The notes below the pieces were generated by a model, which saw only the letters and a program-made list of their open reading frames with translations, searched no databases and had not been told where the DNA came from. From assembly GCA_039815185.1 (NCBI GenBank), contig JBCBZT010000028.1, forward strand, positions 39,650-103,649: 64,000 nt of DNA, written 5' to 3'. Shown one piece after another: positions 1 through 64,000 of this stretch; positions within the stretch are counted from its first letter, which is position 1, and each line of letters starts with the position of its first letter. Both the position numbers and the translations under genes were made by a program. This DNA is from Cyanobacteria bacterium P01_A01_bin.123 (GTDB lineage Bacteria > Cyanobacteriota > Cyanobacteriia > Phormidesmidales > Phormidesmidaceae).

Positions 1-6
1 ATCAGA

Positions 7-573
7 TTGTCATATTCTTTGTTTGTATTTTTCTTGTCACTTTTTTGGTTGAGTCTAGCTCGTGATTTGTTAAGTCGTCCTACTGTAAACCTATTGACGA
101 CTTTCAACTTGCTTAAATCTACTCCAGAGACCATTTTTTCTTATGGTCGGGGTCTTTTCCCCACTCTAAATATTTTGGCGGTTTCAGTTTCGCTATTAAC
201 TCTTCCAATGCTGTTCGTTTTGCCGACTTTACCTATTAGCCAATCCACGTTCCAATTTAATCAAAGAGCTGTTGTTGCGTTGCTGGGAATTTTACTTTGC
301 TTGACTCTGCTTGTCGGATATCTTTTTATTCAAGTGATAGTATCTAATGCTGTAAATCAGAGTTTGTTACGTATGGATCAAGAAATCGAAATAAATCTTT
401 ACTCTTATTTCGGCTCTGAATCAAATCGAGGCAGTTTGGGGCATATAAAGGTATTAGTTGAGGCTCGTGAAGCTTTGGTAAAATCGATCAGTAATCCTTC
501 CGGTTCTACAATAATTAGTGTGATTAATGTCTCATCAATTCTTGCAATATTACTTGGCATTGTGTTGAAGTAA
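7..573 (+). CDS. hypothetical membrane protein, probably 5'-truncated by the window edge
   Basis: 188-aa AT-rich ORF with several hydrophobic segments; no family recognised. Confidence 0.5.
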   Translation: MSYSLFVFFLSLFWLSLARDLLSRPTVNLLTTFNLLKSTPETIFSYGRGLFPTLNILAVSVSLLTLPMLFVLPTLPISQSTFQFNQRAVVALLGILLCLTLLVGYLFIQVIVSNAVNQSLLRMDQEIEINLYSYFGSESNRGSLGHIKVLVEAREALVKSISNPSGSTIISVINVSSILAILLGIVLK

Positions 574-623
574 GTACAAAACTAAATTATTAAGGCTCAA
601 GGTGCTGTACTTCTCTTCAACCT

Positions 624-1979
624 CTAAGCACTAATCAAAGGCTCCGATCGCGCCTTAAAATCCGCCCGCATCAACGCTGACACCGCTACCTCCGGATCTA
701 ACACCCGAAACTGAGACCCCAATCGAATAATCTGCCGCTTCTGCTGATCGCGAATAATTGCCACCACGGGCACCTTTGCCAACTTCGGATCATCCCCTTG
801 ACTAGTACGCAACACATTCCGTAACCGATGCTGCTGCTCAATATCCGAAGCAATGCGAGGGTCCAGTTCCACCATTACCAGCTTTACATCTTCAATCGGC
901 TCCGCATCTTCCACAATGAACTGCACCCGTTCATCCCGGCTATCCGCCTTGCCCCACACCATCAACCGGGCATCGGCTTCAATGTAGCGACCAATGCGTT
1001 CATAGGAACGGGGAAACACCACGCCTTCTGCTTGCCCCGTCAGGTCTTCGAGCTGCACAATCGCCATGCGATCGCCCTTCTTGGTTACCACAGGTTTGAC
1101 GGATGCTAGCATCGCGATCGCGCTGATGGTGCCCTGCTCCGTATACTCGTGCAGTTCGCCTAAATTCACCGGAGCCAGTACCTTCGCCGAGCGCTGCACA
1201 GCCTTGAGCGGATGGTCTGAGATGTAAAAGCCCAGCAGTTCTTTTTCCAGCTTGAGCTTTTCTTGGGGGTCGAAGTCGGGTACCGGAAGCGCTTTGGGAG
1301 CAGACTCGTATCCCCCAACCGGGGCACTCCCGTTAGCGTCATCACCCCCGCCCCCCAGCATGTCAAACAGATTACCTTGCCCAATGGCGCGATCCTTCGC
1401 TCGCCCCTGGGCCCAGTCGAGCACCAGTTCGAGATCTTGCATTAGTTGGTTGCGGTTGTTCTCTAGGGTATCGAGGGCACCGCAGTGGATCAACGCTTCT
1501 AACGCACGGCGGTTGACGGCACGTAAATCAACGCGATCGCAAAGATCGGCTAACGACTTAAACGGCCCCTCCTCGTCACGGTCTGCCAAAATACACTCGA
1601 TCGCCCCCTGACCCAAATTGCGGATCGCGGAAAGACCAAACACAATGCTCTGGTTCAGCGGCGTAAAGTCAATCCGCGACTGGTTAATGTTGGGCGGCAT
1701 AACCTCAATGCCCATGCTGATGCAGTTGGCGATATGCATTTGTACCTTATCTTGATCACCGCTGTTTGCTGTCAACAGCGCCGCCATATACTCCACCGGG
1801 TAATTGGCCTTGAGGTACGCGGTTTGGTAAGTGACAAACCCGTAAGCCATCGAGTGGGATTTATTGAAACAGTTGGAGGCAACGATACCGTCAGCAAGCA
1901 AAAAGTTGTGATCTTTTGCCACCCCAATGTCATAAACTGGGCGAGTTCCGATGGATTGGCGGCTAATAATTTTGACCAT
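624..1979 (-). CDS. dnaE-c: DNA polymerase III alpha subunit, C-terminal part, preceded by the C-half of a split intein (DnaE-c)
   Basis: Starts MVKIISRQ...VYDIGVAKDHNFLLADGIVASN then CFNKSHS, followed by DnaE C-terminal motifs (YQTAYLKANYP, EKELLGFYISDHP, OB-fold region). Confidence 0.97.
   Translation of the reverse strand: MVKIISRQSIGTRPVYDIGVAKDHNFLLADGIVASNCFNKSHSMAYGFVTYQTAYLKANYPVEYMAALLTANSGDQDKVQMHIANCISMGIEVMPPNINQSRIDFTPLNQSIVFGLSAIRNLGQGAIECILADRDEEGPFKSLADLCDRVDLRAVNRRALEALIHCGALDTLENNRNQLMQDLELVLDWAQGRAKDRAIGQGNLFDMLGGGGDDANGSAPVGGYESAPKALPVPDFDPQEKLKLEKELLGFYISDHPLKAVQRSAKVLAPVNLGELHEYTEQGTISAIAMLASVKPVVTKKGDRMAIVQLEDLTGQAEGVVFPRSYERIGRYIEADARLMVWGKADSRDERVQFIVEDAEPIEDVKLVMVELDPRIASDIEQQHRLRNVLRTSQGDDPKLAKVPVVAIIRDQQKRQIIRLGSQFRVLDPEVAVSALMRADFKARSEPLISA
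1872..1979 (-). other. split intein C-fragment (IntC, 36 aa)
   Basis: Block F VYDIGV..HNF and terminal ASN followed by extein CFN, as in Ssp/Npu DnaE IntC. Confidence 0.95.
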
Positions 1980-2036
1980 AGTGATTGTCTCGATTGGTTT
2001 TTCTAAATAGATGAATAGGGGAAAGGCGTCTTTAAG

Positions 2037-2483
2037 TTATTTCGAGTTTTGAAGTTGAGCATGCAGTTGAGACATTAAAGACTGATACACATGCATATCA
2101 AATATTTGAAGATTATCAACACTAAATTCTCCACCAAGAATGGGATGGTTTTTCCACCCGATACACTCATTCAGATCTGGAACAATCTCGTTTTCTAGGG
2201 CAATGGGAAACCATCCAGCAATAAAGATTTCTTCGCGCCACTCGGATGATTTATTGAGCTGATTGAATTCATCCGCATTGTTGGCGACTTTTTCGTAAGC
2301 CCCTTCTAGAAGAGAGAGCACAAATAAGCTACCGTCTGGATGACCAAAAACCCAGTCACCAAAAGCAGATAAGAACAGTGGAGTTGCATCGGTAGGAACT
2401 AGCCATGACCAATAGGGCAAACAGTCCTGTATAGCTTGTACACTTGGTTTTGTCATGAACGCTCTAGCCATTTGCTGCATCAA
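2037..2483 (-). CDS. Tdi1/DUF1851-like putative immunity-type protein
   Basis: SAFGDWVF motif and a C-terminal CIGWKNHPILGGEFSVDNL segment recalling DUF1851/Tdi1 proteins; more AT-rich than dnaE; 4-bp overlap with the upstream ORF. Confidence 0.55.
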   Translation of the reverse strand: MMQQMARAFMTKPSVQAIQDCLPYWSWLVPTDATPLFLSAFGDWVFGHPDGSLFVLSLLEGAYEKVANNADEFNQLNKSSEWREEIFIAGWFPIALENEIVPDLNECIGWKNHPILGGEFSVDNLQIFDMHVYQSLMSQLHAQLQNSK

Positions 2484-3157
2484 GGCACCATGCTTAAGAT
2501 GTCTAATTTCTGCGTCACAATTTGCTTCAAAATCTTCAAAATTGTCTCGGCTTCGAGTTTTTCGCTGTACTCTCGCGACGATTCTAAATGCAGTACGGGG
2601 CGATCGCTTTCCATGCCGATTACCTCAGCCCTGACAAATGTCCAAATATCCGCCACGGTGTAGCAACCAAACACCGCTTGTGGATCACCGCGATCCAGTT
2701 CCCAATTCATTCGGGCAGCGGCTAAGAGTTGGCCGTAAAGCTGGTACTGGGGATTTTGGGCTTCGATGCCCCGCTTAGCTTCTAGCACCACCAAATAGGG
2801 GGCTTCAATCTCTCCCGAAAGTCCTTTGCCCAAAACCCCATCGACAATTCCTGATACTTCAAAGGTAGGATAGCTGGCTTTGAGGGCGACCTCAGCCCAA
2901 GCCTGGACAAAATCTCGCTCGGCCAGCACCAGTAAGGGATAAATCGCCCGCGCCCATACCGTGGCTTCATTCATTAACTGGGTCCGATAGTTGACCAGAC
3001 GAGACTGTACATCTTGGAGCTGCCGCTGTTCATTGTCGGTTAATGACACCCCATCCACCTGCATCCAATCGCGCTTGCCAACGCCGCGATCATTGATCTC
3101 AACCAGGGGCTTCAAATCAGCTAGGGTTAGATTTGAGAATAAAAGCTGTTTCATCAC
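2480..3157 (-). CDS. cyanobacterial hypothetical protein with a restriction-endonuclease-like PD-(D/E)xK signature
   Basis: GIVDG...VVLEAKRG...QLYGQLLAA pattern fits the D...ExK...Q nuclease-fold motif. Confidence 0.6.
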   Translation of the reverse strand: MMKQLLFSNLTLADLKPLVEINDRGVGKRDWMQVDGVSLTDNEQRQLQDVQSRLVNYRTQLMNEATVWARAIYPLLVLAERDFVQAWAEVALKASYPTFEVSGIVDGVLGKGLSGEIEAPYLVVLEAKRGIEAQNPQYQLYGQLLAAARMNWELDRGDPQAVFGCYTVADIWTFVRAEVIGMESDRPVLHLESSREYSEKLEAETILKILKQIVTQKLDILSMVP

Positions 3158-3176
3158 AGGACTCCAAGTCGAGACG

Positions 3177-5786
3177 TTACGCGATCGCCAAAGACGGCAC
3201 TGATACCTGTTTTAACTCTAGCCCCTGCTCAAAGATGTCGTTGATGGGCTGCATTTCTCCTGCCTCAGTCATAAATTTATGATCGACGGTCGCTCGGATC
3301 ACAGCCCCATTGTCCAGAACATATTCAAACACTTCCTGGTGCCCTCGGTCATGCCATTGGGCGATCGGTTGGGTGTAAACAAATCCATTGGCATCAACAC
3401 TGTAAACCTGACAGTTAATCTGTTGCTCAACAATTTTGCCAATGGCCAACGGGCCGTACTCGACTGTGAGCAATGGGGTGTCATAGCTCAGGCAATATTC
3501 CGCAAACTTGACCATCTGGTCCCAGAGTTCGTCAACGGCTTTTTTGGGCACCCCCTTCGCCACTGACCCCTCTGTAAACTGGCCTTTGTGCTTCTCCATT
3601 TCGGCCACTTTTTTCTTACCCATGGCCCGCCGCAGCAGGTCAGCTTGGCCCAGAGAATACCCGGCCATATCTTGGGCGATGCGCATGATCTGTTCTTGAA
3701 ACACCATGATGCCGTAGGTTTCTTTCAAGATCGGCTCTAGAATCTGGTGGTCGTAGTCGATGCGTTCGCGTCCGTGTTTGCGGTTAATAAATTTGGGAAT
3801 CAACCCCGCATCTAGCGGCCCCGGTCGGTATAGGGCCAGCACTGAAGAAATGTCCTCTAGCCCGGAGGGTTTCAAATCCCGCACGATCTGCCGCATGCCC
3901 GACGATTCCAGCTGAAAGATGCCGCCCAAATCGCCACTTTCCAAGAGCTTGAAGGCTTTTGGATCATCTTGGGGAATGGCATCTAAATCGATATCTACCT
4001 GGTGGTGCTCAGCTACCAAATCCACCGTTTTTTGAATCATTGTTAGGTTTTTGAGGCCCAAAAAGTCCATCTTTAGCAGACCCAGGGCTTCTACATCTTC
4101 CATGTAGTATTGCGTGATCACCTGGCCGTCGTTGTTGCGCTGCAGGGGCACAATTTCATCCAGCGGATCTTTAGAAATCACCACCCCAGCCGCGTGCATC
4201 CCAAAGGTTTTGTTCATGCCTTCAATTCGCAACGCCATGTCCAGCCAGCGGCGGGTTTGCGGATCGGTTTCGTATTTTTCTTTAAATTCTGGGGCTGGGG
4301 TATCGTCAGAAATCATCACCTTCAGCTTGGCTGGTTTGCCCCGCGCCACCGGAATCAGCTTCGCCATCCGGTCTGACTCGGCATAGGGAATATCCAACAC
4401 CCGCGCCACGTCTTTGAGCACCGCTTTGGAGGTCATGCGGTTAAAGGTGATGATCTGAGCGACTCGCTCTGTACCATAGCGTTCTCGGCAATACTCAATC
4501 ACCTCATCCCGCCGTTGGATGCAGAAGTCCGTATCAATATCCGGCATGGACTTGCGTTCAGGGTTGAGGAAGCGCTCAAACAGCAGGCCATGATGCACTG
4601 GGTCAATATTGGTAATGCCCATGGCATAAGCGACCAGCGACCCCGCCGCACTGCCGCGCCCTGGCCCCACGGGAATCCCTTTATCGCGGGCAAATTTGAT
4701 GTAGTCCCACACCACCAAGAAGTAGGTGGGGAACCCCATCTGGATCATCATTTTGATTTCGTATTCCAGGCGATCGCGATAGATTTGATCAATCTCTTTG
4801 TAGCTGGCAGTCCCCATGCGCTCGATTAACCCCTGGCGGGCGACATGGGCCATATAGTCTTCGGCCCCGTCAAACTCGTCTGGGATGGGGAAATCAGGGA
4901 TGCGCGGCTGGCCTAAAATACCCGTGTATTCTTCGATTTTGTCGGCGATTTCAAGCGTGTTGGCAATTGATGCTTCAATTACCTCATCCGTTAGGTGATC
5001 GCGAAATAGCTGGCGCATTTCGTCAGCCGATTTGAGATATTCTGTACCGCTATAGCGCAGTCGCTTGTCTTCGGTGATCAGCTTGCCGGTTTGAATGCAC
5101 AGCAGGGCGTCGTGGGCTTCGACGTCATTGCACGAAATGTAGTGGGAGTCGTTGGTGCAAATCAGCTTGATGTCTAGTTCCTTTGCCAACCGCACGATTT
5201 GCACATTGACGATCCGATCTTCAGGGGAACCGTGGTCTTGAATTTCTAAGTAATAGTCACTGCCAAAGAGGTCTTTGTACCAGCGGGCGACCCGTTCTGC
5301 CACATCCAGTCGGCCCTGTAAAATCGCTTGGGGAATTTCGCCCCCCAGACAGGCGCTCGTGACGATTAGCCCGTCGTGATATTGCTCCAGCAGATCTTTG
5401 TTAATACAAGGGCGCGAAAAAATGCCGGAACCCTGCACCCCCTGGAGATGGGAAATCGTGGTCAACTTGACCAGGTTTTTGTAGCCCTGGGTGTTTTTGG
5501 CTAAGACCACTTGATGGTAGCGGGGCAGCTTAATTTTCTTGCCAAAGCTGTTGTACTTCTGCTGGATATCGCCATTGACGACGTACATCTCGTTGCCGAT
5601 GATCGGCTTAATACCTGCTCCCTTGCAAACCTTAATCAGTTCAATCGCGCCATACATCACCCCGTGATCGGTCAGCGCGATCGCGGGCATGTCGAGTTCT
5701 TTGGCCCGTGCGACCAACTGCGGCAACTGGCTGGCCCCGTCTAACAGGCTGTAATCGCTGTGGATGTGAAGACCAACAAAAGACAT
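3177..5786 (-). CDS. dnaE-n: DNA polymerase III alpha subunit, N-terminal part, followed by the N-half of a split intein (DnaE-n)
   Basis: PHP domain ([12 protein letters not shown]), [23 protein letters not shown]; ends KFAEY then CLSYDT... intein. Confidence 0.98.
3180..3494 (-). other. split intein N-fragment (IntN, 105 aa)
   Basis: Starts CLSYDT, contains [12 protein letters not shown] and block [12 protein letters not shown]. Confidence 0.95.
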
Positions 5787-6504
5787 AGTGATGACAACAG
5801 TCCCTAGTACAAGTTTACTGCTTTTTTTGGGTTTTATTTGGGCTGGCTGAATCGGAGTGCAGCCAAAAGATGCATTCAGGGTAGCCGAAGTTTAGCGCTA
5901 TATCTAGATCATTGGTGTGGATTTTTATGGAGTGATGCCCTAAATGTGGATGTGGCGGAGATTAAGTGGGCGATCGCATATAACCCCCCACATTTCGCCA
6001 GGTTTGTCCAGCATGTGAGGCCCCTATTGAAATTCCTCGGATATCTTGAGATCTTAAATGTAAGCTAAAGAGTATTGCAGCTTGGGGATAATCCTGGGCA
6101 TATGTAATCCATCCTCTAGGTTTGTAGTAGACACTGATGGAAATGCTTGGCATAAGAATTAGGCATGTCAGATTAAAGGCAATGTCTTTTTGTGTTATCG
6201 AACACTCGTTTCAGTATCTCAGCACACGAACTCAAAATCGATGCCTTTTATGTGCTTGAATTACTGACTTAGATGCCTCAAAGTGTCAATTTTCCTCGGG
6301 AAAAAGGATAGTCAAAGCTATATTCTTAAACAATAGGTATGCATATCAAGTGATTACCTTCAAGTGGTTTTTAAGTAAAGCAATCTTAAGGATTAAACTA
6401 CTGGTAAACAAGAATTACAAAGCTTTTCATTTGACTTGATTAGGTTCAATCGCTCCTGTTACGATGCTGCTTAACCCCTGGTTTTAGGATGTTAGGCTAG
6501 AGAA

Positions 6505-6807
6505 ATGAGACAGCAGCAGGCCCACTATTTGAGCGTTATTAAAAGAGACTTGGCCGAGTCAAATACAAATGCAAAGATTAAGGCGATCGCCGTCAGAGCT
6601 GTTCTAGACTATTGGCGGAAGATGGGCCTAACAGGAGCAGATCTGCTAAGGCACACGTTAACGCTGAGGTTGCAAATTACCGCATCTAGTTTTGCAGAGA
6701 ACCATGCCTTGGCCTCAAAATATGTTCAGAGACTCGAAGCGTTTTGGGCTGGAGATGTTATTGGATCCTTGCTGGAAGATGATGTGCGCAGCCTATCCGA
6801 GATCTGA
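6505..6807 (+). CDS. hypothetical protein
   Basis: 100-aa ATG-started ORF with no competing long ORF; no motif recognised. Confidence 0.5.
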   Translation: MRQQQAHYLSVIKRDLAESNTNAKIKAIAVRAVLDYWRKMGLTGADLLRHTLTLRLQITASSFAENHALASKYVQRLEAFWAGDVIGSLLEDDVRSLSEI

Positions 6808-6971
6808 TAGCAGGTTGATTTTTTGTAGGGCCAACACCGCTCAAGCTTGCATTGTGCATGAACCAAGACAGATGTCTCGGCGTTGATTTTTACGGAAGGA
6901 GCCGATAGGTCACCCCAAGAGTAAATTTTTGTAACACAATAGAAATGTGCAGCGCTTTTACTCATGTGACT

Positions 6972-8381
6972 ATGAAGGCTATCCAAGACGCAATCGCCCC
7001 TGAAGTTTCAACTCTGGCGGTGTTACCCATCGGTGGTTCTGACCCCAATAAGTTTGACTGGGCTGAGGCTTGGTACCCCATTCACTATGTTGAAGATTTG
7101 GATAAAGATAGGCCTAACCGCTTTACCCTGCTAGAGCAGGATTTAGTCATCTGGTGGGATCCTAAAACTGAGGCTTGGCGGGTTTTTGAAGACCAATGTC
7201 CCCATCGCTTAGCTCCACTGTCTGAAGGTCGAGTCAACGAAGCCGGACTGTTAGAATGCCCATATCATGGTTGGGCTTTCTCGGGTAGCGGCGCGTGTGA
7301 AACCATTCCACAGCAACCTGATGAGGTCCAGGCCAATCTATCTTCACGGGCCTGCGTGACTGCTCTGCCGACTGCGATTCGGCAAGGGTTGCTCTTTGTC
7401 TATCCCGGCAACGTTGAAAATGCCCCTGAAGTGCCGATTCCAATTATTGATCCGGTTGAGGAAGCGCCTGATGGTTGGGTGATGCTCAACACCTTTCGTG
7501 ACTTGCCCTACGATGCGCTGACGCTGCTAGAGAATGTGATCGACGCTAGCCACATCCCCTACACCCACCACAAAACCGTCGGTAAACGCGAAAACGCTGC
7601 GCCGGTGGTGATGGAAGTTTTGGAGTCGGGGAAGCAGGGATTTCAAGGCATCTGGCCGGAAGGCCCACGCAAAGGGGCCCTGGGTACGCAGCATACCCGC
7701 TTCATTGCTCCAGCGATGATGTACCACGACCTGACCTCAAAGCAGTTTGGTCGGACGCTTACCGTGGTGTATGCGGTGCCGACGCGCAAGGGCGAGTGTC
7801 GCCTATTCGCCCGCTTTCCGTTTAAGTTTTCGTCAAAGCTACCGGGCTTCTTTATCAAGCTCACCCCCCGCTGGTTGAGTCATGTTAGCAACAACCGGGT
7901 TTTAGAAGACGATCAAATCTTTTTACATATTCAAGAACGAATGCTGGCTAAGGCAGGCGACAAACCCTATGCCCAAGCTTGCTTTTTGCCGACTCAAGCC
8001 GATCGATATGTGACGGAACTGCGTAACTGGGTTAACAACTTTAGGGCCGATCCATTTCCTGAGGCACCCTTACCCAAGGAGTTGTCGAAGGAAACCCTCC
8101 TCGATCGCTATCATTCCCATACTCAGCATTGCAGCAGTTGTCGCAATGCACTAAAGCGGATTCAGCAGATTCGCAAAGGTGCATTGATTGTGAGTGCAGT
8201 TTTGTGGTCATCAATTCCCTTGGTAATGGCGTTGGTGGGGTCATTCACAGTGCTAATGGGTGTCTTGCTAACTGGTGTTCCTCTGATTTCAGCAATCCTG
8301 TGGTTCTATCTCGGTGACCTTGAACGTAAGTTCTATGAAGGACAAGACATTCCACCCCGAAATTTACCTGGGAACAAATAG
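6972..8381 (+). CDS. Rieske 2Fe-2S / pheophorbide a oxygenase (PaO/Tic55-like) family protein
   Basis: Rieske CPHR...CPYHGW, mononuclear Fe motif ENVIDASHIPYTHH, HTQHCSSC, C-terminal TM helices; start set at MKAI. Confidence 0.9.
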   Translation: MKAIQDAIAPEVSTLAVLPIGGSDPNKFDWAEAWYPIHYVEDLDKDRPNRFTLLEQDLVIWWDPKTEAWRVFEDQCPHRLAPLSEGRVNEAGLLECPYHGWAFSGSGACETIPQQPDEVQANLSSRACVTALPTAIRQGLLFVYPGNVENAPEVPIPIIDPVEEAPDGWVMLNTFRDLPYDALTLLENVIDASHIPYTHHKTVGKRENAAPVVMEVLESGKQGFQGIWPEGPRKGALGTQHTRFIAPAMMYHDLTSKQFGRTLTVVYAVPTRKGECRLFARFPFKFSSKLPGFFIKLTPRWLSHVSNNRVLEDDQIFLHIQERMLAKAGDKPYAQACFLPTQADRYVTELRNWVNNFRADPFPEAPLPKELSKETLLDRYHSHTQHCSSCRNALKRIQQIRKGALIVSAVLWSSIPLVMALVGSFTVLMGVLLTGVPLISAILWFYLGDLERKFYEGQDIPPRNLPGNK

Positions 8382-8483
8382 GCCATATTTTGAGGGGTTA
8401 TATGGATTTGGATGTGGGTAGGATTTATCTGAGAGCCAGTATGATGAAAGGGCAATCAGGATGGGAGTAATGGGGCGTTCACA

Positions 8484-9155
8484 GTGCAGCAATTTTTGCA
8501 CAACCAAAATCCAGTCACGATTTACCCTGATAGCGATGGTCAACCCATGGCTGATAATACCCGTCAGTTTCGGTGGATCGTCACCATAAAAGAAAACCTG
8601 GAACTGTTGTTTGCAGATCGAGACGGCGTTTTTGTGGCAGGAGATTTGCTGTGGTATCCAGTTGAGGGCAATAACCTCATTCGCCAAGCCCCCGATGTCA
8701 TGGTGGTAGTGGGTTGTCCCAAGGGCGATCGCGGTTCATACCAACAGTGGAAAGAAAATAATCTGACGCCGCAGGTTGTCTTCGAGATTCTCTCTCCGGG
8801 TAATCGACTCAAGGAGATGACGAAAAAATTCAAGTTCTATGATCGCTATGGGGTTGAAGAATACTATCTCTATGATCCCGAGAGCTTAGACTTAGCAGGC
8901 TGGTTACGAACTGAAGGCGAATTTGAACCGATTGAGGAGATGCAAGGGTGGGTGAGTCCTAGGTTGGGCATCCGGTTTAGATTAACATCAGTCGATTTGG
9001 AGTTATATCAGCCCAATGGCGATCGCTTTTTGACTTTTGTTGAACTGGCACAGCAGCGCACCCAGGAACAGCAACAGCGTGTGGCCGTTGAACAAAAACT
9101 GTCTGAAACTGAAAGCTTACTGGCTCGTTATCGAGAAAAATTTGGAGATTTGTAG
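8484..9155 (+). CDS. Uma2 family endonuclease-like protein
   Basis: YPDSDGQPMADNT, APDVMV, VVFEILSPGN, YGVEEYYLYDP. Confidence 0.9.
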   Translation: MQQFLHNQNPVTIYPDSDGQPMADNTRQFRWIVTIKENLELLFADRDGVFVAGDLLWYPVEGNNLIRQAPDVMVVVGCPKGDRGSYQQWKENNLTPQVVFEILSPGNRLKEMTKKFKFYDRYGVEEYYLYDPESLDLAGWLRTEGEFEPIEEMQGWVSPRLGIRFRLTSVDLELYQPNGDRFLTFVELAQQRTQEQQQRVAVEQKLSETESLLARYREKFGDL

Positions 9156-9334
9156 CCCTCCACAATTACCCAATCGGCCCAAGCGTAGACAAAATCCAAA
9201 TCGTGAGTTGCGATAACGGTGGTGGTTCCTGTGGCATGAATGTGCGCTAATAGCTGAAACAGTGTGCGGGTCTGGCAGGGGTCGAGATAAGCCGTGGGTT
9301 CATCCATCAACAGTAGCTCGGGCTGGAGCACCAT
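9128..9334 (-). pseudogene. cbiO: internal fragment of an ECF/cobalt ABC ATPase (cbiO-like)
   Basis: MVLQPELLLMDEPTAYLD (Walker B/D-loop) and IATHDLD (H-loop) present; Walker A, signature motif and C-terminus absent. Confidence 0.8.
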
Positions 9335-9875
9335 GTCTCCAAGCCAACACGCCATGTACCCCGCTCAACAGGACGGCCCACAATGCGTTGCCTAAAAAGA
9401 TCTGCCACAGCATGGCAAGGGTAAAGCCATGGACGCCGCCCAGGGCAAACCCGGCCAGCCAAATCACTAATTCATAGAGGCAAAACCCTAGAATAAGGCA
9501 CCCGCTCAACCACAGGCTGTACCCGATGGGATCCTGGCGAAAGGGGAAACGCGTAGAAGCTAGGAGTAATGCCAGGAGGGCACCCAACAGCATCACCCCA
9601 CCCCAGGCAAAGGTGCTCACCGTGTAGGGATACCCCCGCACCGTAAAGCCCAAAAGCTGATTCACTAGCCACATTGCAAGCAGCACTACCACTGCCTTGC
9701 GTCGGGGTAGCGTAGCCCCCGCCAAGATACCAATGCCAACGAGCGGTACGGTGCAGTAATAGAGCACATTGCTGGTACTGGCCGCTGCCAAGAGGCCGTA
9801 ATACCAAGCCCGACTGCCAAAGAGAAAATAGCTACCGCGTTGCCATGGCGTTTGTAAAGTTGCGGTCTGTATCAT
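9300..9875 (-). CDS. multi-pass membrane protein, possibly ECF S-component-like
   Basis: About 5-6 hydrophobic helices, WLVNQLLGF..RGYP motif; lies in a cobalt operon; its 3' end overlaps the cbiO fragment. Confidence 0.6.
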   Translation of the reverse strand: MIQTATLQTPWQRGSYFLFGSRAWYYGLLAAASTSNVLYYCTVPLVGIGILAGATLPRRKAVVVLLAMWLVNQLLGFTVRGYPYTVSTFAWGGVMLLGALLALLLASTRFPFRQDPIGYSLWLSGCLILGFCLYELVIWLAGFALGGVHGFTLAMLWQIFLGNALWAVLLSGVHGVLAWRHGAPARATVDG

Positions 9876-10174
9876 GACCTTTCCTCCGAGTGATGGCGTT
9901 CACGGCGACCCCGATAAAGCCCAATCACGTAACCGATCACCCCGGTACCCATGGCAGCGTGGGAGACAAATAAGAGGCTTTCTACTTCGTCACTGGGTAG
10001 CTCAAGGATACTGCCAAACCAGGGTTCATAATCGGGTTGAATTTCACCAATGGCATCTTCAGCTTCGCCGTCAGCGCCGCCATATTCAACCTGTACAAAA
10101 ATTAGCGGCAGCGCTGCTAGGGCGATTACAGCGAGCACGATCAGCCAGTTGCCTTGGGATTTAAGAGTTTTCAT
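9872..10174 (-). CDS. cbiN: cobalt transport protein CbiN
   Basis: YGGADGEAE...PDYEPWF...LPSDEVESLLF...GVIGYVIG is the CbiN pattern. Confidence 0.9.
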   Translation of the reverse strand: MKTLKSQGNWLIVLAVIALAALPLIFVQVEYGGADGEAEDAIGEIQPDYEPWFGSILELPSDEVESLLFVSHAAMGTGVIGYVIGLYRGRRERHHSEERS

Positions 10175-10281
10175 GGTGATTTGGGAGATGGGGGCAAGGG
10201 GGCAGAGGGAGCAGGGGAAGGGGCTTTTTGAAAATGGGGTTGGAAGTGCTGGTTGGGCTCACTCTTTGGGCGACTGTTACC

Positions 10282-11352
10282 CTAAGCCGCGATCGCTTGG
10301 GAAATAGCCACGCCATCTAACCCGTGGCCAATGAACACCAGCCGGGTGGTGCGGGGCTCAGCGGCCTGCCAGGGGCGATCATAAAATTGGTCAAACCGTT
10401 GTCCCACCCCCTGCAAAACCAGACGCATCGCCTTGTTGGGGACGGCGACAAAGCCTTTGATCCGGTAGATTTCTTGCGCTTGCACCAGCGCTCGTAAACG
10501 GTCAACTAGCGCCGTGGGGTCAAAGGTTTGCTCAAGTTCTACGCAGATTGAGTTGATGTCGTCATCGTGTTCGTGATCCTCTTCACTGTCGTGATGGCTG
10601 GGACGGCTGTCGAGGTTGTCTTCCACAGCGGCATTGAAGCCCAACAGCACGTCTGAGCTGATTTCACCGTTTTGGCAAGGTACGATCTTGACGCCGTTGG
10701 GCACCTGCTGGTGGAGCCATTGCTGAACGCGATCGCGCCCTTCAGTCTCCATCACGTCCATCTTGGTTAGCAGCACCATATCAGCACAAGCCAGCTGATC
10801 TTCAAACAGCTCTTCAATCGGCGTTTCATGCTCTAAACTATCGTCGGCTTGGCGTTGGGCTTCTAGCGCCTCCAAGTCGCCCACCAGTTGACCCTTGATC
10901 AGCGCGTCCCCATCTACAACGGTAACGACCCCATCCACCGTGGCACCCGTGCGAATTTCCGGCCACCGGAAGGCTTGCACGAGGGGTTTCGGCAAGGCCA
11001 GCCCTGACGTTTCAATCACAATGCTGTCAATTTGGTCGCGTCGTTTCAAGAGGGCTTGCATCGTCGGCAAAAATTCCTCTTGCACAGTGCAGCAAAGGCA
11101 GCCGTTGGCCAGTTCTAGAATATTGCTGTCTGGGTTGTTTCTGTCTGAATTGTCACTGGCCTCGTCTTCCTCATCGCAAACCTGGCAAGATCGCAGCAGC
11201 TCACCGTCAATGCCCACTTCGCCAAATTCATTGACGATGACGGCAATGCGACGACCTTGATTGTGCTGCAATAGGTGACGCACCAATGTGGTCTTACCTG
11301 ACCCCAGAAAGCCAGTGACCACGGTAACCGGAATTTTATGCATGGGAGTCAT
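10282..11352 (-). CDS. cobW: cobalamin biosynthesis metallochaperone GTPase CobW
   Basis: KIPVTVVTGFLGSGKTT, NEFGE, GCLCC, IETSGLA, CobW_C YRIKG; start at MTPMHK after GGAGA. Confidence 0.93.
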   Translation of the reverse strand: MTPMHKIPVTVVTGFLGSGKTTLVRHLLQHNQGRRIAVIVNEFGEVGIDGELLRSCQVCDEEDEASDNSDRNNPDSNILELANGCLCCTVQEEFLPTMQALLKRRDQIDSIVIETSGLALPKPLVQAFRWPEIRTGATVDGVVTVVDGDALIKGQLVGDLEALEAQRQADDSLEHETPIEELFEDQLACADMVLLTKMDVMETEGRDRVQQWLHQQVPNGVKIVPCQNGEISSDVLLGFNAAVEDNLDSRPSHHDSEEDHEHDDDINSICVELEQTFDPTALVDRLRALVQAQEIYRIKGFVAVPNKAMRLVLQGVGQRFDQFYDRPWQAAEPRTTRLVFIGHGLDGVAISQAIAA

Positions 11353-11731
11353 TCTCCTGAGGTAAAGGGGGTAAAACAAAGGCGGTTGCCTCCCGAATGG
11401 TCGCCGAGCGATCGCGGTAGGGCACCTTGCCATCGGCACAGGCGGTATATTGCTGACAAAATTCTGATAGGGCCGTTGCCGCTTCCGTTGGCGGCAGCTG
11501 ACTGAGGATAAAGGTCAGCTTATCGGGGGCGGCTAAAGTGACGTTACAGGCTTGCTCACAAGCCGCCATACAGCGCAGTGGCCGGAGATGGACATTTGTA
11601 TGTAAGTTTCGAGCGGCTAATTCTGTCTGTAATTGGTTGATCAAATACTGTCCTCCAGAGATGCCATCTCGACTTTTTTCATCGGCAGAAAATCGGCAGA
11701 GGGAACAAACGAACAAGGTGGTTTGGGTCAT
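11336..11731 (-). CDS. DUF1636 family putative metal-binding protein
   Basis: LFVCSLC...CMAAC...C and DGKVPYRDR pattern; usual neighbour of cobalamin genes. Confidence 0.8.
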   Translation of the reverse strand: MTQTTLFVCSLCRFSADEKSRDGISGGQYLINQLQTELAARNLHTNVHLRPLRCMAACEQACNVTLAAPDKLTFILSQLPPTEAATALSEFCQQYTACADGKVPYRDRSATIREATAFVLPPLPQENDSHA

Positions 11732-11774
11732 CTTTGCAAAATCTATAAGTAATTGAGGTCAATTCAGTCGAGGC

Positions 11775-12239
11775 TTAAGCGTCATCATCTGCGCCGTCTG
11801 CCATGGGTAACGGGAGCGTAAATTCATCCCAACGATGACGCACCTGGCGATAACATTCCGGTGGGGTGAGCGCCAATTGTTTGAGCAACTGAATATCGGT
11901 CTGACCGTTCCCCAGCATGAGTAGCAGCATGTCTTGCTCAGGGCGATAGGTCTGAACCGTACTCAGTAGGTGAGGGATTGATCCGGCTTCTATCGCTAGA
12001 CCTCTCAAATATGCGGGCACCTGGCTCTCGGCTATGAAGTGCAGGGTGTATTGCACCAGGTCACGGCTCCAGTCAACCGATGCAATATCAACCATGCTCA
12101 GATCACAGACCACCACGCCGCGTCCTTGGGTGAGCCACCCCTGCCAAGCGGCATGTCCTAAGGGCAGCAGATTTTCTTGAATAAACAGGGGTTGCCAATA
12201 GCCAAAGCAACCCTGCCAAACGCTATCTTTAACGCGCAT
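11775..12239 (-). CDS. hypothetical protein
   Basis: 154-aa ORF from MRVKDS with a cyanobacterial-looking AWQGWLTQGRGVVVC...TYRPEQD...PPECY pattern; function unknown. Confidence 0.6.
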   Translation of the reverse strand: MRVKDSVWQGCFGYWQPLFIQENLLPLGHAAWQGWLTQGRGVVVCDLSMVDIASVDWSRDLVQYTLHFIAESQVPAYLRGLAIEAGSIPHLLSTVQTYRPEQDMLLLMLGNGQTDIQLLKQLALTPPECYRQVRHRWDEFTLPLPMADGADDDA

Positions 12240-12243
12240 AATT

Positions 12244-12573
12244 TTAGGAAACCAGCGGCCCCATCTCAGCCCCGACGATTGCCTCGCCATAGGCATAGCC
12301 GTGGAAAATGATCCGGCTGCGACCCATCGCCGCAGCCAATAGCCCTGCCGCAATCACAAAAGCCAGGTAATCGAGTCCGGTTACCGAGTGCCCGATGCCG
12401 GACAAAAATCTCTCAAACAGAATATCGGGCGTTTCTCCACCAAAGGGGTGGTGAGCTAACACGAGTACCAGGCTGAAGAGGAGACCCGCGATCGCTAAAA
12501 ATGCTGCCAACTTAACTCGCCCCAATGGGCTTTTAGCCTTGATAAACGCCAAGGCTGCACGATATTGATTCAT
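12244..12573 (-). pseudogene. internally deleted, truncated HupE/UreJ Co/Ni transporter
   Basis: AHHPFGG...FLSGIGHSVTGLDY (degenerate HPxxGxDH) joined almost directly to FHGYAYGEAIVGAE, then a stop; only 109 aa. Confidence 0.75.
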
Positions 12574-12602
12574 CCGTACCTCGCAGACGAATAAAGAACA
12601 GA

Positions 12603-12792
12603 TTGACCATCGGCGGGCATTCTGACTTACGCAATTTTGGATTTTGAACGTTAGATTTTGGAGCAACATGCCTCGAAAATCTAAAACTGCCAATCCAAAA
12701 TCGGCTTACAGCTGCGGGACAGCGGCAGATTTTCACTGCACTTTCCCCCTTTCCTTCAGTGGCTGATCCCCACTAAAACCGATGAAGGTCAA
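12603..12792 (-). ncRNA. cobalamin riboswitch
   Basis: Minus strand reads ...CGGTT...GGGGGAAAGTGCAGTGAAAATCTGCCGCTGTCCCGCAGCTGTAAG...AAGTCAGAATGCCCGCCGATGG; ends pair (TTGACC..ATCGG / CCGATGGTCAA); directly upstream of cobalt genes. Confidence 0.9.
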
Positions 12793-13093
12793 AATCATAG
12801 CATTTGAATCTGGCCTGCCAGCATTGAAATTCCTCTTGTGTTACCAGGGAAACTTGCTCAAGGTCAGGCCCCCATTGAGTTTAGGTCCCTTTCAAGCCCA
12901 ACACTAATTTGTAAAGACAGCTTAAGCGATTGCGCCTGCATCAATTTTGCAGAATCACTTTTGCAGGCGAGACAATAAATCGCGACAATGGCATCAAGTC
13001 TGTTTTTGGGTTTGGCGTTTGTGTTTGAGCCCCCTCAATAGCCTTGGGCGTTGGCAAGATGGATTGTTGTTTCACATTGCAAAACTGTTGAAT

Positions 13094-13564
13094 ATGATGA
13101 CGCTAGACTTTCTCTTTAACGGGGCCAACCTGTTTGTACTGCCGTTTTGGGCACTGATGGTGATTGTGCCGGGGTGGGGAGTGACCCGTCGGGTCATGAC
13201 TTCCTACATTCCTTTTGTAGCCCTAGCGCTTACGTATCTCTACTGCTTTATCAACAGCCTTGACCCCGGTACGGCAGAAGCGTTTTCCAATCCTAATTTG
13301 GGCTTGTCTGATCTAGCGGCGCTATTTGCCAACGAAAAAGTGACCGCTGCGGGTTGGGTGCATTTTTTGGTGATGGATTTGTTTGTAGGTCGCTGGATTT
13401 ATTTGCGGGGGCAAGACCTGGGCATTTTTACCCGCCATTCCCTAGCACTATGTTTGTTTGCCGGGCCGCTGGGGTTGCTTTCCCATATGTTGACTGAAAC
13501 GGTAACCCAGCGATTCTTTCAGCAGGCTGATGATGCCACCACGCAGAAAGCTGAAGCAGCATAA
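13094..13564 (+). CDS. ABA4-like (DUF4281) membrane protein
   Basis: VLPFWALM, GWVHFLVMDLFVGRWI, GPLGLL. Confidence 0.88.
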   Translation: MMTLDFLFNGANLFVLPFWALMVIVPGWGVTRRVMTSYIPFVALALTYLYCFINSLDPGTAEAFSNPNLGLSDLAALFANEKVTAAGWVHFLVMDLFVGRWIYLRGQDLGIFTRHSLALCLFAGPLGLLSHMLTETVTQRFFQQADDATTQKAEAA

Positions 13565-13743
13565 GTAATCAGGATAAGGGCTATTCCGAGGTTTGCAGGC
13601 TGCAATTTGGTTGTCATTGCTTGTTTTGACGGCATTTAGTTGGAATTGGATTAATCTAACAGTTCTGAAAGACTTCACTACAATTCTTACCTTTATAGGG
13701 TTTGCTGTTGTTTATCCAATTGGGATTTTCGTAGACGAATTAG

Positions 13744-13815
13744 CAGACTTCGCCTCGCCTTATTAGTGCAAGAGAAGTTACGCGAATAGAGCGAGATGCT
13801 TATGAAGAGGGATAA
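13744..13815 (+). pseudogene. C-terminal remnant of a BrnT-type toxin
   Basis: Frame reads RLISAREVTRIERDAYEEG-stop, matching the BrnT RIISAR..T..E...YE tail; in-frame TAG at 13741 and no start codon. Confidence 0.7.
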
Positions 13816-14056
13816 GTCAGAAATGGAAGATGATCTGCGGACAGAGTATGATTTGAAGAGCCTCCGGGTCAGAAAGCTAGGCTCCGGCAGAAAAAGTTTT
13901 AGTGGAGTAACTGTGCGGTTAGAACCTGATGTTGCAGAGATGTTTCCAAGTGCTGATGCGGTTAATGAGGCTTTACGATTTCTGATCAGAGTAATGCAGG
14001 ACAACCAAGTTCCTCCTCCAGCACAGGTTGACAATTCAAATGCAGTGGACAGTTGA
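13802..14056 (+). CDS. BrnA-like antitoxin / small DNA-binding protein
   Basis: DDLRTEYDL...VRLEPDVAEMFPSADAVNEALRFL; start overlaps the stop of the toxin remnant. Confidence 0.7.
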   Translation: MKRDKSEMEDDLRTEYDLKSLRVRKLGSGRKSFSGVTVRLEPDVAEMFPSADAVNEALRFLIRVMQDNQVPPPAQVDNSNAVDS

Positions 14057-14228
14057 ATGTTGCTAATGCTGAGTTCGAGGTTATCTCCTGCTGAAAAGCT
14101 CACGCCTGGATTGCTCTAAGGTCAGACCCAGTGGTACAAATAGCAGGATTGCTAGGATCGAGATCCCGACGGGAAGGATCCGCTGATAACTTCCCATGTT
14201 CTGTTTTGCTAGAGGCGGTGAGGCTGAG

Positions 14229-15899
14229 ATGACTCATTTTTGGTTACCTGGATGGGGTTTGGGGTTTAGTCGCCAACGGCGATCGCTGCTGAAGTTCCTC
14301 AGCCTATTGAGTGCCTGTTTGTTCCTGACGGTAAGCTGTGGTTCCACTACAGATTCTGAGTCTGCAGGTACGGGTGATGCAGCAACGGCTGACGCTGGGG
14401 GTCGCATCACCATGGGCACCACCCTAACAGCGCGCACGCTCGATCCAGCTGATGCTTACGAAATCTTTCCGGGGATTTTGCTTTACAACTTGGGCGATCG
14501 CCTCTATGCCTATGAACCCGGCACCACAGACCTAATTCCCCAGTTGGCGACAGAAATGCCCAACATTAGTGAAGACGGCTTGACCTATGTCATTCCCCTC
14601 CGCGACGACGTTACCCTGCATGATGGCACCCCCTTCAATGCCGAAGTCATGGCCTTTTCGATTCAGCGGTTTATGGAAAATGGGGGGCGTCCGGCGTTTT
14701 TGCTGTCTGAGAAAATTGAGTCGGTGGAAGCCACCGGAGACTATGAGCTGACGATTACCCTGAAGCAGCCCTTTGCCCCCTTTACTGCCCTGCTGACCTT
14801 TTGGGGGGTGACGCCCGTACCGCCTGACAGCTACGAAATTGCTTCTGGCAGCTTTCAGCCCGACAGCTTGATTGGGTCTGGCCCCTACAAACTCGCCTCC
14901 TTTGGCTCCGATGCCATTAAATTAGACGTGAACGAAGACTACTGGGGCGAAAAGCCTGCCAATGAGGGCATTGACATTCAAATTTTTACCAGCCCGGCTA
15001 ACCTCTACAACACCTTCCTCACTGGCGGACTGGATGTGGCTTACCAAACCCTAGATCCAGATCAAATTGCCAGCTTAGAGCAGGATGCCGATAGTGGTGG
15101 CTGGCAGGTGATTGAAGCAGGTACCACGGTGATCAATTTCATGAGCCTCAATCAAAAAATTGAGCCGACCGATGACGTGACCGTGCGTAAAGCGATCGCA
15201 GCCATGATCGACCGCAACTTGATTAACGAGCGGGTTTTTCAGGGTCAGGCCGAACCGCTTTATAGCCTAATTCCTAACGGCTTTGACAGCTATGAACCCG
15301 TGTTTGAAGAGGCCTATGGTGACGGTGATTTTGACCAGGCCAGAACCTTACTCGAAGATGCCGGATTTTCTGAAGCAAATCCCCTCACCTTTGAAATTTG
15401 GTATCCTTCCGCTTCCACCACCCGCAGCATTGTCGCCTCCACGCTCAAAGAGTCCATTGAAGCGGGGTTGCCGGGATTGGTGACGGTAGACATCCAAACG
15501 GCTGAAGCCGCCACCCTCTGGGAAAATGTGGAAAAAGGCGTCTACCCCACAGTTCTCTCTAACTGGTATCCCGACTACTACGATGCGGATACCTTTATTC
15601 AGCCGTTTATGAGTTGTGACCAGGGCAGTGCCGAAACCCTGTGTGAACAGGGGGCGAGTCAGGGCAGTGGTTCGTTCTATTACAGCGAAACAGCCAATCA
15701 GCTGATCACCCAGCAACAAGCTGAGCAAGATCCCGCTGCCCGCCTTGAAATCTTTAAGGAGATTCAGCAAGTCCTCAAAGAGGATGTGCCTTACATTCCC
15801 CTGTGGCAAAACAAAGACTATGTGTTTGCCCAAGGCGGTGTCGAAGGAGTTGAGATTCAACCCACCCAGCAGTTTCTCCTTTGGCAAATTAGCAAATAA
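14229..15899 (+). CDS. peptide/nickel ABC transporter substrate-binding lipoprotein (family 5)
   Basis: Lipobox-like LTVSC, TLDPADAYE, GSGPYKL, DVPYIPLWQ; start could also be 14196. Confidence 0.9.
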   Translation: MTHFWLPGWGLGFSRQRRSLLKFLSLLSACLFLTVSCGSTTDSESAGTGDAATADAGGRITMGTTLTARTLDPADAYEIFPGILLYNLGDRLYAYEPGTTDLIPQLATEMPNISEDGLTYVIPLRDDVTLHDGTPFNAEVMAFSIQRFMENGGRPAFLLSEKIESVEATGDYELTITLKQPFAPFTALLTFWGVTPVPPDSYEIASGSFQPDSLIGSGPYKLASFGSDAIKLDVNEDYWGEKPANEGIDIQIFTSPANLYNTFLTGGLDVAYQTLDPDQIASLEQDADSGGWQVIEAGTTVINFMSLNQKIEPTDDVTVRKAIAAMIDRNLINERVFQGQAEPLYSLIPNGFDSYEPVFEEAYGDGDFDQARTLLEDAGFSEANPLTFEIWYPSASTTRSIVASTLKESIEAGLPGLVTVDIQTAEAATLWENVEKGVYPTVLSNWYPDYYDADTFIQPFMSCDQGSAETLCEQGASQGSGSFYYSETANQLITQQQAEQDPAARLEIFKEIQQVLKEDVPYIPLWQNKDYVFAQGGVEGVEIQPTQQFLLWQISK

Positions 15900-15902
15900 A
15901 TA

Positions 15903-16928
15903 ATGTCTCGCTCCAACGCCCTTCGCTATTACGTGCTGTCGCGGCTATTGTTAGCCCCGCTGATGATCTGGACAATCACAACCGTGGTGTTTTTGCTGCT
16001 GCGGGCGACCCCTGGTGATCCGGTGGATGCCCTCTTGGGGCAACGGGCACCGGAAGCGGCGAAAGACACCCTGCGATCGCAGCTTGGATTAGATGCCCCT
16101 TTGTGGCTGCAATATCTGCGCTATCTCGGTAAGCTGCTGCAACTGGATTTGGGTAGCTCCATTGCCAGCCAGGGACAAACGGTATGGCAAATTATTGCCG
16201 ATCACTTCCCGGCCACAGTAGAGCTAACCCTCGGCGGCATGATGATTGCAGCGGGTGTTGGTTTAACGGTGGGTTCTCTAGCCGCCTCTCGTCCCAATTC
16301 GTCTTTGGACGCCGGGGGACGGCTGTTTGGCATCGTCACCTATGCCATCCCGATGTATTGGTTCGGCATGATTTTACAGTTGATTTTTGCGGTGCAGCTG
16401 CGCTGGTTTCCCATCGGCACCCGCTTTCCGCTCAGTGCTACTCCCCCAGCAGGGCCAACTGGGCTGTATGTGCTGGATAGTTTGCTTCACGGCAACATCA
16501 GCCAGTGCGGTACGGCACTGTACTATCTGGCGTTGCCCTGCCTCACCCTAGGTATTTTGATTAGCGGTATTTTTGAACGCATGGTGCGGGTCAACCTGAA
16601 GCAAACTCTCCGGGCTGACTATGTGGAAGCGGCGCGGGCACGGGGGATTCCAGAAGTCCGCATCGTGGTTGCCCATGCCCTTAAAAATGCACTGATTCCA
16701 GTGATTACCGTTTTAGGCTTAACCTTTGCCTCAATGTTAGGCGGGGCAGTGTTGACGGAGGTGACTTTTTCGTGGCCTGGGTTGGCGAATCGACTTTACG
16801 AAGCGATCGCCCAACGAGATTATCCCGTGGTGCAGGGGTTGCTGGTGTTTTTGTCGGCAATTGTTGCCATCGTTAGCATCTTGATTGATATCCTCAACGC
16901 TTACGTCGATCCTCGGATTCGATATTAA
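15903..16928 (+). CDS. peptide ABC transporter permease (DppB/OppB family)
   Basis: PGDPV, PATVEL, EAA loop DYVEAARARG, RDYPVVQG, DPRIRY. Confidence 0.93.
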   Translation: MSRSNALRYYVLSRLLLAPLMIWTITTVVFLLLRATPGDPVDALLGQRAPEAAKDTLRSQLGLDAPLWLQYLRYLGKLLQLDLGSSIASQGQTVWQIIADHFPATVELTLGGMMIAAGVGLTVGSLAASRPNSSLDAGGRLFGIVTYAIPMYWFGMILQLIFAVQLRWFPIGTRFPLSATPPAGPTGLYVLDSLLHGNISQCGTALYYLALPCLTLGILISGIFERMVRVNLKQTLRADYVEAARARGIPEVRIVVAHALKNALIPVITVLGLTFASMLGGAVLTEVTFSWPGLANRLYEAIAQRDYPVVQGLLVFLSAIVAIVSILIDILNAYVDPRIRY

Positions 16929-16979
16929 GCACTCAGCAAATTCCTGCTTAGAATGAAGTGACGGCTCTATTGGGGCAGT

Positions 16980-17576
16980 GTGATGGCTCAAACGGCTGCT
17001 AATTTTATGACGTTTACAGATTTTTTGGCGGACAGTAGTGGCAGGCCAGGCCCTTCGGTGCTGCTCACAACTGGAGATGTGATCACCGTGCCGACCGAAA
17101 GTGAACTGAATAGCTACCTAGCCACCGTACTTCAGATGGCGTTGATCAAATTTGTCCCGTTGCGACTGGTAAAGACCCATACAGTGACGCTTGAAATTGA
17201 ACCAACGGGGGACAACTGGAGAAATCGCTATCCTGACTTGCTAGTGCTGCGACCTGAACACATTGACCTGATGGCTGAGACAAAACAGGCGTCAATTCAG
17301 TTGGGCATGCCTGCCCCGCAGTTTGTGGCAGAAGTGGTGAGTCCAGGGCCGGAAACCAGCGAAAATTATCGTCGTGATTACGACTGGAAGCGCCACCAGT
17401 ATGAGCAATGGGAGATTCCTGAATATTGGATCATCGATCCAGTCCGGGCAAAGGTGACGGTATTGCTGCTGGAGCAAGGGCACTATCGCGAGGAAATTTA
17501 TCAGGATGAACAGTGGATTGAATCGTCTGTTTTTCCTAAGTTAAGGTTGCAGGCCAACTCAATTTTGATAGCTTGA
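16980..17576 (+). CDS. Uma2 family endonuclease-like protein
   Basis: RYPDLLV, VAEVVSPG, RDYDWKR..Y...IPEYWIIDP. Confidence 0.88.
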   Translation: MMAQTAANFMTFTDFLADSSGRPGPSVLLTTGDVITVPTESELNSYLATVLQMALIKFVPLRLVKTHTVTLEIEPTGDNWRNRYPDLLVLRPEHIDLMAETKQASIQLGMPAPQFVAEVVSPGPETSENYRRDYDWKRHQYEQWEIPEYWIIDPVRAKVTVLLLEQGHYREEIYQDEQWIESSVFPKLRLQANSILIA

Positions 17577-17606
17577 TGTTGTTTAAGCGAAATTAGCTGA
17601 ACTACC

Positions 17607-18803
17607 TTGAAAAGACGGAGAACACGACTCGGCAAAGCCCTCCAGTTGGGATTGCTGCTAGCCTTGAGTTTGGTCATAGTCCTGTCAATCATTGTTTTCT
17701 CGATGGGGCCATCTTTTGTCGCCAAGCGACTCAATCTTGTCGGCAATGCAACCTTTGCACCGCTCAAACCATCTATTCAATCGCTGCACCAGTCTTTGAC
17801 TATCGTTGATTTACATGCCGATTCTCTACTTTGGGGGAGAAATTTGGCTCGCTTATCAGACTTTGGTCATGTTGATATCCCCCGTCTGATCCAGGGTAAT
17901 GTGGCGTTGCAAACGTTTACGGTCGTGACCAAAGTGCCAACGTCTTTGATGTTAGAGGGCAACAGCGATCGCAGCGACGACATTATAAAACTTGCGTTGC
18001 TTCAGCGCTGGCCGATGACCACATGGTTTAGCCTCAAAGCGCGGGCGCTTTATCAAGCCAAACAGTTTCAAAAACTCGAAAACAAAGCACCAGACCAATT
18101 CAGAATTATCAAAACCCAAACGGACTGGAATGAGTATTTACAGCAAAGGGCTAACAATCAACAAATCACAGCAGGGTTACTGGGCTTAGAAGGTGCCCAC
18201 GCCTTGGAGGGCAACGTTGAAAATGTAGACCGTCTTTATGATGCAGGCTTTCGGCTGATTGGGTTAGCCCACTTTTTTGATACCCCGGTCAGCGGTTCTG
18301 CCCACGGGATTGACAGGGGGGGCTTGACGGCTTTGGGTCGGCAAGTGATCCAGCGCATGGCAGATCTCTACATGATTATTGACTTAGCCCATGCTTCATC
18401 TCAAACCGTTGACGACGTTTTGCAAATTACTAACCGCCCCGTTATCGTTTCCCACACTGGTGTCCAAGGGACTTGCGACAATGCTAGAAACTTGAGCGAT
18501 CGCCAGCTTCAACAAATCGCTCAAACAGGTGGTGTGATCGGCATTGGCTTTTGGCAAACGGCGGTGTGTGGGGAGGACGTTAGCGCCATTGTTCGTGCGA
18601 TTCGATATGTTGCGGATTTGGTTGGCGTTGAACACGTTGCTCTAGGGTCAGATTTTGATGGTGCAGTGCAGGTACCGTTTGATGCAACCCATTTAGATCA
18701 GGTTACAAATGCCTTAAAAGAAGACGGTTTTACTGAAACTGAGATTGCCAAAATCATGGGCCTGAACGTAATCCAGCTTTTGGAAAAACTGTTGCCAGTC
18801 TAG
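17607..18803 (+). CDS. membrane dipeptidase (peptidase M19)
   Basis: DLHADSL, GLEGAH, IDLAHAS, VSHTG, LGSDFDG. Confidence 0.92.
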   Translation: MKRRRTRLGKALQLGLLLALSLVIVLSIIVFSMGPSFVAKRLNLVGNATFAPLKPSIQSLHQSLTIVDLHADSLLWGRNLARLSDFGHVDIPRLIQGNVALQTFTVVTKVPTSLMLEGNSDRSDDIIKLALLQRWPMTTWFSLKARALYQAKQFQKLENKAPDQFRIIKTQTDWNEYLQQRANNQQITAGLLGLEGAHALEGNVENVDRLYDAGFRLIGLAHFFDTPVSGSAHGIDRGGLTALGRQVIQRMADLYMIIDLAHASSQTVDDVLQITNRPVIVSHTGVQGTCDNARNLSDRQLQQIAQTGGVIGIGFWQTAVCGEDVSAIVRAIRYVADLVGVEHVALGSDFDGAVQVPFDATHLDQVTNALKEDGFTETEIAKIMGLNVIQLLEKLLPV

Positions 18804-18963
18804 TTGCAGCGCGATCGCGTTCTCCATACCTCTAGTGTCCGGTTTCATTTCACTTTGGGCATCATCAATTTAGATAGGTTAGCGTTGTGACAGCAAGGGT
18901 GTTGTTGATTGCTTCCTGTCTTGATTGAAATCCTTAAATTGCCCTCTAAAGGAGACATGAGCG

Positions 18964-20928
18964 ATGAGCATGCCCCAGGCCCAGTTTGATGCCCTTGTTA
19001 AACAGCTAGAGGCCTTTGCTAAAAAACAACCCGGTCGTTACAAATTCCAGGTTCGTTTATTGGCATTGCTGGGATACGGCTACATCATCGTGACTTTGGG
19101 GATAATTATTACCCTCTCCATTCTTTTTCTTCCTAAGTTATTCGCTCAATTTGAACATGTGCGGAGTACCCGCTTAATGGCGCTGATGCTGTTATTTGGC
19201 GTGGGCATTCCGGCGGTGTTGATCTTTTGTATTGTCGAGGCGCTATGGTTTCACATTCCGCCCCCAAACGGGTTGGAACTCAAATCACGACAAGTGCCCC
19301 GGCTATTTCAATTGGTTCGTGATCTCCAGCGTGAACTGAAAACACCCCCTGTGCATTATATTTTGCTGACAGATGAATTCAATGCAGCGATGGCGCAAAT
19401 CCCTCGGTTTGGATTTTTTGGAGGGTATCGCAATTATTTAATTGTAGGTTTACCGCTGCTGCAAACCTTAGCGCCTGCCCAATTCCGGGCTGTGCTTGCC
19501 CACGAACTGGGCCATCTTTCGGGTAGACACGGTCAATTTGGTCACTGGATTTATCGTGTGCGCCAAAGTTGGTATCAACTCTTAGCAAGCTTAGAAAATG
19601 CAGTTCCCCAGACCTCTGAGGGGGCGATCGCGATTATGCTGATGCTAGCCTCTATGATTGGTCGAGGCATTTTTGTATTTTTCTTTCACTGGTATACTCC
19701 CTTTTTTGCAGCCTATTCCTTTGTGTTGGCTCGGGCCGATGAATATGAGGCCGATCGCTATGCTGCAAAGCTGGCGGGCGCTAAAAATTTAGCGTCCGCC
19801 CTTGCTAGTGTTGAAATTAAAGGGGGTTATGTTTTGCCCACCTTTTGGCGAAACCTTGGTGCCAAAGCGGATGTTCAGCTCGAGCCTCCTAACCCTTACA
19901 CCGAGTTAGCCATCCAGATGCAGCAACCGCTCCCATCAGAGGATGCTAAAACCTGGTTAAAGGAAGTATTAGAGCGCCAAACTGACACTGAAGATACCCA
20001 TCCCTGCCTTAAGGATCGGTTAAACCGGATGGGCTGTAAACCCAATCAGGTGCTGCCGTTGCTAAAACCAACTAAAACAACTGCAGCAGAGCAGTTTTTA
20101 GGCAAAGCATTACCTCAGTTGTTGGATCACTTTAATCAGGTCTGGCAGGGAGCTATTACCCACCAATGGCGTGAGCGATACCAAGAGACTCAAACATTAA
20201 AGCAGCAGTTGGCATCCCTAGAAGAGTCAGATAGTGATATGCCGCTTTCCCTAGCAGAACGGTGGCAGCGAGCCAACTTAACTGCTGAACTTAAAGGGGT
20301 AGAAGCAGCCTTGCCTGATTTACAGACGATTCTGTCAGATAAGCCCAACCATCTAGGTGCTCATAGTTTGTTAGGACAACTACTACTAAGCAAGGGCGAT
20401 CGCAAAGGTATTCAGCATTTGGAAAAAGTGATGATGCGAGATTCGAGTGCGTATGCCAAAGGGGTAAAGTTGATTGCGGCCTTTCTCCACAAACATGATG
20501 GCGAAGCAATCGCAAATCAATATTTGACGAAAGCGCGTCAGCAAGCAGAAGTCGTTCGGCAGGCAAGATTCGAGCGATCGCGGGTGACTCACCATCATAC
20601 TTTTGTTTTATCTGAATTGACTCCCGCAGTTCGGCAATCGGTTCAGGTGCAACTGAAGGCTTATGCCGATATCAAGGTTGCCTATCTGGTTCAAAAAGTG
20701 GTGAAACATCTGCCCGATTCGCCGCTGTATGTTTTGGCAATTGAGCCGACTGATCAGGCATTAATCGTTCAAAAAGGGCGATCGCCTAGCGATCAGCTGA
20801 TGGATGCCTTAGTGAATGAGTTGGATTTACCAGACGAAAGTATTCTCATCCTCCTAGATAAGGAGCAAACGGCGTTAAAAGTAAAGCTCCGCAAAATGGA
20901 GGGAGCTAAGCTATATTCCAGTCTTTAA
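18964..20928 (+). CDS. M48 family Zn metalloprotease with C-terminal TPR-like region
   Basis: AVLAHELGH (HExxH), EYEAD, DTHP..DRL; N-terminal TM helices. Confidence 0.88.
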   Translation: MSMPQAQFDALVKQLEAFAKKQPGRYKFQVRLLALLGYGYIIVTLGIIITLSILFLPKLFAQFEHVRSTRLMALMLLFGVGIPAVLIFCIVEALWFHIPPPNGLELKSRQVPRLFQLVRDLQRELKTPPVHYILLTDEFNAAMAQIPRFGFFGGYRNYLIVGLPLLQTLAPAQFRAVLAHELGHLSGRHGQFGHWIYRVRQSWYQLLASLENAVPQTSEGAIAIMLMLASMIGRGIFVFFFHWYTPFFAAYSFVLARADEYEADRYAAKLAGAKNLASALASVEIKGGYVLPTFWRNLGAKADVQLEPPNPYTELAIQMQQPLPSEDAKTWLKEVLERQTDTEDTHPCLKDRLNRMGCKPNQVLPLLKPTKTTAAEQFLGKALPQLLDHFNQVWQGAITHQWRERYQETQTLKQQLASLEESDSDMPLSLAERWQRANLTAELKGVEAALPDLQTILSDKPNHLGAHSLLGQLLLSKGDRKGIQHLEKVMMRDSSAYAKGVKLIAAFLHKHDGEAIANQYLTKARQQAEVVRQARFERSRVTHHHTFVLSELTPAVRQSVQVQLKAYADIKVAYLVQKVVKHLPDSPLYVLAIEPTDQALIVQKGRSPSDQLMDALVNELDLPDESILILLDKEQTALKVKLRKMEGAKLYSSL

Positions 20929-21091
20929 AGCAAGGTTCCGAGCTTGCTTTCTTTTCTTCTGCTCAGAGTCATTAAAGGGCGTTATTATCGCGATCGCCCA
21001 ACCTCATAATTTCCTCACATTTGTTCTCTACCCTTAGACGTGATATTGAACGCTGTGGATCAATCCCATTTAGTGTGAACAGGAGACACAG

Positions 21092-22219
21092 ATGAGCGCA
21101 CTTTCAGAATTAAAGCGATTTTTATTATTTTTGCCTGAGATGTTAATTGGTGGGCCTGCCTACGCCAGACACCTATTTTTAACCCGTAGCTCAACCACAC
21201 TCAATGAACAGGCTGTTTGGTGCCAGCTAACCCAGCCAGAGCACCCCTTCATCAAATGGATATCAGATCACTATCCCCCAGCCCCGTTTAGGAAGTTGCT
21301 GTTAGATGCCTCCGTCGTGATCCAAGATCGCTTGGCTGGGGTCTCTAAACACTACGATATCTCTAATGATTTCTATAAACTTTTTCTCGATCAGAAATAC
21401 TTGTTTTACACCTGTGCAGATTTTATTAATGATACCGACACTATCGAAGATGCCCAGGAAAATAAGGCGAATTACATTTTAGATCTGATTGATCCCCAAC
21501 CGGGAGAGCGAATTTTGGATCTCGGTTGTGGTTGGGGCAGCATGATGAAAAAAGTTTATGGCACGACCGGAGATTCAGAAAATATAATCGGCTATACAAT
21601 CGCCACAGAACAAATTCGATTTATCCAGGAAACCTATGGGTTTCGAGCGGAATTCAAAGATCTGGTAACTGCTGAGTATGAACCAGAATCATTCGACAAA
21701 ATTTATTCCATTGGATTCGTTGAACATATTCCCATCAATCAGTTGTTGCCTGTCGCCCGCAAACTGGCTAAAGCTGTAAAGCCAACGGGTAGGATAGTCC
21801 ATCACTTTTTCTGCCAATTGAGCGATGCCCCTCCAGCCCGACTGCTAGGGCTAGGCATCCAGATGTTTCCGGGGGCGGAGTTGACCTCGCTGAGACACCA
21901 CCTCAAAGTATTTGACCAAGCTGGGTTTAACATCGTACACCAGTCAATTCATAACTATCGCCCGACCCTCTGGGCTTGGTATGAACGCTTAACTCAGCAT
22001 CGAGAAGCGGCAATTCGCCTAGTCGGTGTTCAAACTTATAACCGCTATCTATGCTACCTTGCTGATGCCTGGCGCTTGTTCGACGATCGCGATTTGGTCT
22101 TGACCCGATTTGTTTTGCAACGGCAAGATGCCCCGGTCAAGCTGGGAGCTACGGTAAACTTTAAGGCTGGTCAATCTGTCTCGCAGACTCCAGAGAAGGT
22201 AGCGTCATGGATGGCTTAA
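21092..22219 (+). CDS. cyclopropane-fatty-acyl-phospholipid synthase (Cfa/CMAS) family SAM methyltransferase
   Basis: HYDISNDFY, YTCA, ILDLGCGWG, FDKIYSIG..EH, FPG, YRPTLWAW. Confidence 0.85.
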   Translation: MSALSELKRFLLFLPEMLIGGPAYARHLFLTRSSTTLNEQAVWCQLTQPEHPFIKWISDHYPPAPFRKLLLDASVVIQDRLAGVSKHYDISNDFYKLFLDQKYLFYTCADFINDTDTIEDAQENKANYILDLIDPQPGERILDLGCGWGSMMKKVYGTTGDSENIIGYTIATEQIRFIQETYGFRAEFKDLVTAEYEPESFDKIYSIGFVEHIPINQLLPVARKLAKAVKPTGRIVHHFFCQLSDAPPARLLGLGIQMFPGAELTSLRHHLKVFDQAGFNIVHQSIHNYRPTLWAWYERLTQHREAAIRLVGVQTYNRYLCYLADAWRLFDDRDLVLTRFVLQRQDAPVKLGATVNFKAGQSVSQTPEKVASWMA

Positions 22220-23289
22220 TTCCTCAGCGTGTTTATGCCAAACAATTGCGATCGCAGTTACCCCCAACAGCCTTTAACCCTGATCCGAGTAAGCTCATCC
22301 TATTGTTGATTAATTTGCTAATTTTGCTCCTAGGTTGGGGCATAGGGGCTCAACTCAATCACTGGCCAAAGCAATGGCTATGGCTGTACGTGCCATTTGC
22401 TGTAGTGATGGCTAACAGTGTGATTGTCATGGCCTTTGCGAGCCATGATTTAATGCATGGAAGCGTGATTCGAAACTACAAGTTAGCTTACAAGATTTCT
22501 CTAGTGAGTCAGGCTATTTTATGGATGCCTCCAACCCTATGGAAAATTATCCATAATCAAATTCATCACAATAAGACAAATACTCCAGAAGATCCGGATC
22601 GCAACTATCAATATCAACAACCCAATACAATTGGAAAACGAGTTCAGAATCTGCTGTTTCCTTCATCTGAGGTATCGCTTTTCTGGCTAATTTTAGGCAT
22701 GATGACACAGTGGAGCATTTATGCGTTTCGCAATGTTTTTTTAGTCTTAGTGGAGAATAGCCGTCGTCAAAATTATGCGCCTGCGACGTTTACGGTTAGC
22801 AATCGAGAGCGGTGGAAAATTGCTCAAGAATTTGCGCTAATGCTGGGAATGCATTTTGGGGTCTTGGCTTGGCTTTCCTTTGATCCGCTTAAACTTGCCC
22901 TAGCTTACTTTTTTCCCATCGTGTTGGGTCATGCTGGGATGATGTTTTATATCTATACCAATCATTTGGTTTCTCCGATGACGGATATTAATGATCCGTT
23001 AGTCAACAGCGTTTCCCTGCGAGTCCCCAAAATCTTGGATTTGATCCATGTCAATTTCTCGCATCATGCTGAGCATCATATTTTCCCAGGGTTGAATTCT
23101 GATTACTATCCAATGGTGAGAGAGCTGCTTGGCCAGCTATACCCGAACCAAATTGGATTCGTGATCAGCCCCAAGGAGGCTTGGCGTTTGCTACTTTCAA
23201 CCCCTCGGCATTATCTTGATGCAATCACCTTAACTGATTGGCAAGGGCAGAAACGCGTGCCTTGTTATTTGAATATGTCATACAACTGA
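22207..23289 (+). CDS. membrane fatty acid desaturase family protein
   Basis: Three His boxes HDLMH, HNQIHH, HAEHH with TM segments; 13-bp overlap with the methyltransferase. Confidence 0.88.
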   Translation: MDGLIPQRVYAKQLRSQLPPTAFNPDPSKLILLLINLLILLLGWGIGAQLNHWPKQWLWLYVPFAVVMANSVIVMAFASHDLMHGSVIRNYKLAYKISLVSQAILWMPPTLWKIIHNQIHHNKTNTPEDPDRNYQYQQPNTIGKRVQNLLFPSSEVSLFWLILGMMTQWSIYAFRNVFLVLVENSRRQNYAPATFTVSNRERWKIAQEFALMLGMHFGVLAWLSFDPLKLALAYFFPIVLGHAGMMFYIYTNHLVSPMTDINDPLVNSVSLRVPKILDLIHVNFSHHAEHHIFPGLNSDYYPMVRELLGQLYPNQIGFVISPKEAWRLLLSTPRHYLDAITLTDWQGQKRVPCYLNMSYN

Positions 23290-23297
23290 AATTCTAG

Positions 23298-23331
23298 TAG
23301 ATAAGGAAGTCAGATAAGACTTCCTTATCTA
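23298..23331. repeat. perfect 14-bp inverted repeat with 6-nt spacer (possible terminator)
   Basis: TAGATAAGGAAGTC-AGATAA-GACTTCCTTATCTA just after the desaturase stop. Confidence 0.85.
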
Positions 23332-23342
23332 TCAGTCGTCAG

Positions 23343-23388
23343 CCATCTTTCGGGACTGGTCTGTTAACAGACCAGTCCCGAAAGATGG
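23343..23388. repeat. perfect 46-bp palindrome with no spacer
   Basis: CCATCTTTCGGGACTGGTCTGTT|AACAGACCAGTCCCGAAAGATGG. Confidence 0.95.
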
Positions 23389-23482
23389 AAAAGCTTATTA
23401 TCAGAAAATTCTAATCCATTACTAAGCCTCCAATCAGTGGAACCCGGTAGATTAAATCACATCCGGTCGTCACTCAAGACTT

Positions 23483-24154
23483 ATGGGGCAGCAGACACTA
23501 GACGTGGAGTTACAGCAGTTTCTTGTGATTGACGATCACGAGGCCATTTTAGAGGGCACGGTTCCGGCCCTGCAAAAGCAATATCCAAAGGCTCAAATCT
23601 CAACTGCTAAAACGGTTCAAGCGGCGGAGTGGCAAATTCTACATTGCCCCCCTGACCTGGTGATTGTGGATTTGAGTTTGCCCGCAACCGCGAATTCTCC
23701 TGCCACGGCTGAGGTTGGGATTCGCCTGTTAGATAAGCTCATGGGCAGCGATAGGGCTCCCAATATTATGGTGCTCAGTACCAACGTTAAGCCTTTGATT
23801 CGACTCAAGCCTGTGATCAATGCCTATGAAGGGGGCTTTGTCGCCATGGATAAATCTTTGCCGATTCAAAATATGCTCAACTCTGTCGAGATTGCACTGC
23901 GGGGCTCGATCTACTTACCCCCTGAGGTGAGGGCACGCCCTGAATTTGACCGCAAGTGGCTAGAGGTGCTTAAGCTTAAATATCAAGAGGGACTTTCTGA
24001 CAAAGCGATCGCCAAAGCGATGGGCATCAGCGATCGCACCATCCGCAACTATTGGGTCAGAATCCAAGATGGACTAAGCGTTTACGATGATCCCAACAAA
24101 GACCTGCGAATTCAAATCCAGATTGCTGCCCGCAAGGCCGGTCTAATTAACTAG
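23483..24154 (+). CDS. NarL/LuxR-type DNA-binding response regulator
   Basis: Receiver VIDDH...DLVIVDLSLP; C-terminal HTH GLSDKAIAKAMGISDRTIRNY. Confidence 0.88.
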   Translation: MGQQTLDVELQQFLVIDDHEAILEGTVPALQKQYPKAQISTAKTVQAAEWQILHCPPDLVIVDLSLPATANSPATAEVGIRLLDKLMGSDRAPNIMVLSTNVKPLIRLKPVINAYEGGFVAMDKSLPIQNMLNSVEIALRGSIYLPPEVRARPEFDRKWLEVLKLKYQEGLSDKAIAKAMGISDRTIRNYWVRIQDGLSVYDDPNKDLRIQIQIAARKAGLIN

Positions 24155-24169
24155 GTGTAACGCTGATCA

Positions 24170-26092
24170 ATGCTGCGGCAAATACGGAGATCCCTCAAAG
24201 AGCGGCTTTCAGATTGGCGAGAACTCATTCTGCCCGGCACTCTAATTATTGGCCTAGTGTGTCTGGTCCGCTTGAGCGGGCTTTTACAGACGCAAGAGTG
24301 GATGGCCTGGGACGCTTTTTCGCGGCAGTGCCCCCAGCAGACACAACCGCCGCGAATTGCCATCATCAGTGTTGACGAGGCCGATTATCAAGCGACGGGA
24401 GGCTTTCCGATTTCAGATCAGGTGTTAGCTCAGACCCTCACCACCTTGCAACAGTATCAACCCAGGGTTATCGGTCTCGATATTTTTAGAGATCTGCCGG
24501 TTGGGGCAGGGCAAGATAGGCTGCATCAAGTCATGCAATCGATGCCTAATTTGGTGGCAGTGGAGGTAACGCTCAATCAGGAATCGAGCCTGAATATTGC
24601 CCCGCCTGCAGGGATGCCCCCAGACCAAGTGGGGTTTGCCGACTTAATTGGGGATGGGGATGGTAAGCTGCGACGCGTCATCCTAGCTGCCCGTGACTGG
24701 GAGGGCAATCTAAAATATTCGCTGGCGTTACAACTGGCCAGACAATACCTCCAGGGTGAGGATATCTCGTTTAGCCACGGGGAGCGCTCAACCGATCTGA
24801 TTCGATTTGGACAGTTTACATTGCCCAGATTTCGCCCCAACTCAGGCGGCTATATTCGGGCCGATGCCAATGGTAATCAGATGCTGATGCATTTTTGCAT
24901 GTTGCAAAAGCCTTATGAAATCATGTCTTTGCGCGATCTCCTAGCAGAGGAGGTTGAGGCGGATCAGCTGCGCAATCGCATCGTGATCATCGGCAACATC
25001 GCCAACAGCGTCAAGGATAGCTTTATCACCTCGGCCGTGCATACAACCTTATATACCCAGCGCATATCAGGCCCCCCCACGCCAACCCAACTGATCTATG
25101 GCGTCGAAATTCATGCCCACGCGACCAAACAAATTCTCAGCTCGGTGCTCGATAGGCCCTGCATGTTAGTCACCTGGCCAGAGTTGTGGGAATACCTCTG
25201 GATTATCAGCTGGGGCTTAATTGGCATGACTATTAGTGTCGTGCTGCAATCGCCGTGGAAAAGCGTCGTCAGCCTTGCGATCGCAACTCTCTGTCTACTG
25301 GGCATTGGCTATGGCGCTCTCAATGCCAACTGGTGGATTCCTGTCGTACCGACGGCCCTGGCCCTTTGTGGGGCGGGATTGGTGACGGCCTTCTTTGATC
25401 GAGATATGCGCTTTGAGCTAGAACAGCGACGGATAACCGTTGAACGCACCTATGCAGCAGTTCATAACGGCCCACTGCAACACTTAGCCGCCATTTTGCG
25501 CAGCTTGGGTGAGCAAGAGATATCCCCTAAGCAAATGCGACAACAGCTCCAAGCGCTCAACGCTGAAATGCGCAGCATCTTTGAACACATGATGCGCCAG
25601 GGGACTACGGCTCGCGGCGATATCCTTTACTTGGCTGACAATACCGTTCTTGACCTACAGCACCCCCTGGCCGATTTGCTTTATCAAGTCTATGACCACA
25701 CGCTTGCACAGCCACTGTCAGGGTTTGCCAGTGTGCAAACCTATATTCCTCCCAATTTTGAGTGTGTCAACCAAAGTTACTTCAGCCCAGACCAAAAGCG
25801 TGATCTCTGTCTATTTCTGCAAGAGGCGCTGCTCAATATCGGCAAACATGCCATTGGTGCAACTCGAATTGACGTCATCTGTATCGCCGAGCCCCACTAT
25901 TATCGACTGCAAATTGTAGACAATGGCCAAGGTTTTACCATAATTCCCGAGCCGATTGGTCAGGGAACTCGCCAGGCTGTTGCCCTAGCTCAGCGCCTTA
26001 GCGGTCAATTTCAACGTCGCCTTTATCCCCCCCAGGGAATCCTTTGTGAGTTAACTTGGCCGAAGTCTCGACGGTTTAGAAGACGGGGTTAA
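24170..26092 (+). CDS. CHASE2-domain sensor histidine kinase (HisKA_3/HATPase-like)
   Basis: CHASE2 motifs (PRVIGLDIFRD, VGFAD..D.DG.LRR, GVEIHA), three TMs, VHNGPLQ, QEALLNIGKHA, DNGQG. Confidence 0.85.
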   Translation: MLRQIRRSLKERLSDWRELILPGTLIIGLVCLVRLSGLLQTQEWMAWDAFSRQCPQQTQPPRIAIISVDEADYQATGGFPISDQVLAQTLTTLQQYQPRVIGLDIFRDLPVGAGQDRLHQVMQSMPNLVAVEVTLNQESSLNIAPPAGMPPDQVGFADLIGDGDGKLRRVILAARDWEGNLKYSLALQLARQYLQGEDISFSHGERSTDLIRFGQFTLPRFRPNSGGYIRADANGNQMLMHFCMLQKPYEIMSLRDLLAEEVEADQLRNRIVIIGNIANSVKDSFITSAVHTTLYTQRISGPPTPTQLIYGVEIHAHATKQILSSVLDRPCMLVTWPELWEYLWIISWGLIGMTISVVLQSPWKSVVSLAIATLCLLGIGYGALNANWWIPVVPTALALCGAGLVTAFFDRDMRFELEQRRITVERTYAAVHNGPLQHLAAILRSLGEQEISPKQMRQQLQALNAEMRSIFEHMMRQGTTARGDILYLADNTVLDLQHPLADLLYQVYDHTLAQPLSGFASVQTYIPPNFECVNQSYFSPDQKRDLCLFLQEALLNIGKHAIGATRIDVICIAEPHYYRLQIVDNGQGFTIIPEPIGQGTRQAVALAQRLSGQFQRRLYPPQGILCELTWPKSRRFRRRG

Positions 26093-26972
26093 GCGGGAAT
26101 TCTATCCCCGTCCGATTGGAACCCTGGAGTCGGAGCACCCGATCTATATTTTTCCAAAATTGGCAAACGGATTGCCCGCATTCCCCATGAATTTCTGTGG
26201 ATGCTGTTGCAAGATGGAAATATTCAACGACGATAAGCGCCTAATGCCTTGGATTGTTGTTTCGCTATAAAAGTTATTTACAGGTGCTAAACCCTCAGAC
26301 ATAGACCCAGTTCAATATTTCTTGAGAAGAATAATGGTGAATGTTCTAAGTTTTCCAAAACTAACGTGCTGATCTGTTTAACGTGAGCCACCTGACAGTC
26401 CCCGAGTATTTGGCGGTGGATCATCTGTGTCTTGAGCTATTACCAAAGGACTGATTAAGAGCCAAAATCCCAAGCTCAACCCCAAAGTTCTGCGAATAGT
26501 TTTCCAACGATGCATTGTCACTCCTCCTAAGACAAACTAAGGAGATTTGTAAGCTAGGGATACCCCTGTACATCTCCCAGTTAATAAGAAAGTCCATGAA
26601 GCCCACAAGACACATTAGACACGTTAGTGCGGAAATTAGCAAAAGTTAGTTTTAAACAAGCTGTTTTGTTAATTCCGAACCGAAATAAATTGCTTTAAAT
26701 CAAACTTAAAAACTGACATATTGATTTGAAATAAGCTTTGGCAATATCCTGCTCTCTAGCTTTCCTGCACCAAAAACTCAAGCGCTTTTTCTTAAGCTTA
26801 AAACTCAAGTTTTCAAATCGGATGTGGTTTAGTATCAAGCTATAGTGCTTAGACTATCTGCTCGATAAGCGGCTATGGAATTGGCGACAGCCCATCTTTT
26901 CTTCTCTCAACGGTAGAGAGATTAAGTCTGTGATGGATCTTTATTTGATTTTCATGGCGTAACGGAGACTGA

Positions 26973-27719
26973 GTGATGCAAACCTCTCTCAAACAGACAC
27001 CGATTAATACTTGGCAGCTCCCTCGCAGCTCTAAACCTAAGTACATTATGATCATTGCTGGCGAGACAGAGCTGGCAGAGACGCTTCAACTTGAATTAAA
27101 TCTGGAAGGCTATCAGGTCATTGTGATCCACGACGGGTTGCGTGGCCTCCATGCGGTTAAACGCATCAGCCCAGATTTGGTAGTTATTAGTTGGTCGCCG
27201 CCCAGGCTTTCAGGTTTGGAGATTTGTAATCGCCTACGGTCGAGTGGGGGCTCTGAGCCAGTCATTTTGCTAACTCAGGGGAATAATGCTGGGGATCGGA
27301 TTGCGGGTCTTCAATCTGGAGCCAATGACTGCATCTCTTTACCCTTTATCAAAGAGGAATTTATTGCACGGATTCACGCCAATCTGGTCAATCATCATGT
27401 TGGACAAGCCCACGCTTCAATTTTAAGGTGTGCCGACCTCCAGCTCAATCGGAAAACCAGGGAGGTATTTCGTGGCGATCGCTTTATTCAGCTCACGGCT
27501 AAAGAGTTTGATCTACTGGAATACATGATGAATCATTATTTCCAAGTATTGACTCGGGTACAGATTTTAGAAAATGTTTGGGGCTATGACTATTTGGGTA
27601 GCTCCAACATTATCGAGGTCTACATTCGTTATTTGCGACAGAAACTAGAAGACTCCCGAGAAAACCGCTTAATACACACTGTCCGTAATGTAGGTTATAT
27701 CCTGAGGGAAACCACCTAA
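26973..27719 (+). CDS. OmpR-family response regulator with a degenerate receiver domain
   Basis: Intact winged helix (LTAKEFDLL, VWGYDY, VYIRYLRQKL, HTVRNVGY); receiver lacks the acidic pair, phospho-Asp and conserved Lys. Confidence 0.85.
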   Translation: MMQTSLKQTPINTWQLPRSSKPKYIMIIAGETELAETLQLELNLEGYQVIVIHDGLRGLHAVKRISPDLVVISWSPPRLSGLEICNRLRSSGGSEPVILLTQGNNAGDRIAGLQSGANDCISLPFIKEEFIARIHANLVNHHVGQAHASILRCADLQLNRKTREVFRGDRFIQLTAKEFDLLEYMMNHYFQVLTRVQILENVWGYDYLGSSNIIEVYIRYLRQKLEDSRENRLIHTVRNVGYILRETT

Positions 27720-27856
27720 ATCACGACACCGCTGGTTGTTTTTGAATAAGTGCACAGGAATCCCGGTGGCACGGCCCCATTTTTGTCCTAGCCCGATTGT
27801 GATCATCACCATGCGAGCAAGAACATGTGAGCGGGAACATGTGAGGCATAGGGGGC

Positions 27857-29461
27857 CTATCGGATATTCAACACCTGCCGCAACAAGGCCTGATCGTCAG
27901 CGTTGATGTTGAACCGTCCCTTCTCAACATCTCGAATCCAACTTTGGCTTTTACCCAGGCGTTCGGCCAAAGTGCGCTGGGTGAAGTTTTGTTGTTGGCG
28001 GGCCGCTTTGATGTCGCTACCCGAAAGCTGTTTTGATTGATTCACCGTCTGGGATTGAGACTGGCGGCGACGGCGTTTGGTAGACTTGCGCTGCGTCGTT
28101 TGATGCCAGTCATCAGATAACTCGACCCCTAGCAGGCGGGCATTGAGTAAACGCTGCCATTTATCCCGGGGGGCAGTACCCGTTAGGCTGAGGGCATGAT
28201 TGGCATCTTCGGTCCAAAATTCTAAGGCATCATCGGCATCGTCTGGGATATCAGCGACCCGAGCCCACAATGGCTGAATATCGGCAGGGTAAGTGTCTGG
28301 ATCGAACAGGGGTCTGAGTCCGTAGTAGTAAATGGTTTCCAAATCGCTCTCAAAGGTTTTGAGTAAGCGCTTGTGGGCCCCCCGGATGGTCGTGGCTTCT
28401 ATTAACCGTTCTTCGCCATAGGCAATCCGCAGCAGGGTGCGCACCGTCATCCGGTGATCGCCGCCGAGGCGCAACTTAAACAACAGCCACAGCAACAAAC
28501 GGATAGCCCCTTCATGCTGTTGCCAATTGCTCATCACCTCTGTCAGCAGGGATTGAGGTAAAGTCCCGTATTGGTAAAAGGCATTTTGACCACGGTAGTC
28601 TCGCGGGTTGAGAAAGTGCCGGGCCCAGATCCCCGTTCGCACTGTAAAGCTCAGCCCGATGAGATGGCGTCCCCCGCTGGCATCTTTCTCAAAGTAGTAT
28701 TGGGTATCTAGCAGTTGCCAGACCGGATGTTGATCAAGGTTAAAGGCTTGGACTTTGCCTTGGCGGGGCCAGTCGAGGGCGACCAGAATCTGGCAGGACT
28801 GATATACCAGGTCTTTGATCAAGGTGAGCTTGTCGAGTTTGGTCAGGTCTTTGCGCTTATCCAGCCCCAAATATTGCTCAATGTGCTGGTCGTTGAGGAC
28901 AAAGGTTTCTTCCCACGGGCGATCGAGGGTGATGGCATACGCCGCAAAAATCAGATGGACGCAGGCAGCCCGAATGTCGAAGTTTGCAATGGCGGCTGTT
29001 GCCTGATCTGGGGCCATTGGCACTGGATCATCAGTTTCGGGATCTGTTGCCAACCAAAACCGCATTTCTCCCCGCCCCCGGTGTACGGCCCGACGGTAGC
29101 AGAGTTGATTGTCTGCATCAGGCTGCCAAGGCAAGGTTTGTCGCTGGGCCAGAATATTACAGGTCTCCCACATCACCATGGATGAGGCGAAAGGGGTCGT
29201 TTTGCCGTTGAGAAAAATATCGTGAATTGCGGCTGGAAGGAGGGTACTTTTGCAACGCCCCTTTTTCGGCTGTAGAGGCGTTAATGACCCTACGTTACAC
29301 ACTTCTACGCAGCGGGGCGTCTCTAGATCCGGGCAGTCATCGCAGCGGGTGGGATCAATCCAATAGCCATCCCAATCAGCTTCAACCTTAATGGCCCCAC
29401 TGGGACATTGAGGCCGACAACTATCACAAGAGACACAACCGTCTTTGATGGTGTGAGCCAT
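27857..29461 (-). CDS. cnfR: CnfR/PatB, master transcriptional activator of nif genes
   Basis: N-terminal ferredoxin-type Cys motifs (CVSCDSCRPQCP; CDDC...CVEVC), C-terminal XRE HTH (TQRTLAERLGKSQSWIRDVEKG), next to the nif cluster. Confidence 0.93.
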   Translation of the reverse strand: MAHTIKDGCVSCDSCRPQCPSGAIKVEADWDGYWIDPTRCDDCPDLETPRCVEVCNVGSLTPLQPKKGRCKSTLLPAAIHDIFLNGKTTPFASSMVMWETCNILAQRQTLPWQPDADNQLCYRRAVHRGRGEMRFWLATDPETDDPVPMAPDQATAAIANFDIRAACVHLIFAAYAITLDRPWEETFVLNDQHIEQYLGLDKRKDLTKLDKLTLIKDLVYQSCQILVALDWPRQGKVQAFNLDQHPVWQLLDTQYYFEKDASGGRHLIGLSFTVRTGIWARHFLNPRDYRGQNAFYQYGTLPQSLLTEVMSNWQQHEGAIRLLLWLLFKLRLGGDHRMTVRTLLRIAYGEERLIEATTIRGAHKRLLKTFESDLETIYYYGLRPLFDPDTYPADIQPLWARVADIPDDADDALEFWTEDANHALSLTGTAPRDKWQRLLNARLLGVELSDDWHQTTQRKSTKRRRRQSQSQTVNQSKQLSGSDIKAARQQQNFTQRTLAERLGKSQSWIRDVEKGRFNINADDQALLRQVLNIR

Positions 29462-29725
29462 AAGCAAAAAAGTACCCACTGCAGCAATGGGCAGGCAAGT
29501 TGGAGATGTTGTTTCAAATGGGTTGCTTTAGGCATCGCAGGGATAAAACTGAGCCGCCGATGATGGCTCGTCTAACGACAATCGCAACCCATCATTGATT
29601 CCAAATTCATGTCGTTAGGTATAACAACCTAAGTTCCAACATTTCAATGCCGTTTGATACGGTTTAATTGTTTTTTAATGTCCACTAAAAAGACGTTCAA
29701 CATGAACCATGCGGCGATGCTTTTT

Positions 29726-29739
29726 GTGACTCAAACTAC
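29726..29739. promoter_or_regulatory. near-consensus NtcA site (GTG-N8-TAC)
   Basis: GTGACTCAAACTAC in the cnfR upstream region, flanked by a T-run. Confidence 0.45.
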
Positions 29740-29893
29740 GGTTTTCCCAGCGCAAAAATAATAAGCCTCTGACATCGTGTCGATGCCTTTGTAAACAATG
29801 AAGAGAATCTATTTTTATTTATATTTCGTTACTTGACCCCCTGACGCGGGAGTGGAATTTTCTCTCTGGGATTTAGACATCAAGTGATATTTT

Positions 29894-29907
29894 GTAGCAA
29901 ATAATAC
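29894..29907. promoter_or_regulatory. consensus NtcA site (GTA-N8-TAC)
   Basis: GTAGCAAATAATAC between divergent cnfR and the accessory cluster. Confidence 0.6.
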
Positions 29908-30036
29908 GGAATATTCGTTAAAAATCTCGCCTAATAAGTCAAGGAGAGTGTGCAAGTTAAAACGTTTGGTGCGATCGCTTATTGAGATCGCAGCAGTTTT
30001 AGCTTAAGGGTCCTCGCTACAACCCCAGCACTAGCC

Positions 30037-30531
30037 ATGTCTCAAAGTTTTACGCTATCCAAAGCTCCCCCTTGGTGTTCTGCAACCGCTTCCAGTCAAG
30101 AACTGCTGGCAGCTGTAGCCCAGACCTGGGAAGATACGCCAACCTCCGAACATTACCTCCAGCAAGCTCTAGCCCAACCGCAGGTCGAACTCGATGTGCT
30201 GATTGGTGCCTATCGCTATTACTTTTATAAAAACCGCGATGCCATGGCCTTGCAAATGGCGATGCTGGTGCTTGATCGCATCCAGCGCGTTGAACAATGG
30301 CCAACGGCTTGGGATGACTTGAAACCCATCCTGCTGGAACGGATTGATGATTCGAATGCCCGACTTTACCTGAATGCTTATGCCGCGTCTGGGTTGTTAC
30401 TCGCCCGCTTAGGGAGTCTCGAAGAAGCCCAATCGGTCGCCGATCAGGTGCAGCAGATCGAGGCTAAAGAATTTGGTGCTGAGGTGCTGCACTCGATTCT
30501 CAATCCAACCCCCGAAGAGGAGGAGGACTAA
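30037..30531 (+). CDS. hypothetical helical (TPR-like) protein, nif-adjacent
   Basis: 164-aa ORF with AYRYYFYK and YLNAYAASGL; 3 bp upstream of the ArsC-like gene. Confidence 0.7.
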   Translation: MSQSFTLSKAPPWCSATASSQELLAAVAQTWEDTPTSEHYLQQALAQPQVELDVLIGAYRYYFYKNRDAMALQMAMLVLDRIQRVEQWPTAWDDLKPILLERIDDSNARLYLNAYAASGLLLARLGSLEEAQSVADQVQQIEAKEFGAEVLHSILNPTPEEEED

Positions 30532-30534
30532 GCG

Positions 30535-30942
30535 ATGGCAACGGTAGATTTTTACGAAAAACCGGGCTGCGTCGGTAACGCGAAACAAAAGCGACTCTTG
30601 CAGCAGGCGGGGCATGTTTTAAGGGTGCATAACCTATTGACGGAGCCCTGGACACCCGCACGATTGCGGCCTTTCTTTGGCGATCGCCCCGTGGCGGGTT
30701 GGTTCAACCCCACCGCACCGCCGATCACCGCTGGAGCCGTGAATCCTGAACAGGTCAATGCCGATACGGCTCTGGCGCTGATGGTAAAGCAGCCGATTTT
30801 GATTCGACGGCCGTTGATGCAAGTGGGCGATCGCTGCATTGCCGGATTCGATTCAGCCGCAGTTGATGCCTGGATTGGTCTGGCTCAGGGCATTGATTTG
30901 AGTCGGGATGTGCAATCTTGTCCCCAAACTGTTGCCAGCTAG
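30535..30942 (+). CDS. nitrogenase-associated ArsC/Spx family protein (NifO/DraB-like)
   Basis: FYEKPGCVGNAKQK, LRPFFG, WFN..AP, PILIRRPL, GFD. Confidence 0.88.
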   Translation: MATVDFYEKPGCVGNAKQKRLLQQAGHVLRVHNLLTEPWTPARLRPFFGDRPVAGWFNPTAPPITAGAVNPEQVNADTALALMVKQPILIRRPLMQVGDRCIAGFDSAAVDAWIGLAQGIDLSRDVQSCPQTVAS

Positions 30943-31011
30943 CCCGATTGCCGCCAACCTCGCTGGCCCACCACTCATTGCAACTTTGAAGTCGGAAGGA
31001 GCATTTTGACG

Positions 31012-31329
31012 ATGATGACTTTGCCAATTACGGATGCTAAAACTTCAGCCCTCGATTTTTTAATGGAAGATTTGGAAATTCCGGAAGTTGACCAAGACTT
31101 CTTCTGTGTGATTTCCACCCGAGAAACGGGTAGTGACTGGTATGTCGTAGAGGTTGGGGTTGAGGGCCTGCCCGACAAATGGGCGCTGCAAGTCTTTGAT
31201 ACAGGCCAGTGCGACCCCTGCTACACGTTCGTTTCCCCCATGCCTGCCGGGGAAGATGCCGATCTTGAAGAGTTTCCAACCCGCATTGCTGAAGTAATCG
31301 CAGCAGAGCGTGCAGGCAACATGATTTGA
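31012..31329 (+). CDS. acidic hypothetical protein
   Basis: RBS GGAGC; WYVVEVGVEGLPDKW and CDPC motifs. Confidence 0.7.
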   Translation: MMTLPITDAKTSALDFLMEDLEIPEVDQDFFCVISTRETGSDWYVVEVGVEGLPDKWALQVFDTGQCDPCYTFVSPMPAGEDADLEEFPTRIAEVIAAERAGNMI

Positions 31330-31355
31330 GCTAATCCCCTTTCTAAACCATCACG

Positions 31356-31745
31356 ATGACACCGCCTTTTTTACCCCCTGAAGCCTTACCCCCCGAAGAT
31401 TTGCCCCCCAAAGTCACAACCGATTGGGATGCTGGGTTGCGACGGCAGCTAGAACTGTCTACGAGCAAGCATTTCTTTGAATCTTGCAATGGCCTGATCC
31501 AATCTCTGTTGCTGGAGTGTCGGTGGACAATTAGCACTGCAGAGGTGCTGCTGTTAGTGATTCACTGCCCTGACTCGCTCACGAACTGGCGGGTGTTGAA
31601 CCATATGGCGGCGATCGCTCATCCCCTAGCCGAGTTCAGCCCCCACGCCAAAATTAGGGTCTATCCCCCATCGGGGGAAGGCGCGCCATTCGATATGCGG
31701 GTGGACGAGCGATCGGAGTATCGCGATCGAATTTCTGATTGGTAA
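31356..31745 (+). CDS. hypothetical protein
   Basis: 129-aa ORF co-oriented in the cluster. Confidence 0.65.
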   Translation: MTPPFLPPEALPPEDLPPKVTTDWDAGLRRQLELSTSKHFFESCNGLIQSLLLECRWTISTAEVLLLVIHCPDSLTNWRVLNHMAAIAHPLAEFSPHAKIRVYPPSGEGAPFDMRVDERSEYRDRISDW

Positions 31746-31883
31746 GTGTCAGGCATTTAACGATTCCTCCTCCAGACTCACCCTCAACCGTTGTCCATGG
31801 AGGAGAACCCCTCAATCCGGGCTATTTCATATCCATCAACGACTTGCAGATCGCGACCCAAAAATCCAATTCAGGAGTAAATC

Positions 31884-32618
31884 ATGACCAACCAACCCAT
31901 TTCCGATGAAGTCGCTTTGAGAATTGCCCTAGCTGCTCAGACGTTACCTGACGTATCCGTTAGAGATTTAATTGAAGCTTTGCAAACCAATCTCGACGAC
32001 GAGATTACAGAAGAATCTCTGAGTAAGCTGACGGTTACCCAATTAAAACGCGCCTTTGGCAACATTTACGAAGTGGATGATAGTGAATGGGAAGGCGAAG
32101 ATGCTAATAACCAAGATATAGCCGCCTTTAAAGACGCAGTCCGAATCTTGTGGGGAGAACAAAGTGAGTGTGAACACCCCTTACCGATCGAACCCTATGA
32201 AGACGGCGATATGCCTAACTCAATTAGGATCGCGGTCGCTTCCAACACTGAAGAGCAATTAGACGGACACTTTGGGTCTTGCCATCGCTATTTGATTTAT
32301 CAACTCTCTACAGATGTGATCAAGCTCATCGGTGTTCGTTCCGCTTTAGAAGCCGACCTAAGCGACAACAAAAACGAATTTCGAGTCAATTTGATTAAAG
32401 ATTGCCCAGTGCTCTATGTGGTTTCCATTGGGGGCCCTGCTGCGGCAAAAGTGATCCAAGCCAACATCTATCCTATGAAAATAGAAGACGGGGGAGAAAT
32501 TAGAGAAATACTGGCAGATTTACAACGGGCGATCGCCACGTCTCCACCACCTTGGTTAGCCAAGATTTTAGGCATTGGAGCAGATAAACGGGTGAGGAAT
32601 TATAGCGCGGCTAATTAA
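31884..32618 (+). CDS. NafY/NifY-like dinitrogenase FeMo-cofactor carrier (N-terminal domain plus NifX/NifB domain)
   Basis: ISDEVALRIALAA N-terminus; IRIAVASN...LDGHFGSC, SIGGPAAAKVI..IYP, PPPWLAK; RBS AGGAG. Confidence 0.85.
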   Translation: MTNQPISDEVALRIALAAQTLPDVSVRDLIEALQTNLDDEITEESLSKLTVTQLKRAFGNIYEVDDSEWEGEDANNQDIAAFKDAVRILWGEQSECEHPLPIEPYEDGDMPNSIRIAVASNTEEQLDGHFGSCHRYLIYQLSTDVIKLIGVRSALEADLSDNKNEFRVNLIKDCPVLYVVSIGGPAAAKVIQANIYPMKIEDGGEIREILADLQRAIATSPPPWLAKILGIGADKRVRNYSAAN

Positions 32619-32638
32619 ATCAACAGCGAAGAACAATC

Positions 32639-32983
32639 ATGAGCATCAATCAAAAGCAAGAACGAGTTCGGGAAATTCAACAGATAACTGGACTAAGACC
32701 CACCCATTTTGCCGATCTGATTCGAGTGGCACAACTGATTTACGATCCCAGGGGTGGGGTGTCGAGTAGAGTCGTCAGGGTTAACTGGCTAGATTTTGAT
32801 ATTCCTAGAGGGGTTGTTAAAAATCTGCGATTGCTTGGCCAAAAATATCAGTATGAATCCCCCCATGTCGATCTTGATCTGGTTTGGGATGAATTAACAC
32901 CAGAAACTCGTAGTTGGTTTATCGCTAACAAAAGTGTTCTATGGGAAATTGAAGAGTCTTTCCCTGCGTTGGATGAAGATTGA
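32639..32983 (+). CDS. hypothetical protein
   Basis: 114-aa ORF, 20 bp after the previous gene. Confidence 0.7.
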   Translation: MSINQKQERVREIQQITGLRPTHFADLIRVAQLIYDPRGGVSSRVVRVNWLDFDIPRGVVKNLRLLGQKYQYESPHVDLDLVWDELTPETRSWFIANKSVLWEIEESFPALDED

Positions 32984-33055
32984 ATCGAGTTTTAGGGGTT
33001 AGCAGGCATTGAATCGCAGATCTCATCGGAACAGCCAAAAACAAAGGACGACATC

Positions 33056-33697
33056 ATGCAATTTCTAGCAACACTCAGTAAGTTTGAACAGTGCGTCTTC
33101 AATATGGCGCTAATTAATATCTGCGATAGCGAGAGTTACGTGGGTCAAGAGATGCGCCAAAAATATAATGCTTGGAAAGCATTAACGGATGAGACTGTTC
33201 ATAATCCTTGGCTTGATATCCATCAGTTTACGATCTATCTGCCCCATCCCGACCAAGCGTATGAAGATGTCACGTTAGAGGAAGGACTGACCAAAGGCTA
33301 CAACGTTGAAGTTGACCCCGTTAAAGACCCCAGTGAATTGATTTACAACGTTCCCAGAGGAGGGCATTTTGTAGCTGTTCTTAAACAAAGACAAGTGAAT
33401 GGAGACTTTGCGATCGCGGCTACAGGTATTTTTGTTCGCTCGTTAGGTATTCTCAGCTTGGATGTCATTGTCGCCATGGACAAAGAGGAATATCAATCAC
33501 TGGTGGTCAAACATCCGATCATTAGAGATTATCCCCAAGACTGGGAAAGCAAATTAAGACTGTTTTTGAAAGGGGAAATTAGCGGGGAAGCCCTACCCCG
33601 TGTGGTGGGATATGTTGATCGCGGCTTGAATCAAGATTACAGACCCCCTGCTTGGGGTGAGGTTTACTTAGCAGCCAGTGACTTTGTAGGCTTTTAA
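33056..33697 (+). CDS. hypothetical protein
   Basis: 213-aa ORF with RBS AAGGA; no family recognised. Confidence 0.75.
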   Translation: MQFLATLSKFEQCVFNMALINICDSESYVGQEMRQKYNAWKALTDETVHNPWLDIHQFTIYLPHPDQAYEDVTLEEGLTKGYNVEVDPVKDPSELIYNVPRGGHFVAVLKQRQVNGDFAIAATGIFVRSLGILSLDVIVAMDKEEYQSLVVKHPIIRDYPQDWESKLRLFLKGEISGEALPRVVGYVDRGLNQDYRPPAWGEVYLAASDFVGF

Positions 33698-33753
33698 GTC
33701 GTGATCGAAGCTGCTCCTCATTCACTATTTTGACAACACCTGAGGATTATTCT

Positions 33754-34035
33754 ATGAAGCTTGAATCTATCAGCCAGGAATCCCTGATTGATACCGATAG
33801 GGTGCTCACTAGAGTCGTGGTCACCGGAGTGGTCAGCAATTGTATTCTTGCCAGACAGATGATTAACGTGCTGGGGCGACCCGGTGTAAACAGTGATATG
33901 GAAATGATTGGGACAAACGACACCTGGACGATTGTTTGGACTGAGCCACAACTGACGCTTGAGGAAGCTACGCATCTGATGAATCAGGCGATCGCCCCCC
34001 GATTGGCATCAACGGCAATCGGCACTCAATCCTGA
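33754..34035 (+). CDS. hypothetical protein
   Basis: ATG after GAGGA; 93 aa. Confidence 0.65.
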   Translation: MKLESISQESLIDTDRVLTRVVVTGVVSNCILARQMINVLGRPGVNSDMEMIGTNDTWTIVWTEPQLTLEEATHLMNQAIAPRLASTAIGTQS

Positions 34036-34156
34036 GCAAAGTGACTGAGCTGAGTGGAACGATAGCCGCTTTAAAGCTGTTGACGATCTCCGCTAGTGGG
34101 CAACAGTTTCAACAGTTCTAAACTGCGTCCACATCCAGATCCATAGTTTTTCCTTT

Positions 34157-34183
34157 GCAGGGGCGAGAGGCCCTCGCCTCCAC
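34157..34183. repeat. REP-like GC-rich hairpin between convergent genes
   Basis: GCAGGGGCGAG-AGGCC-CTCGCCTCCAC. Confidence 0.45.
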
Positions 34184-34216
34184 TCCAGGTTTCAAATCGG
34201 GTGTGATTTATGTCAC

Positions 34217-34513
34217 TTAGAGATAGTTGTCGAGTTCAACTTCAATCGTGCAGTCAGAGGTTGGTTTCGCGATGCAAGTCAGGACATCACCTGAGGCCAT
34301 CTGATCTTCATTTAAGAAAATTTGTTCAGATTGATCTACCGTTCCCGTAATTAGTTTTCCTTGGCAGGTGGCACAAGCCCCGACAGCACACTCAAAAGGA
34401 ATTTTGATCCCATATTCGAAAGCTTCTTCTAGAATCGATTCACTAGCTGGGATTTCGATTGTTTGTTCAAAATTCTTGCTTTTATTAACCAGAGTAACGC
34501 TGTAGCTCTGCAT
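34217..34513 (-). CDS. plant-type 2Fe-2S ferredoxin
   Basis: PFECAVGACATC...VDQSEQ.FL...LTCIAKPTSDC. Confidence 0.92.
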   Translation of the reverse strand: MQSYSVTLVNKSKNFEQTIEIPASESILEEAFEYGIKIPFECAVGACATCQGKLITGTVDQSEQIFLNEDQMASGDVLTCIAKPTSDCTIEVELDNYL

Positions 34514-34674
34514 AGAAAATGTCTCCAAATCTTCTTCTATGGTTCCGCATAAACAAGAAGATTGCCGTATCAATCAATACGATAAAAATGGCTGTTTGGC
34601 TTTCTTTTTGTTGACTAAAACTATAATTTTTCTCGACCAAGACTCACTTAATCATTCAAAGGAGGATTAGCGCA

Positions 34675-35136
34675 ATGACACTTGCCAGTAACGCTTTAAG
34701 TCAAGAATTAAACACGTGGCTACAAGAGAATGGCTATAGTCGTGAAAACTTAAATCAACCAGGAGAGAATAGTGATTCTGCGTTGATGAAAATTACCCGA
34801 GACGGGAACTTAGCCTGGATTAAAGAATTGCTTAGGGCAGGGGTAGACGTTAATCTTAAAAATAACGATGGCAACAATGCACTTTGGTTCGCTTGCTTTG
34901 GGAACTTCTACGAAGCGATCGATTTATTGATTGCTGCGAACATTGATATTGACAATCAAAATGGGAATGGTGCAACAGCGCTGATGTATGCCGCCTCATC
35001 TGGGAAGTTAGAAGTATTACAGCAATTATTAAAATACGGGGCAAATACGGAACTCCAGAATTTAGATGACTTTAAAGCCATTGATTTTTCCAGCACTCAA
35101 GCAGTATGGAGAGTTTTGAAAAATGCCGCTCAGTAA
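34675..35136 (+). CDS. ankyrin repeat protein
   Basis: DGNNALWFAC, NGATALMYAASSG repeats; RBS AGGAGG. Confidence 0.9.
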   Translation: MTLASNALSQELNTWLQENGYSRENLNQPGENSDSALMKITRDGNLAWIKELLRAGVDVNLKNNDGNNALWFACFGNFYEAIDLLIAANIDIDNQNGNGATALMYAASSGKLEVLQQLLKYGANTELQNLDDFKAIDFSSTQAVWRVLKNAAQ

Positions 35137-36409
35137 ATCAAGGCTGAAATCATATCATGAGCTAACTGATCACTCCTATCAATCCGTCAAAATCAATCCA
35201 AACTATGTCGATTCGTCAACGCAACCCTCAGCCTATAAAACATATCCCAACTTTTATAGAAGATATCCCCTATTGGAGGGCAATGTCACCCATGAATTGA
35301 TCAAATTAACAAGCGCGATTACCTTAGAAAAGCAATATCGTCATTATAAGTCTCAATTACGGGTGAATCCTTCTGCGGGTGGGCTGTATCCGACGGAGCT
35401 CTATGTCCAAATTCGCGGCGTGGACGGGATCATCAATGGACTATATCACTTAGAAATTTCGAATAGCGTTCTAACGCTGATTTATGAATTAATCGATGAT
35501 GGTTTGGAAGCTTATATTTGTCCAGGAAAGACCATCCGGGGGTTAATTTTTCTGATGAGCTGCGTCTATTTTAGATCCAGTTGGAAATATGAGGCGCGCA
35601 GTTTGAGGTACTGCTTCCTTGATAGCGGGCACCACTTAGGGGCCATTGAAGCGGCTGCCTATGGATTTAATCGTCAAGCTGAATTTATTTTTGATTTTAA
35701 TAAGACTGGGCTCAACGAAATTTTAGGATTTGAAAATAAGGAATTTGTGACTGCGAGTGCAATTCTAGGCGTTTGTGAGGATCAGCCTAGACGAAAGTTT
35801 AGGTTGAAAGTCCCTTTTGTGTGCGGAACAGATTATTTTGAATCCAATACATTTATTGAAAAAGGATATCAGAATACGATTGGCCCTGAAAGTGATCGCC
35901 AACGGCTAAATTATCCTCAATGGCGTTACGATCGCCAAAAATTCTTAAAAACTATATCGCAGCGACGATCGGCGCGATGTTTTAGAAAGGGATCGATTTC
36001 TCAACAAGAATTCAGAGAAATCTTTGAAGAGGTAACGCAACCTATACCGACCGAAAGTAGAGAAGTAATCGAGTTCTACTTTATTGTTTTGAGGGTCGCC
36101 GGTATGGAACCTGGGGTCTATCGCAGTATGGAGCTGATTAAAGCTGGCGAATTTGCTGAAAAGTCAGCTTACTTGTGTGTCGATCAACGAATTGCTAGCG
36201 ATAATGCCGTCACACTATTCTTAGTTGCCCATTCCCAGAATTATCAAGCCGCAACACAATTTGCTGGGTTGCTCGGACAAAGAGTTTATTTGGCTAGCAA
36301 TTATCGCGGAATTGACTGCACGGGAATTGGTGCGTATTACGATGGAGAAACTAAGGCATTTTTGGGAACTGAAAAAGATATCCTTTATGCTTTAGCAATC
36401 GGAAGATAA
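35123..36409 (+). CDS. SagB/ThcOx-type two-domain nitroreductase
   Basis: YHELT, LRVNPSAGGLYPTE, WKY..RSLRYCFLDSGH, RRSAR.F, GIGAYYD; 14-bp overlap with the ankyrin gene. Confidence 0.88.
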   Translation: MPLSKSRLKSYHELTDHSYQSVKINPNYVDSSTQPSAYKTYPNFYRRYPLLEGNVTHELIKLTSAITLEKQYRHYKSQLRVNPSAGGLYPTELYVQIRGVDGIINGLYHLEISNSVLTLIYELIDDGLEAYICPGKTIRGLIFLMSCVYFRSSWKYEARSLRYCFLDSGHHLGAIEAAAYGFNRQAEFIFDFNKTGLNEILGFENKEFVTASAILGVCEDQPRRKFRLKVPFVCGTDYFESNTFIEKGYQNTIGPESDRQRLNYPQWRYDRQKFLKTISQRRSARCFRKGSISQQEFREIFEEVTQPIPTESREVIEFYFIVLRVAGMEPGVYRSMELIKAGEFAEKSAYLCVDQRIASDNAVTLFLVAHSQNYQAATQFAGLLGQRVYLASNYRGIDCTGIGAYYDGETKAFLGTEKDILYALAIGR

Positions 36410-36532
36410 ACAAACAAAGATCTACTTCAATTTTTCAGGTTAAGATGATGAACTCAGGCGATATCACTTGATTTGCAACAACTATCGGTTGTGGCGTTTG
36501 GTTGGGTGACCTATTTACTTGGGTTGTTTTTA

Positions 36533-36913
36533 ATGAGCAAACATTCCGAATCACAAATTCTTGAGCTAGAGGAACGACTGAGGCGAGCGATGTTGACCTC
36601 TGATGTTGCTGAGCTAGATGCACTCATTGCACCAGAGCTACTGTTTACAAACTATCTTGGCCAACTTGTTAGTAAGCAACAGGATCTGGATATGCACCGT
36701 TCTGGCATGCTGAAGCTGACAACGCTGACACCCTCAGATCAGCGCATTCAGCTCAACACAGGTTTTTCAATTGTTTCAGTTCAAATGCACCTGTTGGGCG
36801 GCTATAGCAGCACAGCAATTGATCAGCATATGCGCTTTACTCGTGCATGGTCGGTCTCTTCTATAGGTTCCCTGCAAATTGTTGCGGGTCATGCGAGTGT
36901 TGTTGCAACCTAG
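36533..36913 (+). CDS. DUF4440 / NTF2-like protein
   Basis: LEERLRRAMLTSDVAELDALI...SKQQDL...RFTRAW...QIVAGHAS. Confidence 0.8.
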   Translation: MSKHSESQILELEERLRRAMLTSDVAELDALIAPELLFTNYLGQLVSKQQDLDMHRSGMLKLTTLTPSDQRIQLNTGFSIVSVQMHLLGGYSSTAIDQHMRFTRAWSVSSIGSLQIVAGHASVVAT

Positions 36914-37044
36914 ATCTCAGAACTGTCATGCCATTGAAGTTTGTGCCGTTAGCATTCCAACGATCGCGCTTGGATTTATAAACAGAAAAATAAGGGAATA
37001 CCGTATTTATCGCAGAGCTTGGCGATACTCAGCACTGTATTCAT

Positions 37045-37545
37045 TTAATTCCAACCATAAACCCGCAGATTGTTGAAATTAACCGTATCAACATTTCGAC
37101 GTTGTAGATAGGTCGCTAGCTTAAGATCATCTGTTAAGACAAGGTACCTATCCATTGCCAACTCTAGAATGCCACAATCCGTTAGTCCAAATTCAGTAAA
37201 CCCATCATTCTTGGAAATGACGTTGCTTTGAATATACTTCTCATCAAACAGGGACAGATTTCTAGCGTAAACTGCAAAGCATTGTGAACGTTCTGGCTCA
37301 CCTAACTGGTTCGCCAAACTATTCACCTCAGTCAAAATATTAGGTGTGGTCACTCGATTCGAAAAATATGCCAAGATGTCACACAATAAATTGTAATCTT
37401 CAGGGACAAAGCTAGCTGTTCGCTTGAACCGAGCTATCCGATCCTGATTCACGGTGCCAACAAAGTATAGGAGTAGGATATTCGTATCAATTAAGATTCC
37501 TTTCTGGCGATACTTGTTGAAGAGAGCTTTAACGAAATCTGTCAT
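37045..37545 (-). CDS. PIN domain protein
   Basis: ILIDTNILL, TPNILTEV, GLTD, LTDD.KL acidic tetrad. Confidence 0.85.
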   Translation of the reverse strand: MTDFVKALFNKYRQKGILIDTNILLLYFVGTVNQDRIARFKRTASFVPEDYNLLCDILAYFSNRVTTPNILTEVNSLANQLGEPERSQCFAVYARNLSLFDEKYIQSNVISKNDGFTEFGLTDCGILELAMDRYLVLTDDLKLATYLQRRNVDTVNFNNLRVYGWN

Positions 37546-37865
37546 ACCCGTCGGATCTTCATTGACTCAACCACTCCTGTTGATGCATTTACCGTGAAGA
37601 GTTTGTATTCTCGCTGGAACTTGTGGGGCTCCTTAAGGGGATTAACAACCATTATCTCTTCAAGAGCAGTCTTCCGCTGAATCACTGGTACGTCATACCC
37701 TAAGGTGATTAACCATGCGTTCTTGTCCTCGGATAATTCAACCTCTTCGAGTCTTAACTCATCCAGTTTACGCCCCATCAAATCCTGCATTGATTGGATG
37801 TATTGATAGGCAGATTTCACAGCCATCTTAACGTCATGAACGTTTTGCAGGGTTTCATCTGACAT
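37542..37865 (-). CDS. hypothetical protein coupled to the PIN gene
   Basis: LRLEEVELSED..AWLITLGY...REYK...SMKIR; ATGA overlap with the PIN gene. Confidence 0.75.
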   Translation of the reverse strand: MSDETLQNVHDVKMAVKSAYQYIQSMQDLMGRKLDELRLEEVELSEDKNAWLITLGYDVPVIQRKTALEEIMVVNPLKEPHKFQREYKLFTVNASTGVVESMKIRRV

Positions 37866-37987
37866 GGTCTGATTCGAATATTTCGGCTAGATTCTATGTC
37901 TAGTATAGGACGCTTGATCTGTGGCATCCTTTGAATCAATTGTCCTAAACAGAGGAAACTGGCACCCTTAAAATGCGGGTTTGCCAG

Positions 37988-39466
37988 TTATGAGCTGGGT
38001 CGAAAGTTTGCGTTCATTGCATGGTGTCTGAAATTAAGTCTACTAATTAAATCGGAGAAGGGCTGCCAGTCATCGACCTCTGCGATCGCGCTCCAGACGT
38101 TTTCGATCGCAGACTGTGAAAGTACCGTCGTTGGGTTATGGCGCTTTAGCCGTTGGCCAATGGCCTCCATCTCTTGCTCTGGCTGCCGCCACAACAGTTG
38201 GTGGTAGAAGACGCGCCAGGGTTTCAGGGCGATCGCCTGCCCCGCAGCATTCAAAAAACTAAGGTCGGCAAAAATGGCTGCTGGCTCTTCTCGCCAGGCG
38301 GCGCAAAACTGACGCCGGAGCTCCTGGAAAAATCGGTGATAGCCAATCTGGGTCATGAATAAAAACTTCAGCGTGAGGTGAATCAATGCTTCAGCATCCT
38401 CAGCAGGGAGATCTTCAAATCCCAGCTTGTACAGCATGGCTTGGTGATAGGCCCGGTCGTAGAGTTCAGTAAACGATTCCAGCACGCTTTCCATGACTTC
38501 TTTCGGCATCACCCGCGCCAGGGGACGTTGCAACATCTCCAGATTCCAGCGACAGATACTGGGCTGATTGCGGTAGCTATAACGCCCCCAGCGATCGAAG
38601 GAAGCGGCCGTAAAGTAGGGGCTATAGGTTTCAATGAAGGCATAGGGGCCATAGTCAAAACCCTCACCAATGATGGACATGTTGTCGGTGTTCAGCACGC
38701 CATGGCAAAATCCTGCCGCCATCCACTGGGCCACCAAATAGGCTGTCCGCTGCACCAACTCAGCATAGAACTGGATGTCTCGATCAGGAGACGTCCAGAG
38801 ATGGCCATAATAATGCTGAATCACATGATCGAGTAACTGCCGAATCAAGTCAGGACGATCGAAATAGTCCAGTCGTTCAAAGTTGCCAAAGCGAATGTGA
38901 GACCGACTGAGGCGCACCATCACAGCTGACCGGGCGGGTGAGGGCTCATCGCTTCTTTCCAGTCCTTCACCCGTTTCCACTAAACTGAGGATCCGGCAGG
39001 TCGGTATCCCCAACCCATGCAGTGCTTCTGCGGCCAGCGCTTCCCGGACACCCCCTAACAAAGACATGCGGCCATCTCGTCCTTGGGAATGGGGCGTTTT
39101 TCCTGAGCCTTTGGTGCCTAAATCTAGAAGCTGCCCAGCCCCGATGCGAACCTGACCATAGAGGAATCCGCGGCCATCCCCCAAGTAAGGATTGTATTGG
39201 CCAAACTGATAGCCGTGATAGCACAAAGCCAAGCCAGATTGGTTTTTTTGTAGGCCATAGGCTTGAAATTGACCAAAGGCTTCAATGAAGTGTCGATCAC
39301 TCACTGTTTTGGGCACTAACCCTAGCTGTGGTAATAGGTGATCATTGCGAAATCGCAGCCGCAATTGCGGAAATGTGGCGGGTTGAACGCGATCGTAAAA
39401 GTCATCGCCCAGGGATTCCAAGGCTGGCTCATAAGACAATTCAAAGAAGGGGTTACGGGCAGGCAT
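37988..39466 (-). CDS. selO: protein adenylyltransferase SelO/YdiU family
   Basis: YHGYQFG..NPYLGDGRG, KGSG.TP, SHIRFG.FE, HGVLNTDNMS, DYGPYAF. Confidence 0.9.
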   Translation of the reverse strand: MPARNPFFELSYEPALESLGDDFYDRVQPATFPQLRLRFRNDHLLPQLGLVPKTVSDRHFIEAFGQFQAYGLQKNQSGLALCYHGYQFGQYNPYLGDGRGFLYGQVRIGAGQLLDLGTKGSGKTPHSQGRDGRMSLLGGVREALAAEALHGLGIPTCRILSLVETGEGLERSDEPSPARSAVMVRLSRSHIRFGNFERLDYFDRPDLIRQLLDHVIQHYYGHLWTSPDRDIQFYAELVQRTAYLVAQWMAAGFCHGVLNTDNMSIIGEGFDYGPYAFIETYSPYFTAASFDRWGRYSYRNQPSICRWNLEMLQRPLARVMPKEVMESVLESFTELYDRAYHQAMLYKLGFEDLPAEDAEALIHLTLKFLFMTQIGYHRFFQELRRQFCAAWREEPAAIFADLSFLNAAGQAIALKPWRVFYHQLLWRQPEQEMEAIGQRLKRHNPTTVLSQSAIENVWSAIAEVDDWQPFSDLISRLNFRHHAMNANFRPSS

Positions 39467-39483
39467 GAATTCCCTAGGGGGGG

Positions 39484-40098
39484 TTAGTAGTGCTTGGCAC
39501 GATGGGCAATGGGATCAAATTCAAACCGTTTTTTGCTGTGGGTTTCGCCATAAAGATTGAAAGTAACCAACGGTTCCTCGCCAACCGCTTGGACGTTATG
39601 AATTGCTTCTGGGACAAAGCTAATCACATCTCCGTATGCCAGGGTCTGCTCGGCAACACAGATAATTTTGTCGGGAAATTCTGACTCAGGCATTCGTTGC
39701 CATAGGGTGTTTTTTTCTTGGCCCTGAAGCACTGCTACCACACCCCAAGTCCCATGGTTATGAATGGGCGACTTGGCACCGGGCATGAGGGTCTCGATCT
39801 GGACTGTCAACGGATAGCCAATTTCATCGTAGAGGTTGAGGAAGGCTGCGTCCGTCGTCGGATCCGGATCCGGACGTTGGGTTTGCAACCAATAGGAGTT
39901 GAGCACGAGCTTACGAACTAATCGGCGGAGATTGGGTAAACAGTCGCATTGGTGATCGGTGGTCGCCTGTTTGAGGGCCTCTTCTACCTCGGTTAAGAAG
40001 CGATGGAAACGATAGGGGGTTTCGAGTAAATCCCATTCTCGCGGGGTAGGGCACGGTTGACATTGCCCCTCTGCTTTGACGATCCAATCTTGATTCAC
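39484..40098 (-). CDS. cupin of cysteine dioxygenase-like type
   Basis: SPIHNHGTWGVV...GQEKN...AIHNV...TFNLYG. Confidence 0.8.
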   Translation of the reverse strand: MNQDWIVKAEGQCQPCPTPREWDLLETPYRFHRFLTEVEEALKQATTDHQCDCLPNLRRLVRKLVLNSYWLQTQRPDPDPTTDAAFLNLYDEIGYPLTVQIETLMPGAKSPIHNHGTWGVVAVLQGQEKNTLWQRMPESEFPDKIICVAEQTLAYGDVISFVPEAIHNVQAVGEEPLVTFNLYGETHSKKRFEFDPIAHRAKHY

Positions 40099-40285
40099 GG
40101 CTAACTCCCAGCTATGCTCCGGCTCAACGGCACAATAGAGTTGTTTCCTTTCAGGTACTCGCTGTAGTCAGCCAGGTCATCTAGCCCTAGAAATCCGAGC
40201 AACATCTCAGCCATAAGCCATAAACACAGCTCAATCACAAGTTGGCGCAGTTTAATTTTCATGGTGAACACCCTTTGGCAGCGGT

Positions 40286-40843
40286 TTATGCGCAGGCGAG
40301 TTGGAGGCCGCGCATGTGATTAAAAAGCTGCCAGCAGTATTGCTCCGGCAGTCTACAGGTTGTCGCTCCTCGCATCACCACATTGAAATACCAATCATTG
40401 GGGGGAATTTCCAACGGTGTTTTTTGTACGACAACGTAGGTTCTGACCCCGACATAGAGCTGTCCCTCACTTTCGACGGCGACTGACTCATGACGATAGC
40501 CCCCCTGCTGTACCCCTTCGCGTTGATCCAGGCGATCGCTGAGGCGCCGGGGTAATCGGTAAAGTACGCCCTGGGTTTCGCGGGTCGAATCAGGCAAGAT
40601 ATCGAGGGCGCCGCACTGGCGCTGGGGAGAGTAGTAGTGAAACCCTAGCCGATAGCCCTTGAGAGTCGCCGTGCCAACGACATAACGGTGGGTATTTTCC
40701 CCCAGCGATCGCTTTAGATCTACCGGGCACATGCAAGAGCCGTAGGCAAAATAGTAGAAAAAAGGGGCTGTGGCCGCCCCCATAGCTTGGGCTGGTTGGG
40801 CTGGATCAAGGTCGACGCCTAACTCGACATCATGGGTCAACAT
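40286..40843 (-). CDS. gamma-glutamylcyclotransferase family protein
   Basis: YYFAYGSCM, GVLYRL, LDQREG; start uncertain (40843-40888). Confidence 0.88.
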   Translation of the reverse strand: MLTHDVELGVDLDPAQPAQAMGAATAPFFYYFAYGSCMCPVDLKRSLGENTHRYVVGTATLKGYRLGFHYYSPQRQCGALDILPDSTRETQGVLYRLPRRLSDRLDQREGVQQGGYRHESVAVESEGQLYVGVRTYVVVQKTPLEIPPNDWYFNVVMRGATTCRLPEQYCWQLFNHMRGLQLACA

Positions 40844-41516
40844 GGTTGGTGGCTGAATTCGATTCAGGGACACAAAAGTGCTCTTCAATCAGGGCGGGCA
40901 GATCGGCAAGGTTGAGATGGTCGTAGCGGTGTTTACCCGGCATGATCGTCAGATTAGGCGCTTTGGAACAGCGCTTTTGACAACCGGTATATTTAATGTC
41001 CACCTGATCCCAAAGCTGCTGTTCTCGCAGAACTTGCTCTAGCTTCGCAACCAGCTGACGGCCCCCCCGCTTTTGACATCCTGATTTGTGGCAGATCAAG
41101 ATTTGGGCCCGTTTCTGCCTTAACGAGTGGGGAGAACTGTGAGGGGCAGCATTGTTTTTTGGCACACTGTTCTTTGGCGGTGGCGCGACGGTAGCAGAGA
41201 AGCGCGCGTCAGCAGGGGGGATTGTAGCGGCTTCATCTTGGGAAGCGGCAGCTAGGGAAAAGATCTGGTAGGCCTTGAGCTTGATCACCCCAGTCGAAAA
41301 GTCAACTTGGCTGCGGCCAATGCACTGGATGCGATCGCCCGGTCGTAGGTGTCGCCGCACATAAGCGCGTAGCTCCTTGGGCATCTTAATCACAACCTGT
41401 TCTTGTTCGACTTCCAGGACGATAGATTTTGGCTTATCCAGGGCATGGCCGGGAAATCCTAAGAAGGTTCCTTCCAGGTTGAACATCCGGGATGGGATGG
41501 GTTTGGGGGCCGACAT
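40830..41516 (-). CDS. thioredoxin-like 2Fe-2S ferredoxin domain protein with an N-terminal OB-like region
   Basis: C-terminal ICHKSGC..RGG...TGCQKRCSKAPN four-Cys pattern. Confidence 0.8.
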   Translation of the reverse strand: MSAPKPIPSRMFNLEGTFLGFPGHALDKPKSIVLEVEQEQVVIKMPKELRAYVRRHLRPGDRIQCIGRSQVDFSTGVIKLKAYQIFSLAAASQDEAATIPPADARFSATVAPPPKNSVPKNNAAPHSSPHSLRQKRAQILICHKSGCQKRGGRQLVAKLEQVLREQQLWDQVDIKYTGCQKRCSKAPNLTIMPGKHRYDHLNLADLPALIEEHFCVPESNSATNHVDP

Positions 41517-41643
41517 GGGGGAGCTCCTGGGGTGAGGGTGGGGGAGAGGAGTGGGGGAGAGGGAGGTAGGCTGCCCTGATTCGAATCAAGGGGAGATCGA
41601 CCTATCAGATTTGGCTGAGCCGACGATTTGTTCAGTTTTGTGC

Positions 41644-41847
41644 CTAGTTCAGCTTGGTCGCTCTAACCGTTTGGGGCATTTGAATCGGATCGCCTAGCCC
41701 TGTGACAGAGAGTTCCCAGCCGTTAGCGAGGGTGAAAATGTGGGCATCGTCGGCCTGGGTGAGGTTAACGACTTCTTCTTCGAGGTCTTTTTTGGCTACG
41801 TAGACCATCATCTTGCCGTCGCGATCGCTGTGGAGCATGACTTTCAT
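41644..41847 (-). CDS. nifT: NifT/FixU
   Basis: MKVML...YVAKKDLEE.VV...TLANGWEL...P.TV.A; 67 aa. Confidence 0.92.
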   Translation of the reverse strand: MKVMLHSDRDGKMMVYVAKKDLEEEVVNLTQADDAHIFTLANGWELSVTGLGDPIQMPQTVRATKLN

Positions 41848-41911
41848 AGGAGTGACCTTTTGGATGAGAGCAGGGGGGAGGTGGGGAGAGGGGGAGATTG
41901 CCTGAGCTAAG

Positions 41912-43054
41912 TCAGGCGATCGCTTCGTAGGATTTTTCGCCAGACACGAGCGCCAGCAGTTCATCAACCGTGAGGTTGCGTTTGAGTTGGGTGGAGCGAT
42001 CGCGGACGGCATTCAAGACGGATTGGCCATTGATGGCATCGAGCTGGACGCCGTAGTCTTCCAAGACTTGATTTAGCAAGTGGCGACCAGAGTGTTTGCC
42101 CACCACTAATCGGCGTTGCCAGCCAACTTCTTTGGGGTCAAAAGGTTCGTAAGTGCTGGGATTTTGTAGGACACCGTGGGCGTGGATGCCAGACTCATGG
42201 GCGAAGGTGTTTTCGCCAACGATTGCTTTCCAGGGAGCGACTGGGCAGTTCACCGCCTTGGCAATGAAGCGAGATAGCTCCAGAAAATGCTGGGTTTGAA
42301 TACCGGCTTTGAGGCCATAGATTTGCTTCAGCGCCATCACGACTTCTTCTAGGGCGGCGTTGCCGGCTCGTTCCCCTAGACCGTTAACGGTGGTGTTAAC
42401 CGAGGTAGCGCCGGCCCGGATGCCCGCTAGGGCATTGGCGGTTGCCAACCCCAAGTCATTGTGGGTGTGCATTTCTACGGGAATCTCTAGGGAGGTGACC
42501 AGCTTTTGTACCTTTGAGAAGGTGGTAAATGGATCTAGGATGCCGACAGTGTCGCAAAACCGAAAGCGGAATGCGCCCCATTCTTGAGCAAACTGGGCCG
42601 CATCGATTAAAAAAGTCTCGTCAGCCCGGGAGCTATCTTCACCACCGACACTCACTTCCAGGCCGTGATCACGAGCAAAAATGATGGCATCCCGTAACTG
42701 CTCAAGCATGCGGGCCCAGCGTCCTTGGAACTTGACCTGAATCTGCATGTCAGAGACGGGAATGGAAATGTGAATCCGTTTTAGGCCGCAATGAATGGAG
42801 GCTTGAACATCAGCGATGACGGCGCGGTTCCAACCCAGAAGGTGAGCATTGAGGCCCAGGTCAGCGATCGCGCGAATGGCTTTAGCCTCATCCTGACCCA
42901 TGGCCGGAATGCCCACTTCCAGCTCTTGAACACCAATGGCATCTAGGAATTTAGCGATCGCCACCTTTTCTTCTAGACCAAAGGCTACCCCTGCGGCCTG
43001 TTCACCATCTCGCAGGGTTGTGTCGTTAATGTAAATCTGGGGCGGAGTAGTCAT
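41912..43054 (-). CDS. nifV: homocitrate synthase
   Basis: [51 protein letters not shown]. Confidence 0.95.
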
Positions 43055-43186
43055 GGTAGCCTCCAAAGGGGATGGGGGAATACGAGCTGGGTTGATTGCA
43101 GCAAGGGAGTCGAGAGTAGGCGTTAGGAGTCAGAATTCAGGAGTCAGACTGTCTTTTTCCGGCTCCTGAATTCTGGGTGCTGATCT

Positions 43187-43333
43187 CTAAATCACGTTCG
43201 TCCAATCGTCAGTGGACTTAGCGCAGAGTTTCCTGAGATATTCGTTGTCGGCTTTGATCATCTGGTTGAGAAAATACTGCTGAATCCCAGCCCAGGCGAA
43301 AAAGAATCCAACAACGGTAAAAGTGGCAAGCAT
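43187..43333 (-). CDS. unannotated 48-aa single-pass membrane microprotein
   Basis: My translation: MLATFTVVGFFFAWAGIQQYFLNQMIKADNEYLRKLCAKSTDDWTNVI; AAGGA upstream; co-oriented between dps and nifV. Confidence 0.5.
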   Translation of the reverse strand: MLATFTVVGFFFAWAGIQQYFLNQMIKADNEYLRKLCAKSTDDWTNVI

Positions 43334-43407
43334 GTTAGGACATCCTTAGTGAGTGAGGAAAGCGTGTGGAAGCGGCAGATCAAGTGCTAATCGTGATTAG
43401 CTGTTGA

Positions 43408-43947
43408 TTACCTGAGAAACGTGACGGTGAGGCTTTCTTCGGCCAGGAAGTGATCGAGGTGAAAAGCGCGCTCTTCGGTTTTGAGCAAAATCTCTTCGTA
43501 GAGATAACGAGTGGCGCGATCGCCCACGCTTTCAGCCTGGGTGGCCAGCCGCCGCAGCAGCGCCATGATTTCGTTTTCTGCCGCTAGATCGTTTTCAATC
43601 ATTTGGCGACAGGTGTAAGCGCCCTCAGCTTCAGGGGTAAAGCAGCAGAGGTTTGCCAGGGTGGCCAATGTGCCTGCGGGGATGCCCCCTAATCCATTCA
43701 TGCGCTCGGCAACATCATGGGCGTGCCCTTGAGTGGCTTCGTAGCTCTCTTGCCAGAACTCATGGATGGAATAGAATTCCGCGCCTTCGACGACGAAATG
43801 GTGCTTCTGGTATTGCAGATAGAGGGCTTGAAAACTGGCATAAACCAGGTTGAACCCTTCACAGATCAGCGTAGTGACGTCTTTTTCAAGCCCGACCGGG
43901 TTATCCCCGACTTCACCAAATGCACGAATGAGAGTTTGAGTGGTCAT
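43408..43947 (-). CDS. dps: Dps family DNA-protection/ferritin-like protein
   Basis: LYLQYQKHHFVVEG.EFYSIH, HDVAER, TEERAFHLDHFL. Confidence 0.92.
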   Translation of the reverse strand: MTTQTLIRAFGEVGDNPVGLEKDVTTLICEGFNLVYASFQALYLQYQKHHFVVEGAEFYSIHEFWQESYEATQGHAHDVAERMNGLGGIPAGTLATLANLCCFTPEAEGAYTCRQMIENDLAAENEIMALLRRLATQAESVGDRATRYLYEEILLKTEERAFHLDHFLAEESLTVTFLR

Positions 43948-44032
43948 AGTGGTTACTCCAATGGGTTAACGAATGAAAATGAGACTTGTCTGGGCTGCTT
44001 GTTTGGGCCAAACAGCCTGGCTGGGTGAGACT

Positions 44033-44320
44033 TCAGGAGGAATAAGCAGCGGTACAAACCACTCGGGTTTGCCAACAGCGTTCTAGCCAGTCCACGCCTG
44101 CTTGGCGAGACGTGGTGAACTGTCGCACGGTGCTGTGGACTAGAACCAATGCGATCGCGTGGTCAACATCAACCCGTAGGGTGCCGTCGGCGGGACAAGC
44201 ACAGGGAATGTTGAGTTCTTGCAAGCGGCGATGGATCGACCAGCGATCGCCGGGATGCACTGAGACAACTTGGCCCCAGTTCTGAGAATTAAATGGGGGG
44301 GTGGAGGTGGACTTACTCAT
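44033..44320 (-). CDS. Asr1405/Asl0597 family protein
   Basis: [16 protein letters not shown]...V.S.VRQFT.SRQ..DWLERCW. Confidence 0.8.
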
Positions 44321-45044
44321 GGGATTGATACTCCAGGGGTGAATGAGGTGGGTAGGTAAGACTTTGGACTTGGGCTTCTAAAGCTTCAATGCGATCGATT
44401 AGCCGCCGTAGGGTTGCGGCTTCAGCGTCAGGCAGCTCACCGTGCTCTAGGGGAGCAGCAACGGTGTTGCATTTACAAACATTGCGATTGGGGATGCCAA
44501 CAGCAGTGCAGTTGGCAGGCACATCCCGCAATACAACAGAGCCCGCTCCGATGCGGGCATGGTCGCCAATATTAATGTTGCCGAGGACTTTGGCGCCGGT
44601 GCCAATCACCACTCGACTACCGACAGTAGGATGGCGCTTGCCCGTTTCTTTGCCCGTACCTCCAAGGGTGACACCCTGATAGATCAAGGTGTAGTCGCCC
44701 ACTATAGCGGTTTCGCCAATCACAACGCCCATGCCGTGATCGATAAAGACACCCTTACCCAGTTGGGCCCCTGGGTGAATTTCAATGCCCGTGAAGAAGC
44801 GGGCGAGGTGAGAAATAAAGCGGGGGAAAAAGCCAACACCGCGATGGTGCAACCAGTGGGCTAGGCGATGGGCTGCGATCGCATGCAGGCCGGGGTAGCA
44901 ACACAGCACCTCCAACCAGCTATGGGCCGCCGGATCGCGCTCAAAAATAACGGCGAAGTCTGCCAAGAGGGGCACTTGCTGATGCAATGCCTCTAGGGAG
45001 GGCAATCGCGGCTGACTCAGGAAGGAAGGCAGAGATAAGAACAT
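44313..45044 (-). CDS. nifP: serine O-acetyltransferase (nif-associated)
   Basis: [42 protein letters not shown]; divergent from nifB. Confidence 0.93.
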
Positions 45045-45140
45045 GGCTCTGGTGGGGCTGCGTTTCCATGCTTATAGCAATCGCGATATGAAGCGTTCGA
45101 TCGCTAAGGCCCAATCCAGATTTACTAAAACTATTACCGC

Positions 45141-45345
45141 TGTACTCAGTGGCTAAAGCATTGATTTATCAAGGGTTAAAGATTTCTTTAGGGTCGGGGG
45201 ACGAGTATTTTAGGGCTAAGGGGTGGGTATTTCTGATGTGAGGTACAGGTATTTTGTACTCACGGAAAAATCCTTATACCGCTTATATATAGATGTGTAC
45301 GCCGTTAATGACAGATTCACGAAGCCATCGGAGACTATGTACTCA
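45141..45345 (-). promoter_or_regulatory. three TGAGTACA boxes upstream of nifP (putative CnfR-dependent promoter)
   Basis: TGTACTCA on + at 45141, 45255 and 45338. Confidence 0.7.
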
Positions 45346-46050
45346 AAGTACGGTTTCTCCATCGTAAGTTCATGATTTCACAAAAGAAACTGTAGCAGAC
45401 TATGCAAAAACGCCTCTATTTAATTCAGCAATCCTTAACAAGTAGAACTAACCCCTTCAAGTGGCGCTTTATTGTAGAGCAGGAAGCTAAGCGTCAACGG
45501 GGAATGATTTGAGCCGATTATCTTGCTTGAGCCCGATTGGCTAAAAAGTTCAGACGCTAGAAGCTGGGAGTTAGGCGTCAGAGAATCCGATTTGAAACCT
45601 GGAGTTTTAGCTGAAGGAGAAACTGTGGATGTGGATGTGGATGCGGTTTGGTCTGTAGCGCTATCCTCTCCGGGTTCAGATCGGGTTCAGAATTCAAAAC
45701 CTAAGAAGCAAGAGAAACCATGCCGTAAAGTGATGCCCTCTTAGCAGCGCCTGTTGGCTGCTTATCCAGGCTGACACCCCACGACTTCCCATAGTTTGTA
45801 AGGGGTTGCTCTTCTCGCTGCGCATCTAATAGCCCCTGATGCCTTGCCAAATCCTGATTTCTGACCCCTGCTCTCCGATTCCTAAATCAATATCTCAACT
45901 TAAACGGAGACTCTGTTATATTAGTTAACGGAAAATAGTCAGACACGTTACCGACAAATTAGGGAAACTGAAAGAATCGATACAGACAGCACTTTTGCTC
46001 TCCCAGAAAGACGCACCATTTTGTATCTAAATTAGCCGAATGGGCAGATT

Positions 46051-46247
46051 TGAGTACTCAAAAAAGGGTACTCACTTAGGCGTTAAAAACACCATCAATC
46101 CCTTGCCTATCAATGGGTTGAGCTGAGTACAAGAATTACCGGGCGGCAGTGGCAAAATGCCAGCCCATGGGTTGGGAAATACCAGTACCCCGATCTTGAA
46201 AAAAAGTTTTTTCCTTGGATATTCAAGGGCTGTAGCGTTTGAGTACA
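46051..46247 (+). promoter_or_regulatory. three TGAGTAC boxes upstream of nifB (putative CnfR-dependent promoter)
   Basis: TGAGTACTCA at 46051, TGAGTACA at 46124 and 46240. Confidence 0.75.
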
Positions 46248-46751
46248 GTGTTAATCATTCAATAAATCCTATCGGGCAACTTTTCCTAAACGCTTCTGGA
46301 GCCGTTGCTATAACTCTTTCAACGCCGAGCAGCCAATCTTCAAAACCTGGTTAACTCGGTGAGGTCAACGGAACACAACGTCAACTTTGGCTCAGTTAGA
46401 GCTATTTCATCCCCCCGACGCTTTGTCTTCCTAACTTCATCGGTTTAGCCATGGATTAACTTAAGCGATTTCAGGCGTATTCACCTCCTTTGGGCTGCCC
46501 TCCTGCCCGTCTCGGGCAAATGAGCGCACCCCCTTACCGTGCACCGTGGAAATCGCTGATGGTTATTGAAACTGGGCTTATCGGATGACAACACTCCACA
46601 CTCTCCTAGATCTATGGGCGTTGCATCACCTGACATCTAAATCTAGTTCTCTAGCTTAACCAGCCCTTATAGAGCAACCGACCTGTGTTCACAGGATTGA
46701 TGCAGTCAGTGCCGCGCCCCTCTTTTTTGCCCTTAACAACCCCTAAAACCA

Positions 46752-48230
46752 ATGACGCCTCCGCCACCCACTGCCCTTGCCCCTGCGCCCACGACGACGC
46801 CCGAGCTGGACATTACTTTGACCAAAACTAAAACTGAGGTCAAAAAGTCTGGCGGCGGCTGCGGCTGCAGCAGCAAAAACGATGCCCCCAGCGGCATGAG
46901 CGAAACGCTAAAAGCTCGGATTGAAAAACACCCCTGCTACAGCGAAGAAGCTCATCATCATTACGCCCGCATGCACGTTGCTGTGGCCCCTGCCTGTAAC
47001 ATCCAGTGCAACTACTGCAACCGCAAATATGACTGCGCTAACGAAAGCCGCCCCGGTGTCGTTAGCGAACTGTTGACCCCTGAAGAAGCCGCCCACAAGG
47101 TTCTTGTGGTGGCAGGCAAGATTCCCCAAATGACGGTTCTGGGCATTGCTGGCCCTGGCGACCCCCTAGCCAACCCTGAGAAAACCTTCCGCACCTTTGA
47201 GTTGATTGCCGATAAAGCCCCCGACATCAAACTCTGCCTTTCAACTAACGGCCTGATGCTGCCCGACTATGTCGATCGGATCAAAGCCCTCAACGTCGAT
47301 CACGTCACCATCACTATTAATATGGTGGACCCATCAGTTGGAGAAAAAATCTATCCCTGGGTCCACTACCGCCGTCGGCGTTATCGCGGCATTGATGGGG
47401 TAAAAATCTTGCATGAGCGGCAGATGGAAGGCTTGCAAGCCCTTCAAGAAGCTGATGTGCTCTGCAAAGTTAACTCAGTGCTGATTCCCGGTGTCAATGA
47501 TGAGCACCTGCCGGAGGTGAATAAAGCAATCCGCGATCGCGGTGCGTTCCTCCACAACATCATGCCCCTGATTTCAGCCCCCGAGCACGGTACCTACTTT
47601 GGCTTAAACGGTCAGCGTGGCCCCAAGCCTAAAGAACTCAAGTCGGTTCAAGACAAGTGCTCCGGCAACATGAAAATGATGCGCCACTGTCGCCAGTGCC
47701 GGGCCGACGCCGTCGGTCTACTCGGCGAAGACCGCAGCCAGGAATTCACCAAAGAGAAGTTCATGGAAATGGCACCAGACTACAGTCTGGAAACTCGACA
47801 GGCTGTTCATGCTGGCATTGCAGAAGCCAAAGCTGCCGTTGCCGAGAAGAAACAAGCGGCCCATCGTACAGCTCCCGTAACGGCTTCGCCCAAAGTTCTG
47901 GTTGCCGTCGCCACCAAAGGGGGTGGTCTGGTTAATCAGCACTTCGGCCACGCCAAGGAGTTCATGATTTACGAAGTGGACGCGACCGATGCCAAGTTCA
48001 TTGGTCACCGCAAAGTCGCTGACTACTGCCAAGGGGGTTACGGCGAAGAAGCAGCCTTGACGGGCATCATCAGCACCGTTTCTGACTGCAAAGCCGTACT
48101 GGCCTCCAAAGTTGGCCCCTGCCCGCAGAAAGAACTGCAAAAAGCTGGACTCGTCGTGGTCGAAGCCTATGACGTGATCGAGTCCGTAGCGCGGCAGTTT
48201 TATGACGAGCACGTTTTAGAAAAGGCGTAG
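46752..48230 (+). CDS. nifB: FeMo-cofactor biosynthesis radical SAM protein NifB
   Basis: [36 protein letters not shown]-terminal NifX-like HFGHA. Confidence 0.98.
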
Positions 48231-48338
48231 CGCAGGGGGGCAAAGGCAGCATGAGCAACCTAAAGCCTACTGCCCTTGCCCCTCCGCTCCCTTTCTCCTC
48301 CCCTATCCCTCCACTCCCTACCAGCGAGGACCCAAGCC

Positions 48339-48743
48339 ATGACTTACACCATCACTAACAACTGCATTAGCTGCCAGCGCTGCCTTTCGAGTTGCCCCAC
48401 CAGCGCCATCCAGACTGATGGATCAAGCTTTTGGATTGATGTGAATCGTTGCAACCAGTGTGAGGGTTCCTACGGGGTGTCCCAATGCTGGGCAGTGTGT
48501 CCCACCAACGACGGCTGTGTGCCCCTGACAGCTGGGATGACGGCGGTCAGCATGACCCCTGTATCCAAGGTTCCAACCGACTACTGGAACACTTGGTTTG
48601 CCAGATACACCCGCATGGTAGCCCGCCTTAAAACGTCACAGCCATCGGGCTACTGGCAACAGTGGTTTGATACCTACTCTCAAACCTTACAGAACTTACA
48701 AACCGAATACGCCAACGGCAGCAATATACCGCTGACCCCATAA
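48339..48743 (+). CDS. fdxN: 4Fe-4S ferredoxin FdxN
   Basis: CISCQRCLSSCP...CNQC...CWAVCP; between nifB and nifS; uninterrupted. Confidence 0.9.
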   Translation: MTYTITNNCISCQRCLSSCPTSAIQTDGSSFWIDVNRCNQCEGSYGVSQCWAVCPTNDGCVPLTAGMTAVSMTPVSKVPTDYWNTWFARYTRMVARLKTSQPSGYWQQWFDTYSQTLQNLQTEYANGSNIPLTP

Positions 48744-48840
48744 TCCCCCCTTTGCTCCCCCCGCTTCTTTATCTCCCCTGCTCCCTCTCTCCCCCTGCTC
48801 CCCCTCCCCCTTGCCCTTTACCCACAACGGAGACGACGTA

Positions 48841-50034
48841 ATGGTCATTTATTTGGACAACAACGCGACTACAAAGGTTGACCCCGATGTTCTAACGGCG
48901 ATGCTGCCCTATTTGAGCGACCTTTACGGCAATCCGTCGTCAATGCACAGCTTTGGAGGGCAGGTCGGTGCCGCTGTCCAAGACGCCAGGGCTCAGATTG
49001 CTGAACTCTTAGGTGCTGAGGACACCGAAATCATCCTCAATAGCTGCGGCAGTGAAGGTAATAACACCGCTATCCATGCTGCCCTAGCCGCCCAACCTGC
49101 GAAACGTCACATCGTCACCACCGCAGTAGAACACCCCGCCATTCTGAATGTGTGCAAGCACTTGGAAAAGAAGGGGTACACCGTCACTTACCTGTCGGTC
49201 GACAGCCGTGGTCAGCTTGACCTGATGGAGTTGGAAGCGGCCATGACTGGGGGCACAGCTCTGGTAACGACGATGTATGCCAATAACGAAACTGGGGTAA
49301 TTTTCCCGGTGGAACAAATTGGTGCGATCGCGAAGGAATACGAAGCCACCTTCCACGTAGACGCGGTGCAGGCAGTCGGTAAAGTGCCGATTAATTTAGC
49401 CACCAGCACCATCGACCTACTCACCCTCTCCGGCCACAAGCTCCATGGGCCCAAAGGCGTCGGTGCCCTCTATGTGCGGCGCGGCTTCCGCTTCCGGCCC
49501 TTCTTGCTAGGTGGGCATCAAGAGCGCGGGCGGCGAGCCGGTACCCACAACGTTGCCGGTATTGTGGCCTTGGGTAAAGCCGCAGAGCAGGCCCGCCAGC
49601 ACCTGCAAAATGTTGCGCAGGAACGGCGCCTGCGGGACTTGCTAGAGACCCAGCTACTCGAGTTGATTCCGAACTGTGTGGTGAATGGCGGAGGCACCAC
49701 CCGTCTGCCCAACACCACTAACATCGGCTTCAAATACATCGAAGGAGAAGCCATCTTGTTCATGCTCAACCAGCATGGCATCTGCGCCTCCTCTGGCTCT
49801 GCCTGCACCTCTGGTTCCCTCGATCCCTCCCATGTGTTGACGGCGATGGGCCTGCCTTACACCATTCTGCACGGTTCAATTCGCTTTAGCTTGTCCCGGT
49901 TCACCACCGAGGCAGAAATCCAGCAAGTGCTGACCGTGATGCCCGGCATCGTCGAAAAACTGCGGGCGATTTCACCCTTCACAGATGACCAATCCGATTG
50001 GTTGCAGGGTCGCGATTTAGCCCATAGTGCGTAG
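48841..50034 (+). CDS. nifS: cysteine desulfurase NifS
   Basis: YLDNNATT, SGHKLHGPKG, SSGSACTSGS. Confidence 0.97.
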   Translation: MVIYLDNNATTKVDPDVLTAMLPYLSDLYGNPSSMHSFGGQVGAAVQDARAQIAELLGAEDTEIILNSCGSEGNNTAIHAALAAQPAKRHIVTTAVEHPAILNVCKHLEKKGYTVTYLSVDSRGQLDLMELEAAMTGGTALVTTMYANNETGVIFPVEQIGAIAKEYEATFHVDAVQAVGKVPINLATSTIDLLTLSGHKLHGPKGVGALYVRRGFRFRPFLLGGHQERGRRAGTHNVAGIVALGKAAEQARQHLQNVAQERRLRDLLETQLLELIPNCVVNGGGTTRLPNTTNIGFKYIEGEAILFMLNQHGICASSGSACTSGSLDPSHVLTAMGLPYTILHGSIRFSLSRFTTEAEIQQVLTVMPGIVEKLRAISPFTDDQSDWLQGRDLAHSA

Positions 50035-50117
50035 GCATCGCGATTAGGAACCACACACGTCTTTCCTCTCCTCCCGTTCCCTTGTCCACCCCTCACCCAT
50101 TCACCCCCGAAAAAGCC

Positions 50118-51026
50118 ATGTGGGACTATTCAGAAAAAGTACTCGACCTGTTCTATAACCCCGTCAACCAGGGGGCGATCGCAGACCCAAATCAACCCGA
50201 CGTGGCTGTGGTCTATGGCGAAGTGGGCAGCATTGCCTGCGGTGATGCTCTTAGATTGCACCTGAAGATTCAAGAGTCCACCGATACGATCTTGGATTCC
50301 CAGTTTCAAACCTTTGGCTGTACGAGTGCGATCGCCTCCTCCTCTGCCCTCACCGAAATCATTAAGGGCAAAACCTTAGATCAAGCGCTCAACATCTCCA
50401 ACCAAGACATTGCCGAATACCTTGGTGGTTTGCCCGAAGCCAAAATGCACTGCTCGGTGATGGGGCAAGAAGCGCTAGAAGCGGCAATCTTCAAATATCG
50501 TGGCATCGAAGTTGAGCAGCATGATGACGACGAAGGCACTCTAATTTGTCAATGCTTCGGCATTACCGAACCCAAGATTCGTCGGGTGATCATCGAAAAC
50601 AGCCTGAGCACTGTAGAGCAAGTCACCAACTACGTCAAAGCAGGCGGTGGCTGTGGCTCCTGTCTGGCAGGTATTGAAGACATCCTGATCGAAGTCCAGC
50701 AGGAAAAAGAGGCTGTCCCTGGGCGGGTTGCAGCGGAGATTGCGGTGGCTCAAGCCCAAGCAGCAGAAGATGCCCCACCCCGGCTCACAACCCTGCAAAA
50801 AATCAACCTGATTCAAAAGGTGCTGGATACCGAAATTCGCCCCATCCTGGTTGCCGATGGCGGTGATGTAGAGCTGTTTGACATTGACGGCGATCGCGTC
50901 CAGGTCTCTCTCAAAGGCGCTTGCGGCGGTTGCTCTAGCAGCACCAGCACCGTCAAATACGCCATTGAAGCCAAGTTACGAGAGTTTGTTTTACCGACCC
51001 TCACTGTTGAGGAGGTCGCCGGGTAA
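50118..51026 (+). CDS. nifU: Fe-S scaffold NifU
   Basis: MWDYSEKV, CGD, FGC, HCS, ICQC...GGCGSC, C-terminal GACGGC. Confidence 0.97.
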   Translation: MWDYSEKVLDLFYNPVNQGAIADPNQPDVAVVYGEVGSIACGDALRLHLKIQESTDTILDSQFQTFGCTSAIASSSALTEIIKGKTLDQALNISNQDIAEYLGGLPEAKMHCSVMGQEALEAAIFKYRGIEVEQHDDDEGTLICQCFGITEPKIRRVIIENSLSTVEQVTNYVKAGGGCGSCLAGIEDILIEVQQEKEAVPGRVAAEIAVAQAQAAEDAPPRLTTLQKINLIQKVLDTEIRPILVADGGDVELFDIDGDRVQVSLKGACGGCSSSTSTVKYAIEAKLREFVLPTLTVEEVAG

Positions 51027-51209
51027 CCGAGTAGATGGGTGACCGAAAGCTCATTTGCTCCTCCACCCTCCCACTCCTCTACCCTACTCCTCTCCTACTC
51101 CTGACAAAATGAACATCCCAAACTGGTTTATTCATTTCGGGCGATCGCCCCCGGCCTGACCCCGAAGTTTCAACGCTTCCCAGCTAAAGAATTCAGCACT
51201 TGAGCCTAA

Positions 51210-51244
51210 CTTCTGACTCCTGACTTCTGAATTCTGACTCCTGA
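51210..51244 (+). repeat. heptamer short tandem repeats (CTGACTC/CTGACTT, STRR-like) upstream of nifH
   Basis: CTTCTGACTCCTGACTTCTGAATTCTGACTCCTGA; the reverse-complement form occurs near 43125-43150. Confidence 0.75.
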
Positions 51245-52168
<924 letters not shown>

Positions 52169-52312
52169 CCCCTGATCATCTGACCGCATCGCCTGAACTG
52201 GGCCGGCACGAGCCAAATCACTTGCGAGCCAGCATTCAGGGCTTCCCCCGCACCCAGTCAGGCATTGTTTCTCCCCCGACCATTACTCCCTACATCAAAC
52301 AGAGAGGGCACC

Positions 52313-53761
52313 ATGACCACCGTAGAAGACAAAAAAGCGCTCGTCCAGGAGGTACTGGACGCCTATCCCGATAAAGCCAAAAAGAGCCGCTCCAAGCACA
52401 TCAATGTCACAGAAGAAGGCGCTTCCGATTGTGGCGTTAAGTCCAACAAAAAATCCGTTCCCGGCGTCATGACCACCCGTGGCTGCGCCTATGCAGGAGC
52501 CAAAGGGGTGGTCTGGGGCCCCGTCAAGGACATGATTCACATCAGCCACGGCCCGGTCGGTTGCGGCTACTACTCCTGGTCCGGTCGCCGCAACTACTAT
52601 GTCGGCACCACCGGAGTAGATACCTTCGGCACCATGCAGTTCACCTCTGACTTCCAAGAACGCGACATCGTCTTCGGCGGTGATAAAAAACTCGACAAGC
52701 TCATCGACGAACTCGAAGTCCTCTTCCCCCTCAGTAAAGGCACCACGATTGAATCCGAATGCCCGGTAGGTCTAATCGGTGATGACATCGAAGCTGTTGC
52801 CAAGAAGCAAGCCAAAAAGACAGGCAAGCCGGTTGTTCCCGTCCGTTGCGAAGGGTTCCGGGGTGTTTCCCAATCCCTAGGTCACCACATTGCTAATGAC
52901 ACTGTTCGTGACTGGGTGCTGCCCAAGGCCGACGAGTACCGTCAACTGCCCGAAGGCTTTGAGCCTAGCCCCTACGATGTCAACATCATTGGTGACTACA
53001 ACATTGGTGGTGACGCCTGGCCCAGCCGTCGGTTGCTTGAAGACATGGGTCTACGGGTAATCTGCCAGTTTTCTGGGGATGGCACCTTCAACGAAGTCGT
53101 GATGACGCCTTTGGCGAAGATGAATCTGATCCACTGCTACCGCTCTATGAACTATATCTGCCGCTTCATGGAAGAGAAGTATCAGATTCCCTGGTTAGAG
53201 TACAACTTCTTTGGCCCCTCCCAGATTGCCAAGTCTTTACGCAAGATTGCGGCTCAGTTTGATGAAACCATCCAGGCCAAAGCTGAAAAAGTGATCGCTG
53301 ACAACCAAGCGCGGATGGATGCCATCATCGCCAAGTATCGTTCCCGCTTAGAAGGCAAGACCGTGATGATGATGGTTGGCGGACTGCGTCCCCGCCACGT
53401 TATCCCCGCCTTCGAAGACTTGGGCATGAACGTGATTGGGACTGGCTATGAATTCGGCCATGGTGACGACTACAAGCGCACCGCCGACTACGTCAAAGAA
53501 GGCACCGTGATCTACGACGACGTCAGTGGTTATGAATTCGAAGAGTTGGCCAAGCAACTCAACCCTGACCTGATCGCGGCTGGCATCAAAGAGAAGTACG
53601 TCTTCCAGAAAATGGCCCTGCCCTTCCGTCAGATGCACTCCTGGGATTATTCCGGTCCTTACCACGGCTACGAAGGCTTCGAAGTCTTCGCCCGTGATAT
53701 GGACTTAGCCATCAACAATCCCACCTGGAGCTTGATCAACGCCCCGTGGCAAGCCGCGTAG
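52313..53761 (+). CDS. nifD: nitrogenase MoFe protein alpha chain
   Basis: GCAYAG, HGPVGC, HCYRS, GGLRPRH, MHSWDY; no excision element. Confidence 0.99.
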
Positions 53762-53923
53762 GTAGCTCAGGAGCAGGGGGAGCTAGGGAGCAGGGGAAGT
53801 TAGAGAAAAGTCATTCCTCATCTTCCCGGTTCCTAATATCTTACCCCTGCCCCCTCCGCTCCCTTGCTCCCTCTGCCATCCTCGCCCATCCTTCTCCCCC
53901 TCGCCTATCCCAAGGAGATCATC

Positions 53924-55492
53924 ATGACTGAGAACACCAATCCCCAAGTGCCGGAGAACACGCCAGAGCCCGGCAAAATTCAAGACCACTTTGATCTGTT
54001 CCAAACGGATACTTACCAAGACTTATTTGAGTACAAGCGCCAGTTTGAAGGAGCCCACAGCCGCGAGTCGGTGGCTGAAGTTGCAGAATGGACAAAGTCT
54101 TGGGACTACCGAGAAAAGAATTTTGAGCGTACAGCGCTAACTGTCAACCCAGCCAAAGCTTGTCAGCCGCTAGGCTCACTGTTCGTTGCAGCTGGTTTTG
54201 AAGGTACTCTACCCTACAGCCACGGTTCCCAAGGCTGTGTGGCTTACTTCCGCACCCACTTAACCCGCAACTATAAAGAGCCCTTCCAAGCTGTTTCCTC
54301 TTCCATGACGGAAGATGCGGCTGTATTCGGTGGCCTCAATAACCTCAAGCAGGGTCTGAATAATGCCTACACCCTCTACAATCCCAAGATGATTGCGCTG
54401 TGCACCACCTGCATGGCTGAGGTCATTGGGGATGACATCGGGGCCTTTATTCAAACGGCTAAAAACGAGGACTTAATTCCTCAAGATCTGCCCGTGCCCT
54501 CGGCGCACACCCCCAGCTTTGTCGGTTCCCATATCACTGGCTATGACAATATGCTTAGGAGCATATTGACGACGTTGACCGAAGGCAAAAAGGCTGAAAC
54601 CACCAACGGCAAGTTCAACTTCAACTTGGGCTTTGACCCCTACGTCGGCAATACCCGTGAGTTGAAGCGGATTCTGGGCCTGTTTGGTATTGACTACACG
54701 ATCTTGTCCGACAACTCCGATGCGTTTGATTCCCCCAACACGGGTGAATTCAAGATGTATAACGGACTCACCACCCTAGAAGATGCGGGTGATTCGATCA
54801 ACGGTGAAGGGACCTTCTTCTTCCAGAAGTACACCACACCCAAAACTCAAGAGTACATCGCCAAAGAATGGGAACAGAAGACCTACAACTTCCGACCCTT
54901 TGGCATCAAAGGCACCGATGAGTTCTTGATGGCCCTCTCCGCTATCACAGGCAAGCCAATTCCCCTAGAACTCCAGCAAGAGCGAGGCCGCGCCGTAGAC
55001 GCGATGACCGACTCTCAAGCTTGGATTCACGGTAAGCGCGTTGCCCTCTATGGCGACCCCGACCATGTGTTTGGCATTACCCAGTTCTTGCTAGAAATGG
55101 GTGCTGAGCCTGTACACATCGTGGTCACCAACTCCAACCCCGATTTTGAAGCCGAACTCCGTGAGGTGCTCACCAACAGCCCCTACGGACAAGATGCCAC
55201 GATCTGGGGCAAGAAGGATTTGTGGCATCTACGCTCCCTCATGTTCACCGAGCCCGTTGATCTCCTGATCGGCAACTCCTACGGCAAGTACCTCTGGCGT
55301 GATACCCACACACCCCTAGTGCGCATTGGCTATCCCATCTTCGATCGCCATCACATGCACCGCTATGCCACCCTTGGCTACCAAGGCGCGATCAACCAGT
55401 TCAACTGGATCATCAACACCATCCTGGATGAGCTCGATCGTCAGACCATCGTACCCGCGAAGACCGATATCTCCTTTGACTTGATCCGCTAA
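53924..55492 (+). CDS. nifK: nitrogenase MoFe protein beta chain
   Basis: NPAKACQP, HGSQGC, TTCMAE, FDLIR terminus. Confidence 0.99.
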   Translation: MTENTNPQVPENTPEPGKIQDHFDLFQTDTYQDLFEYKRQFEGAHSRESVAEVAEWTKSWDYREKNFERTALTVNPAKACQPLGSLFVAAGFEGTLPYSHGSQGCVAYFRTHLTRNYKEPFQAVSSSMTEDAAVFGGLNNLKQGLNNAYTLYNPKMIALCTTCMAEVIGDDIGAFIQTAKNEDLIPQDLPVPSAHTPSFVGSHITGYDNMLRSILTTLTEGKKAETTNGKFNFNLGFDPYVGNTRELKRILGLFGIDYTILSDNSDAFDSPNTGEFKMYNGLTTLEDAGDSINGEGTFFFQKYTTPKTQEYIAKEWEQKTYNFRPFGIKGTDEFLMALSAITGKPIPLELQQERGRAVDAMTDSQAWIHGKRVALYGDPDHVFGITQFLLEMGAEPVHIVVTNSNPDFEAELREVLTNSPYGQDATIWGKKDLWHLRSLMFTEPVDLLIGNSYGKYLWRDTHTPLVRIGYPIFDRHHMHRYATLGYQGAINQFNWIINTILDELDRQTIVPAKTDISFDLIR

Positions 55493-55686
55493 AAGTCAGC
55501 GAGTAGGGGATGCAGGGGAAGTAGGGGAGGGCAAGGGAAGCAAAAGAAAAAGAAGTAAATGAGCGGTTGGTTAAACACCTTAGCCAATACCCACTCCTTC
55601 TCTTCTCCCTTGCTTCCCCAGATCCTCCCACTCCCCCATCTTCCCCACTCCTCTAACTCCCCTCGCTCCCTCTCTTCCTAACCGCT

Positions 55687-55980
55687 ATGAAACTCAGCGA
55701 AGAAATCGAAATCGACTCTCCCCCCGCGTTTGAAATGGGAAGCCGCGTCCGGGTTCGTAAGGTGATTCGCAATGACGGCACCTTTCCCGGTAAAGACATC
55801 GGTTTCCACCTGGCTAAAAAAGGTGACGTCGGCTATATCGTCGGCATTGGCACCTATCTGCAGCGGGCCTACATCTATTCAGTTCATTTTCTAGAAACAA
55901 ACTACGTTGTGGGTTGCCTCAAAAAAGAACTCGATTTGGCAGAAGATCGTCAGCCCCTAATTGAGCAAGAAGACTGGTAG
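55687..55980 (+). CDS. nifZ: NifZ
   Basis: IRNDGTFPG...G.VGYI..IGTYLQ..YIYSVHF...VVGC. Confidence 0.93.
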   Translation: MKLSEEIEIDSPPAFEMGSRVRVRKVIRNDGTFPGKDIGFHLAKKGDVGYIVGIGTYLQRAYIYSVHFLETNYVVGCLKKELDLAEDRQPLIEQEDW

Positions 55981-56065
55981 CGATCGCCTCTTGAGACGGC
56001 TCTTCGAGCATCGCCCCCTTAACCCAACTCCTCCCACTATTTCCTCATATTTTGAACGTAATGCC

Positions 56066-56359
56066 ATGAGCTTCCTCCACCTTCCTAACCCCCAGTCGCC
56101 TCCGACGCTCACCATTGCGCCACTCGCGCCCCTGCGACAGTGGATTAATACTATCGAAGTTCGCAATATCCACGTGGCCCAATGGATTTGTCGCCTCATC
56201 CCCAATACCTGCTCCGCTGGCTACGACCTGCGCCTACTGGGTCGCACCTGGCTGCATATCCCCGCCCTATGTAAATTAACCCCCTTCCAAGACGAACTCT
56301 TCGACCTCCGCTTCCGCGCCGCCGACTTCCTTTACGAACACACCCATCCCACCGCCTAG
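56066..56359 (+). CDS. Mo-dependent nitrogenase C-terminal domain protein
   Basis: PLRQWI..IEV...A..IC.LIP..C...HIP.LCKL.P...L..LRFRA. Confidence 0.8.
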
Positions 56360-56417
56360 TTCCTCTCCCCATCCCCCCTCTCACCCCATCCCCGCACCCC
56401 TCACCCCCCTCATCGCC

Positions 56418-59369
56418 ATGAAAATGACGGCAGGCAAAATCAACGAGCTCCTGACCCAACCGGGCTGCGAGCACAACCATAAAAAAGAAGGCAAAGGCAA
56501 AAACAAAGCCTGTCAACAACAGGCTCAGCCCGGTGCCGCCCAAGGGGGATGTGCCTTTGACGGAGCCAGCATCGCTCTGGTGCCGATCACCGATGTCGCC
56601 CATCTCGTCCACGGCCCAATTGCCTGTGCCGGCAACTCCTGGGGTAGCCGAGGCAGCCTCTCCTCAGGGCCGATGATTTACAAAATGGGCTTCACCACTG
56701 ACCTGAGCGAAAACGACATCATTTTTGGTGGGGAAAAGAAACTCTACAAAGCGATCCATGAGGTTAAAGAACGCTACAGCCCTGCCGCCATCTTTGTCTA
56801 CCTCACCTGTGTGACCGCACTCATTGGAGATGACTTGGATGCCGTTTGTCGAAAAGCCAGCGAAAAGTTCGACATTCCCGTCGTACCTGTCAGTTCCCCT
56901 GGCTTTGTCGGCAGCAAAAACCTAGGTAACCGCATCGGTGGCGAAGCACTGCTGGAATATGTGGTTGGCACTCAGGAACCTGACTACACCACCCCCTACG
57001 ACATCAACCTAATCGGCGAATACAACATCGCTGGAGAACTCTGGGGCGTGCTGCCGATACTAGAGAAAGCGGGAATTCGCGTATTGTCGAAGATCACAGG
57101 CGATGCCCGCTACCGGGAAGTTGCCTATGCCCATCGAGCCAAACTCAACGTGATGATCTGTTCCAAAGCGTTGGTCAATATGGCTCACAAGATGCAGGAA
57201 CGCTACGGTATTCCCTACATCGAAGCCTCGATTTATGGCGTTGAAGATATGAATAACCTGTTGCGAAACATCGCAGCAAAGCTGGGGGATGCCGATCTTA
57301 AGGCTCGTGTTGAAACGCTGATCCAATCCGAAGTCGCACAGCTTAATGAGGCCCTGCTTCCTTACCGTCAGCGCCTCCAAGGTAAGCGAGTTGTGCTCTA
57401 CACCGGGGGCGTCAAGAGCTGGTCAATCATCTCGGCGGCCAACGATTTAGGCATAGAAGTGGCAGCCACCAGCACTAAAAAGAGCACTGAAGAAGACAAA
57501 GCCCGAATTAAAACCCTGCTGGGCAAAGACGGCATCATGCTGCAAAAAGGCAATGCCCAAGAACTGCTCAAAGTGATTGCAAAAACCAAAGCCGACATGC
57601 TGATCGCGGGTGGACGCAACCAATACACCGCCCTCAAGGCTAAAGTTCCCTTCCTTGACATCAACCAAGAACGCCACCATCCCTATGCGGGCTATATCGG
57701 CATGATCGAGATGGCCAAAGAATTGGATGAAGCGCTTCATAGTCCGATTTGGGAGCAGGTGCGGCGCGTAGCGCCGTGGGAGAGTGGGAGAGTAGGAGAG
57801 GAGAAGGCAGAAGGCAGAAGGCAGAAGGCAGAAATAATCAATCCAAAATCCGCAATCCAAAACCCCAAATCCCCCCATCCTCCTGCCCCCCCATCTGCTC
57901 CTCCCTCCTGCCCCCTCCCCTCCCCTGCTACAAAAGTGGTTTCCCGCAGAAAAGGCGTTGCGGTCAACCCGCTGAAGCAAAGCCAGCCCCTGGGTGCAGC
58001 CCTCGCCTATTTAGGTGTCAAAGGCATCATGCCGCTGTTCCATGGGTCCCAGGGTTGTACGGCGTTTGCCAAGGTGATGCTGGTGCGGCACTTTCGAGAG
58101 GCTATTCCGCTCTCGACAACGGCGATGACAGAAGTATCGACGATTCTCGGCGGTGAAGACAACGTTGAAACGGCGCTGTTGACGTTGTTAGAGAAGTCTC
58201 AGCCGGAGATCGTCGGCCTCTGCACCACTGGCCTAACGGAGACGCGGGGTGATGATATGCAGGGCATTCTGCGGACTATCCGCAAGCGCCGCCCAGAACT
58301 GGCTAACTTGCCGATTGCCTTTGCCTCGACGCCTGACTTTAAAGGTGCTTTGCAAGATGGCTATGCTGCCGCTGTAGAGGCGCTAGTCCGCGATATTCCC
58401 ATCGGCAAAGAAGATGGTTCAAAGCTAGATGAGCTTTATGCCGATCCCTTCTATTCCCAGACGCTGCCAAGCATCCGTCAAGTGACCGTGTTGGCAGGCC
58501 CTTCCCTCGCACCTGGTGATGTGCAAGCCGTGAAGGACATCGTTGCGGCATTCAACCTCAAGCCAGTCGTATTGCCCGATCTGTCCACATCCTTAGACGG
58601 ACATTTGTCCGATGGCTATAGCGCTGTCACCAGCGGCGGTACGACGCTGGCGGATGTGCAATCGCTGGGTCACTCAACCTTTACCCTGGCTTTGGGCAAT
58701 ACCATGGCCACCGCTGCTGAAACTCTCCAGAAACGTTTCGGTACGGAGTTTTCCGTCTTCAAGAGTTTGACGGGATTAGGGGAAGTCGATCAGTTTCTGC
58801 AAACGCTCTCGGAAATTAGCGGCCAGCCCGTGCCTGAAAAATTCCGGCATCAACGCCGACAGTTGCAGGATGCCATCCTCGACACCCACTTTTTCTTTGG
58901 CCGCAAACGCGTTGCCCTAGCCCTAGAACCCGACTTGCTCCACACCATTGCCTGGTGGCTCAATACCACTGGCGCTAAAGTCCACGCCGCCGTCACCACG
59001 ACCAAATCCAAACTGCTCAAAGATCTACCCATCGACACCGTCACCATCGGTGATCTAGAAGACTTTGCAGAGCTGGCCCAAGGTGCCGATTTGCTGATCG
59101 CCAACTCCAACGCCAAAGCCCTCTCAAAAAGTTTGGATATTCCCCTCTATCGCCTCGGCTTTCCTGTATTTGATCGCCTCGGCAATGGTCGCCGCTGCAC
59201 CGTCGGCTACGACGGCACGACCCAACTCCTATTCGATATCGGCAACCTGTTTATGGAGACCGATGAAGCCCATGCCCATGCTCAAGTTCATGCCTGGCGG
59301 GAAGGCGAGCTTGGCGGTCAGGCCTTAGAAGACGGGAGTCAGGTGTTATCACCCGTCTCAATTGCCTAA
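56418..59369 (+). CDS. nifEN: fused FeMo-cofactor scaffold NifEN
   Basis: NifE half ([23 protein letters not shown]) and NifN half ([18 protein letters not shown]) in one frame with a low-complexity linker. Confidence 0.95.
57803..57830 (+). repeat. four tandem GAAGGCA heptamers inside nifEN
   Basis: GAAGGCA x4 read directly from the sequence. Confidence 0.9.
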
Positions 59370-59433
59370 AAGAAGATAGACACCAACCGCCTGAATTCTT
59401 TCCTTTATGACAACTGACGGAAGGAGACCCCTA

Positions 59434-59865
59434 ATGAAAGTCGCATTCACCACCCGAGACTCAGTCCACATCAATGCCCACTTTGGCTCAGCACCCCAAA
59501 TTGATGTCTACGAAGCCAACACTGACGGCTATACCTTTCTAGAGAGCCGCACCTTCCAGGGCAACTTGAAGGAAGACGGCAATGAGGACAAGCTGGCCCC
59601 CAAGGTGAAAGCGCTGCAGGACTGCACTCTGGTCTATGTTTCGGCCATTGGTGGCAGTGCCGCTGGTCGGTTGATTCGCAACAACATTACCCCCGTTAAG
59701 GCCCAAGTGCCAGATGAAGACGCAATCCAAGATACGTTGGCGCAGCTGGTACAGATGCTTAACGGTAGCCCGCCCCCGTGGCTCCGTAAGGCGCTGTTAA
59801 AGAGCCAGCCCCAAGACAGCTTTGAAGACGAATTTGAAACCCTAGAGGAGGAAATAACCGTATGA
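59434..59865 (+). CDS. nifX: NifX
   Basis: MKVAFTT...NAHFGSA, DGNEDKL, AIGGSAA, PPPWLRKAL; RBS AGGAG. Confidence 0.95.
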   Translation: MKVAFTTRDSVHINAHFGSAPQIDVYEANTDGYTFLESRTFQGNLKEDGNEDKLAPKVKALQDCTLVYVSAIGGSAAGRLIRNNITPVKAQVPDEDAIQDTLAQLVQMLNGSPPPWLRKALLKSQPQDSFEDEFETLEEEITV

Positions 59866-60341
59866 GCCCCGTTGAAGCCCCTGCTGCTGTAGATGCAGCG
59901 TTAACCATTGACAATTCACCTTTTCTGAAAGCAATCATTCAGCAAATTCGCGCCAATGATGCCTATGGTACCTACCGCAATTGGGCCGATGAAATCTTAC
60001 TGAAGCCCTATATCATTGCCAAGAAAAAACGCCGGGAAATCCCTGTAGAAGGCGATGTAGACCCGATCACGTTGGGTCGAATTTTGGGATTCTACCGCGC
60101 GATCGCAGCCCGGATCGAAGAAGAAACCGGCCAACTTTCCCAAGTTGTCGTCGATCTCAGTCACGAAGGTTTTGGCTGGGCCTTAATCTTCTCCGGTCGC
60201 CTCATCCTAGTGTCAAAGACCCTGCGAGATGCTCAGCGCTTCGGGTTTGATTCTCTAGAGAAACTCAATGCTGAAGGCGAAAAGCTCGTCCAAAAAGGCA
60301 TTGATCTTGCCCGCAAATACCCCGAGGTCTGCGACGTTTAG
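59862..60341 (+). CDS. NifX-associated protein (DUF269)
   Basis: QIRANDAYG, SHEGFG, LRDAQRFGFDS. Confidence 0.9.
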   Translation: MSPVEAPAAVDAALTIDNSPFLKAIIQQIRANDAYGTYRNWADEILLKPYIIAKKKRREIPVEGDVDPITLGRILGFYRAIAARIEEETGQLSQVVVDLSHEGFGWALIFSGRLILVSKTLRDAQRFGFDSLEKLNAEGEKLVQKGIDLARKYPEVCDV

Positions 60342-60351
60342 GCATCCCCCA

Positions 60352-60379
60352 GTACAGACGCGATCTTAATCGCGTCTCT
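60352..60379. repeat. REP-like short palindromic element
   Basis: GTACAGACGCGAT-CTTA-ATCGCGTCTCT. Confidence 0.65.
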
Positions 60380-60414
60380 GGGCCATCCCCTTTCCATCTA
60401 ACCCCCTATTGCCC

Positions 60415-60636
60415 ATGCCCCAAACCACCACACCTACCGTCATTGACGACCTAAAAAAACAAATCAAAAAGCTCAATAGCAAGGCCGGTCAGATGAAGAT
60501 GGATCTCCACGACATCGCCGAAGGCCTCCCCGCTGATCTAGAACAGCTCCCCGAAGCCGCTGAACGCACCTATCAAATCTACTGCCAACTTCGGGATCTT
60601 AAACAACAACTCAAAACCATGGAGGCCGCTCAATGA
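60415..60636 (+). CDS. CCE_0567 family (DUF683) nif-associated protein
   Basis: IKKLNSKAGQMKMDLHDIAEGLP. Confidence 0.88.
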   Translation: MPQTTTPTVIDDLKKQIKKLNSKAGQMKMDLHDIAEGLPADLEQLPEAAERTYQIYCQLRDLKQQLKTMEAAQ

Positions 60637-60938
60637 CGACCTTAGTTCAGTTCAATCAGCTCAAAGATGCCGAAGAATATTTTGAGTTCTTCAACCTGCC
60701 CTATGATCCTCAGATCGTTAACGTCAATCGGCTGCATATTCTGAGGAAGTTCTCCCAGCTCGTACAAGCAGAGGATAAAACCCAAAGCGAAGCGCAACTG
60801 CTCAGCACCTATCGGCAAGCCCTACAGACCGCCTACGACTTGTTTTTGAGCTCTTCTGGGGTGGAACAAAAGCTGTTTAAGGTGTTCAAGGATAAGCCCA
60901 AAAATGTCGTACTGCTCTCAGATATTGCTCCGGAATAG
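60633..60938 (+). CDS. nifW: NifW
   Basis: L.DAEEYFEFF.LPYD...VNVNRLHILRKF, KLFKVF. Confidence 0.95.
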   Translation: MTTLVQFNQLKDAEEYFEFFNLPYDPQIVNVNRLHILRKFSQLVQAEDKTQSEAQLLSTYRQALQTAYDLFLSSSGVEQKLFKVFKDKPKNVVLLSDIAPE

Positions 60939-61002
60939 GACATTTATCTGTACTGCATGACAGTCTTAACGAACAGCCCATCCCTATCACCCACTACCCG
61001 TT

Positions 61003-61794
61003 ATGCTTCCCCCCTTAACCCCTACTGAAGTCGAACGCTACCGCCGCCAGATGATGCTGCCGGGCCTGGGCGAAACCGGACAGCGCCAGTTGAAAAATAC
61101 TACGGCTTTAGTAACAGGGGTGGGTGGATTAGGCGGCACCGCTGCCCTTTATCTAGCAGTGGCAGGGGTCGGCAAGCTGATTCTGGTACGGGGTGGCAAC
61201 CTACAGCGAGACGACCTAAATCGGCAGGTCTTGATGACCGATGACTGGGTCGGGAAACCTCGGGTCTTCAAAGCCCAGGAAACCCTGGCCAAGCTCAACC
61301 CTGACATCGAGATCGAGGCTGTCTGTGAATACGTCGATGTCGACAACATTGAGCCGTTAGTCCAGCAAGCCGACATTGCCCTCGACTGCGCCTTTGACTT
61401 CAAAGAGCGGGACTTGCTAAACACCGCTTGTGTGCGTTGGAGCAAGCCCATGGTGGAGGCTGCCATGAACAGCATGGAAGCCTATCTCACCACCATTGTG
61501 CCAGGGAAGACGCCCTGTCTGACCTGCCTCTTCCCTGAAAAACCGGAGTGGGATCGCTGGGGTTTCGGGGTACTGGGCGCTGTGTCGGGGACGCTAGCCT
61601 GCCTCGCTGCTTTAGAAGCGATCAAGCTAATTACAGGGTTAGGGGAACCCCTACAGGGACAGCTACTAACCATGGATTTAGCTCGCGCCGAATTTGCTAA
61701 ACGTCGCTCTTACCACGACCCCAACTGTCCCGTATGTGGCCCAATTACCCGGAATCATTTGGCTGCAAATTTGGCTGTTGCAATCGTCCCTTGA
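61003..61794 (+). CDS. hesA: HesA (ThiF/MoeB family)
   Basis: ERYRRQM, GVGGLG, DLNRQ, CLTC, CPVC; canonical position after nifW. Confidence 0.93.
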   Translation: MLPPLTPTEVERYRRQMMLPGLGETGQRQLKNTTALVTGVGGLGGTAALYLAVAGVGKLILVRGGNLQRDDLNRQVLMTDDWVGKPRVFKAQETLAKLNPDIEIEAVCEYVDVDNIEPLVQQADIALDCAFDFKERDLLNTACVRWSKPMVEAAMNSMEAYLTTIVPGKTPCLTCLFPEKPEWDRWGFGVLGAVSGTLACLAALEAIKLITGLGEPLQGQLLTMDLARAEFAKRRSYHDPNCPVCGPITRNHLAANLAVAIVP

Positions 61795-61889
61795 GTCGGT
61801 TTTCCGAGCATTGCCTCCTAAGGCCTAGCCCTTTTGGGGCAGCTACGCCGACCATCGCTCCCCTTCTCTGCTGAGTTCTGCTCCGACCT

Positions 61890-62105
61890 ATGCCCTGGAC
61901 TGCTGCGATTTTCCTTAGCCTGACACTCGTCTCTTGGCGATTCACTCAAACCCACCGCAATGATGTTGGTCGATTTTTGGGAAACCTTTCTGCCGTGGCC
62001 TGCCTAATCGTGGGTTTAGCCACCTCTCCAATCCTGCTCAAAAGCCTCATTCTCATCGGGGTAGTGCTTAAACCCGCGATTTCTTACAACCCAAGCCTTG
62101 ACTGA
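61890..62105 (+). CDS. small hydrophobic hypothetical protein
   Basis: 71-aa ORF with 2-3 hydrophobic stretches, co-oriented between hesA and hesB. Confidence 0.5.
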   Translation: MPWTAAIFLSLTLVSWRFTQTHRNDVGRFLGNLSAVACLIVGLATSPILLKSLILIGVVLKPAISYNPSLD

Positions 62106-62175
62106 AATCTACCAGCTGTATCTCCCCTGTCTGTTCCCCCTATCCACTCACCCTCAAAGCTAAAAGGAGCCCCCC

Positions 62176-62541
62176 ATGACTGTCACCCTTACCGAAGTTG
62201 CCGAACTCCGCCTGCGGACCTTTGTGCGCGGCACTCCTGATTACACCCCAACCCGAGGTGTTCGTCTTGCCGTTAAAGACGGGGGCTGTAATGGCTATGA
62301 ATACGACATCAAGATTGCGAATGCCCCCAACCCCGATGATGAAGTCACCGAAGCAGGGAGCCTCAAAGTCTTTGTCGATCCTCAAAGTGCCCCCCTGCTA
62401 GATGGCATTGTTGTGGACTACATCGACAGTCTGTTAGAAAGCGGCTTCAAATTCACCAACCCCAACGCCACCGACACCTGCGGCTGCGGCAAGTCATTCC
62501 AGGCAGGAGACTGCACGCCGGAAGCAGTGCCTTGTTCGTAG
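62176..62541 (+). CDS. hesB: HesB/IscA Fe-S carrier
   Basis: [22 protein letters not shown]. Confidence 0.93.
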
Positions 62542-62572
62542 TCAGGCGTTTACACATCAAAGGAGAAAAACC

Positions 62573-62872
62573 ATGACCACCTACCAAGTTCGCCTAATCA
62601 ACAAGAAGCGTAAGATTGACGTCACCATTCCCGTTGAAGATGACATGTACATCATTGATGCGGCAGAAGAACAAGACATTGAGCTGCCCTTTTCCTGCCG
62701 CTCTGGTGCCTGTTCTAGCTGTGTTGGCAAGATGGTAGAAGGAGAAGTTGATCAAGAAGATCAGTCTTTTCTAGATGACGATCAAATCGCCAAAGGGTTT
62801 GCATTATTGTGTGTTGCCTATCCCCGGTCAGACTGCACGATTAAGACCCACATGGAAGCGTACTTAGTTTAA
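62573..62872 (+). CDS. fdxH: nitrogen-fixation 2Fe-2S ferredoxin FdxH
   Basis: [29 protein letters not shown]; after hesB. Confidence 0.92.
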
Positions 62873-62900
62873 TCAGCATCTAGAGAAGTAGGGATTGTTT

Positions 62901-63143
62901 ATGTTTACGAGCTTTACGGTATCTGGATCTTCACTCAAGCTACTCAAGGTTGGTGAACGCGGTGTCATTGCCAGGGTTAAAGGCGTTAACTCATCGGTTG
63001 CCCAAACACTAGCAAGTATGGGACTGGCTCCGGGTACCTCCATTACCTTAGAGCAGCGATTTCCCCGCTTTGTTGTGCGTACCCATAAAGGCCCATTGGC
63101 GTTAACCCAATCGATGATTCAGTCCATTTATGTGCGCACCTGA
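62901..63143 (+). CDS. feoA: FeoA family protein
   Basis: L..LKVGERGVI...LASMGLAPGT.I...RFP...ALT....IYV. Confidence 0.85.
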   Translation: MFTSFTVSGSSLKLLKVGERGVIARVKGVNSSVAQTLASMGLAPGTSITLEQRFPRFVVRTHKGPLALTQSMIQSIYVRT

Positions 63144-63290
63144 GTATCAGCTGTAACGAGTACCTAACCGTGGTGATTTTTATATTGAGAGGGATTCACC
63201 ACAAACGATGTAACCAGTGTTTGACCTTTGATAGGTCAGTCTTGAACTCCCCCAGTTTCTAAAAATCTTGCAATTACAGGAGTCAGAAAA

Positions 63291-63821
63291 ATGGCGAAGA
63301 TTGGAATTTTCTACGGTAGCACATCGGGTGTTACAGAAGAAATTGCAGAGAAAATCCGCGAAGAAATTGGAGAAGATGCCTGTGATTTGTACAGCATGGA
63401 GGAAGACTTTGATGATGTTGATGATTTATTGAAATATGACTATTTGCTCCTTGGTTGCTCAACTTGGGGAGCGGGGGAAGTCCAGAACGATTGGCGTGAA
63501 CCGCTGTTTGATATGGAAGTCGACAAACCAGATTTCTCTGGGAAAACGATTGCGCTTTTTGGGCCAGGAGATTGCCAAGGTCATAGCAAGCATTTTGTTG
63601 GTGCATTAGGTATTCTGTATGACCAATTCAAGGCCCTGGGCGCAAAGATTGTGGGGGCTGTTTCAACGGAAGGCTATTCCTTTGAAAAGTCCACGGCAAT
63701 TCGGGAGGGGCAATTTGTCGGGTTACCCCTTGATGAAGTGAACGAAAGTGATAAAACCGATCAACGCATTATCGATTGGTTAGAGTCACTCAAACCTGAC
63801 TTTCCGGCATTTGCCTCTTAA
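63291..63821 (+). CDS. long-chain flavodoxin
   Basis: IFYGSTSGVT, GCSTWGAGE, GD, FVGLPLDE.NE..KTDQRI..W; RBS AGGAG. Confidence 0.93.
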   Translation: MAKIGIFYGSTSGVTEEIAEKIREEIGEDACDLYSMEEDFDDVDDLLKYDYLLLGCSTWGAGEVQNDWREPLFDMEVDKPDFSGKTIALFGPGDCQGHSKHFVGALGILYDQFKALGAKIVGAVSTEGYSFEKSTAIREGQFVGLPLDEVNESDKTDQRIIDWLESLKPDFPAFAS

Positions 63822-64000
63822 ACCGCGTCCAGCTCAGGATCTGGAGTTTCCCTACAGGCAAAGTCCAATTTTGGATCTGGCAAGGGCGAGTAGGCGGGGG
63901 CGGTTTGGAAAACCCGAAAGCCACGAAACACGTTTAAAAAGAGGTGACCGCCGTAGTAAAAATTGTAAAGATTTGGGTCGAGTGCAAAAAAAACCCCCCC

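Follow-up and report, generated by a model that had tools for sequence, protein, structure and literature searches.

The window analyzed here, a 64,000-nucleotide stretch of one contig of Cyanobacteria bacterium P01_A01_bin.123 (genome G000), carries on its minus strand four open reading frames in the order dnaE-n, ORF225, ORF148, and dnaE-c. The first, dnaE-n (5786-3177; 869 aa), encodes the PHP, NTPase, and finger domains that form the N-extein of DNA polymerase III alpha (aa 1 to 764), followed by a 105-aa N-intein (3180..3494), and the last, dnaE-c (1979-624; 451 aa), encodes a 36-aa C-intein (1872..1979) and a C-extein with HhH and OB domains. The dnaE-n stop and the dnaE-c start are separated by 1,197 bp, and this gap (1980..3176) lies at the intein split point, where relatives have a LAGLIDADG gene, its deletion relics, or changing cargo. 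In the window it holds ORF225 (3157-2480, with a likely ATG start at 3154), which encodes a predicted PD-(D/E)xK nuclease-fold protein and is a resident of the dnaE gap in the window's family, and ORF148 (2483-2037), a Tdi1/DUF1851-like immunity-type gene (PF08906).

With GTG and TTG starts, dnaE-n and ORF225 are 19 bp apart, ORF225 and ORF148 overlap by 4 bp, and 57 bp separate ORF148 from dnaE-c; use of the next ATG codons instead gives 22 bp and a 1-bp stop/start overlap. Rederivation of these coordinates and gaps bore out the first-pass annotation, which had described the two halves as lying in N-then-C order on one strand, about 1.2 kb apart. The four-gene operon that it proposed is plausible, given the spacing and the shared strand. 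A scan for promoter and terminator consensus sequences returned 4 and 3 sites, compared with ~7 each in shuffles. For the RNA hairpin expected before the endonuclease start in a fractured gene, a single fold of positions 3200-3140 gave −12.3 kcal/mol, a value that has no shuffle control. A 7-bp inverted repeat is found at both ends of the gap; because it was absent from the 18 other loci examined, we treat it as chance or local.

The two dnaE genes matched the split-DnaE models NF007079 (dnaE-n, 1652 bits; curated cutoff, 1525) and NF005616 (dnaE-c, 722 bits; curated cutoff, 646), and the intein models TIGR01445 and TIGR01443 matched aa 765 to 840 of dnaE-n and aa 14 to 37 of dnaE-c, respectively. 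The N-intein, which has PDB matches to DnaE inteins with E values down to 3e-42, keeps Cys1, Thr69, and His72 and has a net charge of −9; the C-intein has a terminal Asn36 followed by the extein Cys+1 and has a net charge of +1. The junction residues agree with those of relatives, and dnaE is split at the canonical site, with an intein half on each gene. By these sequence criteria, the window carries a cyanobacterial split DnaE intein with its splicing residues intact. No other dnaE halves were found in genome G000.

In the Ssp and Npu systems, the two DnaE proteins are translated separately and then joined by protein trans-splicing. Family membership and the single-copy replicase suggest that the window halves would be joined in the same way. 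Compared with the cyanobacterial split DnaE intein of Ssp PCC 6803 and Npu, as presented in the parts of PMC2677866, PMC2874743, and PMC3403396 considered here, the window has the same insertion point, intein family, catalytic residues, and opposite charges of the halves. However, the textbook halves are >700 kb apart, whereas those of the window are 1.2 kb apart on one strand, and among the relatives studied here, intein state varies within genera.

A "fractured gene" has its two halves at a single locus, on the same strand and with N before C, and the window shows this arrangement. In the sections of Dassa et al. 2009 (PMC2677866) consulted, such loci are metagenomic and probably from phage, have GIY-YIG or Vsr-like nucleases, and include DnaE cases at other insertion points, LAGLIDADG enzymes being only suggested as able to fracture genes. 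The model in those sections passes from an endonuclease in the gap (step II) through its loss (step III) to separation of the halves (step IV); the intermediate is proposed, not reported at this dnaE site, and the nonlethal route to breaking an essential replicase gene is called unclear. The window resembles the loci described there in having a conserved DNA metabolism gene split by an intein, an N-then-C locus, and a free-standing gene at the split point, but it is chromosomal and at the canonical site, its relatives use LAGLIDADG, and its own gap appears to hold cargo.

Genes in the gap of the window

ORF148 has a GC content of 0.42 and its nearest named relatives in marine Gammaproteobacteria, and it is mostly missing from a 94%-identical relative (sequencing run X6). 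A scan of 41 gap ORFs identified 8 Uma2 genes, 4 DUF2513 genes, 2 PemK genes, 2 methylases, and 1 restriction enzyme. Because ORF148 is missing from so close a relative and other genomes carry other genes, the gap genes of the window are probably later cargo. Among gap ORFs of at least 100 aa, 35 of 38 are oriented like dnaE (G248 was left out of this count). We also considered whether ORF225 and ORF148 form a Tde1/Tdi1-type toxin-immunity pair and rejected the idea, as ORF225 is the sole gap gene in G024 and G009 and run X6 lacks most of ORF148.

ORF225 matched no Pfam or NCBIfam family. Its predicted structure aligned with BpuSI (Z 10.7; rmsd 3.8 over 146 aligned residues) and DrdV (Z 9.8), and the model shares the fold of these enzymes, HsdR (type IIG/type I restriction), and Uma2 and has a D-x19-E-x-K motif; an Atlas cluster in which 22% of members have HSDR_N scored 0.95 with ORF225. 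Unlike type IIG and type I restriction nucleases, ORF225 stands alone, with no methylase partner in the window. The residues D106, E126, and K128 are kept in 10/10 gap copies and invariant in 40 homologs, and a dN/dS of ~0.06 indicates purifying selection. Among 111 genomes of the family, all nine ORF225 hits lie within ~5 kb of a dnaE half and none is in an intein-free genome. Purifying selection together with this placement is more than idle cargo would need and counts against the explanation that we prefer.

The gap contains a predicted nuclease-fold gene that matched no known homing family. ORF225 could be a new PD-(D/E)xK homing nuclease acting in place of LAGLIDADG, which would make the window cassette an active fractured gene. 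The predicted fold, the invariant residues, the low dN/dS, and the restriction of the family's hits to dnaE all point that way, as do the position of 7/10 copies directly after the N-intein stop and a conflict between the ORF225 and host trees in genus g13 (p 4e-4). Nevertheless, we consider this reading unlikely. Of 18 genomes at the class level, 9 have the ORF225 family away from dnaE, one of them in six copies, so that it lacks the confinement to its site by which a homing endonuclease is judged, and its 852 homologs include sequences from Thioploca and Desulfobacteraceae. In G002, G337, and G057, the gene lies deeper within the gap. It does not overlap the start of dnaE-c; in the window, 500 bp remain between the end of ORF225 and dnaE-c and 57 bp between the end of ORF148 and dnaE-c, so no endonuclease 3′ end supplies the downstream start. 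In other families, the same slot holds Uma2, toxin-antitoxin, or restriction genes, and the low-divergence sweep described below for Microcoleus-type loci is absent.

A LAGLIDADG endonuclease at the split point in relatives

In relatives, the split point has a different occupant. LAGLIDADG_3 scored above its cutoff in 5/5 gap ORFs tested, and all 54 cyanobacterial loci of this double-motif LAGLIDADG family touch a dnaE intein half. Forty-eight of them touch both halves and are complete fractured genes (N-intein, free-standing LAGLIDADG, and C-intein). The endonuclease is intact in 43 of the 54 loci, broken in 10, and cut in 1, and its dN/dS is 0.09 to 0.25 in those pairs, 8 of 9, that gave a dS value. 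In carriers, the gene and the start of dnaE-c share 8 nt, and in several, the gene also overlaps the N-intein stop. Gaps of 117, 69, and 35 bp retain the ends of the LAGLIDADG gene and are deletion relics, and in G383 (L321) the halves are fused in frame as a re-fused mini-intein. Steps II, III, and IV of the model in Dassa et al. 2009 (PMC2677866) are all represented among relatives at this dnaE site. A phage source for the LAGLIDADG family was rejected: viral contigs and phage records yielded only relatives ~24 to 33% identical, and 0/80 viral loci lay beside a matching intein half.

Neither the window nor genome G000 showed any remnant of the LAGLIDADG gene, the genome search having no positive control. 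The relatives, among them G265 from the window's own family, which has the gene, suggest that the window lineage formerly carried it. Alternatively, some other insertion or a small mutation may first have split the intein, with LAGLIDADG a later invader of the gap that the window lineage perhaps never carried. This would fit its absence from G000 and from 27 of the 33 linked genomes, which were found by dnaE searches, and a nucleotide intein tree that groups most endonuclease-bearing alleles apart from most of the window's family. We give it slightly less credence than a homing role for ORF225: the overlap of the gene with the dnaE-c start, and in several loci with the N-intein stop, is what the Dassa model expects of the breaking element; relics of the gene make up the shortest gaps; and it is spread across many families, the window's own included.

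Adjacent halves are common

The first-pass annotation implied that linkage of dnaE-n and dnaE-c is rare. This did not hold: in a class-wide sample, the halves are adjacent in 24 of 109 split-dnaE genomes from 10 families, a count in which 55 of the 109 have their halves on different contigs and are not scorable for adjacency. Within the window's family, 14 of ~35 split genomes have the layout, and N-then-C order within 8 kb occurs in 33 distinct genomes. Linkage proving both common and already described would have counted against the first-pass annotation; it is indeed common, but a literature search, whose reach did not extend to Caspi 2003, Wu 1998, Novikova 2014, Dassa 2007, InBase notes, and subscription papers, found no paper on adjacent dnaE halves or on a LAGLIDADG gene at the site.

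Two histories had been offered for the layout. As regards an ancestral state just after the intein was broken, adjacency does look like an early-type state, because 33 genomes have the same order and relatives show graded loss of the endonuclease, but the window itself is already past that stage, since its gap genes are probably later cargo. The other, secondary rejoining of distant halves by rearrangement, is not supported by the same shared order and graded series. Rearrangements do happen (the halves are 10 to 13 kb apart in reverse order in nine g49 genomes and 15 kb apart on opposite strands in G293), but rejoining would require many independent events, all with the same order and strand, in 10 families, and the endonuclease gene or relic at the split point and gap genes common to several genera also speak against it, making it very improbable.

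Contigs from four sequencing runs were compared with the window. One contig of run X2 (another sample, from the same study as the possible source) covers 624-4458. Run X6, from another study, has a 14.4-kb contig that is ~94% identical and keeps the gene order but skips 1986-2422. In run X5 (a third study), the gap is crossed only by three overlapping short contigs. The earlier annotation had advised checking for a mis-join, and the genome does have 133 contigs and an estimated contamination of 5.99 (6%); an assembly mis-join can nevertheless effectively be dismissed, as contigs of other samples and another study bridge the gap and relatives have the same layout and ORF225.

Possible movement and loss of the split allele

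Split and intein-free alleles interleave within genera, with 14 state changes on a 51-row tree, and monophyly of the split alleles was rejected (p-AU 9.6e-58); the trees are unrooted for state, so that counting changes does not separate gain from loss. The G032 cassette groups with Okeania/Trichodesmium (100/97), a grouping rejected by the extein data (p 9.7e-7), while the cassette data reject the host groupings (1.4e-8 and 2e-4); these groupings were picked after the trees were viewed, which makes the p values optimistic. In 22 Microcoleus-type loci, synonymous divergence was 0.13 to 0.14 in the N-intein and endonuclease compared with 0.18 to 0.25 in the distal exteins, the sequence pattern of a low-divergence sweep.

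In the window's family, the intein is about as diverged as the exteins (0.49 versus 0.47; rho 0.73), and no clear coconversion patch was seen at the junction in four genera of that family or in the Microcoleus set. N- and C-intein values computed for pairs of a split and an intein-free allele reflected alignment artifacts and were set aside. Because the intein diverged like the exteins and such a patch is lacking, these sequences give no sign of recent homing in the window's family. Horizontal transfer of the ORF225 cassette among G000, G005, G024, and G009 was also considered but was not borne out; extein data do not reject the group (p 0.25).

In the passages of Uyeda et al. 2016 (PMC5029880) covered here, the DnaE intein serves as a phylogenetic marker with a single gain assumed, and mixed presence and absence within clades is taken as convergent loss; those passages mention neither adjacency nor an endonuclease. 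Mixed clades are common to both data sets, and losses fit the window's family, but the conflict between cassette and host trees and the pattern in Microcoleus suggest that spread has continued, in contrast to the single gain assumed in those passages.

A proposed mobile and reversible cassette

Taken together, these comparisons make one account probable: the window keeps the halves of its split-intein dnaE side by side, and the locus likely descends from a fractured-gene cassette that has likely lost its endonuclease and had its gap refilled by passenger genes. A LAGLIDADG endonuclease gene would have broken the intein, providing the signals for stop and start. While intact, it would cut intein-free dnaE alleles and copy the whole cassette in, which would work only with the halves adjacent. 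After its decay, the gap would accept cargo on the same strand that leaves read-through to dnaE-c unblocked. A single recombination step could exchange adjacent halves for an intein-free allele, or the halves could drift apart into the textbook layout. The window cassette itself is probably no longer self-mobile; as a degenerate member, it adds to the case only to a limited extent on its own.

For the family as a whole, we lean, with somewhat less assurance, toward a split DnaE intein that is a living homing cassette, one that still invades intein-free alleles and crosses lineages and then decays (to adjacent halves with a cargo slot, as in the window), re-fuses into a cis mini-intein, heals to the intein-free state, or drifts apart. 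For the endonuclease invasion route, there are now named genomes at every stage, and the enzyme, with its predicted target, can be tested. Other gains are a new family of LAGLIDADG enzymes, a naturally occurring cis version of the intein that biotechnology uses most, and a slot for cargo within a pair of essential genes. The best-known natural split intein thus likely arose as a mobile, reversible cassette and in some lineages likely still is one. Should the cassette still be moving and open to loss, the DnaE intein would not be a safe once-gained marker in cyanobacterial phylogeny, and its standing as an example of "stable complexity" would need revision.

Linkage of the two dnaE halves

In the window, dnaE-n (5786-3177), ORF225 (3157-2480), ORF148 (2483-2037) and dnaE-c (1979-624) lie in that order on the minus strand, so that both ORFs stand between the dnaE halves. 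Each half scores above the curated cut-off for split cyanobacterial DnaE and carries an intein end motif, and the intein residues Cys1, Thr69, His72, Asn36 and Cys+1 are intact. No other dnaE was found in the source genome (8.09 Mb, 133 contigs). The agreement of ORF coordinates and curated models bears out the first-pass annotation, which had placed the halves together, N then C, on one strand. That annotation had also called for read support for the assembly, and contigs from three of the four sequencing runs of other samples or studies that we compared with the window for continuity run across the gap: a single contig of run X2 covers 624-4458, a 14.4-kb contig of run X6 (another study) has the same order but skips 1986-2422, and overlapping short contigs of run X5 cross the gap. 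The linked layout of the window is real.

A class-wide sample of 251 genomes, which does not give true frequencies because at most 25 were taken per family, was searched with the full-length model NF005617, and the 103 genomes with multiple matches that a previous search had not yet placed were searched again to see both halves. Counted from the result tables, dnaE reads through the site in 139 genomes and is split in 109, with 3 undetermined. The halves lie N then C on one strand less than 8 kb apart in 24 of the 109 split genomes, from 10 families, so that linkage is not the rarity that had been implied. They are 10 to 13 kb apart in reversed order in 9 (genus g49), far apart on one contig in 21, and on different contigs, where distance cannot be scored, in 55. 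In these g49 genomes (locus L215 and eight others), both halves are on one strand and dnaE-c precedes dnaE-n by 10 to 13 kb, a stretch occupied by housekeeping genes. The window's family (111 genomes) has ~69 uninterrupted and ~35 split dnaE genes, 14 of the latter linked. Because gaps at endonuclease-free linked loci (n = 25) range from 649 to 7,885 bp, the window's gap of 1,197 bp is ordinary.

A LAGLIDADG gene at the split point and its decay

Six of 33 linked genomes have a gap of 747 to 774 bp holding one gene of 252 to 266 aa with two LAGLIDADG motifs; all five such genes tested passed the Pfam cut-off. When GTDB genomes were scanned with an alignment of these genes, 79 loci were retained, of which 54 are at least 57% identical and cyanobacterial by title or context (this set overlaps the genomes described above, so that the counts are not additive). 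A DnaE intein half adjoins the LAGLIDADG gene in 54 of 54 loci, and both halves do in 48; five of the other six are at contig ends, and at the sixth (L110) a truncated copy precedes dnaE-c, while the 0.9 kb upstream contains an unrelated ORF but lacks an N-intein. The gene, intact at 43 loci, broken at 10 and cut at 1, has a dN/dS of 0.09 to 0.25 (8 pairs) and in most cases shares 8 nt with the start of dnaE-c. At another locus, L111, ~2.5 kb of other DNA interrupts it. A distant relative (28%) of this LAGLIDADG family carries the annotation of a mobile intron protein inside the DNA polymerase III alpha gene of Bacillus phage 0305phi8-36 (H3/H4), and several viral contigs carry LAGLIDADG-type genes beside dnaE pieces.

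In the family of genome G208 (61 genomes), the 20 loci fetched comprised 10 intein-free alleles, 3 complete cassettes, 5 short gaps, 1 fusion and 1 separated N half. The short gaps of 117, 69, 69, 35 and 35 bp (L324, L319, L320, L322 and L323) keep the ends of the endonuclease gene and, judged by sequence, are deletion relics of it, the relic being clearest in G340 (a tblastn match) and assessed by eye in the others. In G383 (L321, C119:23950-28300), a single unverified assembly, both intein halves are fused in frame into a predicted contiguous cis mini-intein of the DnaE split type, and its allele is nearest to an endonuclease-bearing one in the intein tree. This is the series that Dassa et al. 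(2009; PMC2677866) showed in their Fig. 5; they described the cyanobacterial DnaE halves as occupying separate loci, the result of one irreversible event. In genus g23 and G208's family, many dnaE-n genes also have extra insertions in frame, around positions 371, 689 and 715 of the model, some of more than 1,000 aa in all and one intein-like (L087, L112).

Signs of spread and probable reversal

Extein trees, including one of 120 rows chosen to cover mixed genera and not at random, followed genus labels, with split and intein-free alleles interleaved. A 51-row tree (48 rows of the window's family and 3 outgroups, 30 residues on either side of the junction removed) required 14 changes between the two states and rejected a single clade of split alleles (p-AU 9.6e-58). 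Residues flanking the junction track genus and not state. In a set of 22 endonuclease carriers, G032 groups by its cassette with Okeania and Trichodesmium (support 100/97), whereas its exteins reject that grouping (p 9.7e-7); the cassette data in turn reject two host groupings (1.4e-8 and 2e-4), all groupings having been named after the trees were seen. Compared with most other carriers, L093 (titled Gloeobacterales) has a likeness of 0.65 to 0.71 in the endonuclease and 0.51 to 0.66 in the exteins, an apparent excess that is unusual for a comparison of replicase with nuclease. At Microcoleus-type loci (n = 22), among which four intein-free g51 alleles are placed, synonymous divergence is 0.13 in the N-intein, 0.14 in the endonuclease and 0.18 to 0.25 in the distal exteins. 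Third-position differences among ten loci of this set are 3.3, 4.1 and 4.0% in the cassette and 10.7 and 15.9% outside it; these loci were picked from the intein tree, so that the low intein figure, but not the endonuclease figure, is partly due to selection.

In the window's own family, recent homing is disfavored, since intein and extein synonymous divergence are similar (0.49 versus 0.47; 231 non-independent pairs), the intein tree groups by genus and gap genes are common to several genera. The intein-free alleles nested in this family are most simply reversions, in agreement with the "convergent loss" of the DnaE intein described by Uyeda et al. 2016 (PMC5029880). Adjacency of the halves would offer a one-step route back to an intein-free allele.

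Contents of the window gap

A search of the source genome gave no LAGLIDADG match, and ORF225 had no family match in the profile libraries searched. The predicted structure of ORF225 (pLDDT 92) matches PD-(D/E)xK folds (BpuSI, Z 10.7; DrdV, Z 9.8). Ranking ahead of these restriction enzymes, its best matches are two chains of the large subunit of the human mitoribosome, 3j7y_5 (Z 15.4, rmsd 3.9, 209 aligned) and 7a5f_s3 (Z 14.8), and on this model the bacterial family may be closely related to those proteins in structure. Residues D106, E126 and K128 are invariant, dN/dS is ~0.06, and the named relatives point to cyanobacteria of the Halomicronema/Nodosilinea type. That ORF225 itself serves in homing is quite improbable: although it sits at dnaE in all nine matches among the 111 genomes of the window's family, its family lies away from dnaE in 9 of 18 class-level genomes, 852 homologues are spread across phyla, and in genus g13 ORF225 has been exchanged while the intein stayed. 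We favor reading ORF225 as long-resident cargo.

ORF148 is Tdi1-like, with a GC3 of 0.37 versus 0.62 to 0.64 in dnaE; its nearest relatives among named matches are Pseudoalteromonas and Vibrio proteins, and it is mostly missing in run X6. The gap ORFs of other linked genomes (41 of 55 scanned) include Uma2, DUF2513, PemK-type, methylase and restriction genes. Of the gap ORFs of at least 100 aa, 35 of 38 face the same way as dnaE, an orientation that would fit read-through to dnaE-c.

Other features in and around the window

The last 126 bp of dnaE-c (610-734) recur as a direct repeat (86% identity) ~2.4 kb downstream (C29:37692-37817 of the source genome, L017), enclosing a TMEM164-like gene and one other gene, both low in GC. 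Past the dnaE-c stop, the DNA is different in each of the runs X2, X3 and X6, and X2 differs from the window at many letters in 663-1125. The dnaE-c 3' end seems to be a second hotspot of integration or recombination. Elsewhere, a nitrogen-fixation cluster (41912-61794) contains nifV-, nifB-, nifS-, nifU-, nifH-, nifD- and nifK-like genes and a 983-aa protein with two nitrogenase component-1 domains (56418-59369) that is probably a fused nifEN. A 100-aa ORF (6505-6807) had no family match in the profile search; a paralog with 67% identity lies on a different contig (6431-6784 versus C82:44000-44354 of the same genome).

Origin of the linked halves

Split DnaE, fractured genes and patchy intein presence are already known. 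In the literature searched, which was mainly open access, we found neither adjacency at this site nor a LAGLIDADG occupant, a decay series or signs of continued spread there, though earlier mentions may exist. The window is a degenerate member of the cassette type, and we consider it fairly probable that a fractured cassette, built by the endonuclease, was acquired by or inherited in its lineage long ago and that the endonuclease was then lost; cleavage, homing, the order of events and co-transcription are parts of this model that we infer. The dnaE halves would have stayed adjacent, the gap between them would have become a slot for cargo, and the polymerase, from what is known of the family, would be made by trans-splicing of the two halves.
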